Origin: an uncultured Desulfobacter sp.
GTDB lineage: Bacteria > Desulfobacterota > Desulfobacteria > Desulfobacterales > Desulfobacteraceae
Assembly (NCBI GenBank): GCA_963665095.1
Contig: OY762069.1
Location: forward strand, 1,248,001-1,312,000
Reading direction: 5' to 3'
Length of the DNA stretch: 64,000 nucleotides
Below are positions 1 through 64,000 of the stretch, in pieces. Positions within the stretch are counted from its first letter, which is position 1, and each line of letters opens with the position of its first letter. The notes beneath the pieces were generated by a model, which did not search any database, was not told the origin of the DNA, and saw only the letters and a list, made by a program, of their open reading frames with translations. The translations under genes were made by a program, and so were the position numbers.

Positions 1-1193
1 GGATCTACTCCCTCCCATTTTTTCAGGGGTGGAACAAATCCTCCATACCGTCTGGCAGCACAGTTTTTATCCAGGCCCTGCTCAGCAACATCCAAACCCA
101 TAACCCCCACAGCTCCCTTAGGAGGAGCCTCACCGAACTGTGCAACATACTGGTCATACCTCAGCCGTGCCCGGTCCACCCACTCGGCAGAAATTAACTG
201 TTCTTCGGATTGTGCAGGATATCGTCCCAGAACCATGTATGAAAAAGCGGGATTGATTATCTTATATGTCCCGGCCTGCAAAGGCGGATATAATCGATTA
301 TCCCCAGTTCGCTTAGCCTGGGCTCCAACAAGAAAATCTGGCAGCTCATAACAGGAATACTCTGAATAAGTCTCGTCCGGAGCTAAAGGACGGGTCCATT
401 CATTTATTCGGCGGACCGTAACTGCCCTGGATACGGCGCCGGGGATGATGTCTTTGCCTGTCAAGACGTTGGGATGGTTAAACGCTGTCAAAGACACTAT
501 ATTCGCGGTTTTGTCCCGCTCCATCCGGTGAGGAGTCCCAGCCGCTGCCCTGGGATTGAACATAATCAACATTCGGACATGCCCACCGGTCATGCATGAT
601 TCAGTGCCTTTGTATACTTCATCTGGGATAGCATCCCCTTCATCAAAGATAAAAAGCATGTACGGTGCATGCTTGCCTGAAAACTTGGCTTCCCTTTCCG
701 CTGGTGTGCCGGATGAAGGAATTGCAACCCCCTTCATAAACTCCAAAGAATTACGTTTGACTTCCAGATTTTTTACAGTGTCCCCTACGGTCAATTGTGG
801 ATAGTTGTAAATCAGATATCCGATTTCTCCCCACAACAGTGTCTGAAGATTCTCCTTAGGCGGGGCGGCAGCCGTATAGACCTGGGCCCCGGGAAAGCAC
901 TTGTAAAACCAAAAAGCCACTCTGGCCGCGGCATGAGTTTTTCCTGTAGCATTGGCAGACTTGGCAATAGTGATGACGTTATCTCTGACAGAATTCATCA
1001 TTGCCTGGACATCATCAGTGAAAGCTTCTCCCAGCTCATCAACGCAAAAACCATGAGGATCTTGCTGATAAGCCAAAAGCGCTGGATCAACACCGGGATT
1101 ATCCAGGCGCGATAACACTGTTTCTGGATCAAACAGAGAAAGGATCGAATCAACGATCTCTGGCTGATATGTCTCGAAAACGGCATTATTCAT
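1..1193 (-). CDS. Phage terminase large subunit (partial, runs off window)
   Basis: Not in ORF track. My translation from ATG at 1193 gives MNNAVFETYQPEIV...IAKSANATGKTHAAARVAFWF (Walker-A-like); directly downstream of TerS. Confidence 0.8.
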   Translation of the reverse strand, partial: MNNAVFETYQPEIVDSILSLFDPETVLSRLDNPGVDPALLAYQQDPHGFCVDELGEAFTDDVQAMMNSVRDNVITIAKSANATGKTHAAARVAFWFYKCFPGAQVYTAAAPPKENLQTLLWGEIGYLIYNYPQLTVGDTVKNLEVKRNSLEFMKGVAIPSSGTPAEREAKFSGKHAPYMLFIFDEGDAIPDEVYKGTESCMTGGHVRMLIMFNPRAAAGTPHRMERDKTANIVSLTAFNHPNVLTGKDIIPGAVSRAVTVRRINEWTRPLAPDETYSEYSCYELPDFLVGAQAKRTGDNRLYPPLQAGTYKIINPAFSYMVLGRYPAQSEEQLISAEWVDRARLRYDQYVAQFGEAPPKGAVGVMGLDVAEQGLDKNCAARRYGGFVPPLKKWEGVD

Positions 1194-1800
1194 CGTCTTG
1201 ACTCTTCACTGTCTGGGAGATTTTCTCTCTAAGGGCTTCCCTTACTGGTTCGGGAAGGGCTCGAAGGATTTCATCTAAAGCAGATTCCCTGCGCTGAAGG
1301 TTGTCTTTTTCAAAAAGGCCCTGATACTTAGCCAGAGCTTCCCTTGCAGAATCGCCCTTGTCCCATTTTATAGTTACAAGGGATTCTTCGGTTGTCTCAA
1401 TTCCGTCTTCACCATCCTCCAGGTCCACCTTTCGAATTTTGGTGTCCAGGCGATGGACCTTTATTTCGGTTACCGCAGCAGCCGTATCGCGGTTCATTCG
1501 GTGCAAAGGTTTGATATTCCCATCTGCATTGATAAGGCTTCTCGGATCAAAGTAAGCCCTTCTTGCAAAAGCTCGTAGTGTCCGCTCTGGCGTAATTTCC
1601 AGCTTCTCCGCTATCTCGGCTTTCCTTTTGTCTAAATAGGCTATAACCTTAACATTTCTTAACAATCTTGCTGCAGCAGAAGCGGCTGTGGAATCTTTTA
1701 CAACATTGGGGTAGGCTACTTTGTAGGCACGGGTCCCATTGAAATCAATGAGGTATTCCTCACAAAAGAGAATTCGCTTATCGGTAAGACCCTTCGCCAT
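1186..1800 (-). CDS. Terminase small subunit
   Basis: LTDKRILFCEEYLIDFNGTRAYKVAY...AARLLRNVKV is a typical Terminase_2 N-terminus; likely start MAKG at 1800. Confidence 0.88.
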   Translation of the reverse strand: MAKGLTDKRILFCEEYLIDFNGTRAYKVAYPNVVKDSTAASAAARLLRNVKVIAYLDKRKAEIAEKLEITPERTLRAFARRAYFDPRSLINADGNIKPLHRMNRDTAAAVTEIKVHRLDTKIRKVDLEDGEDGIETTEESLVTIKWDKGDSAREALAKYQGLFEKDNLQRRESALDEILRALPEPVREALREKISQTVKSQDDE

Positions 1801-1893
1801 TATTTTCGTTTCCGTTTGAGGATCCGCCACCAACGCTCGATCTTCCGGCAAAGCTGCGGCGTGAAGTTAACCGTCAAAGAGAGCTTAAACTCC

Positions 1894-2196
1894 TTAAACG
1901 GCAGACGTTTCAGTGGATTTCTCATCGTCAACCACTACGTCCCGGTCGCTGTCACTTATGCTTGAAACCTTACGCACAGATGTGGCAAGGATGCCGATAG
2001 CAAAATCGTCCAGCTTATTGCTGGTTTTGGCGGCCTCAATCTCTGCACGGTCGAGCAAATCCTCAATGAAATTCTTCAATTCATCCCCGGTAAGCGCTGC
2101 GCAAACCGCAGTCAGCACCGTGGTCAAACCAGTTACCGCCACGTTTTTAACTGCAGTGGTGGTGGCCTCTGAAATCGCGTCTGTTAATGTGCTCAT
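1894..2196 (-). CDS. Phage hypothetical protein (possible lysis/holin-associated)
   Basis: ORF in late-gene orientation among small membrane ORFs. Confidence 0.5.
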   Translation of the reverse strand: MSTLTDAISEATTTAVKNVAVTGLTTVLTAVCAALTGDELKNFIEDLLDRAEIEAAKTSNKLDDFAIGILATSVRKVSSISDSDRDVVVDDEKSTETSAV

Positions 2197-2207
2197 TTAA
2201 GTTTCCT

Positions 2208-2402
2208 TTACTTGTTGTCTGGCAGAACCTTCCGCCGGTTCTCCAACTCGGTGATAACCTCCACCACCTCATCATCAATGGTTGTCTTTGTCCTTTTGGC
2301 TATCACCTTAAAAACTCCCCAGGCGAAGCCAAGTATTAGCCAGTGAGCATTGAGGACCTTAAAAACAAACCCTGATGAATCAAAAAAAAGCCATTCCATC
2401 AT
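2208..2402 (-). CDS. Small membrane protein, holin-like
   Basis: One hydrophobic helix followed by KRTKTTIDD; GGGAGA RBS. Confidence 0.45.
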   Translation of the reverse strand: MMEWLFFDSSGFVFKVLNAHWLILGFAWGVFKVIAKRTKTTIDDEVVEVITELENRRKVLPDNK

Positions 2403-2658
2403 ACAATCTCCCCTTCACAAGTGTTTCAGGCTACGGAGCAGGACAACGACAACCTGTCTTGCTTCTATTTGAGGCTCAACTCATAAAGGGTCTCCTTAAT
2501 TACCAAGGCTTCTTCTGGCGACACCAAATGCATGTGTTTTAAATCTGGCTCCTTCTCATAGCCCTCATAAACGGATTGGTGAAAGATCTCTTCCCTCTTG
2601 GGAGGATTGTTTTCCGTTGGCCATATCCCATACCCAGGGAGAGATACAAACATTCTCC

Positions 2659-3006
2659 TTACCCCTCGTCCTTATCCCCAAGCAAAACCTTATGCCGTTC
2701 CAGGACCTTCTCATGCTGATCCGTACGGGCATAAAGCTCTTTGAATTTCTCGGCCGTTCCGTTCTTATCAGCAAACCGTTCAGCAAGGGTTTCCCGGCAT
2801 GTGGTCTGCTTGGACAAAAACTCTTTTTGGTTGGAAATGATATCGTTGAGCTGCCTTTTCCCCAGCCATGCGACCAGGGCAAGAAGAATGGTGATCACCC
2901 CAAACCCGATCATAATAAGAACAGCTTCGGGAGTCCACGCGGAAGAGGCCCCGGGCGCCTGCACCTGGACTTGCGGAAGAGTGGCGGTTAGGAAAAGTAA
3001 TGGCAT
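2659..3006 (-). CDS. Single-TM coiled-coil phage protein (holin-like)
   Basis: TM segment VLIMIGFGVITILLALVAWL plus a coiled-coil tail. Confidence 0.5.
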   Translation of the reverse strand: MPLLFLTATLPQVQVQAPGASSAWTPEAVLIMIGFGVITILLALVAWLGKRQLNDIISNQKEFLSKQTTCRETLAERFADKNGTAEKFKELYARTDQHEKVLERHKVLLGDKDEG

Positions 3007-3193
3007 GACCCTTTTCCTATTGGGCGGTGGCGGTTTAATCCGGCAGGCAGGCGGGAGGCTTCAGGCGCCCGGGGGAAAATCGGTTGGTTTAAATCATCTG
3101 TTCTCACCCTCTAAATCTCCATATATAAAAAATCTGGAACTTAATGGGTGGGATTTTGCGGGGTTATTTGGCGGGCGTCAAACGGGGGGAGCG

Positions 3194-3272
3194 GATCATT
3201 ACAGTATCATCGTAGCTCATTACCGTATCATGACGGATCATCGTGGGTAAAAATCGGATCATCGTGGATCAT
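3194..3272. repeat. Helically phased (G/T)ATCAT-type direct-repeat array
   Basis: TCAT cores end at 3199, 3210, 3220, 3231, 3241, 3262 and 3272 (10-11 bp steps, one 21-bp gap). Confidence 0.7.
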
Positions 3273-3463
3273 TTTTTCACAACGATCAAGAATCTGCTTT
3301 GTTTTTTCGTCTATGAGGTCAATTTCTTTCCTGTAAGAGCTTAATTTTTTATCGTAATAGTTAAAACCACCAGGCAAATTGGTTATCGCGTCTATAAGGG
3401 TTTGACGTTGACGTTGATAGCCACGGACAGCGGCTACATGTGCTTGTATTCCATCTAACACGG

Positions 3464-3655
3464 TCATTTCTGTTTCCTTTGCCACTCATCCATCTCACTT
3501 GGAAAGGCTCTAACCACGCCACCCCCTGGCCGCTTAACAGGTAATCCTATTCTAGCCCATCTCTTTGCAGTTGGCACAGACACACGGAGATACGCGGCAA
3601 TTTCCTTCCAGGTTACCTTAGCTTCCGTCTCTTCCTGACTGGTGGTGTCTTGCAT
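3464..3655 (-). CDS. Xis/MerR-like winged-HTH DNA-binding protein
   Basis: WKEIAAYLRVSVPTAKRWARIGLPV...RAFPSEMDEW is an HTH_17-type pattern. Confidence 0.75.
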   Translation of the reverse strand: MQDTTSQEETEAKVTWKEIAAYLRVSVPTAKRWARIGLPVKRPGGGVVRAFPSEMDEWQRKQK

Positions 3656-4134
3656 ATTCCTTTCCTCTTCCCTCATAACAACCGTTTCTGAGCCATAATA
3701 AGCCACCGCCGTGGGATAACAGCTTGGGAATGAGCAAGGGGCCTTCTACCACTATGCCACCTAACCATTTTCCAGTTCCTTAGCATCCACCGATATTTTC
3801 CATTTTTCCAAAACTGACGTAATAGAGACATTCTATCGTCTAAATGCCTTATTGAGGTGTCCTGCATATTCCTCTTCTCTCCTGCGAACCGTTACAGACT
3901 TAGAGTCTTCATGCTGAATGACTTTAAATTTATTGCCCATTATTTTTTTGAACCATTTAAGCGGCTTGTCCTGGGGGTGGGGGAATAAAGCAAATTCCCC
4001 TGTAGGTAAGGTCTTTGGATACGTACTCTGCCACAGATCCATGATCACATAATCGTCAATTTGACAGCATTGCCCAGGAGACATGCTTAAAGCTATCTTC
4101 AACTGGGCAATTGATCTTTCTTCGGGTTTTGACA

Positions 4135-4923
4135 TTAAGCCGACTCCTCCAACTCACCGGGCAAAACTTCCTTTTCAAGATGCCAAAGAATCTGCCCCTC
4201 GGCTGTTCTCCGGTCCTTGGCTGCCCAACCGCGAATGCGTTCCAATAGCTCCGGCTCTTCTCGCAGGTCCAGAAAAAAACATCCCTCCGGCACCACTGGC
4301 AACTCAACCTTTCCCGCTTTAATCCTTCTTGCAGCCCTTCTCTTTGCATTCCGGCAGTCTTTACAGTGAGAGTCAAATCCAGAACTGTACCCAGCATCCC
4401 GCTGGAAGTTCTCCGGAGTGAGGGGCAGCTCCCGGCCGCATTCACCTCGGCAGACTGCCGTTTCAACTGGTAAGGCTTCCTGAATGGTTGCCGGGGCCGG
4501 CTTTGGGATGGACTCCTTGGGCGCGGGGTCAACCGGTACCGCCCGGGGCTTCGGCGGTGGCGGTGCCTCTTTCTGGGCCGCAGGTGCCCGGCATACTTTA
4601 CAGGCGTTCGTCAACCCATCACTGGCCCGGTTGGCCACGTCGAAGTGATCCGTATCAGCCGGTAACAATTTTTTGCATATTGAACATAATTTCATATCTG
4701 GCATAAATTTAAGTTCTCCTTCCATATGTTTTTCATAGAGTTCCAGGCCAGTCTCACACCCGCCGCACATCTCCAGGTATTGATTATACTTCCATGCCTC
4801 ATGGCCGTTTTGTTGCTTGCCAGGCTGTGAGGCAACCTTATTCCCCGCTGCAATGACTTTTTGTCTCTCTATGCAGGTGTCGGGCCGCATAAAGCTGGCG
4901 TTATGGCGTTTGCACTCAATCAT
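4135..4923 (-). CDS. Cys-rich phage protein with C-terminal Arc-like RHH motif
   Basis: Repeated CxxC...F..D....DG....CK.C units; C-terminal LLERIRGWAAKDRRTAEGQILWHL. Confidence 0.6.
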   Translation of the reverse strand: MIECKRHNASFMRPDTCIERQKVIAAGNKVASQPGKQQNGHEAWKYNQYLEMCGGCETGLELYEKHMEGELKFMPDMKLCSICKKLLPADTDHFDVANRASDGLTNACKVCRAPAAQKEAPPPPKPRAVPVDPAPKESIPKPAPATIQEALPVETAVCRGECGRELPLTPENFQRDAGYSSGFDSHCKDCRNAKRRAARRIKAGKVELPVVPEGCFFLDLREEPELLERIRGWAAKDRRTAEGQILWHLEKEVLPGELEESA

Positions 4924-5360
4924 AAATCCACCTTTTTCAGCCAGACACCTGGGTTATCCGGGTCAACGTCATAATCCAAACCGTTTGACATCATCGGGTA
5001 AGGCACAAAGCAATCCATGTTGTCATCCGGAATGAATCCATGGGCCACCAGCAGGTCTGCAATGATCTGCACAGCATTATGGAAATCAAACTTGCGCCGG
5101 CTGTCCCGAACAAAGAAAAATTTTACCCTGACCGGCAGGCTGGCCCCGATAAAATAATCACCGACTGCTTGCCGGAATAAATTCGGCCTGGTGGAATAAT
5201 CCTCGACCCCTGACCGGGTTGAGTATTTTTTGATACCCATGGTCCTCAGGTACTTCCGAACAGCATCAGACGGCACCAGGGTGGTATAGTCTTTTCCTGG
5301 AAGGGAAACAGGCTTTTTGCTGTTCTTCACGCTTGGGACGTTGTTTGGAATAAAGATCAT
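4920..5360 (-). CDS. RusA-like Holliday junction resolvase
   Basis: VPSVKNS N-terminus; RRKFDFHN...DLL...G.IPDDN. Confidence 0.7.
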   Translation of the reverse strand: MIFIPNNVPSVKNSKKPVSLPGKDYTTLVPSDAVRKYLRTMGIKKYSTRSGVEDYSTRPNLFRQAVGDYFIGASLPVRVKFFFVRDSRRKFDFHNAVQIIADLLVAHGFIPDDNMDCFVPYPMMSNGLDYDVDPDNPGVWLKKVDL

Positions 5361-5914
5361 GACGGCAGCCTCTTTACTGCGTCGTTGATTATTTTTTTAA
5401 TCTCCCCGCTTTCTGGGCCAGAAAGTTCTGGCAGGATATTTCTCCCGGCAACCTTATCGTTTTCAAATTCCTGGTAGGCTTTTACAAACTCCTTACGAAA
5501 AAAAACAAACCCAGGATCACGCACAGCCATCATGTCCAGCTGTCGAAAAGTCCACCGATGAGTCATCAAGTACGTGGTTATCTCGTCATAAAACAAAGCC
5601 TCTGCATCCCGTCCCCATTCTTTCAGCGTTTCAATAACCTTGTCCGCCTCAATTTCTGCTTTAATGCTGACTGTGGGCGATTCAATAAGCCGTATGGCGT
5701 CGATAAATTCCTTGATCGTTGGCACGGCCGGGAACGTTTCTCGTCTATTTTTGAGCAGGTGTATTGCACCCCTGGATATTTGCTCAATGGAAAATTCTTT
5801 CAGGAGATTAAAGCGAGTCTTCAACTGCTCCTTGCTGATATCCCCACCGAAGTTTTCAGAAACACCGACCATGATCGAAGAAAACTTTTTAAATTCGTCC
5901 GGTGTGTTGTTCAT
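5357..5914 (-). CDS. Replication-associated protein (possible helicase loader/inhibitor)
   Basis: Immediately downstream of the initiator; FPAVPTIKEF motif. Confidence 0.5.
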   Translation of the reverse strand: MNNTPDEFKKFSSIMVGVSENFGGDISKEQLKTRFNLLKEFSIEQISRGAIHLLKNRRETFPAVPTIKEFIDAIRLIESPTVSIKAEIEADKVIETLKEWGRDAEALFYDEITTYLMTHRWTFRQLDMMAVRDPGFVFFRKEFVKAYQEFENDKVAGRNILPELSGPESGEIKKIINDAVKRLPS

Positions 5915-6857
5915 TGCTGCACCCTCTCGTCATTTCGTCCACAAAATCCGCTCCAGCCTGTTTATTCCGCTCTGCCCTGGTTATCTTTTCCTTGCGGATC
6001 GGCACAACCTTGTTGCGGTAGTTGCCGTTCAGGACCTTTGCCATGTTTGTGGGTTTGACAAGCCAATCAAACGAGGCATGAAACGGCCTGTCTGAGTTTA
6101 TACGCCCCATCAGGAAATCAGACTCAGACACGGTATTGAAGAAATCAGACCACCAATCAAGATTTTGCCTTGCCCGGTCCTCCCGCCACCGGGCTTGTAA
6201 ATTTTTTTGAATTATGCTGTTTGTTACCTTGCACTTCGGTAGGATATCCCCAAGCGTTTGGTTGTATATTTCCTGGATTTTTTTCAAAGGGCATTTTTGT
6301 GGTGTCGGATGGTCATCGGAATCCGACTCCGGCGGTTCCGATGACGAGTACCCGTTAGGGTACTTATATTCTGTTACTGTATCTGTTACTGTATCTGTTT
6401 CTGTTACTGCTTCTGTTACTGCTTCTGTAGAGGTTGAAGGGGGGTTCAAGGGTGGTTCAACCACTTTCTGTGCTTTGATTTTGTATTTTTCAAGGATTGA
6501 TTTATTAGTATTTACAAATACTTGTACCTTATCAGGCCAGTTTTCAGCGACTATGTTTAAGGCCCCTTCTGCGAACTGCTTGTTCTGACACTGCCTTTTC
6601 AAGAAATTGGGGATAAAAACGACCTCATCCGTGGACCACCATTGAACCATATGAGCCAAACCCTTCAACAGGGGTTCAAGGTCGGTTGAAGGTATTTTTG
6701 TTTCAAATGCCATTCGTCGGAGGGTGATTTCATACATGCCAGACTGGTTGCATTGGCTGTTTGTCCAGAGGTATATAAATAAATACCGCTCCATTGGATT
6801 GAGCTTTTCAAAACGCTTATCTTCCCATGTTCCAGTGTCAAATTTTCTATAGGCCAT
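5889..6857 (-). CDS. Phage replication initiator (O/DnaD-like)
   Basis: N-terminal wHTH (W.D..FEKL...YLFIYL.TN), TE/TV low-complexity linker, C-terminal FDWLVKPTNMAKVLNGNY. Confidence 0.85.
   Translation of the reverse strand: MAYRKFDTGTWEDKRFEKLNPMERYLFIYLWTNSQCNQSGMYEITLRRMAFETKIPSTDLEPLLKGLAHMVQWWSTDEVVFIPNFLKRQCQNKQFAEGALNIVAENWPDKVQVFVNTNKSILEKYKIKAQKVVEPPLNPPSTSTEAVTEAVTETDTVTDTVTEYKYPNGYSSSEPPESDSDDHPTPQKCPLKKIQEIYNQTLGDILPKCKVTNSIIQKNLQARWREDRARQNLDWWSDFFNTVSESDFLMGRINSDRPFHASFDWLVKPTNMAKVLNGNYRNKVVPIRKEKITRAERNKQAGADFVDEMTRGCSNEQHTGRI
6370..6461. repeat. Iteron-like repeats inside the initiator gene (probable ori of prophage 1)
   Basis: Four 12-bp TCTGTTACTG(TA/CT) units plus GGTTGAAG/GGTTCAAG/GGTTCAAC repeats. 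Confidence 0.6.
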
Positions 6858-6872
6858 CAGTCCGCCCTTGGC

Positions 6873-7574
6873 TTAATTATTCGCAAAAACCGGGATTCCG
6901 GTTAACTTCTGTATTTCTTCAACAAAAAAACCGGGATCTCCGTTGTCGCCACTGATGTGGATTAAATGGATTTCCCGGCATTGTGACAGGTCGTTTGCCC
7001 TGATAAACGCCTTTACATTCTCAAGGCTAAAATGACTCTTTTTAATGCGGTTTCTGTGGGATGGGTGGATTGTCCCGTTTTCAATATTTTCATCCAGCAA
7101 ATCGTCTGAATAATTGCATTCAAGCATAAAATGGGTGACACCCTTAAACGCAAAGCGACTGTAATATGTGTCCGTGATGTAAAGGATCTTCCCGGTGGCC
7201 GATTGAATCAGAAACCCATGATTTTCGACATCGTGCTGGAGTGGAAAGGGCAGGACTGTAAATGCCCCAACCTTGAATTGTTCTTTTCCTTTGAAATTCT
7301 TTACACGGTGACCGGATAGGCCTGGGATTTCCGCCTGGGTTGTTTCCGACATCCAGACGTCCACCCCGGCCTTGGTCATATCCACAGCAGCCTTGCAGTG
7401 GTCTTTGTGGGAGTGTGAAATAAGACACCCGGAAATCCCGGATAACTGGAAATCGAAAGCCTGCCGGATCTTCCGGAAACTGATGCCGCATTCAATCATT
7501 AAGACGTTTGCACCGTCTGTGATTTGGTAACAGTTACCGGTAGATCCGGAGGCATGGGTGGCGATGGATATCAT
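6873..7574 (-). CDS. MBL-fold metallo-hydrolase (YycJ-like exonuclease)
   Basis: SGSTGNCY, HSHKDH, HD, YITDT, ECNY, HFS motifs. Confidence 0.9.
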   Translation of the reverse strand: MISIATHASGSTGNCYQITDGANVLMIECGISFRKIRQAFDFQLSGISGCLISHSHKDHCKAAVDMTKAGVDVWMSETTQAEIPGLSGHRVKNFKGKEQFKVGAFTVLPFPLQHDVENHGFLIQSATGKILYITDTYYSRFAFKGVTHFMLECNYSDDLLDENIENGTIHPSHRNRIKKSHFSLENVKAFIRANDLSQCREIHLIHISGDNGDPGFFVEEIQKLTGIPVFANN

Positions 7575-7847
7575 GGCCTATGCAGCTTTTATACTCTCAA
7601 GTGCCATGCAGTCCTTGCAACTTTCATTGACTGCCGGAATAGACCCGAAAACAATATCAGCAGCCCTGTCAAGTAGATCCCGTACTACCTGGACATCCTT
7701 TTGGATAATCATGGCCTTGGCTGAAAAAGGCATATAAAATCCGCTGTTATCAGCACTTTTCTCCCCTGGGTCTGTAATGGGTTCACACAAAAACACTGCA
7801 GGGAATGGCCCAAGGATATTTACAAGTGTCGTTAATGTTTCCATGGA

Positions 7848-8627
7848 TCAAAACCCCGGCCCACCAGCCATCTGCGCTTCAGCCTCGGCCCGCTCCTGGG
7901 CTTCAATCTCTGCCTTCTCAGCATCGGTCATGCCGTCAGATCCAGAAACGTCCTTTGGGTCTGGTTCCTGTTTTTTGACATTATTTGAGGGGGCAGGATC
8001 AATATCAAGAGTCTCTTTGTTGGCATTCTGATTTATCTCCGCCTGAATCTCTTTGTCAGGGGTGACATCAATAATCTCACCATCGTAAAGCTCTTCCGGC
8101 GTATGAAGCCCCATGGTCGTTTCCGGGGAATAGAGACGGATAAAAAAAGCAGCGGCCCGATATCTAAGCATCAAGTCCGGCAATGTTTTCCATTTTGAGC
8201 CGGATTTACTGTACCAACCTTCGGCTTTGGCCATGGCAATGGAAACAGGAGGGCCGTCAACAACCTCCTTGGTTTGGAGGTCAGTTGCATATGCAACACA
8301 CTGCTTATCATCACCGGAGCCAGACATTTTGTATTTCAAAGGGGAAAACTGCCCACCTTTATTGAAAAGGGCAATCTGTAACTGCGTTTCGATGGCGGGC
8401 TTGCCATGGATGACATACATCTTCTGCATTGCCATGAAGGGGTCTATCCCGGCCCTGTGGGCATAATTAAGAGCGATAACGCAGTTGCCGATATTATCCC
8501 GGAAGTGCTGCGGCACCATTGTGGAAGACGCCAGCATTTTACTTACTCTCTGCGCGTGTTCAAAGCCGGTTGTGTCAAAGAGTAAGGATTTATTTGTTAG
8601 TGTTGCTGGTACGTTATTGTTTGTCAT
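7848..8627 (-). CDS. RecT/Redbeta-like single-strand annealing protein
   Basis: MVPQHFR..IGNC.IAL; W...PDLMLRYRAAAFFIR; GLHTPEE. Confidence 0.8.
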   Translation of the reverse strand: MTNNNVPATLTNKSLLFDTTGFEHAQRVSKMLASSTMVPQHFRDNIGNCVIALNYAHRAGIDPFMAMQKMYVIHGKPAIETQLQIALFNKGGQFSPLKYKMSGSGDDKQCVAYATDLQTKEVVDGPPVSIAMAKAEGWYSKSGSKWKTLPDLMLRYRAAAFFIRLYSPETTMGLHTPEELYDGEIIDVTPDKEIQAEINQNANKETLDIDPAPSNNVKKQEPDPKDVSGSDGMTDAEKAEIEAQERAEAEAQMAGGPGF

Positions 8628-8729
8628 TTCTTCTCTCCTTTAAATATTTTTCCATGAAAACAACCCTGTATTTGGGTTGTAATCTAAAAACTGCTTTATT
8701 TCTTTTTGGGATATTTCCATGCATTATTC

Positions 8730-10670
8730 CTAAGACGCCTGAGCCATCTCGGCCACACCAGACGAGACAATAAGCTCCTTGTCCTTAGTGACAGACATGG
8801 AAATAACCTGGGCCTCAACAGGAAGCAGGTTGTTTACAGATTCTCTGTTGTCTATCCAGACGGGCGCCTGTAGACCGAAGTGCTCAGACAAAACATTGCA
8901 GATATCCAGGCCAACATTTACCTGGGCCGCCGTATTCAAACCGGAATTAAACGGGACGCCTTTATAAAGGACTTCGCAGCATTTATCGTCAATACCTCCA
9001 TTAACAAGCTGTTTAAACATCTTGAATTTAGCGGTTGAAAATTTGCTATTGATCTGATCTTCCAGGAGTTCAACCTTCCTGACAACAAACCGGTCAGTCA
9101 AGAACATCTGATGCTCAAGGCGTTCATATTCAGCGGAAAGAGTCTTCTCCTGGGCCAGCAGTTCGTTTATCCTGGTTCTGGCTTTGCCAGCAGCTTCATA
9201 TTCAGCCTGCGCTTTCCTCCAAGTGTCTATTTCCTTCTGGGCCTCTTCGATCTTCTCCCGGGTATCTTTCTCCTGGACAGCGGTACCGTTTTTCAGGGCC
9301 TTGATCATGCCTTCGTGCTTGGCTTTTTCGTGTTCCAGGTCACGTAATTCTTTATTTTCAACAGTGGTGCCTGTGTCATCCAAGCTCTTTTCAAGCTCGG
9401 CTATTTCAGCGCTTATTTCATCCATCCGGATAGAGACATCAGAAAGCTTTGCCTGGGCTACTTCAATGTCATTATTACGCTGCTCAACGTTGGCTTTAAG
9501 TGTCTTTCCCTCATCTGAGATGCTTTTCAGTTTCTCCGCCTTTGCCTGGTTGAATTTATCGATAACGGCCTGCACCTGATCCGCCGGCAAGTCCTGGCCG
9601 CAAGTCGGGCATTTTTTATCCGGGTAGACCTTCGCAGAGTTTGCCGCGTCCCAATCCACACGCAGTTGAACCATGGCCTCTTCGGCCAACTGGTTACGCT
9701 TCTGGTCCCTCTTTATGGATTCTTCGAGTGTCGTTATCTGCTGACTCAGCTGTGATGATTCTTTATTCAGGGTCTTGATCTTATCCATGACCGGTTTCTG
9801 GTTGGCCATGGAGGCCTTGGCCGCATCGGCTTTAATCTGCGCAATCTGTGCGGACACGTTACTAAGCTGTTCCTTGTGGTTTGACATCGCCTCGTTGGTC
9901 TGCAGGGAGGAAAGCTTGTCTTTGGCATACTGGAGCTGTTTTTCTAACCGTGAAAGCTCTTTATCGTCAGGTTTGTAGGTATCAGCCATCTGATTTTCAA
10001 GCTCTGAAATACGCGGTGGAATACCCTGGATATCCTTATTGATCTGGCGCATCTGAGACTTGGCCATGGTACGGATATCATCAATGGATTTTTCTTTAAC
10101 CAGATCTGCCAAGGGGGAGAGCTCGGCATCTGATTCGATTACTTCCAGGTCAGAAATATCCCCGGACATATCAAGCAAAATTTCACGGCGCCGCGGCCAG
10201 GGGATGTTTGCAAAATACATAGGATCGGACACCAGGAGATATGTTTCTTCATCGAACATATCCTTGATTGCCGTTTTAAATTCCCCCTCTTTTTTCGGGA
10301 TGTCATCAATCCAATGTTCTTTGACGTGGCCTGAGAATTCTTTCGTAGCAGACCCTTTTTTCTGGACGTAATTTTCCTTGAACATTTTTTTCAGGGTGAT
10401 GGGCTTGCCGTTAAAAGAAAAAGTGCCTTTCACCACAGTTTCCAGGTGGTGAATTTCGTTGTTGCCTGCATCCAATGGCTTCAGGGCAAAGTCCGCCCTG
10501 CCCTTGGAGTCTTTGCCGGTAAACAGCCAGCTGCAGGCGTCTGAAATAGTTGTTTTCCCAAGCTCGTTATCTCCAAGTATGGAGATGTCCTGACCAGCTG
10601 CGACAAGATCAAACGAGGTTATTCCCTTGAAATGTTCTATGTGCAGGCTTTCAAGTGATAATGTGTCCAT
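8730..10670 (-). CDS. SbcC/Rad50-like coiled-coil ABC ATPase
   Basis: HFKG, GDNELGKTT Walker A, CPTC zinc hook, WIDNRES Walker B. Confidence 0.9.
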   Translation of the reverse strand: MDTLSLESLHIEHFKGITSFDLVAAGQDISILGDNELGKTTISDACSWLFTGKDSKGRADFALKPLDAGNNEIHHLETVVKGTFSFNGKPITLKKMFKENYVQKKGSATKEFSGHVKEHWIDDIPKKEGEFKTAIKDMFDEETYLLVSDPMYFANIPWPRRREILLDMSGDISDLEVIESDAELSPLADLVKEKSIDDIRTMAKSQMRQINKDIQGIPPRISELENQMADTYKPDDKELSRLEKQLQYAKDKLSSLQTNEAMSNHKEQLSNVSAQIAQIKADAAKASMANQKPVMDKIKTLNKESSQLSQQITTLEESIKRDQKRNQLAEEAMVQLRVDWDAANSAKVYPDKKCPTCGQDLPADQVQAVIDKFNQAKAEKLKSISDEGKTLKANVEQRNNDIEVAQAKLSDVSIRMDEISAEIAELEKSLDDTGTTVENKELRDLEHEKAKHEGMIKALKNGTAVQEKDTREKIEEAQKEIDTWRKAQAEYEAAGKARTRINELLAQEKTLSAEYERLEHQMFLTDRFVVRKVELLEDQINSKFSTAKFKMFKQLVNGGIDDKCCEVLYKGVPFNSGLNTAAQVNVGLDICNVLSEHFGLQAPVWIDNRESVNNLLPVEAQVISMSVTKDKELIVSSGVAEMAQAS

Positions 10671-10825
10671 TTATTCACCTTCCTTCCCGGGCTGCGTTAA
10701 ACAGCTCATTCTCGACCAGGGCCTGCTCATGAATAATGACAATGTTTTCCTGCTGTGCTACGTCGTACGCCTCTTCAAAACTAAGTCTTTCATCTTTCAT
10801 GATTGCTCCTTAAAATAGTGATGTA

Positions 10826-11491
10826 TTATGAATTAATTTCTTCCAGGGTCTCATCCTCAAGAAGCGCCTGGTCATCGGTGTCATCCACAGGCGCCGCCGG
10901 AACACTGTCAGGAGAAAACATCTCCTGCTGATACTGGATGGGTTTTAAATGTCCGGTCAGGTCTGACAGCCATTGCAAAATCTGAGGGACATAGACGTGC
11001 CCCCAAAGAGGAGTGATGCGCACGGTTATAAATTCCCGATGTAGAGCATCCAGGCACATAAAAAGCTGTTCAATCAGGTACACCTTCTCCAGGACTGCCC
11101 CCTCAATTTCATCGGGCGCATTGGATGTCTCCATTGTTGGGGCCTTGTGGATCTTCACCGCCAGGTCATCACTGGTGATGGAAAAAGAATATCCATTCTC
11201 ACCAATGGAAAGATCGAAGCATATTTCCTTGATCCGGCCACCGTCAGAAATGGCAATGGCAGCGGACTTATGGCCGGTCTCTTCGCTCTTGATGGTAATT
11301 TTTGACTTTGGCTTCTCGCTCTCAATCACGATGCCGCCGGCAAAATCAACGGATACTTTTTCGTTGGGGCAGACCGAATTGTTAACGGTGTCCGGAGTGA
11401 TCTCCGACGCCCACCACAACCACAAAAGGAATTCTCCACCCAGAAAGGAATACTTGGCAAAAGCCGTTGCAATATCAATACTCATGCACAC
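10826..11491 (-). CDS. RdgC-related protein (second of a pair)
   Basis: FLGGEFLLWLWW motif resembles deltaproteobacterial RdgC-like proteins. Confidence 0.55.
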   Translation of the reverse strand: MCMSIDIATAFAKYSFLGGEFLLWLWWASEITPDTVNNSVCPNEKVSVDFAGGIVIESEKPKSKITIKSEETGHKSAAIAISDGGRIKEICFDLSIGENGYSFSITSDDLAVKIHKAPTMETSNAPDEIEGAVLEKVYLIEQLFMCLDALHREFITVRITPLWGHVYVPQILQWLSDLTGHLKPIQYQQEMFSPDSVPAAPVDDTDDQALLEDETLEEINS

Positions 11492-12102
11492 CTCCCTATA
11501 GCCATTGGTGCGGCCTGTGCTACACTATCAATCAGGCCGGCATTGTCCCTGGCAGCCAGGGTGTAAGGAAAAAGCCGATGGATTTTGATTCCAAAGGACT
11601 TCAGGAAAAGGGTTTCAAAAAGTTCATTCGCAGAGTTCTGTGTTGAAAAAAACATGATTGTCTTTCCCTCATAGTCCCATACGATTTCATAGATTGTCGG
11701 GACGAAAGGGACCTGCTTGAAAAGCTTATCCATGACAAGCTCTTTGAGCTCTGCACGCTCTCCCTTTGAAAGAAATTCGCGGTCAACTTCAGCCAGTTTT
11801 TTCTGGACTGCAATGTCCAGTTGTTCGGCCAGGGCCTTGGCCGGGATTGTCTTTTTATCCACTCGCATAGAGAAGACAAAATACACACCAAAAACAAAGC
11901 CGTGTTTTTCAAAATCCGGGTTATACGGCCCCTCAAAGGGCACCCACCCGACAACGATTTCATCATACTCGTTTTTCTCCACAGGCATCTTGCCCTGGAC
12001 AAGGCCTCTGCGGACATGCTCTGCCACGCCGGCGTCCAGGTCCACCGGGCAGTCCGGCACATGATACCGGACAACCGCCTGTGATGTTGATAATAGCGCC
12101 AT
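11482..12102 (-). CDS. rdgC: Recombination-associated protein RdgC-like
   Basis: GWV, MRVDKKTIPAK, ERAELKELV, ELFETLFLKSF motifs. Confidence 0.7.
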   Translation of the reverse strand: MALLSTSQAVVRYHVPDCPVDLDAGVAEHVRRGLVQGKMPVEKNEYDEIVVGWVPFEGPYNPDFEKHGFVFGVYFVFSMRVDKKTIPAKALAEQLDIAVQKKLAEVDREFLSKGERAELKELVMDKLFKQVPFVPTIYEIVWDYEGKTIMFFSTQNSANELFETLFLKSFGIKIHRLFPYTLAARDNAGLIDSVAQAAPMAIGRCA

Positions 12103-12739
12103 TCTACCTCCTAAATAGTTTCAATACTTGTCCTCGGCACATTCCACCGGCCGCAATGCGGACAGGCCCACAGATACACTGCATGCACTTCACCTGCCGC
12201 TGCCAGCTGCCAGCGCATCATGCGGTGGCAGCGCCTGCAGAACATCATTTGCCAGCCCCTCTGTTGACCCGCGCAATACCCAACAGAGACAATCCAAATC
12301 CCAGCATGCCCATGGTATTTATTATGATCTGCTGGCCGAATCGCTCAGCTTCAGCCCCGGATAAGATCAAACCGGCCACTGCGGTGATTGCCAGAACCAC
12401 TGTGATTACCTTTTTCATGCTTTAATTCCCTCCTGGAAGGCATCCCTTTTGGTCCTGCATGCTTCCAAGGTAGGCCCCACACAAGAGAACAACCGCCCGT
12501 CTTCAGTCCGGTAATCGTACTGAAAATAGGTCTTACGCCCTCTGGTGAACCGTTCATACGACTCTGTTCCTTTGGCGCAAGTTGAACACCCGTTGACATC
12601 TGATTTCATTCCCCTTCTCCTTTCCAGACGGCCCGGCCTCCACCGGGCGCCCGGGTTTGGGATTTACCCTCAAGTCGATTCTCACATGTCCCATCAGGCC
12701 ACTCCCGTTGTTATTTCCCCGGCCCTGTGCCGGGGTTCG

Positions 12740-13012
12740 CTAAACCTTATCTTTATCTAAGTACAGCTCCATCAATCCGGTCATTGCCGCCTTCAGGCGC
12801 TGTTCCTTTGCATGTAATTGTTTTTCTTTGTCTCCTGACTCTATCTTGAGCCCAGAAATCGTAAGAATCTCCCCAAGGGCTTTTAGAGAAATTTTGGCTC
12901 CAGGCTGCCGCATCCGTGTAATTTCCTGTGCGCTGACATCCAGCTGAGCAGCCAGGGCAGAGGCGCTGCCGCATTTTGTTACAGCGTCTTCTATCAGATC
13001 CTCAATGCGCAT
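12740..13012 (-). CDS. XRE-type HTH regulator (CII position)
   Basis: SASALAAQLDVSAQEITRMR helix-turn-helix. Confidence 0.65.
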   Translation of the reverse strand: MRIEDLIEDAVTKCGSASALAAQLDVSAQEITRMRQPGAKISLKALGEILTISGLKIESGDKEKQLHAKEQRLKAAMTGLMELYLDKDKV

Positions 13013-13191
13013 AAGACTCCCTGTTATCGCTTGGAAATCCTTGGAAATCGTTTTGCTTGGGATTCCATCCCGTATTTCTTATATTGGACTTACCGAAACG
13101 AACATCTCTCCGCAGATCACGTACATACATCCGCAGATCACGTATAAATTCGGAATATTGACAATAAATACGGGGGCTTGTATTTATGGCC

Positions 13192-13356
13192 ATGGCCGAT
13201 GACAAAAAAAATACTGCTGAACTAAGGATATATTGCGACGAGGCTCTCAAAGCCCGGCTCGTCGAAATTGCGCGAGAGGAGGTGAGGTCAATCTCTGGGC
13301 AAGTGGTATTTTTCTTGATCAAGGCCATAAAGGATTATGATTCCACGGGGGAATAA
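13192..13356 (+). CDS. Arc/CopG-like ribbon-helix-helix protein, 54 aa (not in ORF track)
   Basis: MADDKKNTAELRIYCDEALKARLVEIAREEVRSISGQVVFFLIKAIKDYDSTGE; TTGACA at 13158. Confidence 0.7.
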   Translation: MADDKKNTAELRIYCDEALKARLVEIAREEVRSISGQVVFFLIKAIKDYDSTGE

Positions 13357-13538
13357 ATTGCCGAACGGATTTCTTCTGACGTTCCTTCTAGCCAAAGAAC
13401 CGGGTCTGTTTTTGTAAGCTCGGCGAGCTGTTTTGCTCGTTTCCAATTTGGCCGCTTTTTTGTTTTAACTAAAGAGTTGATAAAGGTAGGCGTCACTTTA
13501 AGGCATTTGGCTATGTATGCTTGAGTTATTCGTTTCAT
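13335..13538 (-). CDS. Cro-like repressor
   Basis: TQAYIAKCLKVTPTFINSLV...RP HTH, 67 aa, divergent from cI. Confidence 0.85.
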   Translation of the reverse strand: MKRITQAYIAKCLKVTPTFINSLVKTKKRPNWKRAKQLAELTKTDPVLWLEGTSEEIRSAIYSPVES

Positions 13539-13549
13539 GGAAATGAAAA

Positions 13550-13635
13550 TAAACCTTTTGGTTGATATCTGTCAAGGGATAAATAAACTTTTTAGTAGAT
13601 TTTTTTTATTTGTAACAAATCAACTTATAGGTTAA
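13550..13635. promoter_or_regulatory. Three operators of the lysis/lysogeny switch
   Basis: TAAAC-CTTTTG-GTTGA 13550-13565, TAAAC-TTTTTA-GTAGA 13584-13599, TCAAC-TTATAG-GTTAA 13620-13635. Confidence 0.7.
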
Positions 13636-13645
13636 CAAATTTAGG

Positions 13646-14152
13646 ATGAGTTTAATCGCAAATAGACATGAGTATTTTGAAGCAGCATTTAAGGCCATTC
13701 TTGGCAAGACGGCCCAGAATACCTTGGCCATAGATATGGATGTGTCGCCTCAGTATATAAATAAGCTGATCAAGAAAGCGAAGGAGCACACTCTTAGCGA
13801 AAAGGCTCAAGAAAAAATAGCCAAAGGGTGCAAGTATTCTCTTGAATCCTTTTTGCTATATGGACAGCAAATAACAGAAGGCGGCAACACCCCTCCCTCG
13901 GAATCAAATCCAAAGGCAAAAGCTGAACTTGAACCTGAATCTGAGGAGGAAAAAACATTGAGAGAATTAGCGTCTCTTATTGCTGAATTGTCACGTGAAA
14001 ATAGATTGTTAAGCAAAGAGAATAAAGAGCTTGCCTTAAAAATCAAAGATTTGGAAAATCAATTGCAGGGTATGAACCGGACTTCGGGGGCCAGCGGGCA
14101 GACTCGGAGTCCGCATTTAAAAGAAAAGGAGACTGCCCAAAAAACAAGTTAG
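13646..14152 (+). CDS. CI-like repressor (N-terminal HTH, coiled-coil C-terminus, no S24 domain)
   Basis: QNTLAIDMDVSPQYINKL HTH; divergent from cro. Confidence 0.7.
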   Translation: MSLIANRHEYFEAAFKAILGKTAQNTLAIDMDVSPQYINKLIKKAKEHTLSEKAQEKIAKGCKYSLESFLLYGQQITEGGNTPPSESNPKAKAELEPESEEEKTLRELASLIAELSRENRLLSKENKELALKIKDLENQLQGMNRTSGASGQTRSPHLKEKETAQKTS

Positions 14153-14724
14153 ACGTTCAAAAATTTCTAAAAATAGGGGGAACTTCAATTTCCAAAAGCG
14201 TCAACTCCCCCTTTCATATACATCTCTTAAACACGGAGGGAACCGTGATCAATACAACGCTCATCCAGCCCAGAAAGATCCAGGCTGATACAATCGTGGG
14301 GCTCAACGCCCGGGGGATAATTGATCCCCCGGACCAGACTGCTTTTTTTGACACATTAAAAAAAGTGGCTCTGGAAAACACCCACGGTTTTGTAGCCTAT
14401 TCCATACAGCGCACGCTATCATTTATCGGCCTGCTCGTACCGGCTGAGAAAGATATTCTATGCTTTGAGCTTGCGTCATCACCATTATCGAACAAAACTT
14501 ACCAGAAAGACTTACTGTTGAAAGCGGCTCGGGGCCTTATCCCGGAATTCAGGGATCAGACTGTGCCTAAATTTGTTACGTTATAATGAGAATGATCACA
14601 AAAAATCATGGAAAAATTAAAGATAATTTGCAAGATATGCCAGGGATGAGGCAGAAGCTCCCCCGTTTATCTCGCAAATAATCAATGGAACTTCTGCCCC
14701 TATTACCCTAACAGGGCAGGAGAT

Positions 14725-15300
14725 ATGCTATCAGAACTTATTAAAAACAAAAATCTTTTTTTCCATCTTTACGAAATCGATAAAAATACAGCAAAACAGT
14801 ACAGACAGTTGCCTTGTCCGCATTGTGGAGGCCCCTTATATTTCAGCAATTACATGCGCAAGCCCCGGGGAGAGCCTGAGGGCGTGCCGGAGGAATTCTT
14901 TATTCAGTTCAGCCTATGTTGTGGAACCGAAGGGTGTCGCAAAAGATTGATGCCGCCGTCCTGCCGTTTTCTGGGGAGAAAAGTCTACTGGTTTGCAGTT
15001 ATTCTGTGTGTTTTAACAGACTGGCAAAATACCAATGAAAAAATCACCGTTTATGATTTGTCCATACGAACTGGCATTAGCCGGAACACAATAAACCGCT
15101 GGCTTGCCTTTTTTCAGGATACATTTCCAGTGAGCCGAACCTGGCGAAGGCTTCGGGGGCAGATATCCGCTGGTGTCAGTAACAGCCGTCTGCCGTCAAG
15201 TTTCATCAATTATTGCCGGGCGGTGAAATCCAACGCCGAAAACGCACTTGTATCAAGCCTGATAATCTTATCAGGCGGGTCCAAAATCAGGGCCGGATAA
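14725..15300 (+). CDS. Transposon accessory protein (Cys-rich zinc ribbon plus HTH; DUF6431-like position)
   Basis: CPHCGG, CC...GCRKR..PPS.RFLGR; HTH LSIRTGISRNTINRW. Confidence 0.7.
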   Translation: MLSELIKNKNLFFHLYEIDKNTAKQYRQLPCPHCGGPLYFSNYMRKPRGEPEGVPEEFFIQFSLCCGTEGCRKRLMPPSCRFLGRKVYWFAVILCVLTDWQNTNEKITVYDLSIRTGISRNTINRWLAFFQDTFPVSRTWRRLRGQISAGVSNSRLPSSFINYCRAVKSNAENALVSSLIILSGGSKIRAG

Positions 15301-15406
15301 TCTCGCGCAGAGGATGAACATAGACAAATATATGCAGGCTGTTTTACCACCTGATTTCAGACGTTGATCCGAAATTTTAACCTGAAATTAAAAAGGAGCC
15401 TGATTT

Positions 15407-16852
15407 ATGAGTGGTAAAACACAGCACCCGGCAGACCTGTGGGCATTATTTCGCTTTTCGGTTATCGGCGGTTTACTGGCACGCCCTCCGGCAAAGGGAG
15501 AGTTGCAAAATGAACTGACCCGGCTCGCAGGTCAAATCTATTCTCATCCTGTGACGAACAAACCGACCTGTTTTCATTTTTCCACAATTGAGGCCTGGTA
15601 TTACAGGGCAAAAAATTGCCAGGACCCAATTCTGGCTCTGGGCCGTAAAGTTCGTTCAGATATGGGCAAATCCACAGCATTGAATGCTGAATTGATCCGC
15701 CTTCTTGGTGTCCAGTACAACACTTATCCGCAATGGAGCTATCAGCTTCATTGCGACAACCTGGCAGCTGAAATCGCTGAACAGGGCCTGTGTGAGAATC
15801 CGCCGTCCTATGCAAGTGTGAGAAGGCGTATGGTTGAACGGGGTTGGAGAAAAAAGGCTTCCAAGAACAAAAATCAAACATCCGGACAGAAATCAGCTTT
15901 TAAGCGATTAGAAACGTATGAAGTCCGTAGTTATGAAACCGAAAACATCCATGAATTATGGCATCTGGACTTTCACGAATGCAGCAGGCGCGTGGTGGAC
16001 GAAAAAGGTCAGTGGCATACGCCCAAGGCATTGTGCATTCTTGATGATCGCTCCCGTCTGTGTTGTCATATTCAATGGTATTTGAATGAAACGGCAGAGG
16101 TTTTGATCCACGGCTTGTCCCAGGCGTTTTACAAAAGAGGGCTTCCCAGAGCCTTGATGACAGATAATGGTTCTGCCATGATTGCTCATGAAACCGGCAA
16201 CGGACTTAAACGATTGGGCGTCAGTCATGAGACCACGTTGCCATACTCGCCCTATCAAAATGGGAAGCAGGAAGCCTTTTGGGGTACACTTGAAGGCCGT
16301 TTGATCGCCATGCTGAGCCGGATGGATTCTTTGACCCTGGTATATTTAAATCAGGTCTCCCAGGCCTGGATCGAGATGGAATACAACAAGTCAACCCATG
16401 ATGAAATTCATATGTCGCCATTGCAATGCGCCCTTGACGGCAAGGATGTGTCACGTCCTGCACCGGAACCTGAACAGCTTCAATTTTCGTTTACAGCCTG
16501 TGAATCCAGAAAACAGCGTCTGTCCGATGGTACCATCTCTTTGATGGGCATCCGGTTTGAAATCCCTTCACGGTTTAATCATATCCAGCGTCTTCATGTC
16601 TGTTTTTGCTCCTGGGATAAATCGGTTGCCTGGCTGATAGATAAACGAACCGGAAATAAGCTTGCCGCAATTTATCCCCAGGACAAGACAAAGAATGCTT
16701 CAGCAATCCGTCGTATCAAATCCACTCCGGATGAAATTAACCCTGGCCATGAAACCCTGTCCGGATCAGAACCGGCCCTGCTTAAAAAGCTCTTGTCCGA
16801 TTATGCAGCAACCGGAATGCCTTGTGCCTACTTGCCAATGGAGGAAAAGTGA
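15407..16852 (+). CDS. DDE (rve) transposase with Mu-like C-terminal domain
   Basis: WHLD, LDDRSR, TDNG, NGKQE catalytic motifs; DGTISL.G.RFEIP. Confidence 0.93.
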   Translation: MSGKTQHPADLWALFRFSVIGGLLARPPAKGELQNELTRLAGQIYSHPVTNKPTCFHFSTIEAWYYRAKNCQDPILALGRKVRSDMGKSTALNAELIRLLGVQYNTYPQWSYQLHCDNLAAEIAEQGLCENPPSYASVRRRMVERGWRKKASKNKNQTSGQKSAFKRLETYEVRSYETENIHELWHLDFHECSRRVVDEKGQWHTPKALCILDDRSRLCCHIQWYLNETAEVLIHGLSQAFYKRGLPRALMTDNGSAMIAHETGNGLKRLGVSHETTLPYSPYQNGKQEAFWGTLEGRLIAMLSRMDSLTLVYLNQVSQAWIEMEYNKSTHDEIHMSPLQCALDGKDVSRPAPEPEQLQFSFTACESRKQRLSDGTISLMGIRFEIPSRFNHIQRLHVCFCSWDKSVAWLIDKRTGNKLAAIYPQDKTKNASAIRRIKSTPDEINPGHETLSGSEPALLKKLLSDYAATGMPCAYLPMEEK

Positions 16853-17676
16853 TGAACAGCAAACGATTATTGGCTTATTATGGATTGAAGTACAATCCTT
16901 TTTTACCAAATATTCCTGTGGACTCATTATGGCATCCACCCCGGATGGAGGCATTTATTACACGCCTTGAAAATATGACCATGAACGGTGGATTTGCATT
17001 AATCGCCGGTGAACCCGGTCTTGGCAAATCCAAGACACTACAGGCGATTGCCCATCAGCTTGGCAAGCTTGATGAAGTCGTTGTCGGCGTTATGGAGCGC
17101 CCCCAAAGCAGCGTGGCCGATTTCTATCGGGAAATGGGGACACTGTTTGGTGTCAATTTGAGTCCGGCCAACCGTTACGGAGGGTTCAAAGATCTGCGGC
17201 AACGATGGAAAAATCATATTAAAACAACCCTGTTCAGACCCGTCCTGCTCATTGATGAGGCTCAGGAAATGCTTACCGGATGCCTGAATGAGCTTCGGTT
17301 GCTCAACAGTATGGATTTTGACTCCCAGAATTTATTGACCACCATTATCTGTGGTGATACCCGGCTGCCGGAACGGTTCAGAACCAGTGCATTGGTAGCC
17401 CTGGGGAGTCGACTCCGGTTCCGGTTAAAATTGGATCCTTATACCCGGGAAGAATTGTTGGATTATATAGCGCATTGCCTAAATCAGGCCGGAGCTCCTC
17501 AACTCATGACAAAACCTTTAATCACCGCTTTGGTAGAGCACTGTACAGGAAACTTACGGGTCCTCAATAATATGTCGGCAGAACTGCTTGAAGTGGGCGT
17601 TCAAAGAGAGCTGCCGCAACTGGATGAGAAACTTTTCATAGAGCTTTTTTCACTGAAACCGTCGCCAACCAGATAA
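16852..17676 (+). CDS. ExeA-family AAA ATPase (transposition helper)
   Basis: YYGLKYNPF, GEPGLGKS, LLIDEAQ, GNLR. Confidence 0.9.
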   Translation: MNSKRLLAYYGLKYNPFLPNIPVDSLWHPPRMEAFITRLENMTMNGGFALIAGEPGLGKSKTLQAIAHQLGKLDEVVVGVMERPQSSVADFYREMGTLFGVNLSPANRYGGFKDLRQRWKNHIKTTLFRPVLLIDEAQEMLTGCLNELRLLNSMDFDSQNLLTTIICGDTRLPERFRTSALVALGSRLRFRLKLDPYTREELLDYIAHCLNQAGAPQLMTKPLITALVEHCTGNLRVLNNMSAELLEVGVQRELPQLDEKLFIELFSLKPSPTR

Positions 17677-17687
17677 GAGGTATAAAA

Positions 17688-17930
17688 ATGACAATCAATG
17701 AAACACAACTTGAAAAAACAATGGCTGAAATTGTCGACGAGCTGGGCAATCTGGTCATGGAGTTGATCCTTGTCAGTTTAAAAAAAATAAACTCGGAAAA
17801 TCATCTTTTGACAGAATTGCTGGAGATCAAACAAGAGGAACAAAGAGAAAATGAATTTTATGGTTTTGGTGAAACGGAGCCGGGACATCCTGGGGAGGAA
17901 ACCCGGCAAGGGATAGCCAAAAGCAGGTAG
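17688..17930 (+). CDS. Small acidic hypothetical protein in the transposon
   Basis: GAGG RBS; followed by a GC hairpin at ~17948-17974. Confidence 0.55.
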   Translation: MTINETQLEKTMAEIVDELGNLVMELILVSLKKINSENHLLTELLEIKQEEQRENEFYGFGETEPGHPGEETRQGIAKSR

Positions 17931-18200
17931 CATTGAATAATGCGCCGGGGGAAGCGGGGTTGACCTGCTTCCCCTTTCTGTATTATTCAAGCTTTCCTGC
18001 TCATGCCTTAAAAAACCCAATAAAATCAGTCGGAGCGCAGCGACATCTGCTAATCATTGAAAATACAGTTATGCCTTTCCCTGATTTATCCTGATTGTCG
18101 CTCCATTGATTATCGTGCTTCCTCTCAATAACATCAATCACCCGGCTGCCACGGGTGGCCGGGGTATCATTATAAAAAACAATCAATCAACGAAAGCCCT

Positions 18201-18920
18201 ATGCGAAATAAAATTAATGGTATCCCTAATTATTTATTCATTGCTTATCTTTTAATTTCGTACCCTTTATATTGTTTAACTGAAGCCCCTGACAACAATG
18301 GTTTCTATTATTTTTTTCTTTTCCAAGTCAGATACATAGGGTTCTCTTGTGTTCCGCTATTTTTCATTATAGCCTATAATTTTTATAAAAAAGAAATCAT
18401 AGGTCTTATTTCATCTATTCTTTCAATTGTATTCATTTTAATCATAATCTTGGGATATTATGGCGAAACACGCGCCCAAGAAGAGGCCAAACAAAAAGCT
18501 GAAAAAATCATATTTGCATCAAATTTAAATCAAATTCAATCGATAGTTTTGGCTCATGCTACTCCAGACGAAATACAAAGGCTCGTGTCACAAGGACTTA
18601 TCCCCATGATAACACCCTCGAACTTAAATTATTATACAAACGGGGCTATTGGGTGGACATATGGAGATAACGATAAGGTCTGTTTTGTTTATTCAGAGGA
18701 TATGAGACGTATAGAATACGGGGTTTATGAACGATTTGTTCAAACCGATACAGAAAAACAATTCTTAAAAAAATTATGGATTAACGCTTTGCAAATATTG
18801 TCAAATTCTCATGAGGACATTGATGATTGCATTTTTTTTGAACACAATGATTGTGTTGTTACAGTGAAAGAGAAAAATAACAATACCTTGATGTTAATTG
18901 TAATGTGCCAGAAGAGTTGA
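18201..18920 (+). CDS. AT-rich membrane protein (moron-like)
   Basis: Three N-terminal TM helices plus a soluble domain; lower GC than flanks. Confidence 0.65.
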   Translation: MRNKINGIPNYLFIAYLLISYPLYCLTEAPDNNGFYYFFLFQVRYIGFSCVPLFFIIAYNFYKKEIIGLISSILSIVFILIIILGYYGETRAQEEAKQKAEKIIFASNLNQIQSIVLAHATPDEIQRLVSQGLIPMITPSNLNYYTNGAIGWTYGDNDKVCFVYSEDMRRIEYGVYERFVQTDTEKQFLKKLWINALQILSNSHEDIDDCIFFEHNDCVVTVKEKNNNTLMLIVMCQKS

Positions 18921-19453
18921 AATTAACAGCTCTGGATTATACTTAAACGTTATGATTAAAATTAATTTTCGTGCCAAAGGTATTACCGCTTAAAAAATAG
19001 TTGAGACTTTACCCATGGGTATTTTCCCGCCCTTGAAAAATGTCACCAGGAGAAATAATTTTAAAAGACCCCTTGACACCACCCCAACAACCGACTGACA
19101 TCACCACAGAACGCCATCGCCAAGTAATTGAAAAGTTCAAGCAAAAAGACTTGGCACTTGAAATAAACGAACTGTTACTCGAAATAGAAAAAGGGGCATA
19201 TCATGGGCTACTTTTTATCAAGCCGGTAAAAACTGACGAAGGTATTCAATATAGCGCCATATCAGAGGTCACGCCCGTAAAATTATTCGTATGCAAAATT
19301 TGTGGTTATAGCGAAAGCTACCTGGTTGACCCTGAGCTTGAACAGCCCGGAGGCATTGATTAATTCGGAAAGGAGTCATATATTATGGGTGAGCTTATGC
19401 AATTACCATGCTCTATTCCTGAAAAATTTTCCTCAAGCGGAGGTGGAGGCAAT

Positions 19454-19672
19454 ATGGAAGCAAGAGTTGCAAAACTTGAATCGGATGTTGAGCATATCAA
19501 AACCGACGCATCCGATATTAAAACAGACATCCGGGATCTCGCAAAAGAATTGAGATCAGACATTCGGGATATGAGAAAAGACCACAGATCTGATTTCAGA
19601 ATCCTTATTGGCTTCCATATAACCACCTTGGTTTGCCTTATTGGATTGCTGGTTAAAATTTTCGGGAAATAA
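19454..19672 (+). CDS. Coiled-coil protein with C-terminal TM (DUF1640/XhlA-like)
   Basis: GGAGG RBS; MEARVAKLESDVEHIKTD...TM. Confidence 0.6.
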   Translation: MEARVAKLESDVEHIKTDASDIKTDIRDLAKELRSDIRDMRKDHRSDFRILIGFHITTLVCLIGLLVKIFGK

Positions 19673-19770
19673 ATAGTTCAACCCGTGGCGTGAAAAAAGC
19701 TCCGCAGCATTAAAATTGAAAAGACAATAATCCCCTTGCCACACCCCCGCCGCATAAAGACTGTTCACAC

Positions 19771-19799
19771 TTGACAAATACGTCTCCAGGGCGTATAAA
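19771..19799 (+). promoter_or_regulatory. Sigma70 promoter with internal operator, higBA
   Basis: TTGACA-17bp-TATAAA; palindrome ATACG..CGTAT; ATG 5 nt downstream. Confidence 0.7.
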
Positions 19800-19804
19800 A
19801 TACC

Positions 19805-20068
19805 ATGAACAAAATAATCCTGAATAAAAAAGCACAAAAGCAACTCAGAAAAGTACCAGCACACATCCAGGGTAAACTTCAGGGCTGGATTGAAGCAGTT
19901 GAAGCTTTCGGGATTGAAGAAATCAGGCTGATACCCGGATACCATGACGAACCTTTAAAAGGCCGGAGAACCGGGCAAAGATCTATACGGCTTTCAAAAG
20001 CCTACCGGGCGATATATATCGACAACACCATTATTGAAATCATAGAGGTGAATAAACATGACTACTGA
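19805..20068 (+). CDS. higB: RelE/HigB-family mRNA interferase toxin
   Basis: GYHDEPLKG.R.GQRSIRLSKAYRAIY; toxin-first gene order. Confidence 0.88.
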   Translation: MNKIILNKKAQKQLRKVPAHIQGKLQGWIEAVEAFGIEEIRLIPGYHDEPLKGRRTGQRSIRLSKAYRAIYIDNTIIEIIEVNKHDY

Positions 20069-20360
20069 AAAAACATATGGCCGGGAAGCGATGGAAAAAG
20101 AGTACGGCCCCTTGACCTTTGGCCGGGCGCTCTGGTCCCACCGGATGTGTGAAGAGATTCCCCAGAAAGAGTTTGCCAAACTTCTGGGCATCTCCCCGTC
20201 AAGTCTGTGTGATCTGGAAAAAGGCAGAAAGTTACCATCTGTCAACAGGGCTGTGAAAATTGCCGGGATATTAAATGAACCTGACAAGATATGGGTTCGC
20301 CTGGCTCTCCAGGACATGATCAGAGAAGCTGATTTGCAGTATGAAGTGTCTGTGGTTTAA
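20058..20360 (+). CDS. higA: XRE HTH antitoxin
   Basis: QKEFAKLLGISPSSLCDLEKGR. Confidence 0.85.
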   Translation: MTTEKTYGREAMEKEYGPLTFGRALWSHRMCEEIPQKEFAKLLGISPSSLCDLEKGRKLPSVNRAVKIAGILNEPDKIWVRLALQDMIREADLQYEVSVV

Positions 20361-20405
20361 ACAAACACTGCCAGGGAAACCCTGATCGTTATTAATTCTC
20401 ACCCC

Positions 20406-20434
20406 TTGAAAATGGTGGCATAAATTGCTACCAT
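20406..20434 (+). promoter_or_regulatory. Promoter/operator, hicAB
   Basis: TTGAAA-17bp-TACCAT overlapping imperfect palindrome ATGGTGGCA-TAAAT-TGCTACCAT. Confidence 0.65.
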
Positions 20435-20440
20435 ATACCA

Positions 20441-20695
20441 ATGAAATCAAAGCACAGAAAAACACTTGCCGCAATCTTTGCCGTACCGACCAGGGCAAAT
20501 ATTAAATTCAGTGACATTGAAGCCCTGATTATCGCTCTTGGTGGTGAAGTCCGGGAAGGGGCCGGATCTCGGGTAATGCTGGAACTGTCCGGCACACGGG
20601 AATATGCCCACCGGCCCCACCCGGGCAAGGAGGCAAAGCGTTATATAGTGGAGAGAATCCGCGAATGGTTGAAAAGCCTGGAGGTGACACCATGA
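20441..20695 (+). CDS. hicA: HicA-family toxin
   Basis: EGAGSRV...HRPHPGKE. Confidence 0.9.
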   Translation: MKSKHRKTLAAIFAVPTRANIKFSDIEALIIALGGEVREGAGSRVMLELSGTREYAHRPHPGKEAKRYIVERIREWLKSLEVTP

Positions 20696-21030
20696 ACAGC
20701 ATGACATACAAGGGATATTTTGCAAAAATCAACTTTGATGAACGGGATAACATCTTCTGGGGGAAGGTGCTTGGGGTGAAAGACAGTATCACCTTTGAGG
20801 GCGAAACCGTAACCGAACTAAAAGAAGATTTCCAAAACGCTATTGATCACTACCTGGTCATTTGTGAACAAGAGGGAATTGCCCCGGATAAACCTTATTC
20901 CGGCAAGCTGACATTGCGCCTGCCCCCTCAGACACACGCTGAAATTGCCCAGGCAGCAGCACAAAAAGGAACCAGCCTTAATAAGTGGGTGGCTGATACT
21001 CTGCACCGCGCCGTGGAAACATCAGCGTGA
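20692..21030 (+). CDS. hicB: HicB-family antitoxin with C-terminal RHH
   Basis: MTYKGY, F.G.TV.EL, KPYSGKLTLRL, SLNKW; ATGA overlap with hicA. Confidence 0.9.
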   Translation: MNSMTYKGYFAKINFDERDNIFWGKVLGVKDSITFEGETVTELKEDFQNAIDHYLVICEQEGIAPDKPYSGKLTLRLPPQTHAEIAQAAAQKGTSLNKWVADTLHRAVETSA

Positions 21031-21693
21031 CCCTGATCCCCCATGCGGTGGTCGAGGAATCGGTAAATAATTTTTTCTTGACACCACCCCAATAAGTATG
21101 CTTCCATAATCAGCATCTCACATGTCTCATCAAGCCCACCCACCAGGGAGGGCCTGAGATGCACAAATCAGCACCACCAATTTTAAGCAACGGAACCCGT
21201 ATAGGGTCTCGCTGCTTTTTTATTTTCCGCATCCCGCCAAATTTTTCTGCCGGCCATTGGTACCTCCTTCACGGGCTACCCGGAGCCCCGGAACCCAAGC
21301 TTTCCGTGCGGCCAATGGCTGTTTTCATTTCCGCTGGAGGGCGCCGGGTATTTTCTTCTTCAATTTCAATTTCAATCCAAAATACAAAAATTCAAGGAGG
21401 CATCATGAAAAAAGCAGTGCGTATTGATTACAGTAAATTCGGTCCAGTCGTGGTTTGTCATCTTACAGCCATTATGCTGAAAACCCAGCAGCGGGAAATC
21501 AATGATCAGGCTGCAGCCTGTGCAGCTTGGCTGCCGGCCGTATTCCCTTTACGGCCGGTGCGACTGGGAAGCCTTGACGCTTTTGTCAAAAGCGGGGTGA
21601 TCAGATGAAAATTATGGTTGAAGTCGTATTCTGGCTGACGTCCGCTGTGATCCTGGGATACCTGCTTGGGGACTTTGTTGAAAGGATACTGAA

Positions 21694-22101
21694 ATGATCT
21701 ATGTGATGGACTGCGGTTGCCGGAAAGCCCGCGATGAGCTTGTTTTTACACAGTATGGATTAAGGTGTCCGGACCATCGTGACGCCCGTATTGATCATAA
21801 AGAAGTCACCTGCGTGGACTGCGGCGCCATCATTGAACTTACGCCCAGGGCACAGCCGGCGTCCAGGTGCAAATTGTGTCAGAAAGAACACGTCCTCAAA
21901 CAGAACCGTGAGAACCGGCACAACAAGAAAAAGATGACTGCGGCTGAAAAAATGCGGCGCCGCAAAGCATCCGTTGATGCCTGGGACTGTATCCACAGAG
22001 ACGAATGCCTCAAGGTTGAGACAAGAGACGGGAAACTGCCTGGGTATCTGCCTTGTTACCAGTGTGAGCGGTACAAGTCGGCTTCGGAGGTGGCGGCATG
22101 A
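21694..22101 (+). CDS. Cys-rich phage hypothetical protein
   Basis: Multiple CxxC motifs. Confidence 0.6.
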   Translation: MIYVMDCGCRKARDELVFTQYGLRCPDHRDARIDHKEVTCVDCGAIIELTPRAQPASRCKLCQKEHVLKQNRENRHNKKKMTAAEKMRRRKASVDAWDCIHRDECLKVETRDGKLPGYLPCYQCERYKSASEVAA

Positions 22102-23752
22102 GCGAAGAATTACAAACCGCATACGAACAACTGAATGCAGCGGCCAGGGATGTCCTGGATCTGGCCGAACCGTATAGTGATGATGAATTCATCCTCCACG
22201 AAGATTGCTATAAGGACCTGGCCGCAGCGCACAAGGCTGTTTACCAGGCCATGAAGGCAGCAAGACATGCAGCTTGATTTGTTCGCCAATCCACACGAAG
22301 GAGTTGAACTGCCTTGGTTCCCGGGGTCGATGCCGCCTACAGATGGGCAGAAGATCCTGGAAGTATATGAGATGGAGGACGGCACCGCATCTGAGATTAT
22401 TCCATCAACTTATTATCAAAAATTTCATGATGCCGGGTTTTGCAGGCCTGTTTTGTGGTGGACGCCCATGCCGAAACACCCAACTAAAAAGTAAAAAAAA
22501 GGAGATAATAATGACCACTTCACCAGAAAGTTTATGCAACACTTCAGTCGAGGATGCCAAATCAAGCCTGTACCATTTTGGTGTTGGTGACCTGAAAATA
22601 GTACAGAAAGCATACCTGTATGAATGCGCCCACATGAACCGGTCTTCTATGAAAAAAATACTGTTGGCTAAACAGAGGCAACTCCTGAAGGAGAAGAAAC
22701 AGTGAAAAACAAACTGATTGATCTCAACAACCATCTTTTCGAGCAGCTGGAACGGCTGTTTGTCCGTGTGGATGTGCCATCCATTGACGGCAGGCCTGAG
22801 TTTACAAAACTGTATGGCCAGGGCGCTATTTATGGGATCACCTTCACGGATGAGGAAACGGCCACTGCAGCTGCACGGTCCTTTCATCCGAGGCCTATCA
22901 AGGCATGGGAGGCCCGGGACTTACTGGAAGAGCCAAAAGGCTTAAGGCAATCAGACATCCCAGATGACATGCCGTATTAAAAAGGAGGCAGACTCCTAAT
23001 GGATGATTTTAAAAAAGCAACTGCAAAAACAATAGGCCCAGGTGGGGTGAGATGCCGTTGTTGCAACCCGTTTAGGCAAGGAAAATGGATGAGAAAAAAG
23101 CCGGGGTTAAGCAAGCTGCGAAGATCCAGAATAAAACAACAAGTCAGAGATTTGATAAGGAAAGTACTATGATCGGAAAAGATGGTGACGTGAATGTCAT
23201 TGAATTTGGGACAGGGGATATCGAAGTGACATCCGGCTTTGCGGATGATCCTGAAATCAATGCCGGCGTGGTCTGTTTTGGCCAAAGTATTCCCGGTGAA
23301 ATTGGCCGGGATATGGAAATTCACGGGGATTATGGATGCAATCCAAAATCAGTTAACCCGCAAGAACATACACGACTAATTTTCAACAATACAAAATCTA
23401 TTGATATTGTCATTGAGCATTTGCTTAAAGCCAAAAAAATCATGCTGGAAGAATCAATTTAATGGGCTGTACTCCAGCCCGGGAGGAGAAAATAATGCCA
23501 GACCCATTTGCAACAGAACAACTTAAGAAAGACGCCCTATCGGGGTTATTCGACAACGCCACAGCCCCCATGGAAACCCTGGGCTTCATGAGGCCTGAAC
23601 CGTTTGTAGAGACAAAGCCTGAGCCCTATCAGAAAAAGGATGTAAAGATCAAGGAGCTAACGGAACGCGTAGATGCTCTGGAGCGGGAGCGTTGGGAACC
23701 AGTGCATTCAGAACAAAAAGCGTAATCTTTTGGATAGGAGTTTATTTTTACG

Positions 23753-24439
23753 ATGTTGAATAGACAAGGCCCAGGAAAAATAGACTGGACGGACTGGACC
23801 TGGAACCCGATATCCGGATGCAAGCACGGGTGCCCGTACTGCTATATGCTGCGGATGGAGAAGCGGTTTCCCGGGATCATGAAGCCGGCCTTTAAGCCGG
23901 AATACCTGGACCGGTTCCAGCAGGTCCGCAAGGTGAGATCCGGAGATAAAATATTTGTTGGTTCGTCCGGGGACATGTGGGGCGAATGGGTGCCCAAAGA
24001 ATGGATCCACATTTTCTTTTATAAAGCGGTTCGGAAACGCCCGGATGTGATCTTCCAATTTCTTACCAAAAACCCAGAACGGTATTGGGAATTCGATTTC
24101 AGGGAATACCAGAACTGCTGGTTCGGCACCACGGTGGATGGAACAAAGAGAACTGAGCTGAACATGTCCTGCCTGGTAAACGCCATTGACCGCCAGGGCC
24201 CCAAATTCATTTCCTTTGAGCCGCTTCTGGCTATGCCATCGATTGATATTGATGAATTCAAAGAACTTGACTGGATCATTATCGGTGCTGATTCCACCCC
24301 TGGCGCCGAGCTGCCTCATCTATCCCGTGCGGATGGACTAATCCAACTGGCCAGGGAGAATAATATCCCGGTCTGGGTTAAGGACAATTACAGATATTCG
24401 TATACTATAAAGGAGTTTCCCAAATGTGCGGTGGAATAG
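23753..24439 (+). CDS. DUF5131 / Gp37-Gp68 radical-SAM-like protein
   Basis: IDWTDWTWNPISGCKHGCPYCY, QFLTKNP, SFEPLL, WIIIG. Confidence 0.9.
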   Translation: MLNRQGPGKIDWTDWTWNPISGCKHGCPYCYMLRMEKRFPGIMKPAFKPEYLDRFQQVRKVRSGDKIFVGSSGDMWGEWVPKEWIHIFFYKAVRKRPDVIFQFLTKNPERYWEFDFREYQNCWFGTTVDGTKRTELNMSCLVNAIDRQGPKFISFEPLLAMPSIDIDEFKELDWIIIGADSTPGAELPHLSRADGLIQLARENNIPVWVKDNYRYSYTIKEFPKCAVE

Positions 24440-24638
24440 ATATCGGTTGTGGATATGATTTTAGTCCACCATGGATCGGTTGGAATCCGGGAGAAGGGGA
24501 CCGTCAATCATACACATATTGGATTGACAAAGACCTTTCGGTGTTCACTGATACGCCCCTGACAGATGAAGAACTAGAAGCCATGAAAAAAGCCCCGGAT
24601 TTGGTCCGGCGAATGCTCAAGTTGGAAGATATTTAACG

Positions 24639-25625
24639 ATGCTGGCCAACAACATCAAAATCAAAGATAACCGATCGACTTACCCTGGGGGGAAAGGCGG
24701 ATCCGGTGTTTATCAATCAATAATCAATTTGATTCCACCACATCGGGTTTACATCGAAACCCATTTAGGCGGTGGATCTATCATGAGACATAAACGGCCT
24801 GCCGTCCAAAATATAGGAATCGATCTTGATCCAGCAGTTATTAATGCTTGGGCGAATCTTCCGGAAGATATCATTAAAACTGCTGATGCCCCCAGGGGGG
24901 AAATCGGATCCAACATCACCAAAATGGAGGTGAGGCCCCGGGCAAAATCGACCAGGAACTCCAAAATCGATGATACTGGATCTGGTACCGCATCGACAGA
25001 ATTATCGAGCGGTGATGACAAGCAGTTTTTTACCTTCATTAATGATGATGCGAGCAGCTTTTTAAAAAGATATCGTTTTACAGGAAATGAATTTGTTTAT
25101 GTGGACCCTCCTTATCTTATGGAGACTCGAAAGGGCGGCAAGCTTTATAATTTTGAATACACCACTCAGGATCATGTTGATCTGTTGAATATCTTAAAAA
25201 CCCTGCCATGCATGGTCATGGTTTCAGGCTACTGGTCACCACTCTATTCGTCGATGTTGCCGGCATGGAATACCCACTCATTTGAAGCCCAAACCAGGCA
25301 AGGGCCAGCAACGGAGTGGTTGTGGTTTAATTACCCTGAACCTGAAGAACTTCATGACTATTCGTATCTTGGGGAGACCTTCCGGGAACGAGAACGAATT
25401 AAAAAGAAAAGAGATAGGTGGATTTTACGAATATTGAACACACCTGTGCTTGAAAGGAACGCCCTATTTAAAGAACTGTCTGCCAGCCTGCCAGCAGCAT
25501 CAACAAAAACAATGGTAAGGGCCTGCACCTGTGAAAATGACGGTGCTGCAGCATCATCTAAAAGAAGGATGGCACCAGGTGACACCGTTAAAAGTGGTGG
25601 GTGTGGATCCGGAACGACGGGCTAA
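24639..25625 (+). CDS. DNA adenine methyltransferase (D12/Dam-like) with low-complexity insertions
   Basis: YPGGK, YIETHLGGG SAM motif, VDPPY catalytic motif, MVSGY, EWLWFNY. Confidence 0.88.
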   Translation: MLANNIKIKDNRSTYPGGKGGSGVYQSIINLIPPHRVYIETHLGGGSIMRHKRPAVQNIGIDLDPAVINAWANLPEDIIKTADAPRGEIGSNITKMEVRPRAKSTRNSKIDDTGSGTASTELSSGDDKQFFTFINDDASSFLKRYRFTGNEFVYVDPPYLMETRKGGKLYNFEYTTQDHVDLLNILKTLPCMVMVSGYWSPLYSSMLPAWNTHSFEAQTRQGPATEWLWFNYPEPEELHDYSYLGETFRERERIKKKRDRWILRILNTPVLERNALFKELSASLPAASTKTMVRACTCENDGAAASSKRRMAPGDTVKSGGCGSGTTG

Positions 25626-25667
25626 AGAATAACGAATATCGGGCATTGAATGAAGAGAACCTAAGAC

Positions 25668-25973
25668 TTGACCGAAACCGATTTAAATAAGCTTGCGGAT
25701 TTAATAGCATTAAAGATGCTTGCAGCCGAGGAATGCCTTGACAAGGTACAGGCGTCCGCATATTCTAAAATCGGTCAAAAACGGCTTATCAAGTTGGCAA
25801 AAAATGGTTCCATTGATGGATATCCTGATCCAGAGAATAAAGGGCAGTGGGTATTCTTGAAAAGTTCTCTCAAACGATACCGGCAACGCCAGATAGAGCT
25901 ATACTCTGGCCTCCCCAATGACCAGGAACAGAAAGATGATGAAATAATCGCTAACATCTTGAAGGCAATATGA
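25668..25973 (+). CDS. Excisionase-like HTH protein
   Basis: QASAYSKIGQKRLIKLAKNGSI...GQWVF; ATGA-coupled to the integrase. Confidence 0.7.
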   Translation: MTETDLNKLADLIALKMLAAEECLDKVQASAYSKIGQKRLIKLAKNGSIDGYPDPENKGQWVFLKSSLKRYRQRQIELYSGLPNDQEQKDDEIIANILKAI

Positions 25974-27010
25974 AAAAACAAAAGGACGGCAATTTCAGGC
26001 TTTTTGGATATCTCATCTTCCAGCGACCGAACGGGTATTATTATATTGAGGTCAAGAGAGGAACTCACAAAACCCTCAGAACCAAAGACCGAAATGAAGC
26101 TGAAAGAATTGCCTTAAAGACCATCCAGGCCATTCTGGACAAGAAAGTCATTGATACCCGCAGGAAAAATGATCCCACCATTAAAGAGTACCTTGAAACA
26201 TATCTTGATACCAGATTGGATAAATCCCAGAAAACGCTCAACAATGACCGGACAGCCGTTAACATGTTCAGGATGGTGGTTGGTGAAAACAAACGGATGC
26301 GTGAGCTGACGGATGCCGATGGGCTTAATTTTAAAAAACACTATATTAATAAGAATGTCTCAAAAGTAACCATCCACACTTACTTTAAGCACCTGTCAGG
26401 ATTTTTTAAATTTGCAATAAACGATAAAGATCTTGATTTTAACAGGTCCCCTCTTCCGGCAAATGTCAAAAAGCCGAAACGGCTTCCAAAGGTCATCCCA
26501 GCCTATGACAGAAAAAAAATTCTAAAGCACCTCCAGAAAACCAACCTGGATCTTTGGCGTATCACAACCTTTGCCCTTTATACAGGCATGCGGCGGGCTG
26601 AGATACATGATCTGGAATGGCAACACTTCACACCGAAGAATGACCCCAAGAAACCAGAGATTGCCGGATCAATCCGGGTGATTGGAAAAGGAGACAAGGA
26701 AAGAAACGTCCCTCTCCTGAAACAGGCTGCTTTTGCCATGGGGGAAGAAGGCAAAGGAAGAATCTTTAAGCAGTGGCACCCGGACACCTACACCCACAAA
26801 TTTCATGATGCCGCAAAAGATATCGGGATAATAACAAATTTCCATCGGCTCCGGCACTCAGCTGCAACCCAAATGGTGGAAGATGGTTTAAGTCTGAAAG
26901 CCATCCAGCAAATTCTTGGGCATACTGATATTTCCACCACCATGATTTATACAGAATTGGTTGACCAGGCCCTTGAAAATGAGATCACAAAATTGAAGTT
27001 TAAGGCCTGA
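25970..27010 (+). CDS. int: Tyrosine integrase of prophage 1
   Basis: YTGMRRAE, GKGDKER, HRLRHS, LGH, Y. Confidence 0.95.
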   Translation: MKKQKDGNFRLFGYLIFQRPNGYYYIEVKRGTHKTLRTKDRNEAERIALKTIQAILDKKVIDTRRKNDPTIKEYLETYLDTRLDKSQKTLNNDRTAVNMFRMVVGENKRMRELTDADGLNFKKHYINKNVSKVTIHTYFKHLSGFFKFAINDKDLDFNRSPLPANVKKPKRLPKVIPAYDRKKILKHLQKTNLDLWRITTFALYTGMRRAEIHDLEWQHFTPKNDPKKPEIAGSIRVIGKGDKERNVPLLKQAAFAMGEEGKGRIFKQWHPDTYTHKFHDAAKDIGIITNFHRLRHSAATQMVEDGLSLKAIQQILGHTDISTTMIYTELVDQALENEITKLKFKA

Positions 27011-27045
27011 AAAATGAGCCGTGGAACACATGTGTGGAACGTTTT

Positions 27046-27069
27046 TTGTTGTAACTTTTGTTGTAACTC
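27046..27069 (+). repeat. Probable integrase arm-type sites
   Basis: TTGTTGTAACT tandem pair next to the att core. Confidence 0.5.
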
Positions 27070-27107
27070 GCCCGAAGAGCCGTATAAAATGGCCACTCGG
27101 CAAACTG

Positions 27108-27152
27108 CTCTTAATCAGTAGGTCCAAGGTTCGATCCCTTGATGGCCCACCA
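27108..27152 (+). tRNA. 3' half of tRNA-Lys(CTT), att duplication (not an intact tRNA)
   Basis: CTCTTAATCAG..GGTTCGATCCC..TGGCCCACCA; no D-arm or 5' acceptor strand upstream. Confidence 0.88.
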
Positions 27153-27160
27153 CCGAAAAT

Positions 27161-27197
27161 AAAGGTTCTTCACCGATAAGGTGACGGACCTTTTTTT
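27161..27197 (+). terminator. Intrinsic terminator downstream of the tRNA fragment
   Basis: AAAGGTTC-TTCACC..GGTGAC-GGACCTTTTTTT hairpin plus T run. Confidence 0.6.
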
Positions 27198-27470
27198 ATA
27201 ACTCTGAACTCCTGAAACTCATAACCATCGTTCACCCCGGCTGAAATCAAAAAAATATTAGAAAACTGGACTCAGGATATTTCCTGATACCATCAGACTC
27301 GTTACTCAAGATGTCAACTCGAAAACGAGGATAAACAAATGGCACATAATTGTGAAAAATATAAATTCCGGGCCCAATACGATAACGCTCCGAAATTTTT
27401 TTTTTTGGGGGGGGGGGGGGGGGCAATGTTGAAGATGGCATACTAGCTGGTGCCCTGGGTGGAAAAAATA

Positions 27471-27668
27471 CATGACATCGTTGCCTGATAAGGATCGAAC
27501 TCACATAGCAGTTCAGTATCAAATGCAAAAGTTTCAAAGGTAGGGGATCTATTTAGCATCCCCGCTTTTGATATCAATGCCCTATGCCCCACTTGGGATA
27601 CCGGGTCAAATTAACTCCCTAATTTAACTTAAGGGAACGCTAATATCAGGGCTTGGGGGCATGTCATG
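27471..27668 (+). ncRNA. Candidate structured ncRNA (6S-like architecture)
   Basis: Nested pairings CATGACAT/ATGTCATG, CCTGATA/TATCAGG, GTATC/GATAC, TCAAAGG/CTTTTGA, GGGGAT/ATCCCC. Confidence 0.4.
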
Positions 27669-27805
27669 TTTTTATTGTTTTTTAGATAGTTTTATTATAG
27701 AAATTTTCTACTGGCAGTGGCTTAAACCACGATACTTTTGTTTCTTCTTCAACTTAGGAAATTTACAGCTAATATTAAAAAGATTAAAATTCTGCCAAAC
27801 ATAAA

Positions 27806-28738
27806 ATGAAACCAATTTTTTATTTAATTCTTACTGGTCTGACGTTTCTGGTTGCGTTCCAGGTATATGCCCTTGTCCGGCCGGCATCTGAAAGACCTCA
27901 ACCAGATAAGCTGCTGAACGCTGCGCAAAATAATTCCCAGGAACAGCCCCCTGAGTTGAAGCAGCCCAAACCGGCCCGGTTGAAAAATTTAACGGCAAAT
28001 ATCATCCGACGCAATCTGTTTAATGTGCAGGTAGACAACAGCGCCCCTGACAAGCGCACTGCGCCCAAACCAGTGGACACTCAACCCCTTGAAAAGACAA
28101 ACCTTAAGTTGACCCTGTGGGGAACGGTGACAGGAAAAAATAAAGAAGACGGGTGGGCGGTCATAGAAGATCTTAATAATAAAAAACAGGATCTTTACCG
28201 GGTGAATGACAACATTCAGGGCGGTACCATCCGTACGATCTTAAGAAGCAGGGTCATTCTGACTGTCAACGGAAAGGACCAGATTCTTGAAGCCAGTACC
28301 GATTCTTTTGCGAACAAGCCGGGCCTCAGACGCCCTTCCCGATCAAAAAAGCGTAAACCTTCGGAACCGCCAAAGATTAAAAAACCTGAAAATGCCCAGG
28401 CCCTTATGGAAGAGATGAGTGAAGATGCGCCCCCACCCATTAAAGAGACATCCCAATTTAAAAGCCGGGCCTACTTTAAAGATGGCGAAGCAGCAGGCGT
28501 CATGATATACGGGATAAGGGGGGACTCTGGGGCAAAAGAGCTGGGTCTTAGAAACGGTGACGTTGTTCAGTCCGTTGATGATGTTGAGATAAAAAGCATA
28601 GATGATTTTGAAGCGGTTGCTGAAAGTATTGACGGTGACTCAGATATAACATTAAGTGTCCTTAGACGGGGAAAGCCAAAAGAGATTGTATATAATGCAG
28701 AGGATAAGACCTATGCCATCAATGATGTTGAAGAATAG
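27806..28738 (+). CDS. gspC: Type II secretion GspC-like protein with PDZ domain
   Basis: N-terminal TM, RRNLF, LKLTLWGTV, LGLRNGDVVQSV PDZ motif. Confidence 0.8.
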   Translation: MKPIFYLILTGLTFLVAFQVYALVRPASERPQPDKLLNAAQNNSQEQPPELKQPKPARLKNLTANIIRRNLFNVQVDNSAPDKRTAPKPVDTQPLEKTNLKLTLWGTVTGKNKEDGWAVIEDLNNKKQDLYRVNDNIQGGTIRTILRSRVILTVNGKDQILEASTDSFANKPGLRRPSRSKKRKPSEPPKIKKPENAQALMEEMSEDAPPPIKETSQFKSRAYFKDGEAAGVMIYGIRGDSGAKELGLRNGDVVQSVDDVEIKSIDDFEAVAESIDGDSDITLSVLRRGKPKEIVYNAEDKTYAINDVEE

Positions 28739-28792
28739 CCCTTCAACCCATTGTGTTCACGGCACAGGTTATGGCACATATTTTAACGCCGG

Positions 28793-29296
28793 ATGAATTT
28801 CATCAAAAAAACATTCCGGGTTTTCCGGTATTCCCCACTTATCCTGGCAGGGTTATACTTTTGCTCTTCGGCCGGACTCCCGCAGCTTCTATTTGCTCAG
28901 GATGTAAACAAACAGTGCGCCTGCCAGAATGAAAACAGCCGGGGAAACCCAGTAATCCGGCTTTATCAGGAGTATATCTCCGGGGCTGACGGCAACCGTT
29001 GCCCCATGTATCCCTGCTGCTCCAGCTATGCAGCCCAGGCTGTTGAAAAACACGGGCTGTTCATGGGATGGATCATGGCCTGTGATCGTATAGTCAGATG
29101 CGGCAGAGATGAAGCTCATCTCTCCCCTCATGTAACCATCAACGGCAGCAGGCTCATATATGATCCGCTTAAAGCCAACGATTTCTGGTGGTTTTCACCC
29201 AAAACACCTCCCTGCGAAAAAACGTCTCAAAAAATGGATTTTCATTTTACCGCTGTCGAGCAATGCCCGGTCCCTGACCAGGAGACGATTAAGTGA
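28793..29296 (+). CDS. Membrane protein insertion efficiency factor YidD-like
   Basis: YQEYIS...CPMYPCCSSYA.QAV.KHG...DRI.RC. Confidence 0.8.
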   Translation: MNFIKKTFRVFRYSPLILAGLYFCSSAGLPQLLFAQDVNKQCACQNENSRGNPVIRLYQEYISGADGNRCPMYPCCSSYAAQAVEKHGLFMGWIMACDRIVRCGRDEAHLSPHVTINGSRLIYDPLKANDFWWFSPKTPPCEKTSQKMDFHFTAVEQCPVPDQETIK

Positions 29297-30249
29297 GACA
29301 CAAACTTATATTTTCAGCAGTTCTTTTTTTTCTTTTCACCTGTTATGCGGAAAAGACCACGGCATCATCGCCCGAAGACCCGTCCGGTCTTAATATCACT
29401 GCAGATATGCAATTTAACTATGCCCAAAAACTTTTTGACGATAAAGATTATCCGGCAGCCCAGGTAGAGTTTAAACGGTTTATCCGATTTTTCCCCCAAG
29501 ACCCCCGTATGGACCAGGCCGATTACTCGGCAGGGGTGGCTCTTTTTTATTCAAAACAGTTTTATGAGGCAGCCAAATGGTTTGACAGAATCATCCGTCG
29601 GACAGAAAACCCGGATGATCAATGGGCGAGAAATTCATATTTCATGCAAAGCCAGTCATTTGAAGCCATGGGGAATATGGGGTTTGCCCAGATCGTCCTG
29701 CAAAATTTTTTGAAACTGACCCGGAATGATCAGACAAAGGACCGCATTTATATGGAACTCTCCCGTATCCATATTAAAAATACCATGACACCCGGCATTG
29801 ACGAACTGGGTAACGCCCGCAGGAACCTCACCCTTATCAGTCCTGACGCACAACAGGAATTTGAGGTATCCAGACACATTGAAGCTTTAGACAGTGCTGT
29901 GAACGCGCCATCCAAAAGCCCAGCCCTTGCAGGGGTTCTTGCCATTATCCCCGGTGGCGGCATGCTTTACTGCCAAAGATATAAAGATGCCCTGGCCAGT
30001 TTCTGCCTCAATACCGGGTTAATCTGGGCGGCGTGGACTGCCTTTGACCACGACAATCCAGCCCTGGGGGCGGTGATTACATTTGTGGAAACAGGATTTT
30101 ACTCCGGCAATATTTACGGTTCCATTACAGCCGCCCACAAGTACAACAAGGCAGCCCAGATCAGGATTTTAAACAGGGCATTTAATCTTCATCCCGGCTT
30201 TGATCCCTTAACCCGCTCCTTTTCCATGACGCTGAGCTGCCCGTTTTAA
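29293..30249 (+). CDS. Exported TPR-repeat protein
   Basis: Signal peptide, TPR-like repeats, KSP.LAG.LAIIPG.G.LY. Confidence 0.75.
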   Translation: MRHKLIFSAVLFFLFTCYAEKTTASSPEDPSGLNITADMQFNYAQKLFDDKDYPAAQVEFKRFIRFFPQDPRMDQADYSAGVALFYSKQFYEAAKWFDRIIRRTENPDDQWARNSYFMQSQSFEAMGNMGFAQIVLQNFLKLTRNDQTKDRIYMELSRIHIKNTMTPGIDELGNARRNLTLISPDAQQEFEVSRHIEALDSAVNAPSKSPALAGVLAIIPGGGMLYCQRYKDALASFCLNTGLIWAAWTAFDHDNPALGAVITFVETGFYSGNIYGSITAAHKYNKAAQIRILNRAFNLHPGFDPLTRSFSMTLSCPF

Positions 30250-30269
30250 TACGGAAAATCTTAAAAAAC

Positions 30270-30731
30270 TCAACCAAACAAAGACAGAAGACGGTTTGCC
30301 GTCACCCTGGCAGAGATACTGGATCGTGTATTATCACTGATATCAAGGCTGCCGGCCCGCAGAAACGGAGATAAGGCATATGCTTCACACACCTTGATCT
30401 CGTATGCGTTGCGAAGCTTTTTAAATGAAAGTTCCACTTCGGGATATTCGTTGGACTGGCGGAACGGCAATCGGATGAAGCCCCTGGTATACCCGTCCTT
30501 AAAATAAGGAACCTGGAGAACATGAAAGTCTTCAGGGTGCCACGACAGAGCCCGTTCATTCTCGCCGGGCATGCAATAGCTTAAATGGGAGTTGGGAATT
30601 CGGGGGATCAGGCTTTCCACCTGAACAGCATGGATGGCCAGCTCTTTTTCAAATGCTTCAAGCGTCAGCTCATAGCTGAGCTGTGGCCTGAAATGGCCCC
30701 TTTTCTTAGTAATCTGCCAGTCGATTTTCAT
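30270..30731 (-). CDS. Hypothetical protein, third gene of the MoxR/vWA operon
   Basis: Likely start MKIDWQITKKRG at 30731. Confidence 0.65.
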   Translation of the reverse strand: MKIDWQITKKRGHFRPQLSYELTLEAFEKELAIHAVQVESLIPRIPNSHLSYCMPGENERALSWHPEDFHVLQVPYFKDGYTRGFIRLPFRQSNEYPEVELSFKKLRNAYEIKVCEAYALSPFLRAGSLDISDNTRSSISARVTANRLLSLFG

Positions 30732-30762
30732 CTCTTTCTTCCCATATAATAATTGTAAAACC

Positions 30763-32055
30763 CTAACGACCTGATGGATCAGGCAGCATATCAATGATCT
30801 CTCCAAACGGCGGTAACACCCCACCCTGCCCCACCCTGACCCAGAGTACCGGATAGGCGGGGGCCTGTTCAGGAAAAGCCCGGCACTCAAGGTCGGTGAA
30901 ATAAATGAGGCAAAAAGGATAAATGCCGTTCGTCTCCACAAAATCAAACACAGCGCGGAAATCAGTTCCGCCACCACCCTTTGGTGTAAAACCTTGTGAC
31001 AGATCTGATGCAGAAACAAGTTCATATTTATTGACGGCCATATCTGCATATATGAGGTGGACAAGGCTTGGATTCATGGAAAGAATGGCTGACAGTTCAG
31101 CAGTAAACCTTGCCAGTTCAAGGGGTTTAATACTGCCGGAAGTATCCACAGCCAATACCATTTCAGGCAACTGGTCCGATACCAGGGAGGGCAGATATAA
31201 ATTCTGGTGAATATACCTGCGATTGGGCCGCGTCCAGGTATAATCCTGCCGGGCAGACTGCTGAATAAACCGGGCCAGAAGCGCATCCCAGGAAAGCGTG
31301 GGGCTGAAGCACTCCTTCACCAGAATATCCACCCCTTTAGGCAGTTGTCCCATGGCCCTGGCATTTGTGGCCGCCTGGATCAGGGCCTGATCCCAGTCCG
31401 TGCCGTTCTCCTCCTGGGCAGAGAAGCGCTTCTTTTTCGGTGATATTCCGTCTCTGACCTCACCGGAACCTCCGGGGTCTGAGGGGATGTCCTGATCATC
31501 TCTATCCGTTTCCATCCCCTCTCCAGAGTCAATGGAAGCCTGCGTTTTGTCTTCCTCTTCCTTATTTTTATCCTGATTATCTTTTTCGTCCAACGGCCGG
31601 GCGTCCGGATTATCCTGATCCTTTTTTCCATCCTCTGCCTGACCCTCTTTCAGAGTGCGGTACACCTGCTCTGCAGTTTTACCGGCATGGGCCTCGTCCC
31701 ATAAATACCCGTCCGGAAGCACCAGGCCTGCGTCCAGAAGAATGGGATTGATCGCATAGTCACATGCCTTGTTCCAGGTATGGGGATCACGGTTTTCCCG
31801 GCGCAGATGGTGACCGCAGGCCGGATGCATGACTGTGTGGGCGGACAGCCCCAAAAGCTTTTCCCGGGGAAGGATATTAATATAGTCAGGGTTATAGCCA
31901 AAGGTTTTACCGTCACTCCAGGCAGTCCGGCAGGTTCTGTCCTCCCGGAGGGTAAGGCGCATGGCAAGGGAGGCAAAAAAAGGATGATGCAACACCATGT
32001 CAGCCCTGGCCTTAAGCAGCCGCATTCTGGCCTTTTGATCCTTTACCTTCAACAT
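30763..32055 (-). CDS. DUF2201-type metallopeptidase-like plus vWA protein
   Basis: AHTVMH (degenerate HExxH), WN.ACDYAIN, DTSGS MIDAS, GGGGTDF, FTD. Confidence 0.88.
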   Translation of the reverse strand: MLKVKDQKARMRLLKARADMVLHHPFFASLAMRLTLREDRTCRTAWSDGKTFGYNPDYINILPREKLLGLSAHTVMHPACGHHLRRENRDPHTWNKACDYAINPILLDAGLVLPDGYLWDEAHAGKTAEQVYRTLKEGQAEDGKKDQDNPDARPLDEKDNQDKNKEEEDKTQASIDSGEGMETDRDDQDIPSDPGGSGEVRDGISPKKKRFSAQEENGTDWDQALIQAATNARAMGQLPKGVDILVKECFSPTLSWDALLARFIQQSARQDYTWTRPNRRYIHQNLYLPSLVSDQLPEMVLAVDTSGSIKPLELARFTAELSAILSMNPSLVHLIYADMAVNKYELVSASDLSQGFTPKGGGGTDFRAVFDFVETNGIYPFCLIYFTDLECRAFPEQAPAYPVLWVRVGQGGVLPPFGEIIDMLPDPSGR

Positions 32056-33038
32056 TACACCAGAATCTGTGCATTTAAGGATGCCCAGTCGGAAAAAGCC
32101 TTGGTATTGACCACCCCGGGTGTTTTTCGCACAGCCTCACGCATGAGAAGAACCGAAAACTCAGGAGGAAGACGTTTGCCCCAGGCCATGACAAAGGTTA
32201 TATTTTCAACTGTCATGGCCGCCCCCATCATTTCACTTAGAGCAAAAAGCACGGCCGGGTTATCGGGAATCTGGACACCGGCAGGATCAGAGAGGATATC
32301 GTCCACAGTGGGAAGCTGCTGCCATAATTCAAGAAATCCGGTGAATTCAGCTGCCGCACCTTTGCCTACGCTGCCGGCAACCAGCTCCGGGATTAAAACG
32401 GCGTCCGGCTCAGAATCCATGAGTCTGGAAACAAATTCCCAGGATCGTGGCGATGGAAAGGCTCTGGTTTCACGTTTGGGATCAAAATCATGCAGCAGGC
32501 TCGGCCTGAACCGGATAAAGGCTCTGACTTTACGTGAAATTCCGGTCTGGGCAGCCCACGCAAGCCACTGGTCCGGATCCACTTCAAAATCTATATGTAC
32601 AAACCGGTTTGCCAGGGCAGAGGGCATCCGGTGGGATACTGCCCGGTCCTGCTCCCGGTTACCGGCCGCCACCACTGACCAGCCGTCAGGCAGCTCATAC
32701 TCCCCAAGCCGCCGGTCAAGTACAAGCTGATAACAGGCTGCCTGGACAAGGGGTGGCGCGGCATTTAATTCATCCAGGAAAAGCACCCCTTTCCCCTCTG
32801 TTGGGAAAAATGACGGGGTACACCAGTGGGAGCGCCCGTCCGGACTGATTTTAGGCAAGCCCCGAAGGTCCACAGGATCCAGCAGAATGGCCCTGACATC
32901 AATGAGTGCCAGATCAAGATCATCTGCAGTCTGCCTGACCAGCTGGCTTTTTCCGATGCCGGGCGGTCCCCATATAAAAACAGGCTGAGCTATAGACAAA
33001 AGAGATGTAAGTGCCGGTTTAATCCGGGAAGGTTTCAT
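32055..33038 (-). CDS. MoxR-like AAA+ ATPase
   Basis: GPPGIGKS, LFLDELN, AAGN, ALANRF, SPRSW. Confidence 0.9.
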   Translation of the reverse strand: MKPSRIKPALTSLLSIAQPVFIWGPPGIGKSQLVRQTADDLDLALIDVRAILLDPVDLRGLPKISPDGRSHWCTPSFFPTEGKGVLFLDELNAAPPLVQAACYQLVLDRRLGEYELPDGWSVVAAGNREQDRAVSHRMPSALANRFVHIDFEVDPDQWLAWAAQTGISRKVRAFIRFRPSLLHDFDPKRETRAFPSPRSWEFVSRLMDSEPDAVLIPELVAGSVGKGAAAEFTGFLELWQQLPTVDDILSDPAGVQIPDNPAVLFALSEMMGAAMTVENITFVMAWGKRLPPEFSVLLMREAVRKTPGVVNTKAFSDWASLNAQILV

Positions 33039-33195
33039 ATATCGCCTCTTATAAATATTTCCAATGCATCATGCATTTACTCTGATTTACTTTCTGTGTC
33101 AAGATTTTATTAGTTTTATATAACTTTTAATTATAATATATACATTGTCAGATTTTCCTATTTCAAATCCCGACCAGACAAACTCAATAACATGA

Positions 33196-33224
33196 TTGAC
33201 ATTCAAAAAAAGCCGGTGTAGGAT
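33196..33224 (+). promoter_or_regulatory. Sigma70 promoter of the FMN-riboswitch leader
   Basis: TTGACA(33196-33201)-17bp-TAGGAT(33219-33224). Confidence 0.75.
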
Positions 33225-33229
33225 CGCTG

Positions 33230-33258
33230 CCGTTCTCAGGGCGGGGTGAAATTCCCCA
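33230..33258 (+). ncRNA. 5' fragment of an FMN riboswitch (RFN), truncated at the prophage junction
   Basis: TTCTCAGGGCGGGGTGAAATTCCCCA matches the RFN 5' consensus; the expected CCGGCGGT continuation is absent. Confidence 0.82.
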
Positions 33259-33289
33259 GATGATAAGAAAGATGTGGTTATAAATTCAG

Positions 33290-34594
33290 TTATTTAGCTA
33301 TTTTCTGACCGTCTGAAAAGTTTATCAAAAGTTTATCACTTTTAGCGGCGTCTTGCATTTCAGCAAGTTGGCGGGTGGCTGTGATCGCGTCTTGGTGGTC
33401 TGGCAGAAAGTATCTATAAAAGGCGTCTGATGCGTGGCCGGTAACATTGTTTTTAATTTGCTCTGGTGACATGATCCGCCCCAGGGCTGTGGTGGTAGAA
33501 TGCTTTGTGCCTGGGTACACAGGTACAGATTCAATTCCAAGGTTTTTAGCCGCCCTTTTCCACCATTCATTGAAAAGCTGGTCCCCAAACTGCCCGCCGG
33601 CCTTTTTCCCGCGCCCCTGTTTTAGATGCCGGAAAAAATAAACATCCGGCAACGTTGGCGGAGCCATGTTTCTAACCTCCTTGATCATATTTATATGTTC
33701 TGGAAGCAGGTGTATAAATTTAGGGTCACGTTCTTTAGGTTGCGGGAAAACTACCCACCCGTCTGATAAATTAATATGCCCCTCTTTAACATTCCTCATT
33801 TCCCCGGGCCTGACCTTAGGATACATGGATAAGAGCTTTATTCCCAACCATATGCGCGGATTTTTCTTCCATGTCAACCGCCGCAATTCGTCTAAAATCG
33901 CCTGCTGGTCTTCCATGGAAACAAGTGTCCGCATTTTCATGCGATAGCTGATTTCTGGGATATCTGGCATTTCTAATTTTGACCGTCTCTTTTCCCGACG
34001 CACAACCCATTTAAAAAAATCATTTAAAACAGAGCGCATACCGGCCAAGGTCTTTTTTGATATCGGCCCCAGGTCCACCATTTTGGTGGTCCCATCCGGC
34101 ATTCGCCTTTTCTGAATATTGCGATGGTCAAAGGATAGAAAATCATCTATTTCCGCGTCTGAAATCTGCTTGATCTGCAAACAATCCCATATCAACCCGT
34201 GATAATCGCTCTTGAATTCACCGGCCCGAGTAAGAACCTTTTTGATTCTATAAACTTGATCTGGCTTGATATCTTGCGTGGATTTAACTTGGGTGAATTT
34301 TTCGCGCAATGCATAAAAGGATAGCGGGTTTTCTTTCGCCCATTCCCTTTGATCAAACTCCCCCCGGTCTGTTTGTACTCTCAAAAAAGTTAAATGTCTT
34401 TCTGCTTCACCTACGGTTTTAAACCGCTTTGTGTGCTTTTTCCCAAATCGAACTTGACACGGCCCAGCCCATTGAATTTCCTGATGATTGGGGCAAGCCA
34501 TAAATCCCCGCCCCTCAATATACTTTAGTAATCCTTTCTGACCATTCTGCTGACATAGGAAACATTTTTGACTTGTATAAATAGAACCCTTCAT
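33290..34594 (-). CDS. Atypical tyrosine integrase of prophage 2
   Basis: VRPGE, GTKHS (in place of HxxR), TGH, Y; tandem AAAAGTTTATC x2 at 33316-33337 as putative arm sites. Confidence 0.8.
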   Translation of the reverse strand: MKGSIYTSQKCFLCQQNGQKGLLKYIEGRGFMACPNHQEIQWAGPCQVRFGKKHTKRFKTVGEAERHLTFLRVQTDRGEFDQREWAKENPLSFYALREKFTQVKSTQDIKPDQVYRIKKVLTRAGEFKSDYHGLIWDCLQIKQISDAEIDDFLSFDHRNIQKRRMPDGTTKMVDLGPISKKTLAGMRSVLNDFFKWVVRREKRRSKLEMPDIPEISYRMKMRTLVSMEDQQAILDELRRLTWKKNPRIWLGIKLLSMYPKVRPGEMRNVKEGHINLSDGWVVFPQPKERDPKFIHLLPEHINMIKEVRNMAPPTLPDVYFFRHLKQGRGKKAGGQFGDQLFNEWWKRAAKNLGIESVPVYPGTKHSTTTALGRIMSPEQIKNNVTGHASDAFYRYFLPDHQDAITATRQLAEMQDAAKSDKLLINFSDGQKIAK

Positions 34595-35443
34595 ACAATA
34601 CCCGCCTTGATTAAGGTTATTGGCTGGATTGTTGTAAAATGGTTTATAATTCATCGTCAAGATTCGTTTCCCAAATGGTAAACGGCCGGGTAAAAAATAT
34701 ATACCCGGCCACGGGTCTGGATTTATGCCTTATCCATCGTTGATATTTTGAAAGAAAATTCCGTCAATTCTTCCGGAACTTCCATTCCTAAATCTTCATA
34801 AAGCGAAAGCACACCTTTAATAATAGCCGCGAATATTTGGAAAGTTTGCTTCTTGTTTGCTTCATACTCCCTGATCAAATTTTGAACTGTATTTTTAGGT
34901 TCTCTGATGACAACCCTTGCGCCCAAACCAAGGTTAAATTCAGCATTCAGGCGTTTTACATTGGTGGCCCGAACTGGGAAGCCAAGGAACCTTGAGGCCC
35001 TTGCAGCCACGTCTTCCATAGCTACCACGGCCAAGGCGTCATTGTTATCAGTTAAAAATTTATGCAGTTCAACGGTTTGCGGATAGCTCAAAGTGTTCTT
35101 TTTCATAATTTTTATATCTCCTTATTTTTAAATCGTCCTTCACTAAGCCTTGCAGGGGCATACCGTTCTATCATGTCTGAATTTGCCCCAAGCTCTTTTA
35201 ATGTGGCCTTTATACTTTGGCCGCCTGGTGCCCAATAACGGTATTTGGCAGGGGCGTTAAAAGGAATGATTAAATCACCATTTCCGCTTATATATGGCGG
35301 CGTCCACCCATCTTTATTATTCGTGCTTTCATGGATGATTTCACAAAGCCATTTAATTTCAAGGGTTTTCATTTCTGCAGGAGACTTGTTCATTAATCCT
35401 GTTTCGTTTAGCCTGGTGGCCAGGTGGTTAAGATTAATATTCA

Positions 35444-37105
35444 TCAAACCCCCAAAAAAGATTCAATTTTAGAACGGTTAAAATGAAAGGTGAGATATGC
35501 CGCCGCTTCCCCCTTTGACAGTATGGAAACACCGCCAAACTGGGCTAAGGTTTCCAGTTGCCTGGGGCTTGCCGGATCTGTTGGCCATTTGGCAGCCTTG
35601 CGGCTATTTGATGCTGTTTCGTGTGTCCTCATCCAATCGTCTGCCGTGGCCACGGCCCCAAGCCGGTTAGTTTGGCCAAGGTGTCTGACTTCACGGCCTT
35701 TCCCACCAATTGAATGCCAGCTTTCTGAATCCGGGGAACATATGGCCGCCCAGGCTTCAAAGCCGGTGGCTACCATAAGGTTTTCGCTACCCCATAATGG
35801 ATACCACCGGAACGGACTTTTACTGATTAATTCAATTTCAATTAATCTTAATTCCGCCTCTTCATTGTAAACACCTTCGATCAATTCAACCTTGAATTCA
35901 TACCCGCAAAGGGGGCAAGTCATGGTTTGCACTGGCAACATTGCTTCACAATCCGGGCAGGTTTTTTTCCGGGCTTCAGATTCCTTTCCGGATTCTCCAC
36001 CATCGTCTTTCAGTTTTACAGTGCTGCTCAAATTGCCGATGGATATCAAGGTGATCCCAAAATCAAGCACCAAGCAATCAGACTTGATAAAACCGGGGTG
36101 TTTTTCAGGGTCTACTTTCCTAAGGCCCCGGCCCACCATTTGGATGGCCGTTGACTTATGGCTTGACGTTCTAAGCAGCATAACACAGGAGCATATTTGA
36201 CAGTCCCAGCCTTCCGTTAAAATCATGGGGTTGCACAAGACCGGAATTTCTCCCCGATCAAAGGCGGACAAGATTTCACGGCGGCGTGTAATACCTATTT
36301 TACCGTGAACGGATTCCGCCTCTATTCCGTGTTCTCTGAAAGCATTGCGAACATCTTCCGCGTGCTGAATGGTGGAACAAAAGGCAACCGTGGGGCGGCC
36401 CTGGGCCAGTTCAAGCCATTGGCCAACAATTTGCCCATTGTTATAATTAGTATTTTGGATAGCTTCAACTTCGGCCTGGTCAAAATCATTGGCTGTTTTC
36501 TTAACGTTTTTAAGTTGACTTTGGGTGCCAATATCAATAACCATTGCCGTGGGTGGAACCAGGTGTCCAGCTTGCACCATTTCTTCAATTGTTACCACAT
36601 CGGCGACATTGGAGAACGTTTTCCTCAGGCCCCGCCGGTCTGACCGTTCAGGGGTAGCCGTGACTCCTAAGATTTCAGTCTCCCGGTTGAGTTCCATTGC
36701 GCGGCCGATAACGCGCCTGTATGAATCGCTGGCCGCGTGATGTGCTTCATCAACTACCAGTAAATCAAAAGGCGGCAATGTGGATAGGTGGCTTTCCTGG
36801 CTTAACGTTTGCACCATTGAAAAGACGGTTTGCCCGCCCCAAGATTTGGTTTCAGCGTTAAAAAAGGAAATTGGGATAGTAGGGTTCACCAACTTGAATT
36901 TATCCGAATTCTGCCGGGTCAATTCATCACGGTGGGCCATAATTAAGGCCCGTTTTTGTTTTTTGATACGCTGGCCAGTTGCAGCGGAAAGGGCTATAGT
37001 TTTCCCAAAGCCTGTATTGGCAACCCCCAGGGTGTTCTTTTCTTTGGATAGTGCCTTGCAGCATTTATAAACAAAGATTTTTTGACGGGGTCTAAGAATA
37101 ATCAT
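35444..37105 (-). CDS. DEAH-box SF2 helicase with zinc ribbon
   Basis: TGFGKT, DEAHH, TATPER, QMVGRGLR, CPDC/CPLC. Confidence 0.92.
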   Translation of the reverse strand: MIILRPRQKIFVYKCCKALSKEKNTLGVANTGFGKTIALSAATGQRIKKQKRALIMAHRDELTRQNSDKFKLVNPTIPISFFNAETKSWGGQTVFSMVQTLSQESHLSTLPPFDLLVVDEAHHAASDSYRRVIGRAMELNRETEILGVTATPERSDRRGLRKTFSNVADVVTIEEMVQAGHLVPPTAMVIDIGTQSQLKNVKKTANDFDQAEVEAIQNTNYNNGQIVGQWLELAQGRPTVAFCSTIQHAEDVRNAFREHGIEAESVHGKIGITRRREILSAFDRGEIPVLCNPMILTEGWDCQICSCVMLLRTSSHKSTAIQMVGRGLRKVDPEKHPGFIKSDCLVLDFGITLISIGNLSSTVKLKDDGGESGKESEARKKTCPDCEAMLPVQTMTCPLCGYEFKVELIEGVYNEEAELRLIEIELISKSPFRWYPLWGSENLMVATGFEAWAAICSPDSESWHSIGGKGREVRHLGQTNRLGAVATADDWMRTHETASNSRKAAKWPTDPASPRQLETLAQFGGVSILSKGEAAAYLTFHFNRSKIESFLGV

Positions 37106-38354
37106 TTTTAACCGGCCCCCCAATGATACCAAGCGTGATACCCGGAACGTCTACCCCCTTTATAATTATAGCGGTTTCCTGGCCATTAGAGAGAATCAGT
37201 TCAAGAGATCCGGGGGCTGATCTTGCAATCATGGCCTTTATGGTATTTACTCTTTCTTCTTTGGCATCATTTACGGTTTTTCTTATATGGTTGTTGACAG
37301 GTTGCGCCATGGCGGCCGGCGATACTGCAGGAGCGGCCGGGCGTGGGGCTACTTTTTTTTCGTTCGGGACCACGGGGGCCGGTTTGGGTTCCTGTTTAAC
37401 CGCCGGCTGTAGCGCCTTAGTTTTATCAATAATCGCCCGGGCCTGGTTTATCTGAGTTTCCACCAATCCGGCAAGATGCGGGGCCGGAATCAAAACTTCA
37501 AGCTTTCCAAGGGCCTCCTCCATGGTTGCAAGGCTGGCCATTATCCCGAAGTTATCATTAAACCAGGCTACTTGATTGACCCGTTCCGATTCTAATTCAA
37601 GTCTTTTTAATTCCGCCTGTTTTTCTTCATGGATAACTGCCGCCTGATGTGCAAGTCTGGCCTTTTCGATGGAAACATTTAAAAGGCCGCAGGCATCTTG
37701 AAATTTTTCCTGGAATATCTCCTGGTTAATGCCTGTTGTTTCCAAAACGCCCAGGGCGCTTTTTATCTCAACCGCAGAAAGGCCAGGTTTTAAGGCATCA
37801 TTGCATAGGTCAACCAAGGTGTTATAATTTTTATTTAAGAGATCTAACCGTATTCTTTCAACCCTGGCCTGTTCATCTTCCCACTTTTTAATTTCAGAGG
37901 ACAAATGATCTTCGGTCGCCTTAATGTCAGTCACCAGGGCGGTAGCATCATCTTTAATGTTTTTTCTCTTTTTATTCAGGTCTGCTATCAACTCCTTTTC
38001 ACGCCGCTGGATTTTCAGGCGTAACCCCCGAACTTCGGTTTTTGCTTTTTTAATTTCAGTGAAAGTTTTTTTGTCCTCAAGATTCACAGTTAGGGATAGA
38101 TATACCTTTATTTCGGCCAGTGCTGCAGCTTGAATGTCATATCGGGTTAGAGCTGTTGGCGGAATGCCGGGCATGATTTCCGCGCGGGCTCCCGGCGTGT
38201 TCGGCGTCGACTGAATCACCTGGGCGGCCTGGGGGGGGGGCTGTTCTTTCAATGGGCCAAAATCCTGCCCACTCACCGGTTTAGCTTTACCCATTGGCAT
38301 CAGTTTTTGACCTGGGCAGGGATAATATTTTCTTCCATTGTTAAAATCACTCAT
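37092..38354 (-). CDS. Coiled-coil phage protein
   Basis: Long ORF in the early operon with heptad-rich middle. Confidence 0.6.
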   Translation of the reverse strand: MSDFNNGRKYYPCPGQKLMPMGKAKPVSGQDFGPLKEQPPPQAAQVIQSTPNTPGARAEIMPGIPPTALTRYDIQAAALAEIKVYLSLTVNLEDKKTFTEIKKAKTEVRGLRLKIQRREKELIADLNKKRKNIKDDATALVTDIKATEDHLSSEIKKWEDEQARVERIRLDLLNKNYNTLVDLCNDALKPGLSAVEIKSALGVLETTGINQEIFQEKFQDACGLLNVSIEKARLAHQAAVIHEEKQAELKRLELESERVNQVAWFNDNFGIMASLATMEEALGKLEVLIPAPHLAGLVETQINQARAIIDKTKALQPAVKQEPKPAPVVPNEKKVAPRPAAPAVSPAAMAQPVNNHIRKTVNDAKEERVNTIKAMIARSAPGSLELILSNGQETAIIIKGVDVPGITLGIIGGPVKNDYS

Positions 38355-38424
38355 GTGCCTTTTCTCCTTTCGTGTTTAATTACTCGGGTGTTTCCAAAGT
38401 GGTAATTACCCGGGTAAAAAAAGG

Positions 38425-39207
38425 TTATTTATTTGGCATCCATTGCGGTGGTTGGCCAGGACCATTGCATCCTTGTGGGGGTGTTTGGTATTGCTGTGAA
38501 TGTGGCGCTCCTTGTGCCTGGTGTGGTTGCTGGTATGTCTGGCCCGATTGTGCCGATGGGGCCTGATAGGATGGCGGTTGCTGATATCCACCCGCCTGGG
38601 CGGCACCCTGCCCGTTTGCGGCGGGGATTTCTGGCAGGGGTTTATCAGTGATAATCTGTCCACCGGCCATGACCGTTTTATAATCCTGCTCATCTTCAAG
38701 GGTAATTACTTTGAACAGGCTGTTATTAATGTACTGGTCGCCTGGCTGGGGTTTTTTAACGCTCACCATTGCCGGGAACTCCATCCCCTGAAAATGATCT
38801 GGCCCAACCCCTGTTTTTGCCTGCATGGCTTCCGGCGATCCATCGGCTGGATGTATTCCCCGGGCGGCCTCAACAATTGCGCGCATCTTTGCACCGCCGC
38901 CTTTGCAAGTGCCTGCCTGGCCTTTATCTATACCCTGAACCTGCATATTAACTGGAAGAAAAATATAATCATAAAATTTATTCCCATTATATTCGCCTTG
39001 GGAAATTACCTCAAAGACACAATCAAAGCCCACCAGCGGAACCCCACTATTTTTGCCTGGTTTGAATGTTCTGACGAGTGGATGAATGGCGCTTGTGCTG
39101 CCATTATCTGGCTTCCGTATTGAAAGCCGGACCTTGACTATTGATCTGTCAGGAATACAACCGCCCCCGCCGGTTTTCTGTTCTGATTCATTGTTCAAAT
39201 CAAACAT
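38425..39207 (-). CDS. Phage SSB-like protein
   Basis: Next to Sak4; Q/G/P-rich tail ending PQWM. Confidence 0.65.
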   Translation of the reverse strand: MFDLNNESEQKTGGGGCIPDRSIVKVRLSIRKPDNGSTSAIHPLVRTFKPGKNSGVPLVGFDCVFEVISQGEYNGNKFYDYIFLPVNMQVQGIDKGQAGTCKGGGAKMRAIVEAARGIHPADGSPEAMQAKTGVGPDHFQGMEFPAMVSVKKPQPGDQYINNSLFKVITLEDEQDYKTVMAGGQIITDKPLPEIPAANGQGAAQAGGYQQPPSYQAPSAQSGQTYQQPHQAQGAPHSQQYQTPPQGCNGPGQPPQWMPNK

Positions 39208-40045
39208 TGTCTTGATTCTCCTGTTTAATGGTTGCGGGCATGGGATAGCGCCCGTTTGTTGCTTTATTCAGGGCGGTATGGAATCCGCCCCATGTCTTAT
39301 CTTGACCAATGTAAATTTCAGACGGCAGGCCCCAACGGTTTTTAGCCAAAAACGCGGGTCTTTCTTCCGTGTGGATGAGACGTTCCCCGGTACCTGTGCC
39401 GCGTCTTTTTTCTTGGTTGAATCCCGTTTCCGTTCTTTCAATGACAGTTCGATAGCGACAGAACAAAACCATATCAACCCATTCTTGCCAAAGCGCAAAA
39501 GCCCGCTTATGTAATTTAATCTGGTATCTGTCATATGGTTCTGTGTCTGGGGCGGCAAAGTTTTTTATCTCAGAATGGGCGATTAAAATAATATTCATCT
39601 GCTTAACTTTGAGTAAGTGTTCGAGCCAGTTCATAAGGTTTAGCCATGGCGCATCAGCTTCAATATATCCCTTTCCATATCCAAAACTTTCAATACTGTC
39701 TTGACCCTTTGCGGCACAAGTCTGGGAATGTATCAGGGGCTCAGTCCAATCCAGGGAATCAATAACCAGGCTTTTATACTGGTGCGATTCACTGAGAAGC
39801 CACTGAACCATATTGATAATGGTATTGTATCCTGACCCGCGGGCAAGGCGGCCTTCGTCATCATAGCTATCCTTTACAACCATTGGGAATGTATCAATAT
39901 CCACATTGCTGGCCCCGTCTTCCGTCCTCAAAAGAATAGCCCCTTCAAAGGTGGCTCCAAAAGTTGTCTTTCCCAGGCCGTGGGTGCCGTACAATAAAAT
40001 CCTTTGCGGCTGCCATTCGGCGTTAGCTTTAACAGGTTGAAACAT
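39200..40045 (-). CDS. Sak4-like AAA_24 ATPase/recombinase
   Basis: YGTHGLGKTT, VIDSLDW, GYGKGY, AKNR. Confidence 0.88.
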   Translation of the reverse strand: MFQPVKANAEWQPQRILLYGTHGLGKTTFGATFEGAILLRTEDGASNVDIDTFPMVVKDSYDDEGRLARGSGYNTIINMVQWLLSESHQYKSLVIDSLDWTEPLIHSQTCAAKGQDSIESFGYGKGYIEADAPWLNLMNWLEHLLKVKQMNIILIAHSEIKNFAAPDTEPYDRYQIKLHKRAFALWQEWVDMVLFCRYRTVIERTETGFNQEKRRGTGTGERLIHTEERPAFLAKNRWGLPSEIYIGQDKTWGGFHTALNKATNGRYPMPATIKQENQDNV

Positions 40046-40176
40046 TTCAATCTCCTTGATACTTTTAAATTACAATTAACTTCACGGTATCGTTTACGAT
40101 TTGGTAAAAACAAAGACAAACAAAAAGGGCGGCGCGGCAGGCCGGCCCCATATTCAAAAAAATAAATTGGGCTTTT

Positions 40177-40587
40177 CTATTCTTCCTCTTTTTCTTTTTG
40201 CGCCTTGGCCTTCCTAACGATGCCCATAAGCGCGTCATATGGGTCAATACCCAAGCTTTCTAACTCATGCCATACTTTCCGGGCTTTAGGATTTTTATAA
40301 AATTGCATATCAAGGATATGTGCCTTGCCTGCATCAGACATTTCAACATTTTTAACAATATCTTCCGCCATGATAATCCCTTCTCCTATCAATATGGCCA
40401 AGTGTTTTTCAGTCACAGGGCGGCCATATTTCTCGAAATTTTTAAGTTCAGTGAAGCGGGTTTGAACAATGCCAGTTTTTTCTGATAATTCTTTGTCGAG
40501 CCAACCGTCATCATTTAACCGTTCAAGTTTTTTACCAAGATATACTGTGATATCTTCATACAATTTTTTTTTGTCAATTTTCCGCAT
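40177..40587 (-). CDS. XRE-type repressor of prophage 2
   Basis: KELSEKTGIVQTRFTELKN HTH; divergent from the rightward lytic arm. Confidence 0.6.
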   Translation of the reverse strand: MRKIDKKKLYEDITVYLGKKLERLNDDGWLDKELSEKTGIVQTRFTELKNFEKYGRPVTEKHLAILIGEGIIMAEDIVKNVEMSDAGKAHILDMQFYKNPKARKVWHELESLGIDPYDALMGIVRKAKAQKEKEEE

Positions 40588-40682
40588 TTTGAATACCCTT
40601 TCAAGTTTATTTCTTTTATTTTTTTGCTTGTCTTTTTTCACACAGTTTCCTTTTAGCACGTGGATTTTTTTAATGTCAAGAT

Positions 40683-40763
40683 AATTTACCAAATAATTTA
40701 CATTTTAATTTACCAAATAATTTACCAAACGGTATTGACATTTACCAAATTGTAAACTATACG
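40683..40763 (+). promoter_or_regulatory. Divergent control region with TTTACCAAA repeats and an operator in the promoter spacer
   Basis: Four TTTACCAAA copies; TTGACA(40735)-17bp containing TTTAC-N6-GTAAA. Confidence 0.65.
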
Positions 40764-40800
40764 GTGAAATATCGGGAAAAACCAAGTAGGGAAACGTCAA

Positions 40801-41163
40801 ATGAATGATTTAGAAATCAAGGAAAATATGTATCTTGGGGCTTTATGTCGCCGTGGCCATGATTATCAGGGCACAGGTTGTTCAGTAAGATACAAAAACA
40901 AGGGGGCATTAAAGGGCGGCATCTGTATTCTCTGCAATCGTGAAAATAAACGGAAGAATGCAAAGGCGAAAGGCGGGGCCGGGAAACGGCGCGGTAAAAA
41001 TACCCGAATATCCGCAATCTGCCCCATGTGTAGAGCTATACACATGGTTTATATGGCAAGTGGTTGGGCAGGTAACGGTATCCCCAGAAAATACTGCCCG
41101 AATTGCAACGGACAAAGAAAGAGATTGATAGAGGGGGAAATCAATTATGGCTATACAAATTGA
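40801..41163 (+). CDS. Cys-rich zinc-binding protein
   Basis: LCRRGH, CILC, CPMC, CPNC. Confidence 0.6.
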   Translation: MNDLEIKENMYLGALCRRGHDYQGTGCSVRYKNKGALKGGICILCNRENKRKNAKAKGGAGKRRGKNTRISAICPMCRAIHMVYMASGWAGNGIPRKYCPNCNGQRKRLIEGEINYGYTN

Positions 41164-41380
41164 GAAAGGCATTACCCGGATTTTCCTTTTAGCTGCTCTT
41201 TTTTTCTGGCCGTTTGGGTCGGTATACTATAAGTCGAGCATAACCGGACCGCTGCCCGTCTGGCCCTGGAAACAGAAAAGGTAAACGCTTTATATGTCAC
41301 CTTGAAACATTCAACTTTTGAGGTTTCCATAATCCCCACCAAGGCCCCAAAAGCATTAAAACCAAAAGAATGGAAATAAT

Positions 41381-42118
41381 ATGTTTAATCTTAATTCTGA
41401 AACAGATGTTTCCGCCCCCATAAATTACCTGATTGATTCAGCCCTTGAACTTGAGGAAGCTTTTTCAACGAAACGAAATTACCTGGGCGGCAGCCGGTTG
41501 GGCGTCCACTGTGAACGGGCTTTGCAATACGAGTTCACACACTACCCAGTAGACCCGGACAAGAGATTTCAGGGGCGTATTTTACGGGTGTTTTCAAGGG
41601 GCCATTGGGTTGAAGGTCTTATTATTGATTGCCTGAAAAAAGCTGGTTTTGGCATTATTACGGAATCGCGGGACGGCGGGCAATTCGGGTTTGTTTCCCA
41701 TGATGGCTATGTAAAAGGTCATTGTGACGGAATAATTTTGACCGGCCCGGAGCATTTAGGCCCATGGCCACGCTTGTGGGAATGTAAAGGCCTTGGCGCA
41801 AAATATTGGCGCGCCCTTGTTAAGCACAGGCTTAAAAAAGATAAACCAATTTATTACGCCCAGGTTCAGTTCTATATGGGGAAATTCGGCTTATCCGATA
41901 ATCCGGCAATTTTCTGCGCGGTGAACATGGATACAATGGAATTATATTGGGAAAGCGTGCCTTTTGACCCCGTTTTTTTTGATTCCTTGGAAAAAAAAGC
42001 TTGGCGGATTATTGATGCCTGCAGGGCTGAAAGCTTACTTCCCAGAGATAGCCAGGACCGAAATTTTTATAAATGTAAACTATGTTCATGGCGGATTGCT
42101 TGCCATGGGCCGGAATAA
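41381..42118 (+). CDS. PD-(D/E)XK (Cas4-like) exonuclease
   Basis: YLGGSRLG..CER, GHCDG, WECK, YYAQVQ.Y, C..C.W...C. Confidence 0.85.
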   Translation: MFNLNSETDVSAPINYLIDSALELEEAFSTKRNYLGGSRLGVHCERALQYEFTHYPVDPDKRFQGRILRVFSRGHWVEGLIIDCLKKAGFGIITESRDGGQFGFVSHDGYVKGHCDGIILTGPEHLGPWPRLWECKGLGAKYWRALVKHRLKKDKPIYYAQVQFYMGKFGLSDNPAIFCAVNMDTMELYWESVPFDPVFFDSLEKKAWRIIDACRAESLLPRDSQDRNFYKCKLCSWRIACHGPE

Positions 42119-42265
42119 ACTCGTTTAATGATAGGGGGGTGGAAAGAAGTATGAATAAGAATAAAAAAGCAATTTCATTCGTTAAAAGCCTGTCTATGGA
42201 ATATACCGGATAATCCTTTATGAGACTAAGCCGGAAACAACACGGATTTTAATATATTAAATGTA

Positions 42266-43048
42266 ATGAAATCACATTCAAAAATAAACGAATTGAGCCT
42301 TTTTTCAGGTGCCGGTGGGGGTCTCCTGGCGTCAAAATATATGCTTAATTGGAGGACTGTTGGATATGTCGAACAGAACAGCTATTGCCAGCACGTTATC
42401 AGACAGAGAATCCTTGACGGTCACCTCGATGATGCCCCTATCTATGGCGATATCAGAACATTCATTGATTCAGGATGTGCCGGGCTTTATCGAGGAATTA
42501 CGGACGTCATATCAGCCGGTTTCCCATGCCAGCCATTTAGCAGAGCAGGAAAAAAACAATGCGAAAAAGATGCCAGGAATAAATGGCCGGAAACGTCAAA
42601 ATGCATCGAGATTATTCGACCCCAAGCAATCCAACTGGAGAACGTCGCAGGGCTTGTTACCAATGGGTATATCAACACAGTGTTTAGTGACCTGGCCAGT
42701 CTCAGGTATGACTTTAGGTATGATGTTTTACCCGCTGCCGCCTATGGTGCCGACCATTTACGGAAAAGATTGTGGGTTATTGCCTACGCCAGTGGCATCG
42801 GACTGGAAACGGCAGGGCGTTACTTTAGAAACGGCTCAAAGGTACGTTGCAAATGGCCGGGGCGCGCCTCTCCCCCTAAAATTGACGTTATTGACAGGGT
42901 CAACAGGCATACCGAACCCCCGTTTTTACGAAAGTATGATGGGGTGGCCTCTTGGGTGGACAGAATTAAAGCCATTGGAAATGGTCAGCATTCAGGAGTG
43001 GCAGCGGGTGTATGGACTGATTTAACGGAATCAATTTATACCGGATAA
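42266..43048 (+). CDS. DNA (cytosine-5) methyltransferase, alpha chain
   Basis: LFSGAGG (I), GFPCQPFS (IV), ENV (VI), HLRKR (VIII), KAIGNG (X). Confidence 0.9.
   Translation: MKSHSKINELSLFSGAGGGLLASKYMLNWRTVGYVEQNSYCQHVIRQRILDGHLDDAPIYGDIRTFIDSGCAGLYRGITDVISAGFPCQPFSRAGKKQCEKDARNKWPETSKCIEIIRPQAIQLENVAGLVTNGYINTVFSDLASLRYDFRYDVLPAAAYGADHLRKRLWVIAYASGIGLETAGRYFRNGSKVRCKWPGRASPPKIDVIDRVNRHTEPPFLRKYDGVASWVDRIKAIGNGQHSGVAAGVWTDLTESIYTG
42309..43025 (+). CDS. Overlapping +1-frame ORF, putative beta chain carrying motif IX (true start uncertain)
   Basis: 238 stop-free codons; LPTPVASDWK and NPRFYESMMGWPLGWT. Confidence 0.65.
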   Translation: MPVGVSWRQNICLIGGLLDMSNRTAIASTLSDRESLTVTSMMPLSMAISEHSLIQDVPGFIEELRTSYQPVSHASHLAEQEKNNAKKMPGINGRKRQNASRLFDPKQSNWRTSQGLLPMGISTQCLVTWPVSGMTLGMMFYPLPPMVPTIYGKDCGLLPTPVASDWKRQGVTLETAQRYVANGRGAPLPLKLTLLTGSTGIPNPRFYESMMGWPLGWTELKPLEMVSIQEWQRVYGLI

Positions 43049-43091
43049 TCCTTTATGAGACTAAGCCGGAAACAACACGGATTTTAATATA

Positions 43092-43310
43092 TTATCTTGA
43101 TTTTTCATCGAAAAATATAAGGTATTTGTCAAGCATGTTAACAGACTGCAACCATATCAACGTCATGAGTAGCCGGGAGGGGGCGGCGGTTATGCCCTGT
43201 TCGCCCCTTTCCCATTTGAGCCATAAACCACGACTTACGCCCATGGCTTTTGCTATTTCTGTTTGCGACAGGCCCAGGGTTAACCGGGCCTGTTTTGGAT
43301 CCATTGACAT
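43092..43310 (-). CDS. XRE HTH protein (antitoxin-like)
   Basis: ARLTLGLSQTEIAKAMGVSR...WERG. Confidence 0.8.
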   Translation of the reverse strand: MSMDPKQARLTLGLSQTEIAKAMGVSRGLWLKWERGEQGITAAPSRLLMTLIWLQSVNMLDKYLIFFDEKSR

Positions 43311-43923
43311 TTCTTGTATCCTATTTTTTAACTTTTCTTTTTCGGCCGCCTTTAATTTGAGGTCTCATTTTATACCCACATTCGCTTACTCTAATCAACC
43401 CCCCTTCACCCATTGTGGTAAGCTTGCCAATCAAAGACATGATAGCCTGATTTTCAGCCTTAACCGTGGATGTCCCATCGTGATGGTGAGCAAGATAAGG
43501 GTAGCGGTGCATTGTTGTTGGGTACAAGTCAGGACAATTGTCTTTTGCCTCTTCTCTCATTGCATCTTCAATTACATCAGGATTGACTTTAAATTTCGCA
43601 CTCAACATGATTGTGATCCTTTCCGGCAGTTTAGCGACTTGCCGAGGTCGAGTGATTATAAAATTTTTTCGGCTATATCCAAGGCGTTTTCGGTAAGAAA
43701 CCAGTCTTTTCCATCTTTGCCAATTAAATTTTTTACTTCCATGCTTGAAAAAAGACCTCTTGCCTTGCCGCCTTAATGATTTTAATTTAGTCCCTATTAG
43801 GGACAATGTAAATAAAAAAGTTAATGAGATGTGTTTTTTTTACTATTGGCCAAAGGGAAGCAGTGCTTTTTTGTCCATTGATTTACCAAACTGGAAACTA
43901 AACAGAAAACAAAAAGATAAACC

Positions 43924-46032
43924 ATGCTGTTAAATCTAAATAATGAAGCCCGCCAACGTGAAGACAGACCGGGTACCGCCCCAGAAATTCAAGCAGACCC
44001 AGTGGAAAGTTTTCTGTCCCGCCTGGCTGAATTTGACTTATATCCGCCTGATATAAGACAGGATGGCAAGTTACACCGGTTTGCCGTTGGTGAATCCCGT
44101 AATCAGGCCGGGTGGTATGTCTTTTACCCTGGGGATGTTGCCGCCGGAGCCTTTGGAAATTGGCGAGAAAGTTTAACTGAAAAATGGTGTAGCGTTGATC
44201 CGCGAACGATGACATATGAACAGCGGGCTGAACGCGACCAAAAAATAAAGCTTGCCCAGGAGGCGGAACGGAAAGAACAGGAAAAGAACGAAACCGCCGC
44301 CCAAAAAAGGGCAAACGCGGTTTTAAATGCAGCCGCGCCGGTTATCGGCCAGGGGCATGAATATTTAAAGGCTAAGGGGGTTGATGCCCACGGCATATAT
44401 CTTTCCGCCCGTGGTGACTTGCTTGTCCCTATGGTGGATAAGAACCGCTGTCTTTGGAATGTGGAAGTAATCAAGGCCGGCGGCGGGCCTAAAAAGGGTT
44501 TGTTTGGCGGCCGGCGTAAGGGGGTATTCTTCACAATCCCCGGCCAACCTGGGAATAATAACCTTTTCATATGTGAAGGATATAGCACCGGGGCAACCAT
44601 TTATGAAAAGACCGCTGCAACGGTTATTTGCTCGTTCAATGCCGGTAACCTGCCTCACATTGCCCAGGATATTAAAGAGCTCTACCCAGCACATAATATC
44701 ACCATTGCGGCGGACAATGACCAATTCAGCAACGGGAAAAACGTGGGGATAGTTAAGGCTCAGGAAGCGGCAAGGGCTATTAGTGCCGGATTGACTTATC
44801 CTGCCTTCACTTTGGATCAAATAAGCACATGGCGGCGTTTAAATAATAATCAGGAAAAAGGCCCAACGGATTTCAACGATTTGGCGGCCTTAGATCCTGC
44901 AGCGGTGGTTGTTCAATTGGGGGAACGGGATAAAAAGGCCCCTGCCCTGCCGCCCCTTACCCCTGCCAATACCTCAATGATTAACTGGTTGCCTGCCAGG
45001 CCCCCCAATCGTGATTTTGTCTTTAATCTTTTCGGCAAACCAATGATGCCTAAGGGCGCGGTTGGTGTGCTGTCTGCCACGGGGGGGACGGGGAAAACAT
45101 TTTTCCTATTGGCCCTGGCTGCCATGGCCGCAAAGGGCGGTACCTTTGGTCCGATTTCTGCCGTGTGTCCTCTAAAGGTCTTGGTGATATGTGGGGAAGA
45201 TGATCAAGACGAAATAGGCCGGCGTATATGGGATATTACCGGCGGGAATATCCCGCCAAATTTGCATGCTGCCAGTGTTTATGGTGAGGTCGGCCCATTA
45301 ATGCGGCTTGAAAAGGGGGTTCCTGAAAGGGCGGCTGGGTTTTATTGGCTGGAAGAAACCTTGAAGAACCACCCAGGTATTGACCTTTTAATAATTGACC
45401 CGAAAAGCCGGTTTTATGGCCTGGACGAAAACAGCAACGATCATGCCACGGAATGGATAAGGTGCCTTGAATATTTATGTAAAGAATATGTTCCCAATAT
45501 TCTTTTTGCCGCTCATACGAGTCAGGGCGAAATGGGCCGAATTTCCCAAAAAATGAACAGGGGGGCCACGGCCATTATTGACGGATGCCGATGGCAGGCC
45601 GGCTTAGCCCAGATGGATCCAGACACGGCAGATAAATACCACATAGATAGCCCGCGGGACTACATAGCCTTTGACGTGCCGAAATCCAACTATTCCGCCC
45701 GACAACAAAACGCTATTTATTTTAAAAGGACCGATACCGGGGCCCTGGAGTATGTTGAACTCAAAATACCACAAAGCACCCAGGATGAAATAAACACCTT
45801 TCTTACCTTATTAAAAAATTCACATGAACAATTTACAGATAGAGATTTAAAAAAAGAGAAAATCGGAAAATCTTTCTTTAATTCCATGAAAGAAAATCAT
45901 CCAGATTTTAAGCGTGAGGATGGATTCAACCAATTGATAAATACCTGCCTTGGAACAGGTGTCATAAGACGAATTTGGATCGGCACAGGATCTGGAAGAA
46001 AAAACATACTTGAGGTTGTAGACAATGGGTGA
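43924..46032 (+). CDS. Primase-helicase (TOPRIM plus RepA-like AAA_25)
   Basis: CEGYSTG, AADND, TDFNDL; ATGGTGKT; IIDP. Confidence 0.9.
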   Translation: MLLNLNNEARQREDRPGTAPEIQADPVESFLSRLAEFDLYPPDIRQDGKLHRFAVGESRNQAGWYVFYPGDVAAGAFGNWRESLTEKWCSVDPRTMTYEQRAERDQKIKLAQEAERKEQEKNETAAQKRANAVLNAAAPVIGQGHEYLKAKGVDAHGIYLSARGDLLVPMVDKNRCLWNVEVIKAGGGPKKGLFGGRRKGVFFTIPGQPGNNNLFICEGYSTGATIYEKTAATVICSFNAGNLPHIAQDIKELYPAHNITIAADNDQFSNGKNVGIVKAQEAARAISAGLTYPAFTLDQISTWRRLNNNQEKGPTDFNDLAALDPAAVVVQLGERDKKAPALPPLTPANTSMINWLPARPPNRDFVFNLFGKPMMPKGAVGVLSATGGTGKTFFLLALAAMAAKGGTFGPISAVCPLKVLVICGEDDQDEIGRRIWDITGGNIPPNLHAASVYGEVGPLMRLEKGVPERAAGFYWLEETLKNHPGIDLLIIDPKSRFYGLDENSNDHATEWIRCLEYLCKEYVPNILFAAHTSQGEMGRISQKMNRGATAIIDGCRWQAGLAQMDPDTADKYHIDSPRDYIAFDVPKSNYSARQQNAIYFKRTDTGALEYVELKIPQSTQDEINTFLTLLKNSHEQFTDRDLKKEKIGKSFFNSMKENHPDFKREDGFNQLINTCLGTGVIRRIWIGTGSGRKNILEVVDNG

Positions 46033-46036
46033 TTCT

Positions 46037-46267
46037 TTGCGGAATTTTTACCTTTGCGGGGCTTCCGGAAGTTGCGGAATTTTATTGAATTCCGCAAAGA
46101 AACTTATTGAATTTATTAAAAATAATCGACAAATTCTTTGCGGAATTTGACCCTTGCGGATTTTAAAAATTCCGCAATGTAAGTTATTGAAATTATTACT
46201 TATGGATTGCGGAGCTTGCGGATTCCCCCTAAAGGGGGGAACAAGTAGCGGGCTTTAAAGCCCCGCT
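46037..46267. repeat. Iteron array and hairpins, probable origin of prophage 2
   Basis: Nine TTGCGG(A/G) copies in both orientations in AT-rich DNA, followed by two GC hairpins. Confidence 0.75.
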
Positions 46268-46318
46268 TATTGTCCCCATAGATTGAGTTTAAAAAACAAA
46301 AGAAAGGAGTGTTTGATT

Positions 46319-46717
46319 ATGGCAAAAACAAAAAATAATTCTCCCTTGGAAGAGTGGGAACAGGAACAGGTTTTTAAGTGGATATTATCAAACCAAATCA
46401 GGGAGCCAAAACTACAACTTGCCTATGGAACCCTAAACGGCGTTCGGTTGGCCCCCAGGCTTCGGTCAAAGATGAAAGCGCAGGGGAACAGGAAGGGCGT
46501 TCATGATATCGTGTTGCCGGCAAAAAGCCATTGCGGTAGATATCCTGGTCTTTATCTGGAATTGAAACGGCTCAAGGGCGGCCGGGTATCTGAGGACCAA
46601 AAAAGATATCACCAGCTGATAAAAGAACAGGGATATAAAAGCGTTGTTTGCAGGGGGCACTTTGAGGCGATACAAAAAATTGACGCTTATCTGGGCGGAA
46701 ATTTGCCCATTTTTTAG
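46319..46717 (+). CDS. VRR-NUC nuclease
   Basis: E..EQ, G.RKGV.DI, LYLELK, S..QK. Confidence 0.85.
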   Translation: MAKTKNNSPLEEWEQEQVFKWILSNQIREPKLQLAYGTLNGVRLAPRLRSKMKAQGNRKGVHDIVLPAKSHCGRYPGLYLELKRLKGGRVSEDQKRYHQLIKEQGYKSVVCRGHFEAIQKIDAYLGGNLPIF

Positions 46718-46774
46718 CGTTTATTATTTACCAGATTGTAAACTATACGGTAACCAACAAAAGGAGCTAAGAAC

Positions 46775-47500
46775 ATGAAAATCGTTAATCAGGGGCATAG
46801 AATTTTGAGCGTACCTAATAGTCTTGGATTGATCGAGCGTGCAGGGCGAACCTGCTACAAGTCGGAAAAGCATATGGGGTGCCTTGTGAACGGGAATTCA
46901 GATGGAGATTTGAACCCCACGGATATTGAAATTTGTGCATGGTATGACATTCACGGTGGTAGTGATTGCGGCATGGAAAGTTGTGAACACCATTCAAGTC
47001 AGGAGTTCGCCCGGAGGCTCATTAGAAGGGGGCATAATGCTATGCTCGAATTTGGGGATGTCGTAGTAAAATTTACAACCAATCGGGGTATCTCCCATGA
47101 ATTGGTTAGGCACCGCCTTTCAAGCTTCGCCCAGGAATCCACCCGATATGTCAAATACAGTGGTGAAATTGAATTTATTAGGCCCGAATGGATGAGCGAA
47201 GAATATACACGTGCTAAAGGGGCCTGGTTGTCTGCTATGGAAAAAATTGAAAGTGAATATTTATTTCTGCTGAAACATGGCCTTAAGCCTCAAGATGCGC
47301 GGGGCATCCTGCCCAATGATCTTAAAACTGAAATTGTTATGAAAGCGAATTTTAGAGAATGGCGGCATATTTTCAGTCTTAGGTGTGACAAGGCGGCCCA
47401 TCCTCAAATGGTGGCCCTGATGCGTCCTCTTTTGGCGGATCTTGCGGACCGGGTACCGGTTGTTTTTGAAGATTTGGCAGAAAGGTTTTTAACCTTATGA
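46775..47500 (+). CDS. thyX: FAD-dependent thymidylate synthase
   Basis: ELVRHRLSSFAQESTRY; AR.ILPN; NFREWRHIF.LR. Confidence 0.93.
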   Translation: MKIVNQGHRILSVPNSLGLIERAGRTCYKSEKHMGCLVNGNSDGDLNPTDIEICAWYDIHGGSDCGMESCEHHSSQEFARRLIRRGHNAMLEFGDVVVKFTTNRGISHELVRHRLSSFAQESTRYVKYSGEIEFIRPEWMSEEYTRAKGAWLSAMEKIESEYLFLLKHGLKPQDARGILPNDLKTEIVMKANFREWRHIFSLRCDKAAHPQMVALMRPLLADLADRVPVVFEDLAERFLTL

Positions 47501-47913
47501 AGACGGCTCCTAAAAATAACCAGATAGAGGGGAAGCCGCACCCGTCTTTGATTCCTATGGATATTTTAATGAATCATTTATGCCCTGCATATGATGAGGG
47601 ATTAAAAAAATATTATCGTGAATCTTGGCGGCTTGGGTTTCCCGTTTCCGTTTCATTCGATGCTATGCAACGGCATGCCATACATTTTTTTTATTTTGGT
47701 GAAGATATTGACCCTGATTCCACAACAATGAAACATCATTTATCAGGTGTAATTTTCAATGCTATTTGCATATTGAACACCCTTGAACAAAGGCCTGATT
47801 TAGATGACAGGCCAGCGAAAGGAAAGAAAAAATGTTTAAATTCTCAAAGCGGTCAAAACAGAATATGGAAGGCATTGATTCACGCCTGCAGGAAATTGCT
47901 GAAAAAGCAATAA
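47497..47913 (+). CDS. dATP/dGTP diphosphohydrolase-like (DUF5664)
   Basis: G..KY..ESWR.G, AMQRH, GEDIDPDS...HHL, DDRP. Confidence 0.75.
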   Translation: MKTAPKNNQIEGKPHPSLIPMDILMNHLCPAYDEGLKKYYRESWRLGFPVSVSFDAMQRHAIHFFYFGEDIDPDSTTMKHHLSGVIFNAICILNTLEQRPDLDDRPAKGKKKCLNSQSGQNRIWKALIHACRKLLKKQ

Positions 47914-48215
47914 AAATAAGCCGGGTTGATTTCGGCATTCCAGGGGATGGCGGGCTAAGAACGGACAGGCAGCAATATAATTTATTTCTTGATGGCAAAT
48001 CAATGTGTGATGGATGTTTCAAAATTAGCAAGCACCAGAACGGCAAGGCTCTTGATTTTTATGCATATGTTGATGGTAAGGCTTCATGGAATGAATTTGA
48101 CTTAACCATGGTTGCCGCCGCTCTTTTATGCGCCGCCTGTATCCTTGGTTATAAAATTACCTGGGGTGGATTTTGGACGTTTAAAGACCTACCACATATA
48201 GAACTCATAGAATAA
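47832..48215 (+). CDS. M15-family endolysin (L-Ala-D-Glu peptidase)
   Basis: GLRT..QQ, SKHQ.G.A.D, WGG.W.F.D.PHIEL. Confidence 0.88.
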   Translation: MFKFSKRSKQNMEGIDSRLQEIAEKAIKISRVDFGIPGDGGLRTDRQQYNLFLDGKSMCDGCFKISKHQNGKALDFYAYVDGKASWNEFDLTMVAAALLCAACILGYKITWGGFWTFKDLPHIELIE

Positions 48216-48363
48216 AAAAAACAATATGTAGTTGAATAATCCACAAATAAAAAATATAAGGGATTCATGATTAGCGTTTACCAAAAAATAAACGATTGGG
48301 TAAAAGGCGGTGTTCATGTAATCTCCTTGGTGTGTCTGGTGAGGCCTGCCGGAATAATCCGGC

Positions 48364-48404
48364 GGGTCCTTCCCAGGCTTTTCTTTTTGGGTCGGCGGAA
48401 CCCC
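48364..48404 (+). other. Putative cos region (cosQ-like heptamer plus GC-rich cosN-like dyad)
   Basis: GGGTCCT at 48364-48370, then GGGT-CGGCGGA-ACCC, just upstream of a Nu1-like gene. Confidence 0.5.
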
Positions 48405-48444
48405 GATCTTTCACTTCATACCAGCTTTTTAGGGCTTCCCTACA

Positions 48445-48966
48445 ATGGCTAACAGAGCAGATTTACCCTTTCAGTTGAACCAAAGCCAGGCAGCGGATTT
48501 TTTAGGGATAAAACGTCAAACCCTGATTGAAAAGAATTTTCCCACAGAAAAACGTGGACGGATTGTTTATTACGATTCCCGGGATTTATTAGCCTGGGCC
48601 ATTGATCGAGCAACAAAGCCATATATTAAACAACTTGCCTCAGTTAGTGAGGAAAAAACATTTGAAACTGAAAGGCTTAGACTCACAACGGCCCAGGCTG
48701 ATGCCCAGGAGTTAAAAAACGAACAGGCCCGCGCCAATGTGGTGCCGGTAGAATTTGCTATTCATGTTTTGGCGAAAGTTGCCAATGAGGCCGCAGGGAT
48801 ATTGGATAGCTTGCCATTGCATATCAAGCGGCGGCATCCGGAAGTTTCAAAAAAACTTTTAGATACAATCCGCCGGGAATTATCAAAATCAATGAATGCC
48901 CTTGCAGCCCTGAATGATACGGCCTTGCCTGGAATTATAGATGAATTTATCAGCCAAACAGATTAA
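48445..48966 (+). CDS. Terminase small subunit, lambda Nu1-like
   Basis: wHTH plus ERLRLT.AQADAQELKN. Confidence 0.88.
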   Translation: MANRADLPFQLNQSQAADFLGIKRQTLIEKNFPTEKRGRIVYYDSRDLLAWAIDRATKPYIKQLASVSEEKTFETERLRLTTAQADAQELKNEQARANVVPVEFAIHVLAKVANEAAGILDSLPLHIKRRHPEVSKKLLDTIRRELSKSMNALAALNDTALPGIIDEFISQTD

Positions 48967-50962
48967 AAATTTTATTAATTCTGTCCGTTTGGGCCTGGTT
49001 GGCTTTTTTCGCCCGTTACCGTTGACGGCCGTTGAATGGGCAGACGAAAATTTTTATTTGTCTGCAGAATCATCCTATACGGAAGGCCGTTGGGAAACTT
49101 TACCCTTTCAGGTGGCAATCCTTAATGCAATGGGTAGTGATGAAATCAGGGTTGTAAACCTGGTTAAGTCTGCCCGGGTTGGTTATAGCCAGATGTTAAA
49201 GGCCCTTTTGGGTTACAACTTGGAGCACCGGAAGCGGAATCAATTAATGTTCCAGCCCACGGATGCTGCAGCCGCCGGGTTTATGAAGTCCCACATTGAA
49301 ACCATGATAAGGGATGTTCCAGTGGTTAAGGCCCTGGCCCCCTGGGAAGGAAAAAAACACCGGGATAATACCAAGGACACCAAACGGTTTTCAAACTCTA
49401 AACAGCTTTGGTGTGTTGGTGGAACCGCCGCCAAAAATTACCGGGAAAAATCCCCGGACGTGGTTCTTTATGACGAGCTTGCCGCTTTCCCCAGCGATGT
49501 GGAAAAAGAGGGCAGCCCCACTTTTTTGGGTGATAAGAGAATTGAAGGTTCAGTGTTCCCAAAATCGGTACGCGGATCCACGCCAAAGATAAAAGGTGAA
49601 TGTGAGATTGAGCGGGCGGCTAGTGAATCGGAAGTAAATTTAAAATTCAATATCCCCTGCCCTTTATGTGGCGCGGAACAGTCTTTGAAGTGGGGCGGCA
49701 AAGAGGCGGACAACGGTTTTAAATTTGATACGGATAACCCGGACGGCGTAAAACATGAGTGTGAAGAATGTCACGGTTTGGCCGGGTATTCTGAATGGAT
49801 GCCGGAGCAAGAAAGGGGCCGGTGGATTTGCATTGACACTGGTATTTGGACGTGTGACGGGCTGGAATATTTCAGCGCGGATGATAAAAAGATTGAACCA
49901 CCTGAAAATATAACTTTCTGGATTTGGACAGCATACAGCCCCTTTACTGATTGGGCGCGGATTGTAAAAGATTTTTTGGCTGCCAAAAAAGATCCTGGTA
50001 AATTAAAAACTTTTGTCAATACCACCCTGGGGGAAACCTGGGAAGAATCAGGCGAAAAAATAGAACATGATATCCTTTATCAACGCCGGGAGCAATACCC
50101 GGCAGAGGTACCCGCCGGCGGCCTGGTTTTGACGTGTGCTGTTGATGTCCAGGACGATAGGTTAGAGGCAGAGGTTCAGGCCTGGGGGCAATACGATGAA
50201 AATTGGAGAATTGACTTTCAGGTTTTCCACGGAGACCCCGGTAAGGTGGATGTCTGGAAAGATCTTGACCTTTTCTTGCAAAAAACATTTTTGCATGAGA
50301 ACGGCCACGCCTTGAAGATAGCTTGCACTTTGGTTGATTCCGGTGGGCATTATACCCAGGAGGTTTACCGCTTTTGTAAAAGGAAAAGCGGCCGGCGGAT
50401 TTTTGCTATTAAGGGCCAGGGTGGCACAGGCGTTCCAATTATTTCACGGCCAAGCAAGTCCAATCTTGGGAAAGTAAAGTTGTTTAGGGTTGGAGTTGAT
50501 ACGGCCAAGGAATTGGTTTTAGCCCGCCTGGGCACAGATGAACCCGGCCCAGCTTATTGTCATTTCCCAATATCTTATAAATTTGATGAAGAATATTTCA
50601 AGCAGTTGACGGCGGAAGAACGGAGAACAAAGTTTGTGAAGGGATTTGCCGTTAAGGAATGGCATAAAATTAGGAAACGGAACGAAGCTTTTGACTTGGC
50701 AGTTTATAACCTGGCTGCCCGTGAATTGCTTAATCCTAATTATGCTGCCCTTGCTAAAAAAATGTCCAGGGTGATTGAGGTTGAACCGGTTGGGGAAAAA
50801 ATCATAAGTGAAAAATTGCGGGAAATTATCACCAAATTGGAAACAAAAGTGGAAAAAAAGATTCCCCTTGAAAGGTTGTCAAAACCGGCAGTGCCACAAA
50901 AACCCAAGCCACAAAAACAAGCGCCGCCAAAGCAGCGTAAACGGATGAGGATAAAATTTTAA
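48941..50962 (+). CDS. Terminase large subunit, lambda gpA family
   Basis: EGRWETLPFQ, KSARVGYS, YDE, GSTPK, NT.LGETW, DSGG. Confidence 0.95.
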   Translation: MNLSAKQIKNFINSVRLGLVGFFRPLPLTAVEWADENFYLSAESSYTEGRWETLPFQVAILNAMGSDEIRVVNLVKSARVGYSQMLKALLGYNLEHRKRNQLMFQPTDAAAAGFMKSHIETMIRDVPVVKALAPWEGKKHRDNTKDTKRFSNSKQLWCVGGTAAKNYREKSPDVVLYDELAAFPSDVEKEGSPTFLGDKRIEGSVFPKSVRGSTPKIKGECEIERAASESEVNLKFNIPCPLCGAEQSLKWGGKEADNGFKFDTDNPDGVKHECEECHGLAGYSEWMPEQERGRWICIDTGIWTCDGLEYFSADDKKIEPPENITFWIWTAYSPFTDWARIVKDFLAAKKDPGKLKTFVNTTLGETWEESGEKIEHDILYQRREQYPAEVPAGGLVLTCAVDVQDDRLEAEVQAWGQYDENWRIDFQVFHGDPGKVDVWKDLDLFLQKTFLHENGHALKIACTLVDSGGHYTQEVYRFCKRKSGRRIFAIKGQGGTGVPIISRPSKSNLGKVKLFRVGVDTAKELVLARLGTDEPGPAYCHFPISYKFDEEYFKQLTAEERRTKFVKGFAVKEWHKIRKRNEAFDLAVYNLAARELLNPNYAALAKKMSRVIEVEPVGEKIISEKLREIITKLETKVEKKIPLERLSKPAVPQKPKPQKQAPPKQRKRMRIKF

Positions 50963-50963
50963 C

Positions 50964-51209
50964 ATGGCCTTGAATGAAAGAGAGCAGGAACGGAAAGCGC
51001 ACCTTGAAACCCTTCTTGCTGCAATTCAAGACGCTGAAAAGGGTACATGGTCCGCTGCTGTGCAGGAAATGAGTATAAGTGGGCGCTCCCTTGTCCGGTT
51101 CAAACCGGAAGAATTGGCGAAGTATTACCGGGTTTATGCCAAGGAACTGGCCCAATTGGAAGCCAAGGAATCAGGAACCAGAACCAGAACCGTCAGAGTG
51201 TGGGGGTAG
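50964..51209 (+). CDS. Head-tail joining protein (gpW-like)
   Basis: Between terminase and portal; SISGRSL. Confidence 0.65.
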   Translation: MALNEREQERKAHLETLLAAIQDAEKGTWSAAVQEMSISGRSLVRFKPEELAKYYRVYAKELAQLEAKESGTRTRTVRVWG

Positions 51210-51210
51210 T

Positions 51211-52650
51211 ATGGCAAGCAGAAGAGAGCGGCGCAGCCTGGCAAAAATGCGGATGTTTGAAGGGGCAAGTAATGACCGGCTTGTCAACTCTTGGGATTCT
51301 CAACCGTGGACAATTGACCAGATTATTTACAGCCAGTTGGAAGCATTGCGGGCCAGGTCGCGGGAACAGGTGCGGAACAATACGTATTTAACCAGGCTTG
51401 GGATAGTCCTTCAGAATAATATCGTTGGGGCAAATGGTGTTCAGGTAAAGCCCATGGTTTTGGATTTTCAGGGCGGCGCTGACAAACTGGCAAGGCAGGT
51501 TATTAAAACAGGCTGGGTTGATTTCTTGGATAATACCGGCTTGGTTGATATGGAGCTTCTAATCATGCTGACCATGGTTTCCGATGGTGAAGCTTTTATC
51601 ACTATGGAATCAGATGAAAACAGAAATCTTGTGCCAACGTTTTTAGACCCAGCCCTGATAGATATTAATTACAACCGCAATGAGAACGGCAAAAATATTA
51701 TTAAGTTTGGGATTGAATACGATGCTTATTCCCGCCCGGTTAGATATTGGGTGAATGAAGATTTTTCTAAATATCATCCCATGGTTGGTAATACCGGAAC
51801 CGGAAATATAAAACGGCGTAGTATTCCCGCCGGCAAAATGATCCATATATTTCGAAAGGTTTGGGTTGGCCAGACACGTGGTATTCCTTGGGGTGTGGTT
51901 TCCCTTTACGATTTGTTCCAGGTTAATAAATTCAAAACTGCAGCTGTGACGGCGGGTCGAATTGGCGCAGCAAAAATGGGTTTTTTCTTCAATGAAGATG
52001 GAGAAGAATATTCGGGTGATGATGAAAGTGGGGACTATTCCGTAAACGCGGAAGCCGGCACATTTGAAAATATAGGGAATATGAAATTTGAACCCTTTGA
52101 CCCAACATATCCGGCGGGTGAATTTGAAGTTTTTTTAAACAAGGTTTTGCAGGGGGTGTCTGCTGGTTTGGGCATAGATGCACACACCCTTACCAATGAT
52201 CTTTCAAACGTAAATTATTCATCTGCCCGGGTGGGAATGCTTGAAACACGGGAATATTACAAAACACTTCAAAATTGGTTAATCCGGATTTTTGTTAGGC
52301 CTCTTTATCAAAAATGGCTTGCAACGGAATTGATTATGGGCCGCTTGGAATCTGGGCGGATAACCCTTTCTCGTGGGTTTGATTATTACAAACCGGCAAC
52401 TTTTCAGGGCCGCCGGTGGGATTGGGTAGACCCGGACAAAGAAATGAGCGGGAACCAAAAGGCGTATGGACTAAGGATTAAATCTATAAGTCAAATGATA
52501 CGGGAGCGTGGGCAGGATCCAGAGGAGGTTTTTCAAGAGATTTCGGAAGAAAAAAAACTCTTGGAGCGTTTGGACATATCGCCGAATCTCGTAATAAACA
52601 AACTTAATAAGGAAGGGGGCGAATCGAATGCCAAGCAAACCAAAAATTAG
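51211..52650 (+). CDS. Portal protein, lambda family
   Basis: LRARSR, GQTRGIPW, DLSNVNYSSAR, WVDP.KE. Confidence 0.92.
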   Translation: MASRRERRSLAKMRMFEGASNDRLVNSWDSQPWTIDQIIYSQLEALRARSREQVRNNTYLTRLGIVLQNNIVGANGVQVKPMVLDFQGGADKLARQVIKTGWVDFLDNTGLVDMELLIMLTMVSDGEAFITMESDENRNLVPTFLDPALIDINYNRNENGKNIIKFGIEYDAYSRPVRYWVNEDFSKYHPMVGNTGTGNIKRRSIPAGKMIHIFRKVWVGQTRGIPWGVVSLYDLFQVNKFKTAAVTAGRIGAAKMGFFFNEDGEEYSGDDESGDYSVNAEAGTFENIGNMKFEPFDPTYPAGEFEVFLNKVLQGVSAGLGIDAHTLTNDLSNVNYSSARVGMLETREYYKTLQNWLIRIFVRPLYQKWLATELIMGRLESGRITLSRGFDYYKPATFQGRRWDWVDPDKEMSGNQKAYGLRIKSISQMIRERGQDPEEVFQEISEEKKLLERLDISPNLVINKLNKEGGESNAKQTKN

Positions 52651-54466
52651 AGAATCCACTTTTGAAAGGGCCTTCATCCTTGACCGGTCCACAATTGATG
52701 AAAAAAAAAGAACCGTAGAACTTGCCTTTTCATCTGAAATAGAGGTGTTGCGGTGGTTTGGTGTGGAAATATTAGACCATTCGCCGGAATCTGTTAACCT
52801 GGCGCGCCTTCTTAACGGTGGGGCTGCCCTGATGGATCATAACAGAACGGATCAGGTAGGTGTGGTGGAATCAGCCAGGGTGGACGCGGATAGAAAAGGC
52901 CGGGCCATTGTCCGATTCGGGAAGTCAGTCAGGGCAAATGAAATTTTTCAGGATGTTGTGGACGGTATACGGCAGCATGTTTCTGTAGGGTATCGGATTA
53001 ACGAATATAAGCGGACCAAAGGGGAAGGCGGCAAGCCGGATGTTGTCAGGGCCACCAAGTGGACACCCTACGAAATCAGTTTTGTTTCCGTGCCGGCAGA
53101 CGATACCGTAGGTGTTGGCAGATCATTAGAAGAACATGAAAACCATAATATACAGGAGGGCTATGTAATGCCTGGAGAAAACAAAGAAGTAAAAACCGAA
53201 AAGACCAGAACAGAGCCAGCGCAGGTGGCCCACGTTGCAAACGAAGGCCAGCCCCAGGGCATGGATGTCGCCGCTATTCGGGCCGATGCTATTAAAGAGG
53301 ACCGTGTCAGAGTTGCCGGTATTGAACGTGCTTTTGCCCAGGTGCCTGGCATTCCTGTTGAACTCAAAAGAAGGGCTATTGAGAGCGGCATGTCAGAGCA
53401 GGAATTTAGAGCGGCCGCTTTTGACAGTATGGTGTTAAAGCCCGGTGAGGTGCCGCACCCACAGCCGGATTTTGAAAAAATGCGGCAGGAATCCAAGCAG
53501 GATTATTCCCTGATTCGCGCCATTGCCGCACAGCTTTCAGGTGATTGGACAGGGGCAGGCTTTGAAAGGGAGGTTTCCAAGGAACTTGCCAGAGAACACA
53601 CTGTGATTGGTGGTGGCCTGATGGTGCCGGCTTCCATCTTTGGAGAGCGTGCGGACATGACCACGGGCGCGGGCCTTTATGGTGATACCCACCTTGCAAG
53701 CCAGTTTATTGATACCTTGCGGGCTGAAACAATGATGGGCAGACTTGGTGCTCGCTTTATTCCTGGCCTGGTAGGATCCGTCTCCATTCCGAAAAAAACT
53801 GGCAATGCCACCTTTGGGTTTGTCGGTGAAGGTGATGACGCCACACCGTCTGACGTACCCGTGGGTAAAATTACTATGGCTGGAAAACACATTTCCGGCC
53901 TTGTGCCCCTGACCTTTGAACTTATCCGGCAGTCAAGCCCCGCCATTGAGGATATTGTGCGGGCTGATATGTTGGAAGGCATGGGCCTGGCCATTGACGG
54001 CGCGGCTTTCAACGCCAACGGCACAGGAAACAATCCCCTTGGGATACTGGCTACACCTGGAATTCATACCGTGACAGCTACGGACACCACAAACAAAATT
54101 CCCACCTGGGCGGAAGTAATTGCAATGGAGGCGGCTCTTGAAGATGTTAACGCCCTGAAAGGCAAGCTGTCATACATCACCAGAGCCACAATCAAGGCCG
54201 CCTTGAAACAGGCAAAGAAGGACGCCGGTTCAGGTGAATTTGTATGGAAGGGCCAGGAGATGAACGGATACAAGGCGCATGCCACAACCCAGGTTCCCGT
54301 AAAAACCACCCTTTTTGGTAATTTTACTGATGTGCTGATAGGCCTTTGGGGAGTGGTTGAGCTAATTCCCAAACGGAATGAAAAAACCGGCGGCCTTGAT
54401 ATTGGTGTGCATCAGATGATTGATATTGGTGTTCGCCGGGCTGAATCCTTTTGTAAAATCGTTTAG
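52628..54466 (+). CDS. Prohead protease-major capsid fusion
   Basis: LAFSSE, LMDHN, VSVGY, EISFVSVPAD protease domain followed by an HK97-type capsid region. Confidence 0.9.
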   Translation: MPSKPKIRESTFERAFILDRSTIDEKKRTVELAFSSEIEVLRWFGVEILDHSPESVNLARLLNGGAALMDHNRTDQVGVVESARVDADRKGRAIVRFGKSVRANEIFQDVVDGIRQHVSVGYRINEYKRTKGEGGKPDVVRATKWTPYEISFVSVPADDTVGVGRSLEEHENHNIQEGYVMPGENKEVKTEKTRTEPAQVAHVANEGQPQGMDVAAIRADAIKEDRVRVAGIERAFAQVPGIPVELKRRAIESGMSEQEFRAAAFDSMVLKPGEVPHPQPDFEKMRQESKQDYSLIRAIAAQLSGDWTGAGFEREVSKELAREHTVIGGGLMVPASIFGERADMTTGAGLYGDTHLASQFIDTLRAETMMGRLGARFIPGLVGSVSIPKKTGNATFGFVGEGDDATPSDVPVGKITMAGKHISGLVPLTFELIRQSSPAIEDIVRADMLEGMGLAIDGAAFNANGTGNNPLGILATPGIHTVTATDTTNKIPTWAEVIAMEAALEDVNALKGKLSYITRATIKAALKQAKKDAGSGEFVWKGQEMNGYKAHATTQVPVKTTLFGNFTDVLIGLWGVVELIPKRNEKTGGLDIGVHQMIDIGVRRAESFCKIV

Positions 54467-54474
54467 GTCTTTTC

Positions 54475-54501
54475 AGGCGGGGCTTTTCATGCCCCGCTTT
54501 T
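54475..54501 (+). terminator. Intrinsic terminator after the capsid gene
   Basis: GCGGGGC-TTTTCAT-GCCCCGC-TTTT. Confidence 0.7.
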
Positions 54502-54530
54502 AACCAAAAGGTAAACTAAAAGGTAAAGTT

Positions 54531-54710
54531 ATGAAAATTAAAATCATAAGAGACTGTGCGATCTCAGTGGAAGAAAACGCCATAAAAGGTGATCTGCTGG
54601 ATGTCGAAAAACCGCTTGGCGTATCCCTGATTCAGTGCGGCGCGGCCGCAAAAGCCGAAGAGGAACCCGATGCCGAAGAAATCAAGGGAAAAGGCAAGGG
54701 CAAAAGATAG
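54531..54710 (+). CDS. Small head-associated protein (59 aa, not in ORF track)
   Basis: MKIKIIRDCAIS...; position after capsid. Confidence 0.55.
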   Translation: MKIKIIRDCAISVEENAIKGDLLDVEKPLGVSLIQCGAAAKAEEEPDAEEIKGKGKGKR

Positions 54711-54713
54711 CGC

Positions 54714-55043
54714 ATGGTGACCCTACAGGAACAATTTGCAGACGATCTTGACCGGGCTTTTTATAACAGCGGGATTTTTGCTGAAACCATCCAATGGGAC
54801 AATGTAAGTATCTTGGCCATGGTATCGGATCCGGAAGAAATGCCGGGGGATATTGAAGCGAAAATTATTAGGAAAACCGTGGCGGTACAGAAAAAGGATA
54901 TTTCCGTACCGCCACGGGTTGATGATCAGGTCCTTTTAAAACTGGATGCATTCACGGTTGACGGTGGGGAGTATTGGACCGTCGGCAGCGTGAAAAACCT
55001 TTGGCATGAATGGGAAGTTTCTTTTTATAGGTTTACAGCGTGA
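54714..55043 (+). CDS. Head-tail joining protein
   Basis: LQEQFADDL...F.E; synteny. Confidence 0.6.
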   Translation: MVTLQEQFADDLDRAFYNSGIFAETIQWDNVSILAMVSDPEEMPGDIEAKIIRKTVAVQKKDISVPPRVDDQVLLKLDAFTVDGGEYWTVGSVKNLWHEWEVSFYRFTA

Positions 55044-55633
55044 ATATAAATTTTTCAGGCGATGTTGCGGAACAGGCGGCCCAGGTCATTTCGACAATGG
55101 GGAGTCATGGGAAAATGGCCGTTGCCAGGTCTTTAAACCGGACAACCCAGGGGGTTAAGACTGATTCTGCCCGCGTGGTCCGTGATCGTTACAGTATAAA
55201 GGCCAGGGTTGTAACTAAGACCTTTTCCGTTGATCAGCGGGCCAAGTCGAACACCCTGACAGCATCCACAAAATCAACCGGCAGCCGCGCCCCATTAATT
55301 GCTTTTGGTGCCAGGCCCGCCCGGCCCGGTGGAAGGAAACCCACTAAAGGGGTTTCCGTTAAGGTTCGGAATAGCCGGAAAACGATTGATGGTTCATTTG
55401 TTGCCAGAATGAAAAACGGCAAGCTTGGAATTTTCCGTAGGTCCGGAGAATTCGGCAGGAATCAGGACAGTCACCTGGAGCGTATCCAAGAAATAAAAAC
55501 CCTGGCCGTACCCCAGGCCATTAAATGGCAGGAAGGGGCACAAGGGAAAATTGCAAGCCTTGCAGCTGCCAGATTTGAAAAGCGCCTTGGCCACGAAGTG
55601 GGTAGGGTTTTGGAAAAAATGGGGGCCAGATAA
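55040..55633 (+). CDS. Minor tail protein Z-like
   Basis: AVARSLNRT, FVARMKNG..GIF.R. Confidence 0.75.
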   Translation: MNINFSGDVAEQAAQVISTMGSHGKMAVARSLNRTTQGVKTDSARVVRDRYSIKARVVTKTFSVDQRAKSNTLTASTKSTGSRAPLIAFGARPARPGGRKPTKGVSVKVRNSRKTIDGSFVARMKNGKLGIFRRSGEFGRNQDSHLERIQEIKTLAVPQAIKWQEGAQGKIASLAAARFEKRLGHEVGRVLEKMGAR

Positions 55634-56157
55634 TGAGCTTTGAATTAATCAAAACGATTAATGGTTTAATTGCAACCGGCACGCGGGATTTTTACTTGCG
55701 GCAGCCTGAAAAGCGGCCCGGGGAATATGTTCAGCCAAACCTTTATATTGGCGCGGTGCCGCCAAAGCGGAAAGGAAATATCCCGGGGCATGATGATAAC
55801 TCTATTTTTCCCTTTGTTGTAAACCGGTTGGTGTCAGGGATTGATGATTATGAATTGTCAACCCTTAACGTACATACGGTTTGCGGCATTTACACCGGTG
55901 AAGGCGTGGAAGCTGGAGAACATGACGTTATAAATCTTGTGATGCGCATAAAACGCCTTTTGACTGAGGTACACATATTAGAAGAGCGTTTTACCCGGAT
56001 TCCTCCCCTTGAATGGAATCTTGGAGATCCGGAAGATAAGTATTTACAGGCGTTCCCATATTTTGGTGGGGTGGTGAAAACAACCTGGACAGCCCCCACC
56101 TATGAACCAATTTTAACAGCACAGGAGGCAGCGAAAGTTTATGGCGAAATCGAGTAA
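55633..56157 (+). CDS. Tail completion protein (putative)
   Basis: Synteny upstream of sheath. Confidence 0.5.
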   Translation: MSFELIKTINGLIATGTRDFYLRQPEKRPGEYVQPNLYIGAVPPKRKGNIPGHDDNSIFPFVVNRLVSGIDDYELSTLNVHTVCGIYTGEGVEAGEHDVINLVMRIKRLLTEVHILEERFTRIPPLEWNLGDPEDKYLQAFPYFGGVVKTTWTAPTYEPILTAQEAAKVYGEIE

Positions 56158-56410
56158 AACACCCGCAAAAGAAACGCCTGACACGGTTATCTATGTGGGG
56201 CCGAATCTCAGTGGTGACATTCTTATTTCACAGTTTACGGTTTTTAAAAACGGTTTGCCGCCCTACCTTGCGGAACGCACCGGGGCCGATCCTGTTTTTA
56301 AAAGTCTTTTTGTGCCCTTGCCAGGTTTAACGGTTGCCAGGGCAGACTTGAAAAACCCAGGGTCAAGGATGGCAAGGGCATTTAATACAGTAAGGAAGGG
56401 GGCTAAATAA
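56141..56410 (+). CDS. Phage hypothetical protein upstream of sheath
   Basis: VIYVGPN motif; synteny. Confidence 0.55.
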   Translation: MAKSSKTPAKETPDTVIYVGPNLSGDILISQFTVFKNGLPPYLAERTGADPVFKSLFVPLPGLTVARADLKNPGSRMARAFNTVRKGAK

Positions 56411-57840
56411 TGACGTATAAACATGGTGTTTACGTTCTTGAACAAGCAACGAGCATCTTACCGCCGGTTCGGGTGGAATCCGGCTTGCCGGTGGTTTTTG
56501 GAACCGCCCCAGTTCATCTTGTGGATAACGGGCCGGTAAATGAACCTATCCTTTGTTATTCATATTCTGAGGCGGTTATGGGTTTGGGTTATTCTTCCGA
56601 TTTTGCAAAATACACCCTTTGTGAATTCATGTCGGCAGCCTTCGCCCTGTTTGGGGTGGCCCCGGTCGTTTTTGTCAATGTATTTGACCCTGACACCCAT
56701 AAAACAGCCATCGACGAAGAAACAGTAACCCTTGTGAGCGGGAAGGCAAAACTTGCCAATGGTGATATTGTGGACATTCCGGTGGTGAAAAATTCTGTAG
56801 GGGATAAAACGTTTGTCCTTGATACTGATTTCACTTTGGACCGGGCAACCGGCGATATTGAGCGAATTGAAACCGGATCTATGGCGGCAGCTGAAGAATT
56901 GAAAGTTGCTTATGATAAGGCGAATCCTGGGGCCGTGACCGGCACTGATATCATTGGCGGTGTTGACGGTTCTACGGGGGCCTATACTGGTCTTGAACAT
57001 TTGAATTCAATTTTCCCCAAATTCCGCCTTGTGCCAGGCCAGGTAGTTGCCCCGGGTTGGTCTCATGATTCAGGTGTTGCTGCTGTTATGCACGCCAAGG
57101 CCGGTAACATTAACGGACATTTCAAGGCCGTGGCCGTGGTGGATATTGATTCTGATACCGTTACCAAATATACAGACGTGGCGGCCACGAAAAACACCAA
57201 CAACTTAACCGATGAACAGTTGATTGTCTGTTGGCCAAAAGTTTCCCTTGGCGATGTTGAATACTGGCTATCCTCACAGGTAGCGGCCCTGAATTGCCTT
57301 GTTGATTCCGATAACGGCGACATTCCGTATACCTCCCCATCAAATAAGAATTTGCAAATGGATAAGGCAATAGCCAATGGTGTGGCTATTGAACTTGGTC
57401 CAGACCAGGCCGGATATTTGAACGGTCAGGGCATTGTCACAGCCTTAAATTTTATCGGTGGCTGGAAATGTTGGGGGAACAGAACGGGGTGTTACCCTGG
57501 TGTAACCGATGTGAAAGACGCTTTTATCCCCATCCGGAGAATGTTTAATTGGACCGCCAATACTATTATTTTGACATATTGGCAAAAGGTTGACTTCCCA
57601 GTGAACCGGCGTTTGATAGAAACTATCATGGATTCGGTTAATATCTGGTTAAACGGATTGGCGGGGCGTCAATTTATACTTGGCGGCAGGGTAGAGTTAC
57701 TGGAAGATGAAAACCCTACCACAGACCTGATGGATGGCGTTATTAAATTCCACGTATATCTAACACCCCCCAGCCCTGCCCGGGAACTTGATTTTATACT
57801 GGAATATGACCCGGCATATCTTCAAACCCTTTTCGGCTAA
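56410..57840 (+). CDS. Contractile tail sheath
   Basis: YKHGV, GTAP, SPSNK, LN.QGIVT, WGNRT. Confidence 0.93.
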   Translation: MTYKHGVYVLEQATSILPPVRVESGLPVVFGTAPVHLVDNGPVNEPILCYSYSEAVMGLGYSSDFAKYTLCEFMSAAFALFGVAPVVFVNVFDPDTHKTAIDEETVTLVSGKAKLANGDIVDIPVVKNSVGDKTFVLDTDFTLDRATGDIERIETGSMAAAEELKVAYDKANPGAVTGTDIIGGVDGSTGAYTGLEHLNSIFPKFRLVPGQVVAPGWSHDSGVAAVMHAKAGNINGHFKAVAVVDIDSDTVTKYTDVAATKNTNNLTDEQLIVCWPKVSLGDVEYWLSSQVAALNCLVDSDNGDIPYTSPSNKNLQMDKAIANGVAIELGPDQAGYLNGQGIVTALNFIGGWKCWGNRTGCYPGVTDVKDAFIPIRRMFNWTANTIILTYWQKVDFPVNRRLIETIMDSVNIWLNGLAGRQFILGGRVELLEDENPTTDLMDGVIKFHVYLTPPSPARELDFILEYDPAYLQTLFG

Positions 57841-57905
57841 AGATTAATCTTGTGCGGGTGAGATCCCCGCACATTTTAAATTAATAAACAGGGAGCAATA
57901 AAATA

Positions 57906-58427
57906 ATGTCCAACAAGATTGCTGAAAAATTAATTAATTTCCGGGTTTATAATGAAGGCAATGACCTCTTGGGGGTTGCTGACGTTGAGCTACCCACTAT
58001 TGAATCCATGACGGAAACCATAAAGGGTGCCGGTATTGCCGGAGAAGTGGATAGCCCCACCCTTGGCCATTATCAATCTATGGGTATTACCCTTAATTGG
58101 AGGACGGCCAGCAAGGCTGCCGCAGAGTTAACCAAACCACAGGCACACCAGCTTGAATTAAGGGGTGCGGTCCAAGTATACGATGCTGCCGCCGGGAAGT
58201 ATGAAGTAACCCCACAAAAAATTGTTGTAAAGGCTGTCCCCAAAACATTGGCCCTTGGAAAGCTTGATGTGGGTGTGAAGCAAGGATCTTCAAACGCCTT
58301 TGAAATCACATATATCAAGATTTTCATTGACGGAACGGAAGTTTTTGAGCTGGATAAATTTAACTACATTTGCAGGGTGAAGGGTGAGGACTACTTAACC
58401 GACACCAGGAGGGCACTGGGTTTATAA
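57906..58427 (+). CDS. Major tail tube (P2 FII-like)
   Basis: LINFRVY, GAGIAGEVD, G.DYL...R.ALGL. Confidence 0.9.
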   Translation: MSNKIAEKLINFRVYNEGNDLLGVADVELPTIESMTETIKGAGIAGEVDSPTLGHYQSMGITLNWRTASKAAAELTKPQAHQLELRGAVQVYDAAAGKYEVTPQKIVVKAVPKTLALGKLDVGVKQGSSNAFEITYIKIFIDGTEVFELDKFNYICRVKGEDYLTDTRRALGL

Positions 58428-58428
58428 T

Positions 58429-58829
58429 ATGGAAAAATTTACGTTAAAATACCCCTTTGACTTTGAGGGAGAAAAGGTTGAAACCCTGGAACTTAAAGCG
58501 CGGCTGAAAGGGAATGACCTCTTAGCCGCTGAAGGTGAAATGAAAATTCATGGTATCGTTGATCCAACCGAAGCAGAACGAAACCTTTTCATGGCAGCCA
58601 GGGCGGTTTCCCAGCCGGTGGAAGTTGTTAAGGCAATGGACTTGGCTGATTATGTGAGCCTGGCCAATAAACTTCCAAGTTTTTTATAGACGGGGGCGCG
58701 TTAAGGCAAGTTGTTTTAACCCTTGCCCGCGCAAGCCATACCAGTGTTGCGTTTTGGTTAAATGAATCCCTTGACGATTTGGCGGGTTGGATGGATGCAG
58801 CCGTTGAAGCGTTCGGGGATTCGCCATAA
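58429..58829 (+). CDS. Tail assembly chaperone (58429-58689) with -1 frameshift extension to 58829
   Basis: T TTT TTA slippery site at 58680-58686 just before TAG; -1 frame open to TAA at 58829. Confidence 0.8.
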
Positions 58830-58858
58830 ATGCCCCCGAAGATCAGGAGCGTGAAAAC

Positions 58859-61171
58859 ATGGCAGGAAATAAAAAGTTTGAAGTTGGTTTCAATCTATCG
58901 GCAGCCCTGACCCCCGCCTTTTCTGGCACCCTGGGAAAAGCATCAAAACAAATGTCAAGGTTTGGGGCCGTCATAAAGCAGGCGGAAACCGGGCAAAAAA
59001 GTATTAAACGATTCTCTGAGCTAAGGTACGGTTTGAACGAGACGAAAACCGCCCTTGTGGATGCCAGGGCAAAGGCGGCAGCCCTTAAAAAAGAGTTTGA
59101 CAATACAGCCAAACCCACTAAAAAGCTGTCCGCCCAGGTGGCAGCCGCCCATAAAAATGTCCATAGGCTGGAAACAAAGCTGAGATCCCAGCGCCGTGCC
59201 CTTGGGGCGGCGAAAGGCGGACTTGACCAGGCTGGTATCTCCACCCGAAATCTGGCCAAAGAAAACAGCCGCCTGGCTGCATCCATTGACAAGGCAAAGG
59301 CCGCACAAAACAGGCTTAACAGGGCCAGGGCAACAATGGCCGGTGCAAAGCCTAAAATGGGCAGCATGGGGGGCAAGGCCATGGCCGCCGGTGCGATTAC
59401 CGGCGCGGCCATGGCCGCCCCTATTTTTTCCACGGCTTCATTGAACCAGGAAATGTCACGGGTCCAGGCCCTTTCTGGTGCCACGCAGGCGGAATACAAT
59501 AAAATGCGGGCATTGGCTGGCAGCCTGGGAGAAACCACCAGCTTTACGGCAAAGCAGGCAGCCGAGGGCATGAGCTATTTGTCAATGGCCGGCTTTAAAG
59601 TCAATGAAACAATGGCGGCCATGCCGGGCGTTTTAAATGTTGCTAAGGCAGCCGGTGAAGACCTGGGCCTGACGGCGGATATTGCAAGTAATATCCTTTC
59701 AGGGTTTGGTATTAAGGCCACGGAAATGGGGCGCGTGGGTGATGTGCTGACCCAGACCTTTACAAGTTCAAATACGAACCTGGCGGACCTGGGGGAAACA
59801 ATGAAGACGGCGGCCCCTATGGCCAAAATTTTGGGGGTTTCCCTTGAAGAAACGGCGGCCATGGCTGGCCTACTTGCGAACGTCGGTATCAAGGGCAGCC
59901 TTGCCGGTACGGGCATACAGGCCACAATGTCCAGGCTTGCCGCGCCAAAAGGCCCTGGTGCTGACGCCATGGCAAGCCTGGGAGTGAATTCCAGGGATGA
60001 AATGGGGAACGCCCGGAATGTAATAGAGGTTTTAGGCGATCTATCCGAAGCCATGGAAGGCATGGGTACCGGTGAAAAAACTTCATATCTTAAAGATATT
60101 TTTGGCCAGGAGCATTTCAAAACGGCGGCAAGTTTGCTTGAAGTTGGAACGGTTGGGATAAGGAAATATCACAATGAGATTCAGCAGGCCCATAAGATTG
60201 GCAAGGCCTCCCAGGTTGCCAGAATCATGGATGATAACGAGATTGGACGCTGGCAGGGTTTTAAATCCGCAGTTGACGGCGCAGCCCGCGTCCTTGGGGA
60301 TGCCCTGGCCCCCGCTGTAAATTCCGTTTTGTCTGGTATGACGCGCGCTGTGCGCGGGGTCACGGCCTGGATGAAGGGACACAAAACCATTGCAAAGGTT
60401 GTTGCCTGGTCCGTGCCAATTATAGGCGGTCTTACCACGGCAGCCCTGGGCCTTGGCGCTGCCCTTGCTGGGATAAAGTTTGCCGTTGCCGGGCTGGCCG
60501 TTCTTGGGCCGGTGTTTGGCGGTATCAAGGCCGCCTTTGCCGGGCTGTCAGTTGTTGGCCCTATTATTGCCGGTGCCAAAGCGCTTTTTGCCGGGCTGGC
60601 CATTGTGACCGCTCCGATATCCGGAACAGTGCTTGCCATTGGTGCGGCTGTCGTTGGTGTGGGTGCCGCTGTTTATCAGGTTTATAAGCATTGGGACAAG
60701 CTGAAGGGGTGTATTGCTGAATTATGGGGAAATTTGACAAAGGCCATTGATAAAATGGCTGTCTTTTCAAAAATGGGCGGCTGGCTGAAAGATAAATTTT
60801 CTTTTTCAATTTTTGGTGATTCTAAAAATAAGGAAAAGGGCGGCAAGCCAGGAAAAACTTTTTCCAATATACCAAAGACAAACGGACAGATTTCTGATAA
60901 ATCCAAAAATGTAAACGATTTGGTAAATCAGTTAAAAAACAATACCGGAAACAATCAAGCTGAGATGCTTAAAAAGGCGGCCGGCCTTTCCCGGTCTGTT
61001 AAAGGGGCAGAGATAAACCAAACGGTTGCCCCGGTTATCAATATCGCTCCCGGTGTTGATGCCAAAGGAGTGAAAGCAGCAATCTCCCAAAGCATGACAG
61101 AAACAAAGGAGTCTATGAAAACAGCCCTTGAAAACGTTTTAGCCCAGGAACGGCGGCTTGCTTATGAGTGA
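58859..61171 (+). CDS. Tail tape measure protein (TP901 family core)
   Basis: FTAKQAAEGM.YL.MAG, NT.L..LGE.MK, GIKGS.AGT. Confidence 0.92.
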   Translation: MAGNKKFEVGFNLSAALTPAFSGTLGKASKQMSRFGAVIKQAETGQKSIKRFSELRYGLNETKTALVDARAKAAALKKEFDNTAKPTKKLSAQVAAAHKNVHRLETKLRSQRRALGAAKGGLDQAGISTRNLAKENSRLAASIDKAKAAQNRLNRARATMAGAKPKMGSMGGKAMAAGAITGAAMAAPIFSTASLNQEMSRVQALSGATQAEYNKMRALAGSLGETTSFTAKQAAEGMSYLSMAGFKVNETMAAMPGVLNVAKAAGEDLGLTADIASNILSGFGIKATEMGRVGDVLTQTFTSSNTNLADLGETMKTAAPMAKILGVSLEETAAMAGLLANVGIKGSLAGTGIQATMSRLAAPKGPGADAMASLGVNSRDEMGNARNVIEVLGDLSEAMEGMGTGEKTSYLKDIFGQEHFKTAASLLEVGTVGIRKYHNEIQQAHKIGKASQVARIMDDNEIGRWQGFKSAVDGAARVLGDALAPAVNSVLSGMTRAVRGVTAWMKGHKTIAKVVAWSVPIIGGLTTAALGLGAALAGIKFAVAGLAVLGPVFGGIKAAFAGLSVVGPIIAGAKALFAGLAIVTAPISGTVLAIGAAVVGVGAAVYQVYKHWDKLKGCIAELWGNLTKAIDKMAVFSKMGGWLKDKFSFSIFGDSKNKEKGGKPGKTFSNIPKTNGQISDKSKNVNDLVNQLKNNTGNNQAEMLKKAAGLSRSVKGAEINQTVAPVINIAPGVDAKGVKAAISQSMTETKESMKTALENVLAQERRLAYE

Positions 61172-61364
61172 GTACAAAACTGTTCAGGGTGACACCTTTG
61201 ATATTATCGCCCTTAAAATTTGGGGTGATGAAAAAAAAGCTTGCCACCTGTTAGGAGCAAACCCCGGCATTAAGAATCTTTTTTTTCTCAATGCCGGGGT
61301 GTCAATAATTATTCCAGAAATTGAAACCACGTCAATGGATCCGGTGCCGCCATGGCAAAGATAA
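61164..61364 (+). CDS. Tail protein X
   Basis: YKTVQGDTFD.IA...ANP...PPW. Confidence 0.85.
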   Translation: MSEYKTVQGDTFDIIALKIWGDEKKACHLLGANPGIKNLFFLNAGVSIIIPEIETTSMDPVPPWQR

Positions 61365-62365
61365 GACAGGCCTTTTTAGATTTGACATATGATGGGCGTG
61401 ATATCAGCCGGGATATTTCAGGATTTTTGATAGACTTTTCCTATACTGATTACATTGGCGGCAAGGCAGATGATTTGCAAATCACGGTTGAAAACCGGGC
61501 TGGGCTTTGGTCTGGATCCTGGTTTCCTGGTAAGGGTGCTATGCTAACCGCGTCAATCAAAAGCAGCTTGTGTGGCAAGGACTCTATTTTAAAATGTGGT
61601 GTTTTTGCCGTGGATGAAATCACAGCCCAAGGGCCGCCCGATACAGTTACTATAAAAGCCGTTTCCAGCTTAACCGCCAAGGCTTTTAAGCGTGTGAATA
61701 AATCCAGGCCCTGGCAAAGCATCACTTTAAAAACGATCATGAATGATATAGCGACGGAACACAGCCTTGGTGCTTTTTTCCAGGCAAGTGAAGACCCGCA
61801 ATATATCCGGCTTGATCAGAAAGAGGAATCAGACCTTGCCTTTTTAAACCGGATTTGCCGTGAAAATGATTTATCTTTAAAAGTATCAGACGAAAAAATC
61901 ATTATCTTTGAAGGCAAACAGCTTGAACAGGTGGCCCCGGTTCGAATCGTTGAAAAAGGTGTAAGCGATCTATCCAGATACACCTTGAAGTCAAAAACTT
62001 TTGATGTTTATCGGGCCTGTGAAATTACTTACATGGACCCGACTGAGAAGGCAGAGAAAACTTTCACCTTCACCCCGCCTGGTGCTCCTGATGTTGGCCA
62101 GGTTTTAAAATTAAACAGACGGGTGGAGAGTTTAGCCCAGGCTGAAAGGGTGGCCATGGGTAGCCTGAAGCGAAAAAACCAAGAGGAAATAACCGGAAAC
62201 TTTGATCTGATGGGAGATACTGTTCTATTGGCCGGCTTGACCCATGCCGTTAATGGCTTTGGTGCTTTTGATGGAAAGTATATCATTGATGAAGCCAGGC
62301 ACAGCAGTGACAAGGACGGCGGATATTCAACGGCAATTAAATCAAGGAAGGTTTTAGGGTGGTGA
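61352..62365 (+). CDS. Late control D / baseplate hub
   Basis: Q..ESDLAFL.R, G.FDGKY.I. Confidence 0.85.
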   Translation: MAKIRQAFLDLTYDGRDISRDISGFLIDFSYTDYIGGKADDLQITVENRAGLWSGSWFPGKGAMLTASIKSSLCGKDSILKCGVFAVDEITAQGPPDTVTIKAVSSLTAKAFKRVNKSRPWQSITLKTIMNDIATEHSLGAFFQASEDPQYIRLDQKEESDLAFLNRICRENDLSLKVSDEKIIIFEGKQLEQVAPVRIVEKGVSDLSRYTLKSKTFDVYRACEITYMDPTEKAEKTFTFTPPGAPDVGQVLKLNRRVESLAQAERVAMGSLKRKNQEEITGNFDLMGDTVLLAGLTHAVNGFGAFDGKYIIDEARHSSDKDGGYSTAIKSRKVLGW

Positions 62366-62366
62366 T

Positions 62367-62825
62367 ATGATCCGGGATCTTGAAAAAAGAATTATGGCCC
62401 TTGAAACCAGGTTAAATCAAATGATCCGGATTGGAAAAGTTTCTACTATTGACCCTGCAGCGGGAACCGCCCGGGTAATCCTTCCTGATTCTGGCGGGGT
62501 CGTTTCCTATGATTTGCCTATCCTTTTCAAGAAAACACAGAATGATAAATATTATTCAATGCCGGATATCGGGGAGCAAGTTTTGTGTTTGTTCCTTCCC
62601 AACGGCCAGGAACAAGGCTTTATTATAGGCTCTTTTTTTTCCCAAATTGATTCCACGCCGGTAAACGATCCGGATAAAACGCATGTTAAGTTCAGGGACA
62701 ATACGAGCATGGAATATGACCGTAAAAAACATAGATTGACAGTTAATATAAAGGGGCGGGTCTTAGTGAATGCTACGGGGCCGATTGAAATAATCGGATC
62801 AACAATAGATTTGAACAGGGGATAA
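62367..62825 (+). CDS. Baseplate assembly protein V (spike)
   Basis: IRIGKVS, MPDIGEQVLCL, YDR..H.L. Confidence 0.88.
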   Translation: MIRDLEKRIMALETRLNQMIRIGKVSTIDPAAGTARVILPDSGGVVSYDLPILFKKTQNDKYYSMPDIGEQVLCLFLPNGQEQGFIIGSFFSQIDSTPVNDPDKTHVKFRDNTSMEYDRKKHRLTVNIKGRVLVNATGPIEIIGSTIDLNRG

Positions 62826-63140
62826 ATGGCAGCGATCACACGTAACGGGGATCTTTCCATGGGCATATGTGCATGTTGTTGTCCGTCATGCCCCCATGGG
62901 TGGGTCAGTGTGCATGTGGGCGGTAGCTCTAATGTTCGGGCCAACAACATGGGTGTTATGAGGGATCAGGATATAGGCGTGTCAAATTGCCCGCATTGCC
63001 CTACATCGTTTGCCGTTACGGCATCCCGGACTGTTCGGGCCAATGGCCGGGGCGTGCACCGGTTAGGTGATGTGCATAATGTTGCTTGTGGCAGCGGCCT
63101 TGTTATTTCTGCTTCATCTAATATTTTTGCGGGGGTTTAA
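62826..63140 (+). CDS. PAAR-like spike tip protein
   Basis: R.GD, GSSNV.AN, ANGRGVHRLGD, AS.NIF.G. Confidence 0.8.
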   Translation: MAAITRNGDLSMGICACCCPSCPHGWVSVHVGGSSNVRANNMGVMRDQDIGVSNCPHCPTSFAVTASRTVRANGRGVHRLGDVHNVACGSGLVISASSNIFAGV

Positions 63141-63142
63141 AC

Positions 63143-64000
63143 ATGTCTGAATTTGCCATAGAGGTGAATGAATCAAAGCTTGGATTTGCTGTTTTATGTA
63201 AGTGCCTTGATCTTCATCACATTGCTGTGACGTTGCGTGATCTCGGTTTAGCTGAATTTTTTCCAGATGTATCCATTCAATTTAAGGATGTTTGTTCGGT
63301 ACTTAGATTTGGCGTCAGCGCAAAAATTGCCTGGACCGGGCAGTCAATGACCAAGGCGGATTCTGTGCCGGATGACACCCGGGTACCGGCAACGGTAGAA
63401 ATCAATGACGCCCTTATCAGCTTGATGTATAACGCAGCCGTAGCAAAAGGCATCACTCTTTCTGAATCATATGTATTCACAGCAGTGGACGGCGAATACA
63501 TAGAAGCATCAAAAACATGGTCAGGCGCAGCAAAAATATATCTTGATATGATGTCTTTGGCTGATGAGCTTACCATGTTTAAAATTGTATTCGGTGATTT
63601 GTACTTGGGCACAGTAGATATTAATCGCAGTCCTGGGCAGGTGATCCCGTTCGCGAGTTGTCCGCTGCCACTGGCCCATACTGCAGTGGGTTTTTCTATT
63701 GCAAACTGGTCCGGGATAAAGGCGGCGGCTGGGGATTACATCAATAACCTAATGCGCTTACCTGCTCTGGATGTTTTCGCGTTGTCTCCTGGTGAACTAT
63801 CCACAAGTGTTTCAAGCATTACCGTTTCAGGCGTTGTTCACCCTTCAGACGCGACTTTAACTATTTTTGACTGTTCTGCAGGTGGGGCTATTATTGCCGT
63901 CATGGAAGCGGAAGGATCAAACGGGGTTCAGTTTGCATCCGGAACATGGTTGTCTGGCGCATCTGTCCGGGTGGTTGTGGCCACGGCATCCGCCCCGTCA
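63143..64000 (+). CDS. Hypothetical phage protein (partial, runs off window)
   Basis: Open frame from ATG 63143 (MSEFAIEVNE...) to the window end. Confidence 0.55.
   Translation, partial: MSEFAIEVNESKLGFAVLCKCLDLHHIAVTLRDLGLAEFFPDVSIQFKDVCSVLRFGVSAKIAWTGQSMTKADSVPDDTRVPATVEINDALISLMYNAAVAKGITLSESYVFTAVDGEYIEASKTWSGAAKIYLDMMSLADELTMFKIVFGDLYLGTVDINRSPGQVIPFASCPLPLAHTAVGFSIANWSGIKAAAGDYINNLMRLPALDVFALSPGELSTSVSSITVSGVVHPSDATLTIFDCSAGGAIIAVMEAEGSNGVQFASGTWLSGASVRVVVATASAPS

Follow-up and report, generated by a model that had tools for sequence, protein, structure and literature searches.

The prophage that begins at position 33259 of the window (the whole stretch of 64,000 nucleotides analyzed, G000:C1:1248001-1312000, G000 being this genome, a single contig of 6.9 Mb) very probably derives from a temperate phage that uses the FMN riboswitch preceding ribB as its attB, recognizes this site by mimicry of a T-loop, and exchanges the promoter of the host gene upon integration. 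The case is read from the duplicated core, the riboswitch rebuilt at the far end, the gene order at the empty site of relatives, the distribution of targets within the integrase family, the nesting of its tree, and the spacing of the attachment sites. In the proposed mechanism, an integrase of the tmRNA/tRNA T-loop family would have shifted onto the P2 hairpin as the same kind of DNA target (G-run, 7-bp T-loop, C-run), and one clade would have been retargeted while keeping its att architecture (arm pair, IHF-like site, 66-bp spacing). Since the RNA has this T-loop near its 5′ end, a promoter and the first strand have to come from the phage; between arm sites and core, it would carry this strand of the riboswitch together with a promoter of sigma70 type. 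Integration would leave just a 27-bp stub attached to the native promoter and move the remaining switch and ribB 37.8 kb away, the lysogen would have an intact switch under the phage promoter, and decay would remove the left end while the phage promoter is retained.

The left end of the prophage lies beside a host gene for an AAA ATPase (32055..33038, minus strand; Pfam AAA_5), which has a VWA partner downstream and marks the host side. Past this gene, the promoter-like site TTGACA-17-TAGGAT (33196..33224, plus strand) stands at the same spacing from the core as the TTGACA-17-TAGTAT of relatives with an empty site. Matches of this type occur at chance frequency in the promoter scan; the one at 33196-33224 aligns with the native FMN promoters of the relatives, and is the candidate native promoter of the riboswitch and ribB, orphaned in the lysogen and head-on to the integrase gene. 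It is followed by the attL core (33232..33258, plus strand), a 27-bp 5′ fragment of the FMN riboswitch comprising the 5′ strand of P1, J1/2, and the P2 hairpin. With cmscan it registers as an RF00050 match that is truncated, about 90 model positions being absent (24.3 bits, E = 0.0018 in 501 bp). The attL copy is a stub with no complete aptamer, hence no switch. The integrase stop codon (33290-33292, minus strand) lies 31 bp past the end of the stub, within an IHF-like site (33284..33296, plus strand; two mismatches to the consensus), and the 3′ end of the gene contains the tandem arm-type sites AAAAGTTTATC (33316..33337, plus strand; GTTTATC twice, with an 11-bp period). The sequence-only reading had described this promoter, a riboswitch 5′ signature ending at 33258, an integrase stop codon about 30 bp further, and tandem arm-like sites, and each of these is present. 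Across the 6.9-Mb genome, the 18-bp core is found in just two places and the tandem GTTTATC-N4-GTTTATC in three, all of the latter being attachment ends of this integrase family. There is no tRNA or tmRNA gene in the window, the att core being RF00050, and no Rfam match in the window reaches its cut-off; a match to STnc260 over the region was dismissed, as it is far under the cut-off of that family. No terminator-like site was found, and it is plausible that the orphaned promoter fires antisense into the integrase gene.

The partner of the core lies beyond the window. The 27 bp of 33232-33258 recur exactly, at a distance of 37,798 bp, at G000 1319030-1319056 (plus strand), which is the attR core. 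The earlier reading had proposed to look at the far end of the prophage for a duplicated core and the rest of RF00050 upstream of rib genes, and both are found there, in front of ribB. A search for RF00050 over the whole genome gives one full match, at 1319026-1319188 (plus strand), covering positions 1-138 of the model with 115.3 bits against a gathering cut-off of 66.2; the attL stub is the second best match, and this genome-wide search shows no second full riboswitch. Pairing of P1 is still possible in the rebuilt riboswitch, and a stand-alone ribB (1319341-1319997, plus strand) starts about 150 bp past it. The minimum free energy fold of this leader is no better than those of shuffled sequences (z = -1.5) and was set aside. 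Repeats can mislead assemblers, and one could imagine an assembly artefact, or a chance duplication of the riboswitch with no link to a phage. Nothing else was found in favor of this explanation, and it is exceedingly improbable: the repeat is short (27 bp), the junction is spanned by one contig of run X3 (which may be the source of this DNA), and genome G014 has the same layout with a different sequence.

Immediately before the attR core are tandem arm sites and a phage-borne promoter-like sequence TTGACA-17-TAATCT (1318966-1319017, plus strand), the latter being placed between the arm pair and the core. Given a complete aptamer before ribB, attR is predicted to function as an FMN-regulated switch in the lysogen, and integration is probably a promoter swap, not an off-switch. 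Lysogeny had been proposed to part the rib leader from its promoter unless attP rebuilds it. This holds for the native promoter, but the riboswitch is not left broken, as the phage end rebuilds the aptamer completely. The suggestion that integration and excision switch flavin metabolism is correspondingly weakened, since the aptamer is rebuilt, a promoter-like site is brought in, and a second host operon without riboswitch (nrdR-ribD-ribE-ribBA-ribH) is present elsewhere in the genome. Because of this operon ribB is an extra copy, and hence the physiological stake is probably modest. An inverted repeat spans the start of ribB, which suggests that the gene is under translational control. It could still be argued that the same integration turns ribB on and off, or dims it, the phage-side site being weak, repressed, or a terminator, and the gene silent until excision as in SpyCI (see following). 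The -10 element TAATCT indeed matches the consensus at three of six positions and is absent from the picks of the promoter scan, and an 11-bp inverted repeat extends across the spacer and the -10, followed by a T run, so that an operator or a terminator is possible. Yet five other genomes, whose only visible promoter ahead of the switch is of this kind, retain the -35, the spacer of 17 bp, and the TA of the -10. They show no evident inverted repeat, and ribBA elsewhere blunts any switch; we therefore consider a switch or dimmer quite unlikely. A C4 antisense RNA (RF01695; 48 bits, cut-off 45) lies near the right end of the prophage, at G000 1318681-1318767 (L001:1156-1242, minus strand).

The choice of a riboswitch becomes less surprising when the DNA of the targets is compared. 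The tmRNA and tRNA targets of the family read GGG-TTCAAYT-CCC, and the P2 dyad reads GGGG-TGAAATT-CCCC (33243..33257, plus strand), with a 7-nt T-loop at 33247-33253. From the available parts of the sources, the loop of the FMN riboswitch is a T-loop with consensus (UGHAA)UU, which TGAAATT fits (bioRxiv 10.1101/2022.12.26.521914), and in tRNA genes a T loop is known to serve as a subsite for crossover (PMC4383910). The arm pair starts 66 and 77 bp past the loop at the FMN attL of G000 and of G014, at the tmRNA element of G000, and at two viral attP-like loci (67 and 78 bp at a third). Because the distance at attL equals that of the T-loop in the tmRNA element of the same genome, the loop register is fixed. 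More generally, tandem 7-mers begin 62-67 bp past the loop in 26 of the 29 family loci with a T-loop, and the first IHF-like match has the same offset, 30 bp past the loop, in 19 of these 29. The cut site would lie somewhere within the 27-bp block of identity, and loop register and spacing fit the T-loop subsite. From the arm spacing we infer a 7-bp crossover on the T-loop of P2, in register with the T-loop of tRNA and tmRNA, and the integrase would have moved to a DNA look-alike of its former target. On the upstream side, the distance from arm to loop is 61 bp at the attR of G000, against 51, 51, 41, and 41 in tmRNA and tRNA members, i.e., about one helical turn over 51 bp. G014 also has matching arms before its full riboswitch copy, at 85 bp, which is off the 41/51/61 series. 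Tandem arms are found at both ends of the core and an IHF-like site at a conserved offset, the binding of the integrase to the arms and of IHF to its site being putative. Counts of P2 base pairs were uninformative, as the pairs never vary.

The integrase itself (33290..34594, minus strand; 434 aa) is divergent. It has no Pfam match at the cut-off, Phage_integrase being reached only at E = 0.023, and matches a PHROG of integrases at E = 6e-12. Its AlphaFold model (pLDDT 86) has IntI4, XerA, and lambda Int as best Foldseek matches (E = 3e-9 to 3e-8), and the protein is by its modeled structure a tyrosine recombinase with core-binding and catalytic folds. The catalytic set of integrases of the lambda Int type is R-K-HxxR-H/W-Y. 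Here the candidates are R262, K287, K364 (in place of the second Arg), H388, and Y395. Among 34 aligned proteins (the query and 33 of 120 listed homologues), R262, K287, H365, and Y395 are invariant, these residues being assigned by alignment and not by structure superposition; H388 is mostly retained, and the HxxR position is PGTK or GGTK in the family, with the R retained in distant members. The GTKHS sequence noted earlier is thus present, but does not mark a new target, as the motif is family-wide and tmRNA-targeting members have it too.

The names attached to homologues of this integrase suggest sulfate reducers of the Desulfobacterales type. Homologues occur in 43 of 161 genomes of the bacterial family, and 31 loci were available (those obtained for 30 of the 43 genomes, plus the second copy in G000). 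By motif, and in a count made without the close homologues P0003, P0005, P0006, and P0007, their targets are the 3′ end of tmRNA (21), tRNA-His (6), the FMN riboswitch (2), and none (2); ARAGORN confirms five of these labels. The FMN pair consists of the present integrase and a 78% homologue in G014, a genome of another species, both 31 bp from a truncated riboswitch copy. An independent pattern search finds the core in 43 of the 161 genomes, with two copies only in G000 and G014, the only two where both ends are visible (on separate contigs in G014). In the integrase tree (20 full-length locus proteins and 9 database proteins, with 11 shorter ones left out, and midpoint rooting), the FMN pair forms one clade (ultrafast bootstrap 97) nested beside tmRNA-targeting integrases (support 100). 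On this topology, FMN targeting is a recent retargeting within a tmRNA/tRNA family, and the prophage would work like, and descend from, elements targeting tRNA and tmRNA, though its attB is RF00050. The use of the FMN riboswitch as attB, as first proposed from the sequence, is thus borne out by the duplicated core, by the remainder of RF00050 before ribB, and by the closest homologue with genomic context, which is also at an FMN fragment; the expected association with such fragments does not extend to most other homologues (2 of 31 loci). The family is mostly found at tmRNA and tRNA, and the tmRNA site of G000 is occupied by a 66% relative, so that a tmRNA-specific integrase might have inserted just once at a secondary site. 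This is very improbable, because what precedes the loop at the phage end is riboswitch sequence and a promoter-like site, with no piece of tmRNA, and because the 78% homologue sits at the same site in another species. The relative at the tmRNA belongs to a 22.6-kb element (G000 2158358-2180943; L070) with the same GTTTATC arms, and the two integrases might cross-talk through their common arms. At another locus, L202, there is a tRNA-His-type att core downstream of the integrase, with a second tRNA-like fragment within 200 bp before it.

Among 24 congeneric genomes examined, 21 have the riboswitch. In 5 of these 21 the AAA gene, a promoter, a full riboswitch, and ribB are contiguous within 1.5-kb flanks, and by its gene order this is the empty site. 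Another arrangement is found in G012, G024, G010, G006, and G020, which have one copy of the core, an intact switch, and a phage-type arm with TTGAC-17-TA 61-62 bp before the loop. Four of these five are among the 83 genomes of the family that are at least 95% complete, and the module is seen in none outside the genus. Likeness among the five modules stops after about 70 bp, upstream of which are unrelated cargo or IS genes. Four of the module genomes have the AAA gene, and in none of them does the native promoter stand behind it. On the trees of ribB and of the riboswitch body the five genomes are scattered, and their monophyly is rejected (p-AU 2e-6), which rules out arm-type promoters as the mark of one host clade. 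The simplest reading is repeated integration followed by decay, with the phage promoter being kept. Alternatively, and this concerns only the domestication of the promoter, the 70-bp arm-promoter module may have started as an allele of the host promoter, been disseminated by recombination, and then been picked up by the phage. No attL, close integrase, or phage structural gene is found beside the module in the stretches examined, both native and phage promoter types carry CAGGG.TTGAC, and the phage-side promoter of G014 resembles that of its own host, so that promoter capture from hosts does seem to occur. A host origin is nonetheless unlikely. Members that target tmRNA likewise have the GTTTATC tandem as their arm, so that it did not originate at an FMN promoter. 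The arm-to-loop distance of the module is one helical turn over that of the tmRNA element (61 versus 51), and in all four genomes open to this comparison no native promoter is left behind the AAA gene and foreign cargo or IS precedes the module. Repeated integration and decay is hence the reading we retain. Among native-type genomes, G003 shows one lone TTTATC, at a distance of 62 bp. In G012, the AAA gene and the relic promoter are separated by cargo that includes a VRR-NUC gene and a TsiV immunity gene (L065:4307-5836), and in G010 a c-di-GMP-I riboswitch lies about 330 bp upstream of the FMN riboswitch, on the opposite strand (L013:666-747).

Searches beyond the genus show that the habit of attaching to FMN riboswitches is narrow and rare. 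Neither a single-protein viral search nor the INPHARED phages gave a relative of the integrase. An alignment-based viral search gave 18 homologue loci, 8 with the T-loop motif (7 of tmRNA type and 1 of tRNA-His type) and none of the 18 with the FMN core, and no viral contig has the arm-promoter-core pattern. In a sample of the order, the truncated pattern is absent from the 400 other genomes, G000 being alone among 401. A metagenome scan gave six matches, i.e., five intact riboswitches and L111, which has the same junction as G014 and is so no independent case. A GTDB scan for truncated cores, whose pattern misses about a quarter of possible stubs as well as variant cores, gave 54 loci. Most of these are either intact switches that carry one additional base or fortuitous matches in protein-coding sequence; L144 repeats the junction of G014, and only L168 resembles a new attL. 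Two FMN 5′ stubs, at L128:2201 and L117:2201, are fused directly to remnants of rib genes and look like deletion scars of the riboswitch and the front of the gene. Nine viral contigs have the FMN 5′ motif, six in intact switches and three in near-identical stubs (L106, L107, and L109). The latter end right past P2, are flanked by tandem repeats, and adjoin an unrelated tyrosine integrase, whose sole relative found (32% identity, in 1 of 301 genomes) abuts tRNA-Thr; the site is attP-like, with an FMN 5′ core (L109:1176-2600, also in L106 and L107), and one of the contigs has 205 kb. In G177, a stub (C62:1511-1594; L174) and a full riboswitch before ribD (C72:533-664; L170) share a near-identical 70-bp promoter region, and are probably the ends of another island; they are on separate contigs, where no integrase was seen. 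Both this probable island and the L106/L107/L109 phage, each known from one mapped end, break right past the P2 hairpin of the FMN riboswitch, as at attL.

Several known systems have parts of this arrangement, as far as the available portions of the cited reports describe them. Elements in tRNA and tmRNA genes (Islander, PMC4383910) also have a tyrosine integrase beside the att core, a crossover subsite in the T-loop, restoration of the interrupted RNA, and frequent switches of target; here, by contrast, the phage targets a cis-regulatory riboswitch and displaces its 5′ end along with the promoter (159 Islander islands have a 5′ fragment versus 3760 with a 3′ fragment, PMC4383910). Phage HK022 at torS-torT of E. 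coli replaces the native promoter by one of the prophage, and host metabolic regulation can be reset; there, however, the site is intergenic and the effect measured, whereas here the core is a conserved riboswitch, ligand control is rebuilt, and the effect is predicted (PMC6814406). In Streptococcus pyogenes strain Manfredo, a promoter of SpyCI, an element in mutL, rescues a downstream host gene after decay of the element (PMC3430984). SpyCI silences mutL when integrated, and its rescue promoter is cryptic inside int (PMC3430984), in contrast with the dedicated promoter-like site that is in the att arm from the start here and recurs in several lineages. The attB of Enterococcus phage phiEf11 also lies in a structured RNA other than tRNA, but ffs (4.5S RNA) is a trans-acting housekeeping RNA (PMC12540744). 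The attB classes given in the available part of that work are coding genes, tRNA/tmRNA, csRNA, and intergenic, with no riboswitch, and riboswitches are not named as targets in the corresponding parts of PMC12540744, PMC13626063 (with one supplement), and PMC12884075. No report of a riboswitch attachment site was found in the literature searched, and large att tables may list such sites unremarked. As judged from these partial sources, what appears to be new is the FMN riboswitch as attB, the replacement of host promoters by prophages being known from HK022 (PMC6814406) and SpyCI (PMC3430984).

The system offers a traceable case of target change by an integrase, in which a common T-loop makes a riboswitch resemble, as DNA, the arm of a tRNA. 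Such mimicry predicts further targets, namely other T-loop RNAs, and residues to probe. It also follows that tools restricted to tRNA and tmRNA when searching for att sites miss such elements, and that truncated riboswitch matches can be att scars. Phages would have here a way of altering which promoter drives a metabolite-sensing host gene, for the time of lysogeny or, once the element has decayed, for good. We lean, if slightly, toward the broader view that T-loop riboswitches are a recurrent and overlooked class of phage attB, reached from tRNA and tmRNA targets through T-loop mimicry, with the L106/L107/L109 phage and the probable island of G177 as independent instances, and that such phages, obliged to carry a promoter, drive promoter turnover; within this genus they would have supplanted the native riboswitch promoter for good on several occasions (5 of the 21 genomes).

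The prophage body (33259..64000, continuing to G000 1319029) contains, by Pfam and PHROGs, replication genes, ThyX, a lambda-type terminase, portal, and capsid, and a contractile tail. The integrase and the replication, packaging, head, and tail modules all lie in the 37.8 kb between the att repeats, and no repressor was identified in the prophage with these types of libraries. The gene content is that of a temperate tailed prophage, for which excision and inducibility are predictions. Four of the 15 listed runs entered a check of contigs. Flat contig depth in run X3 is uninformative on excision. Three further studies (runs X7, X9, and X12) have contigs that agree with the host side to about 99% or better as far as 33258; these contigs do not cover the DNA past this point, none joins across, and they were discounted as support for an empty junction. 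An exact 58-bp direct repeat (42202-42259 and 43037-43094) flanks the C5 methyltransferase gene of this prophage, as in an exchangeable cassette, and a diverged inverted copy of it occurs at about G000 5206300. The other prophage of the window, noted at 25970-27164, is of the usual kind and sits at tRNA-Lys(CTT): 57 bp at 27108-27164 repeat the 3′ part of the tRNA at G000 1238976-1239063, about 9 kb ahead of the window. Past that element, in intergenic DNA at about 27400, a long T run is joined to a long G run, possibly a sequencing artefact.
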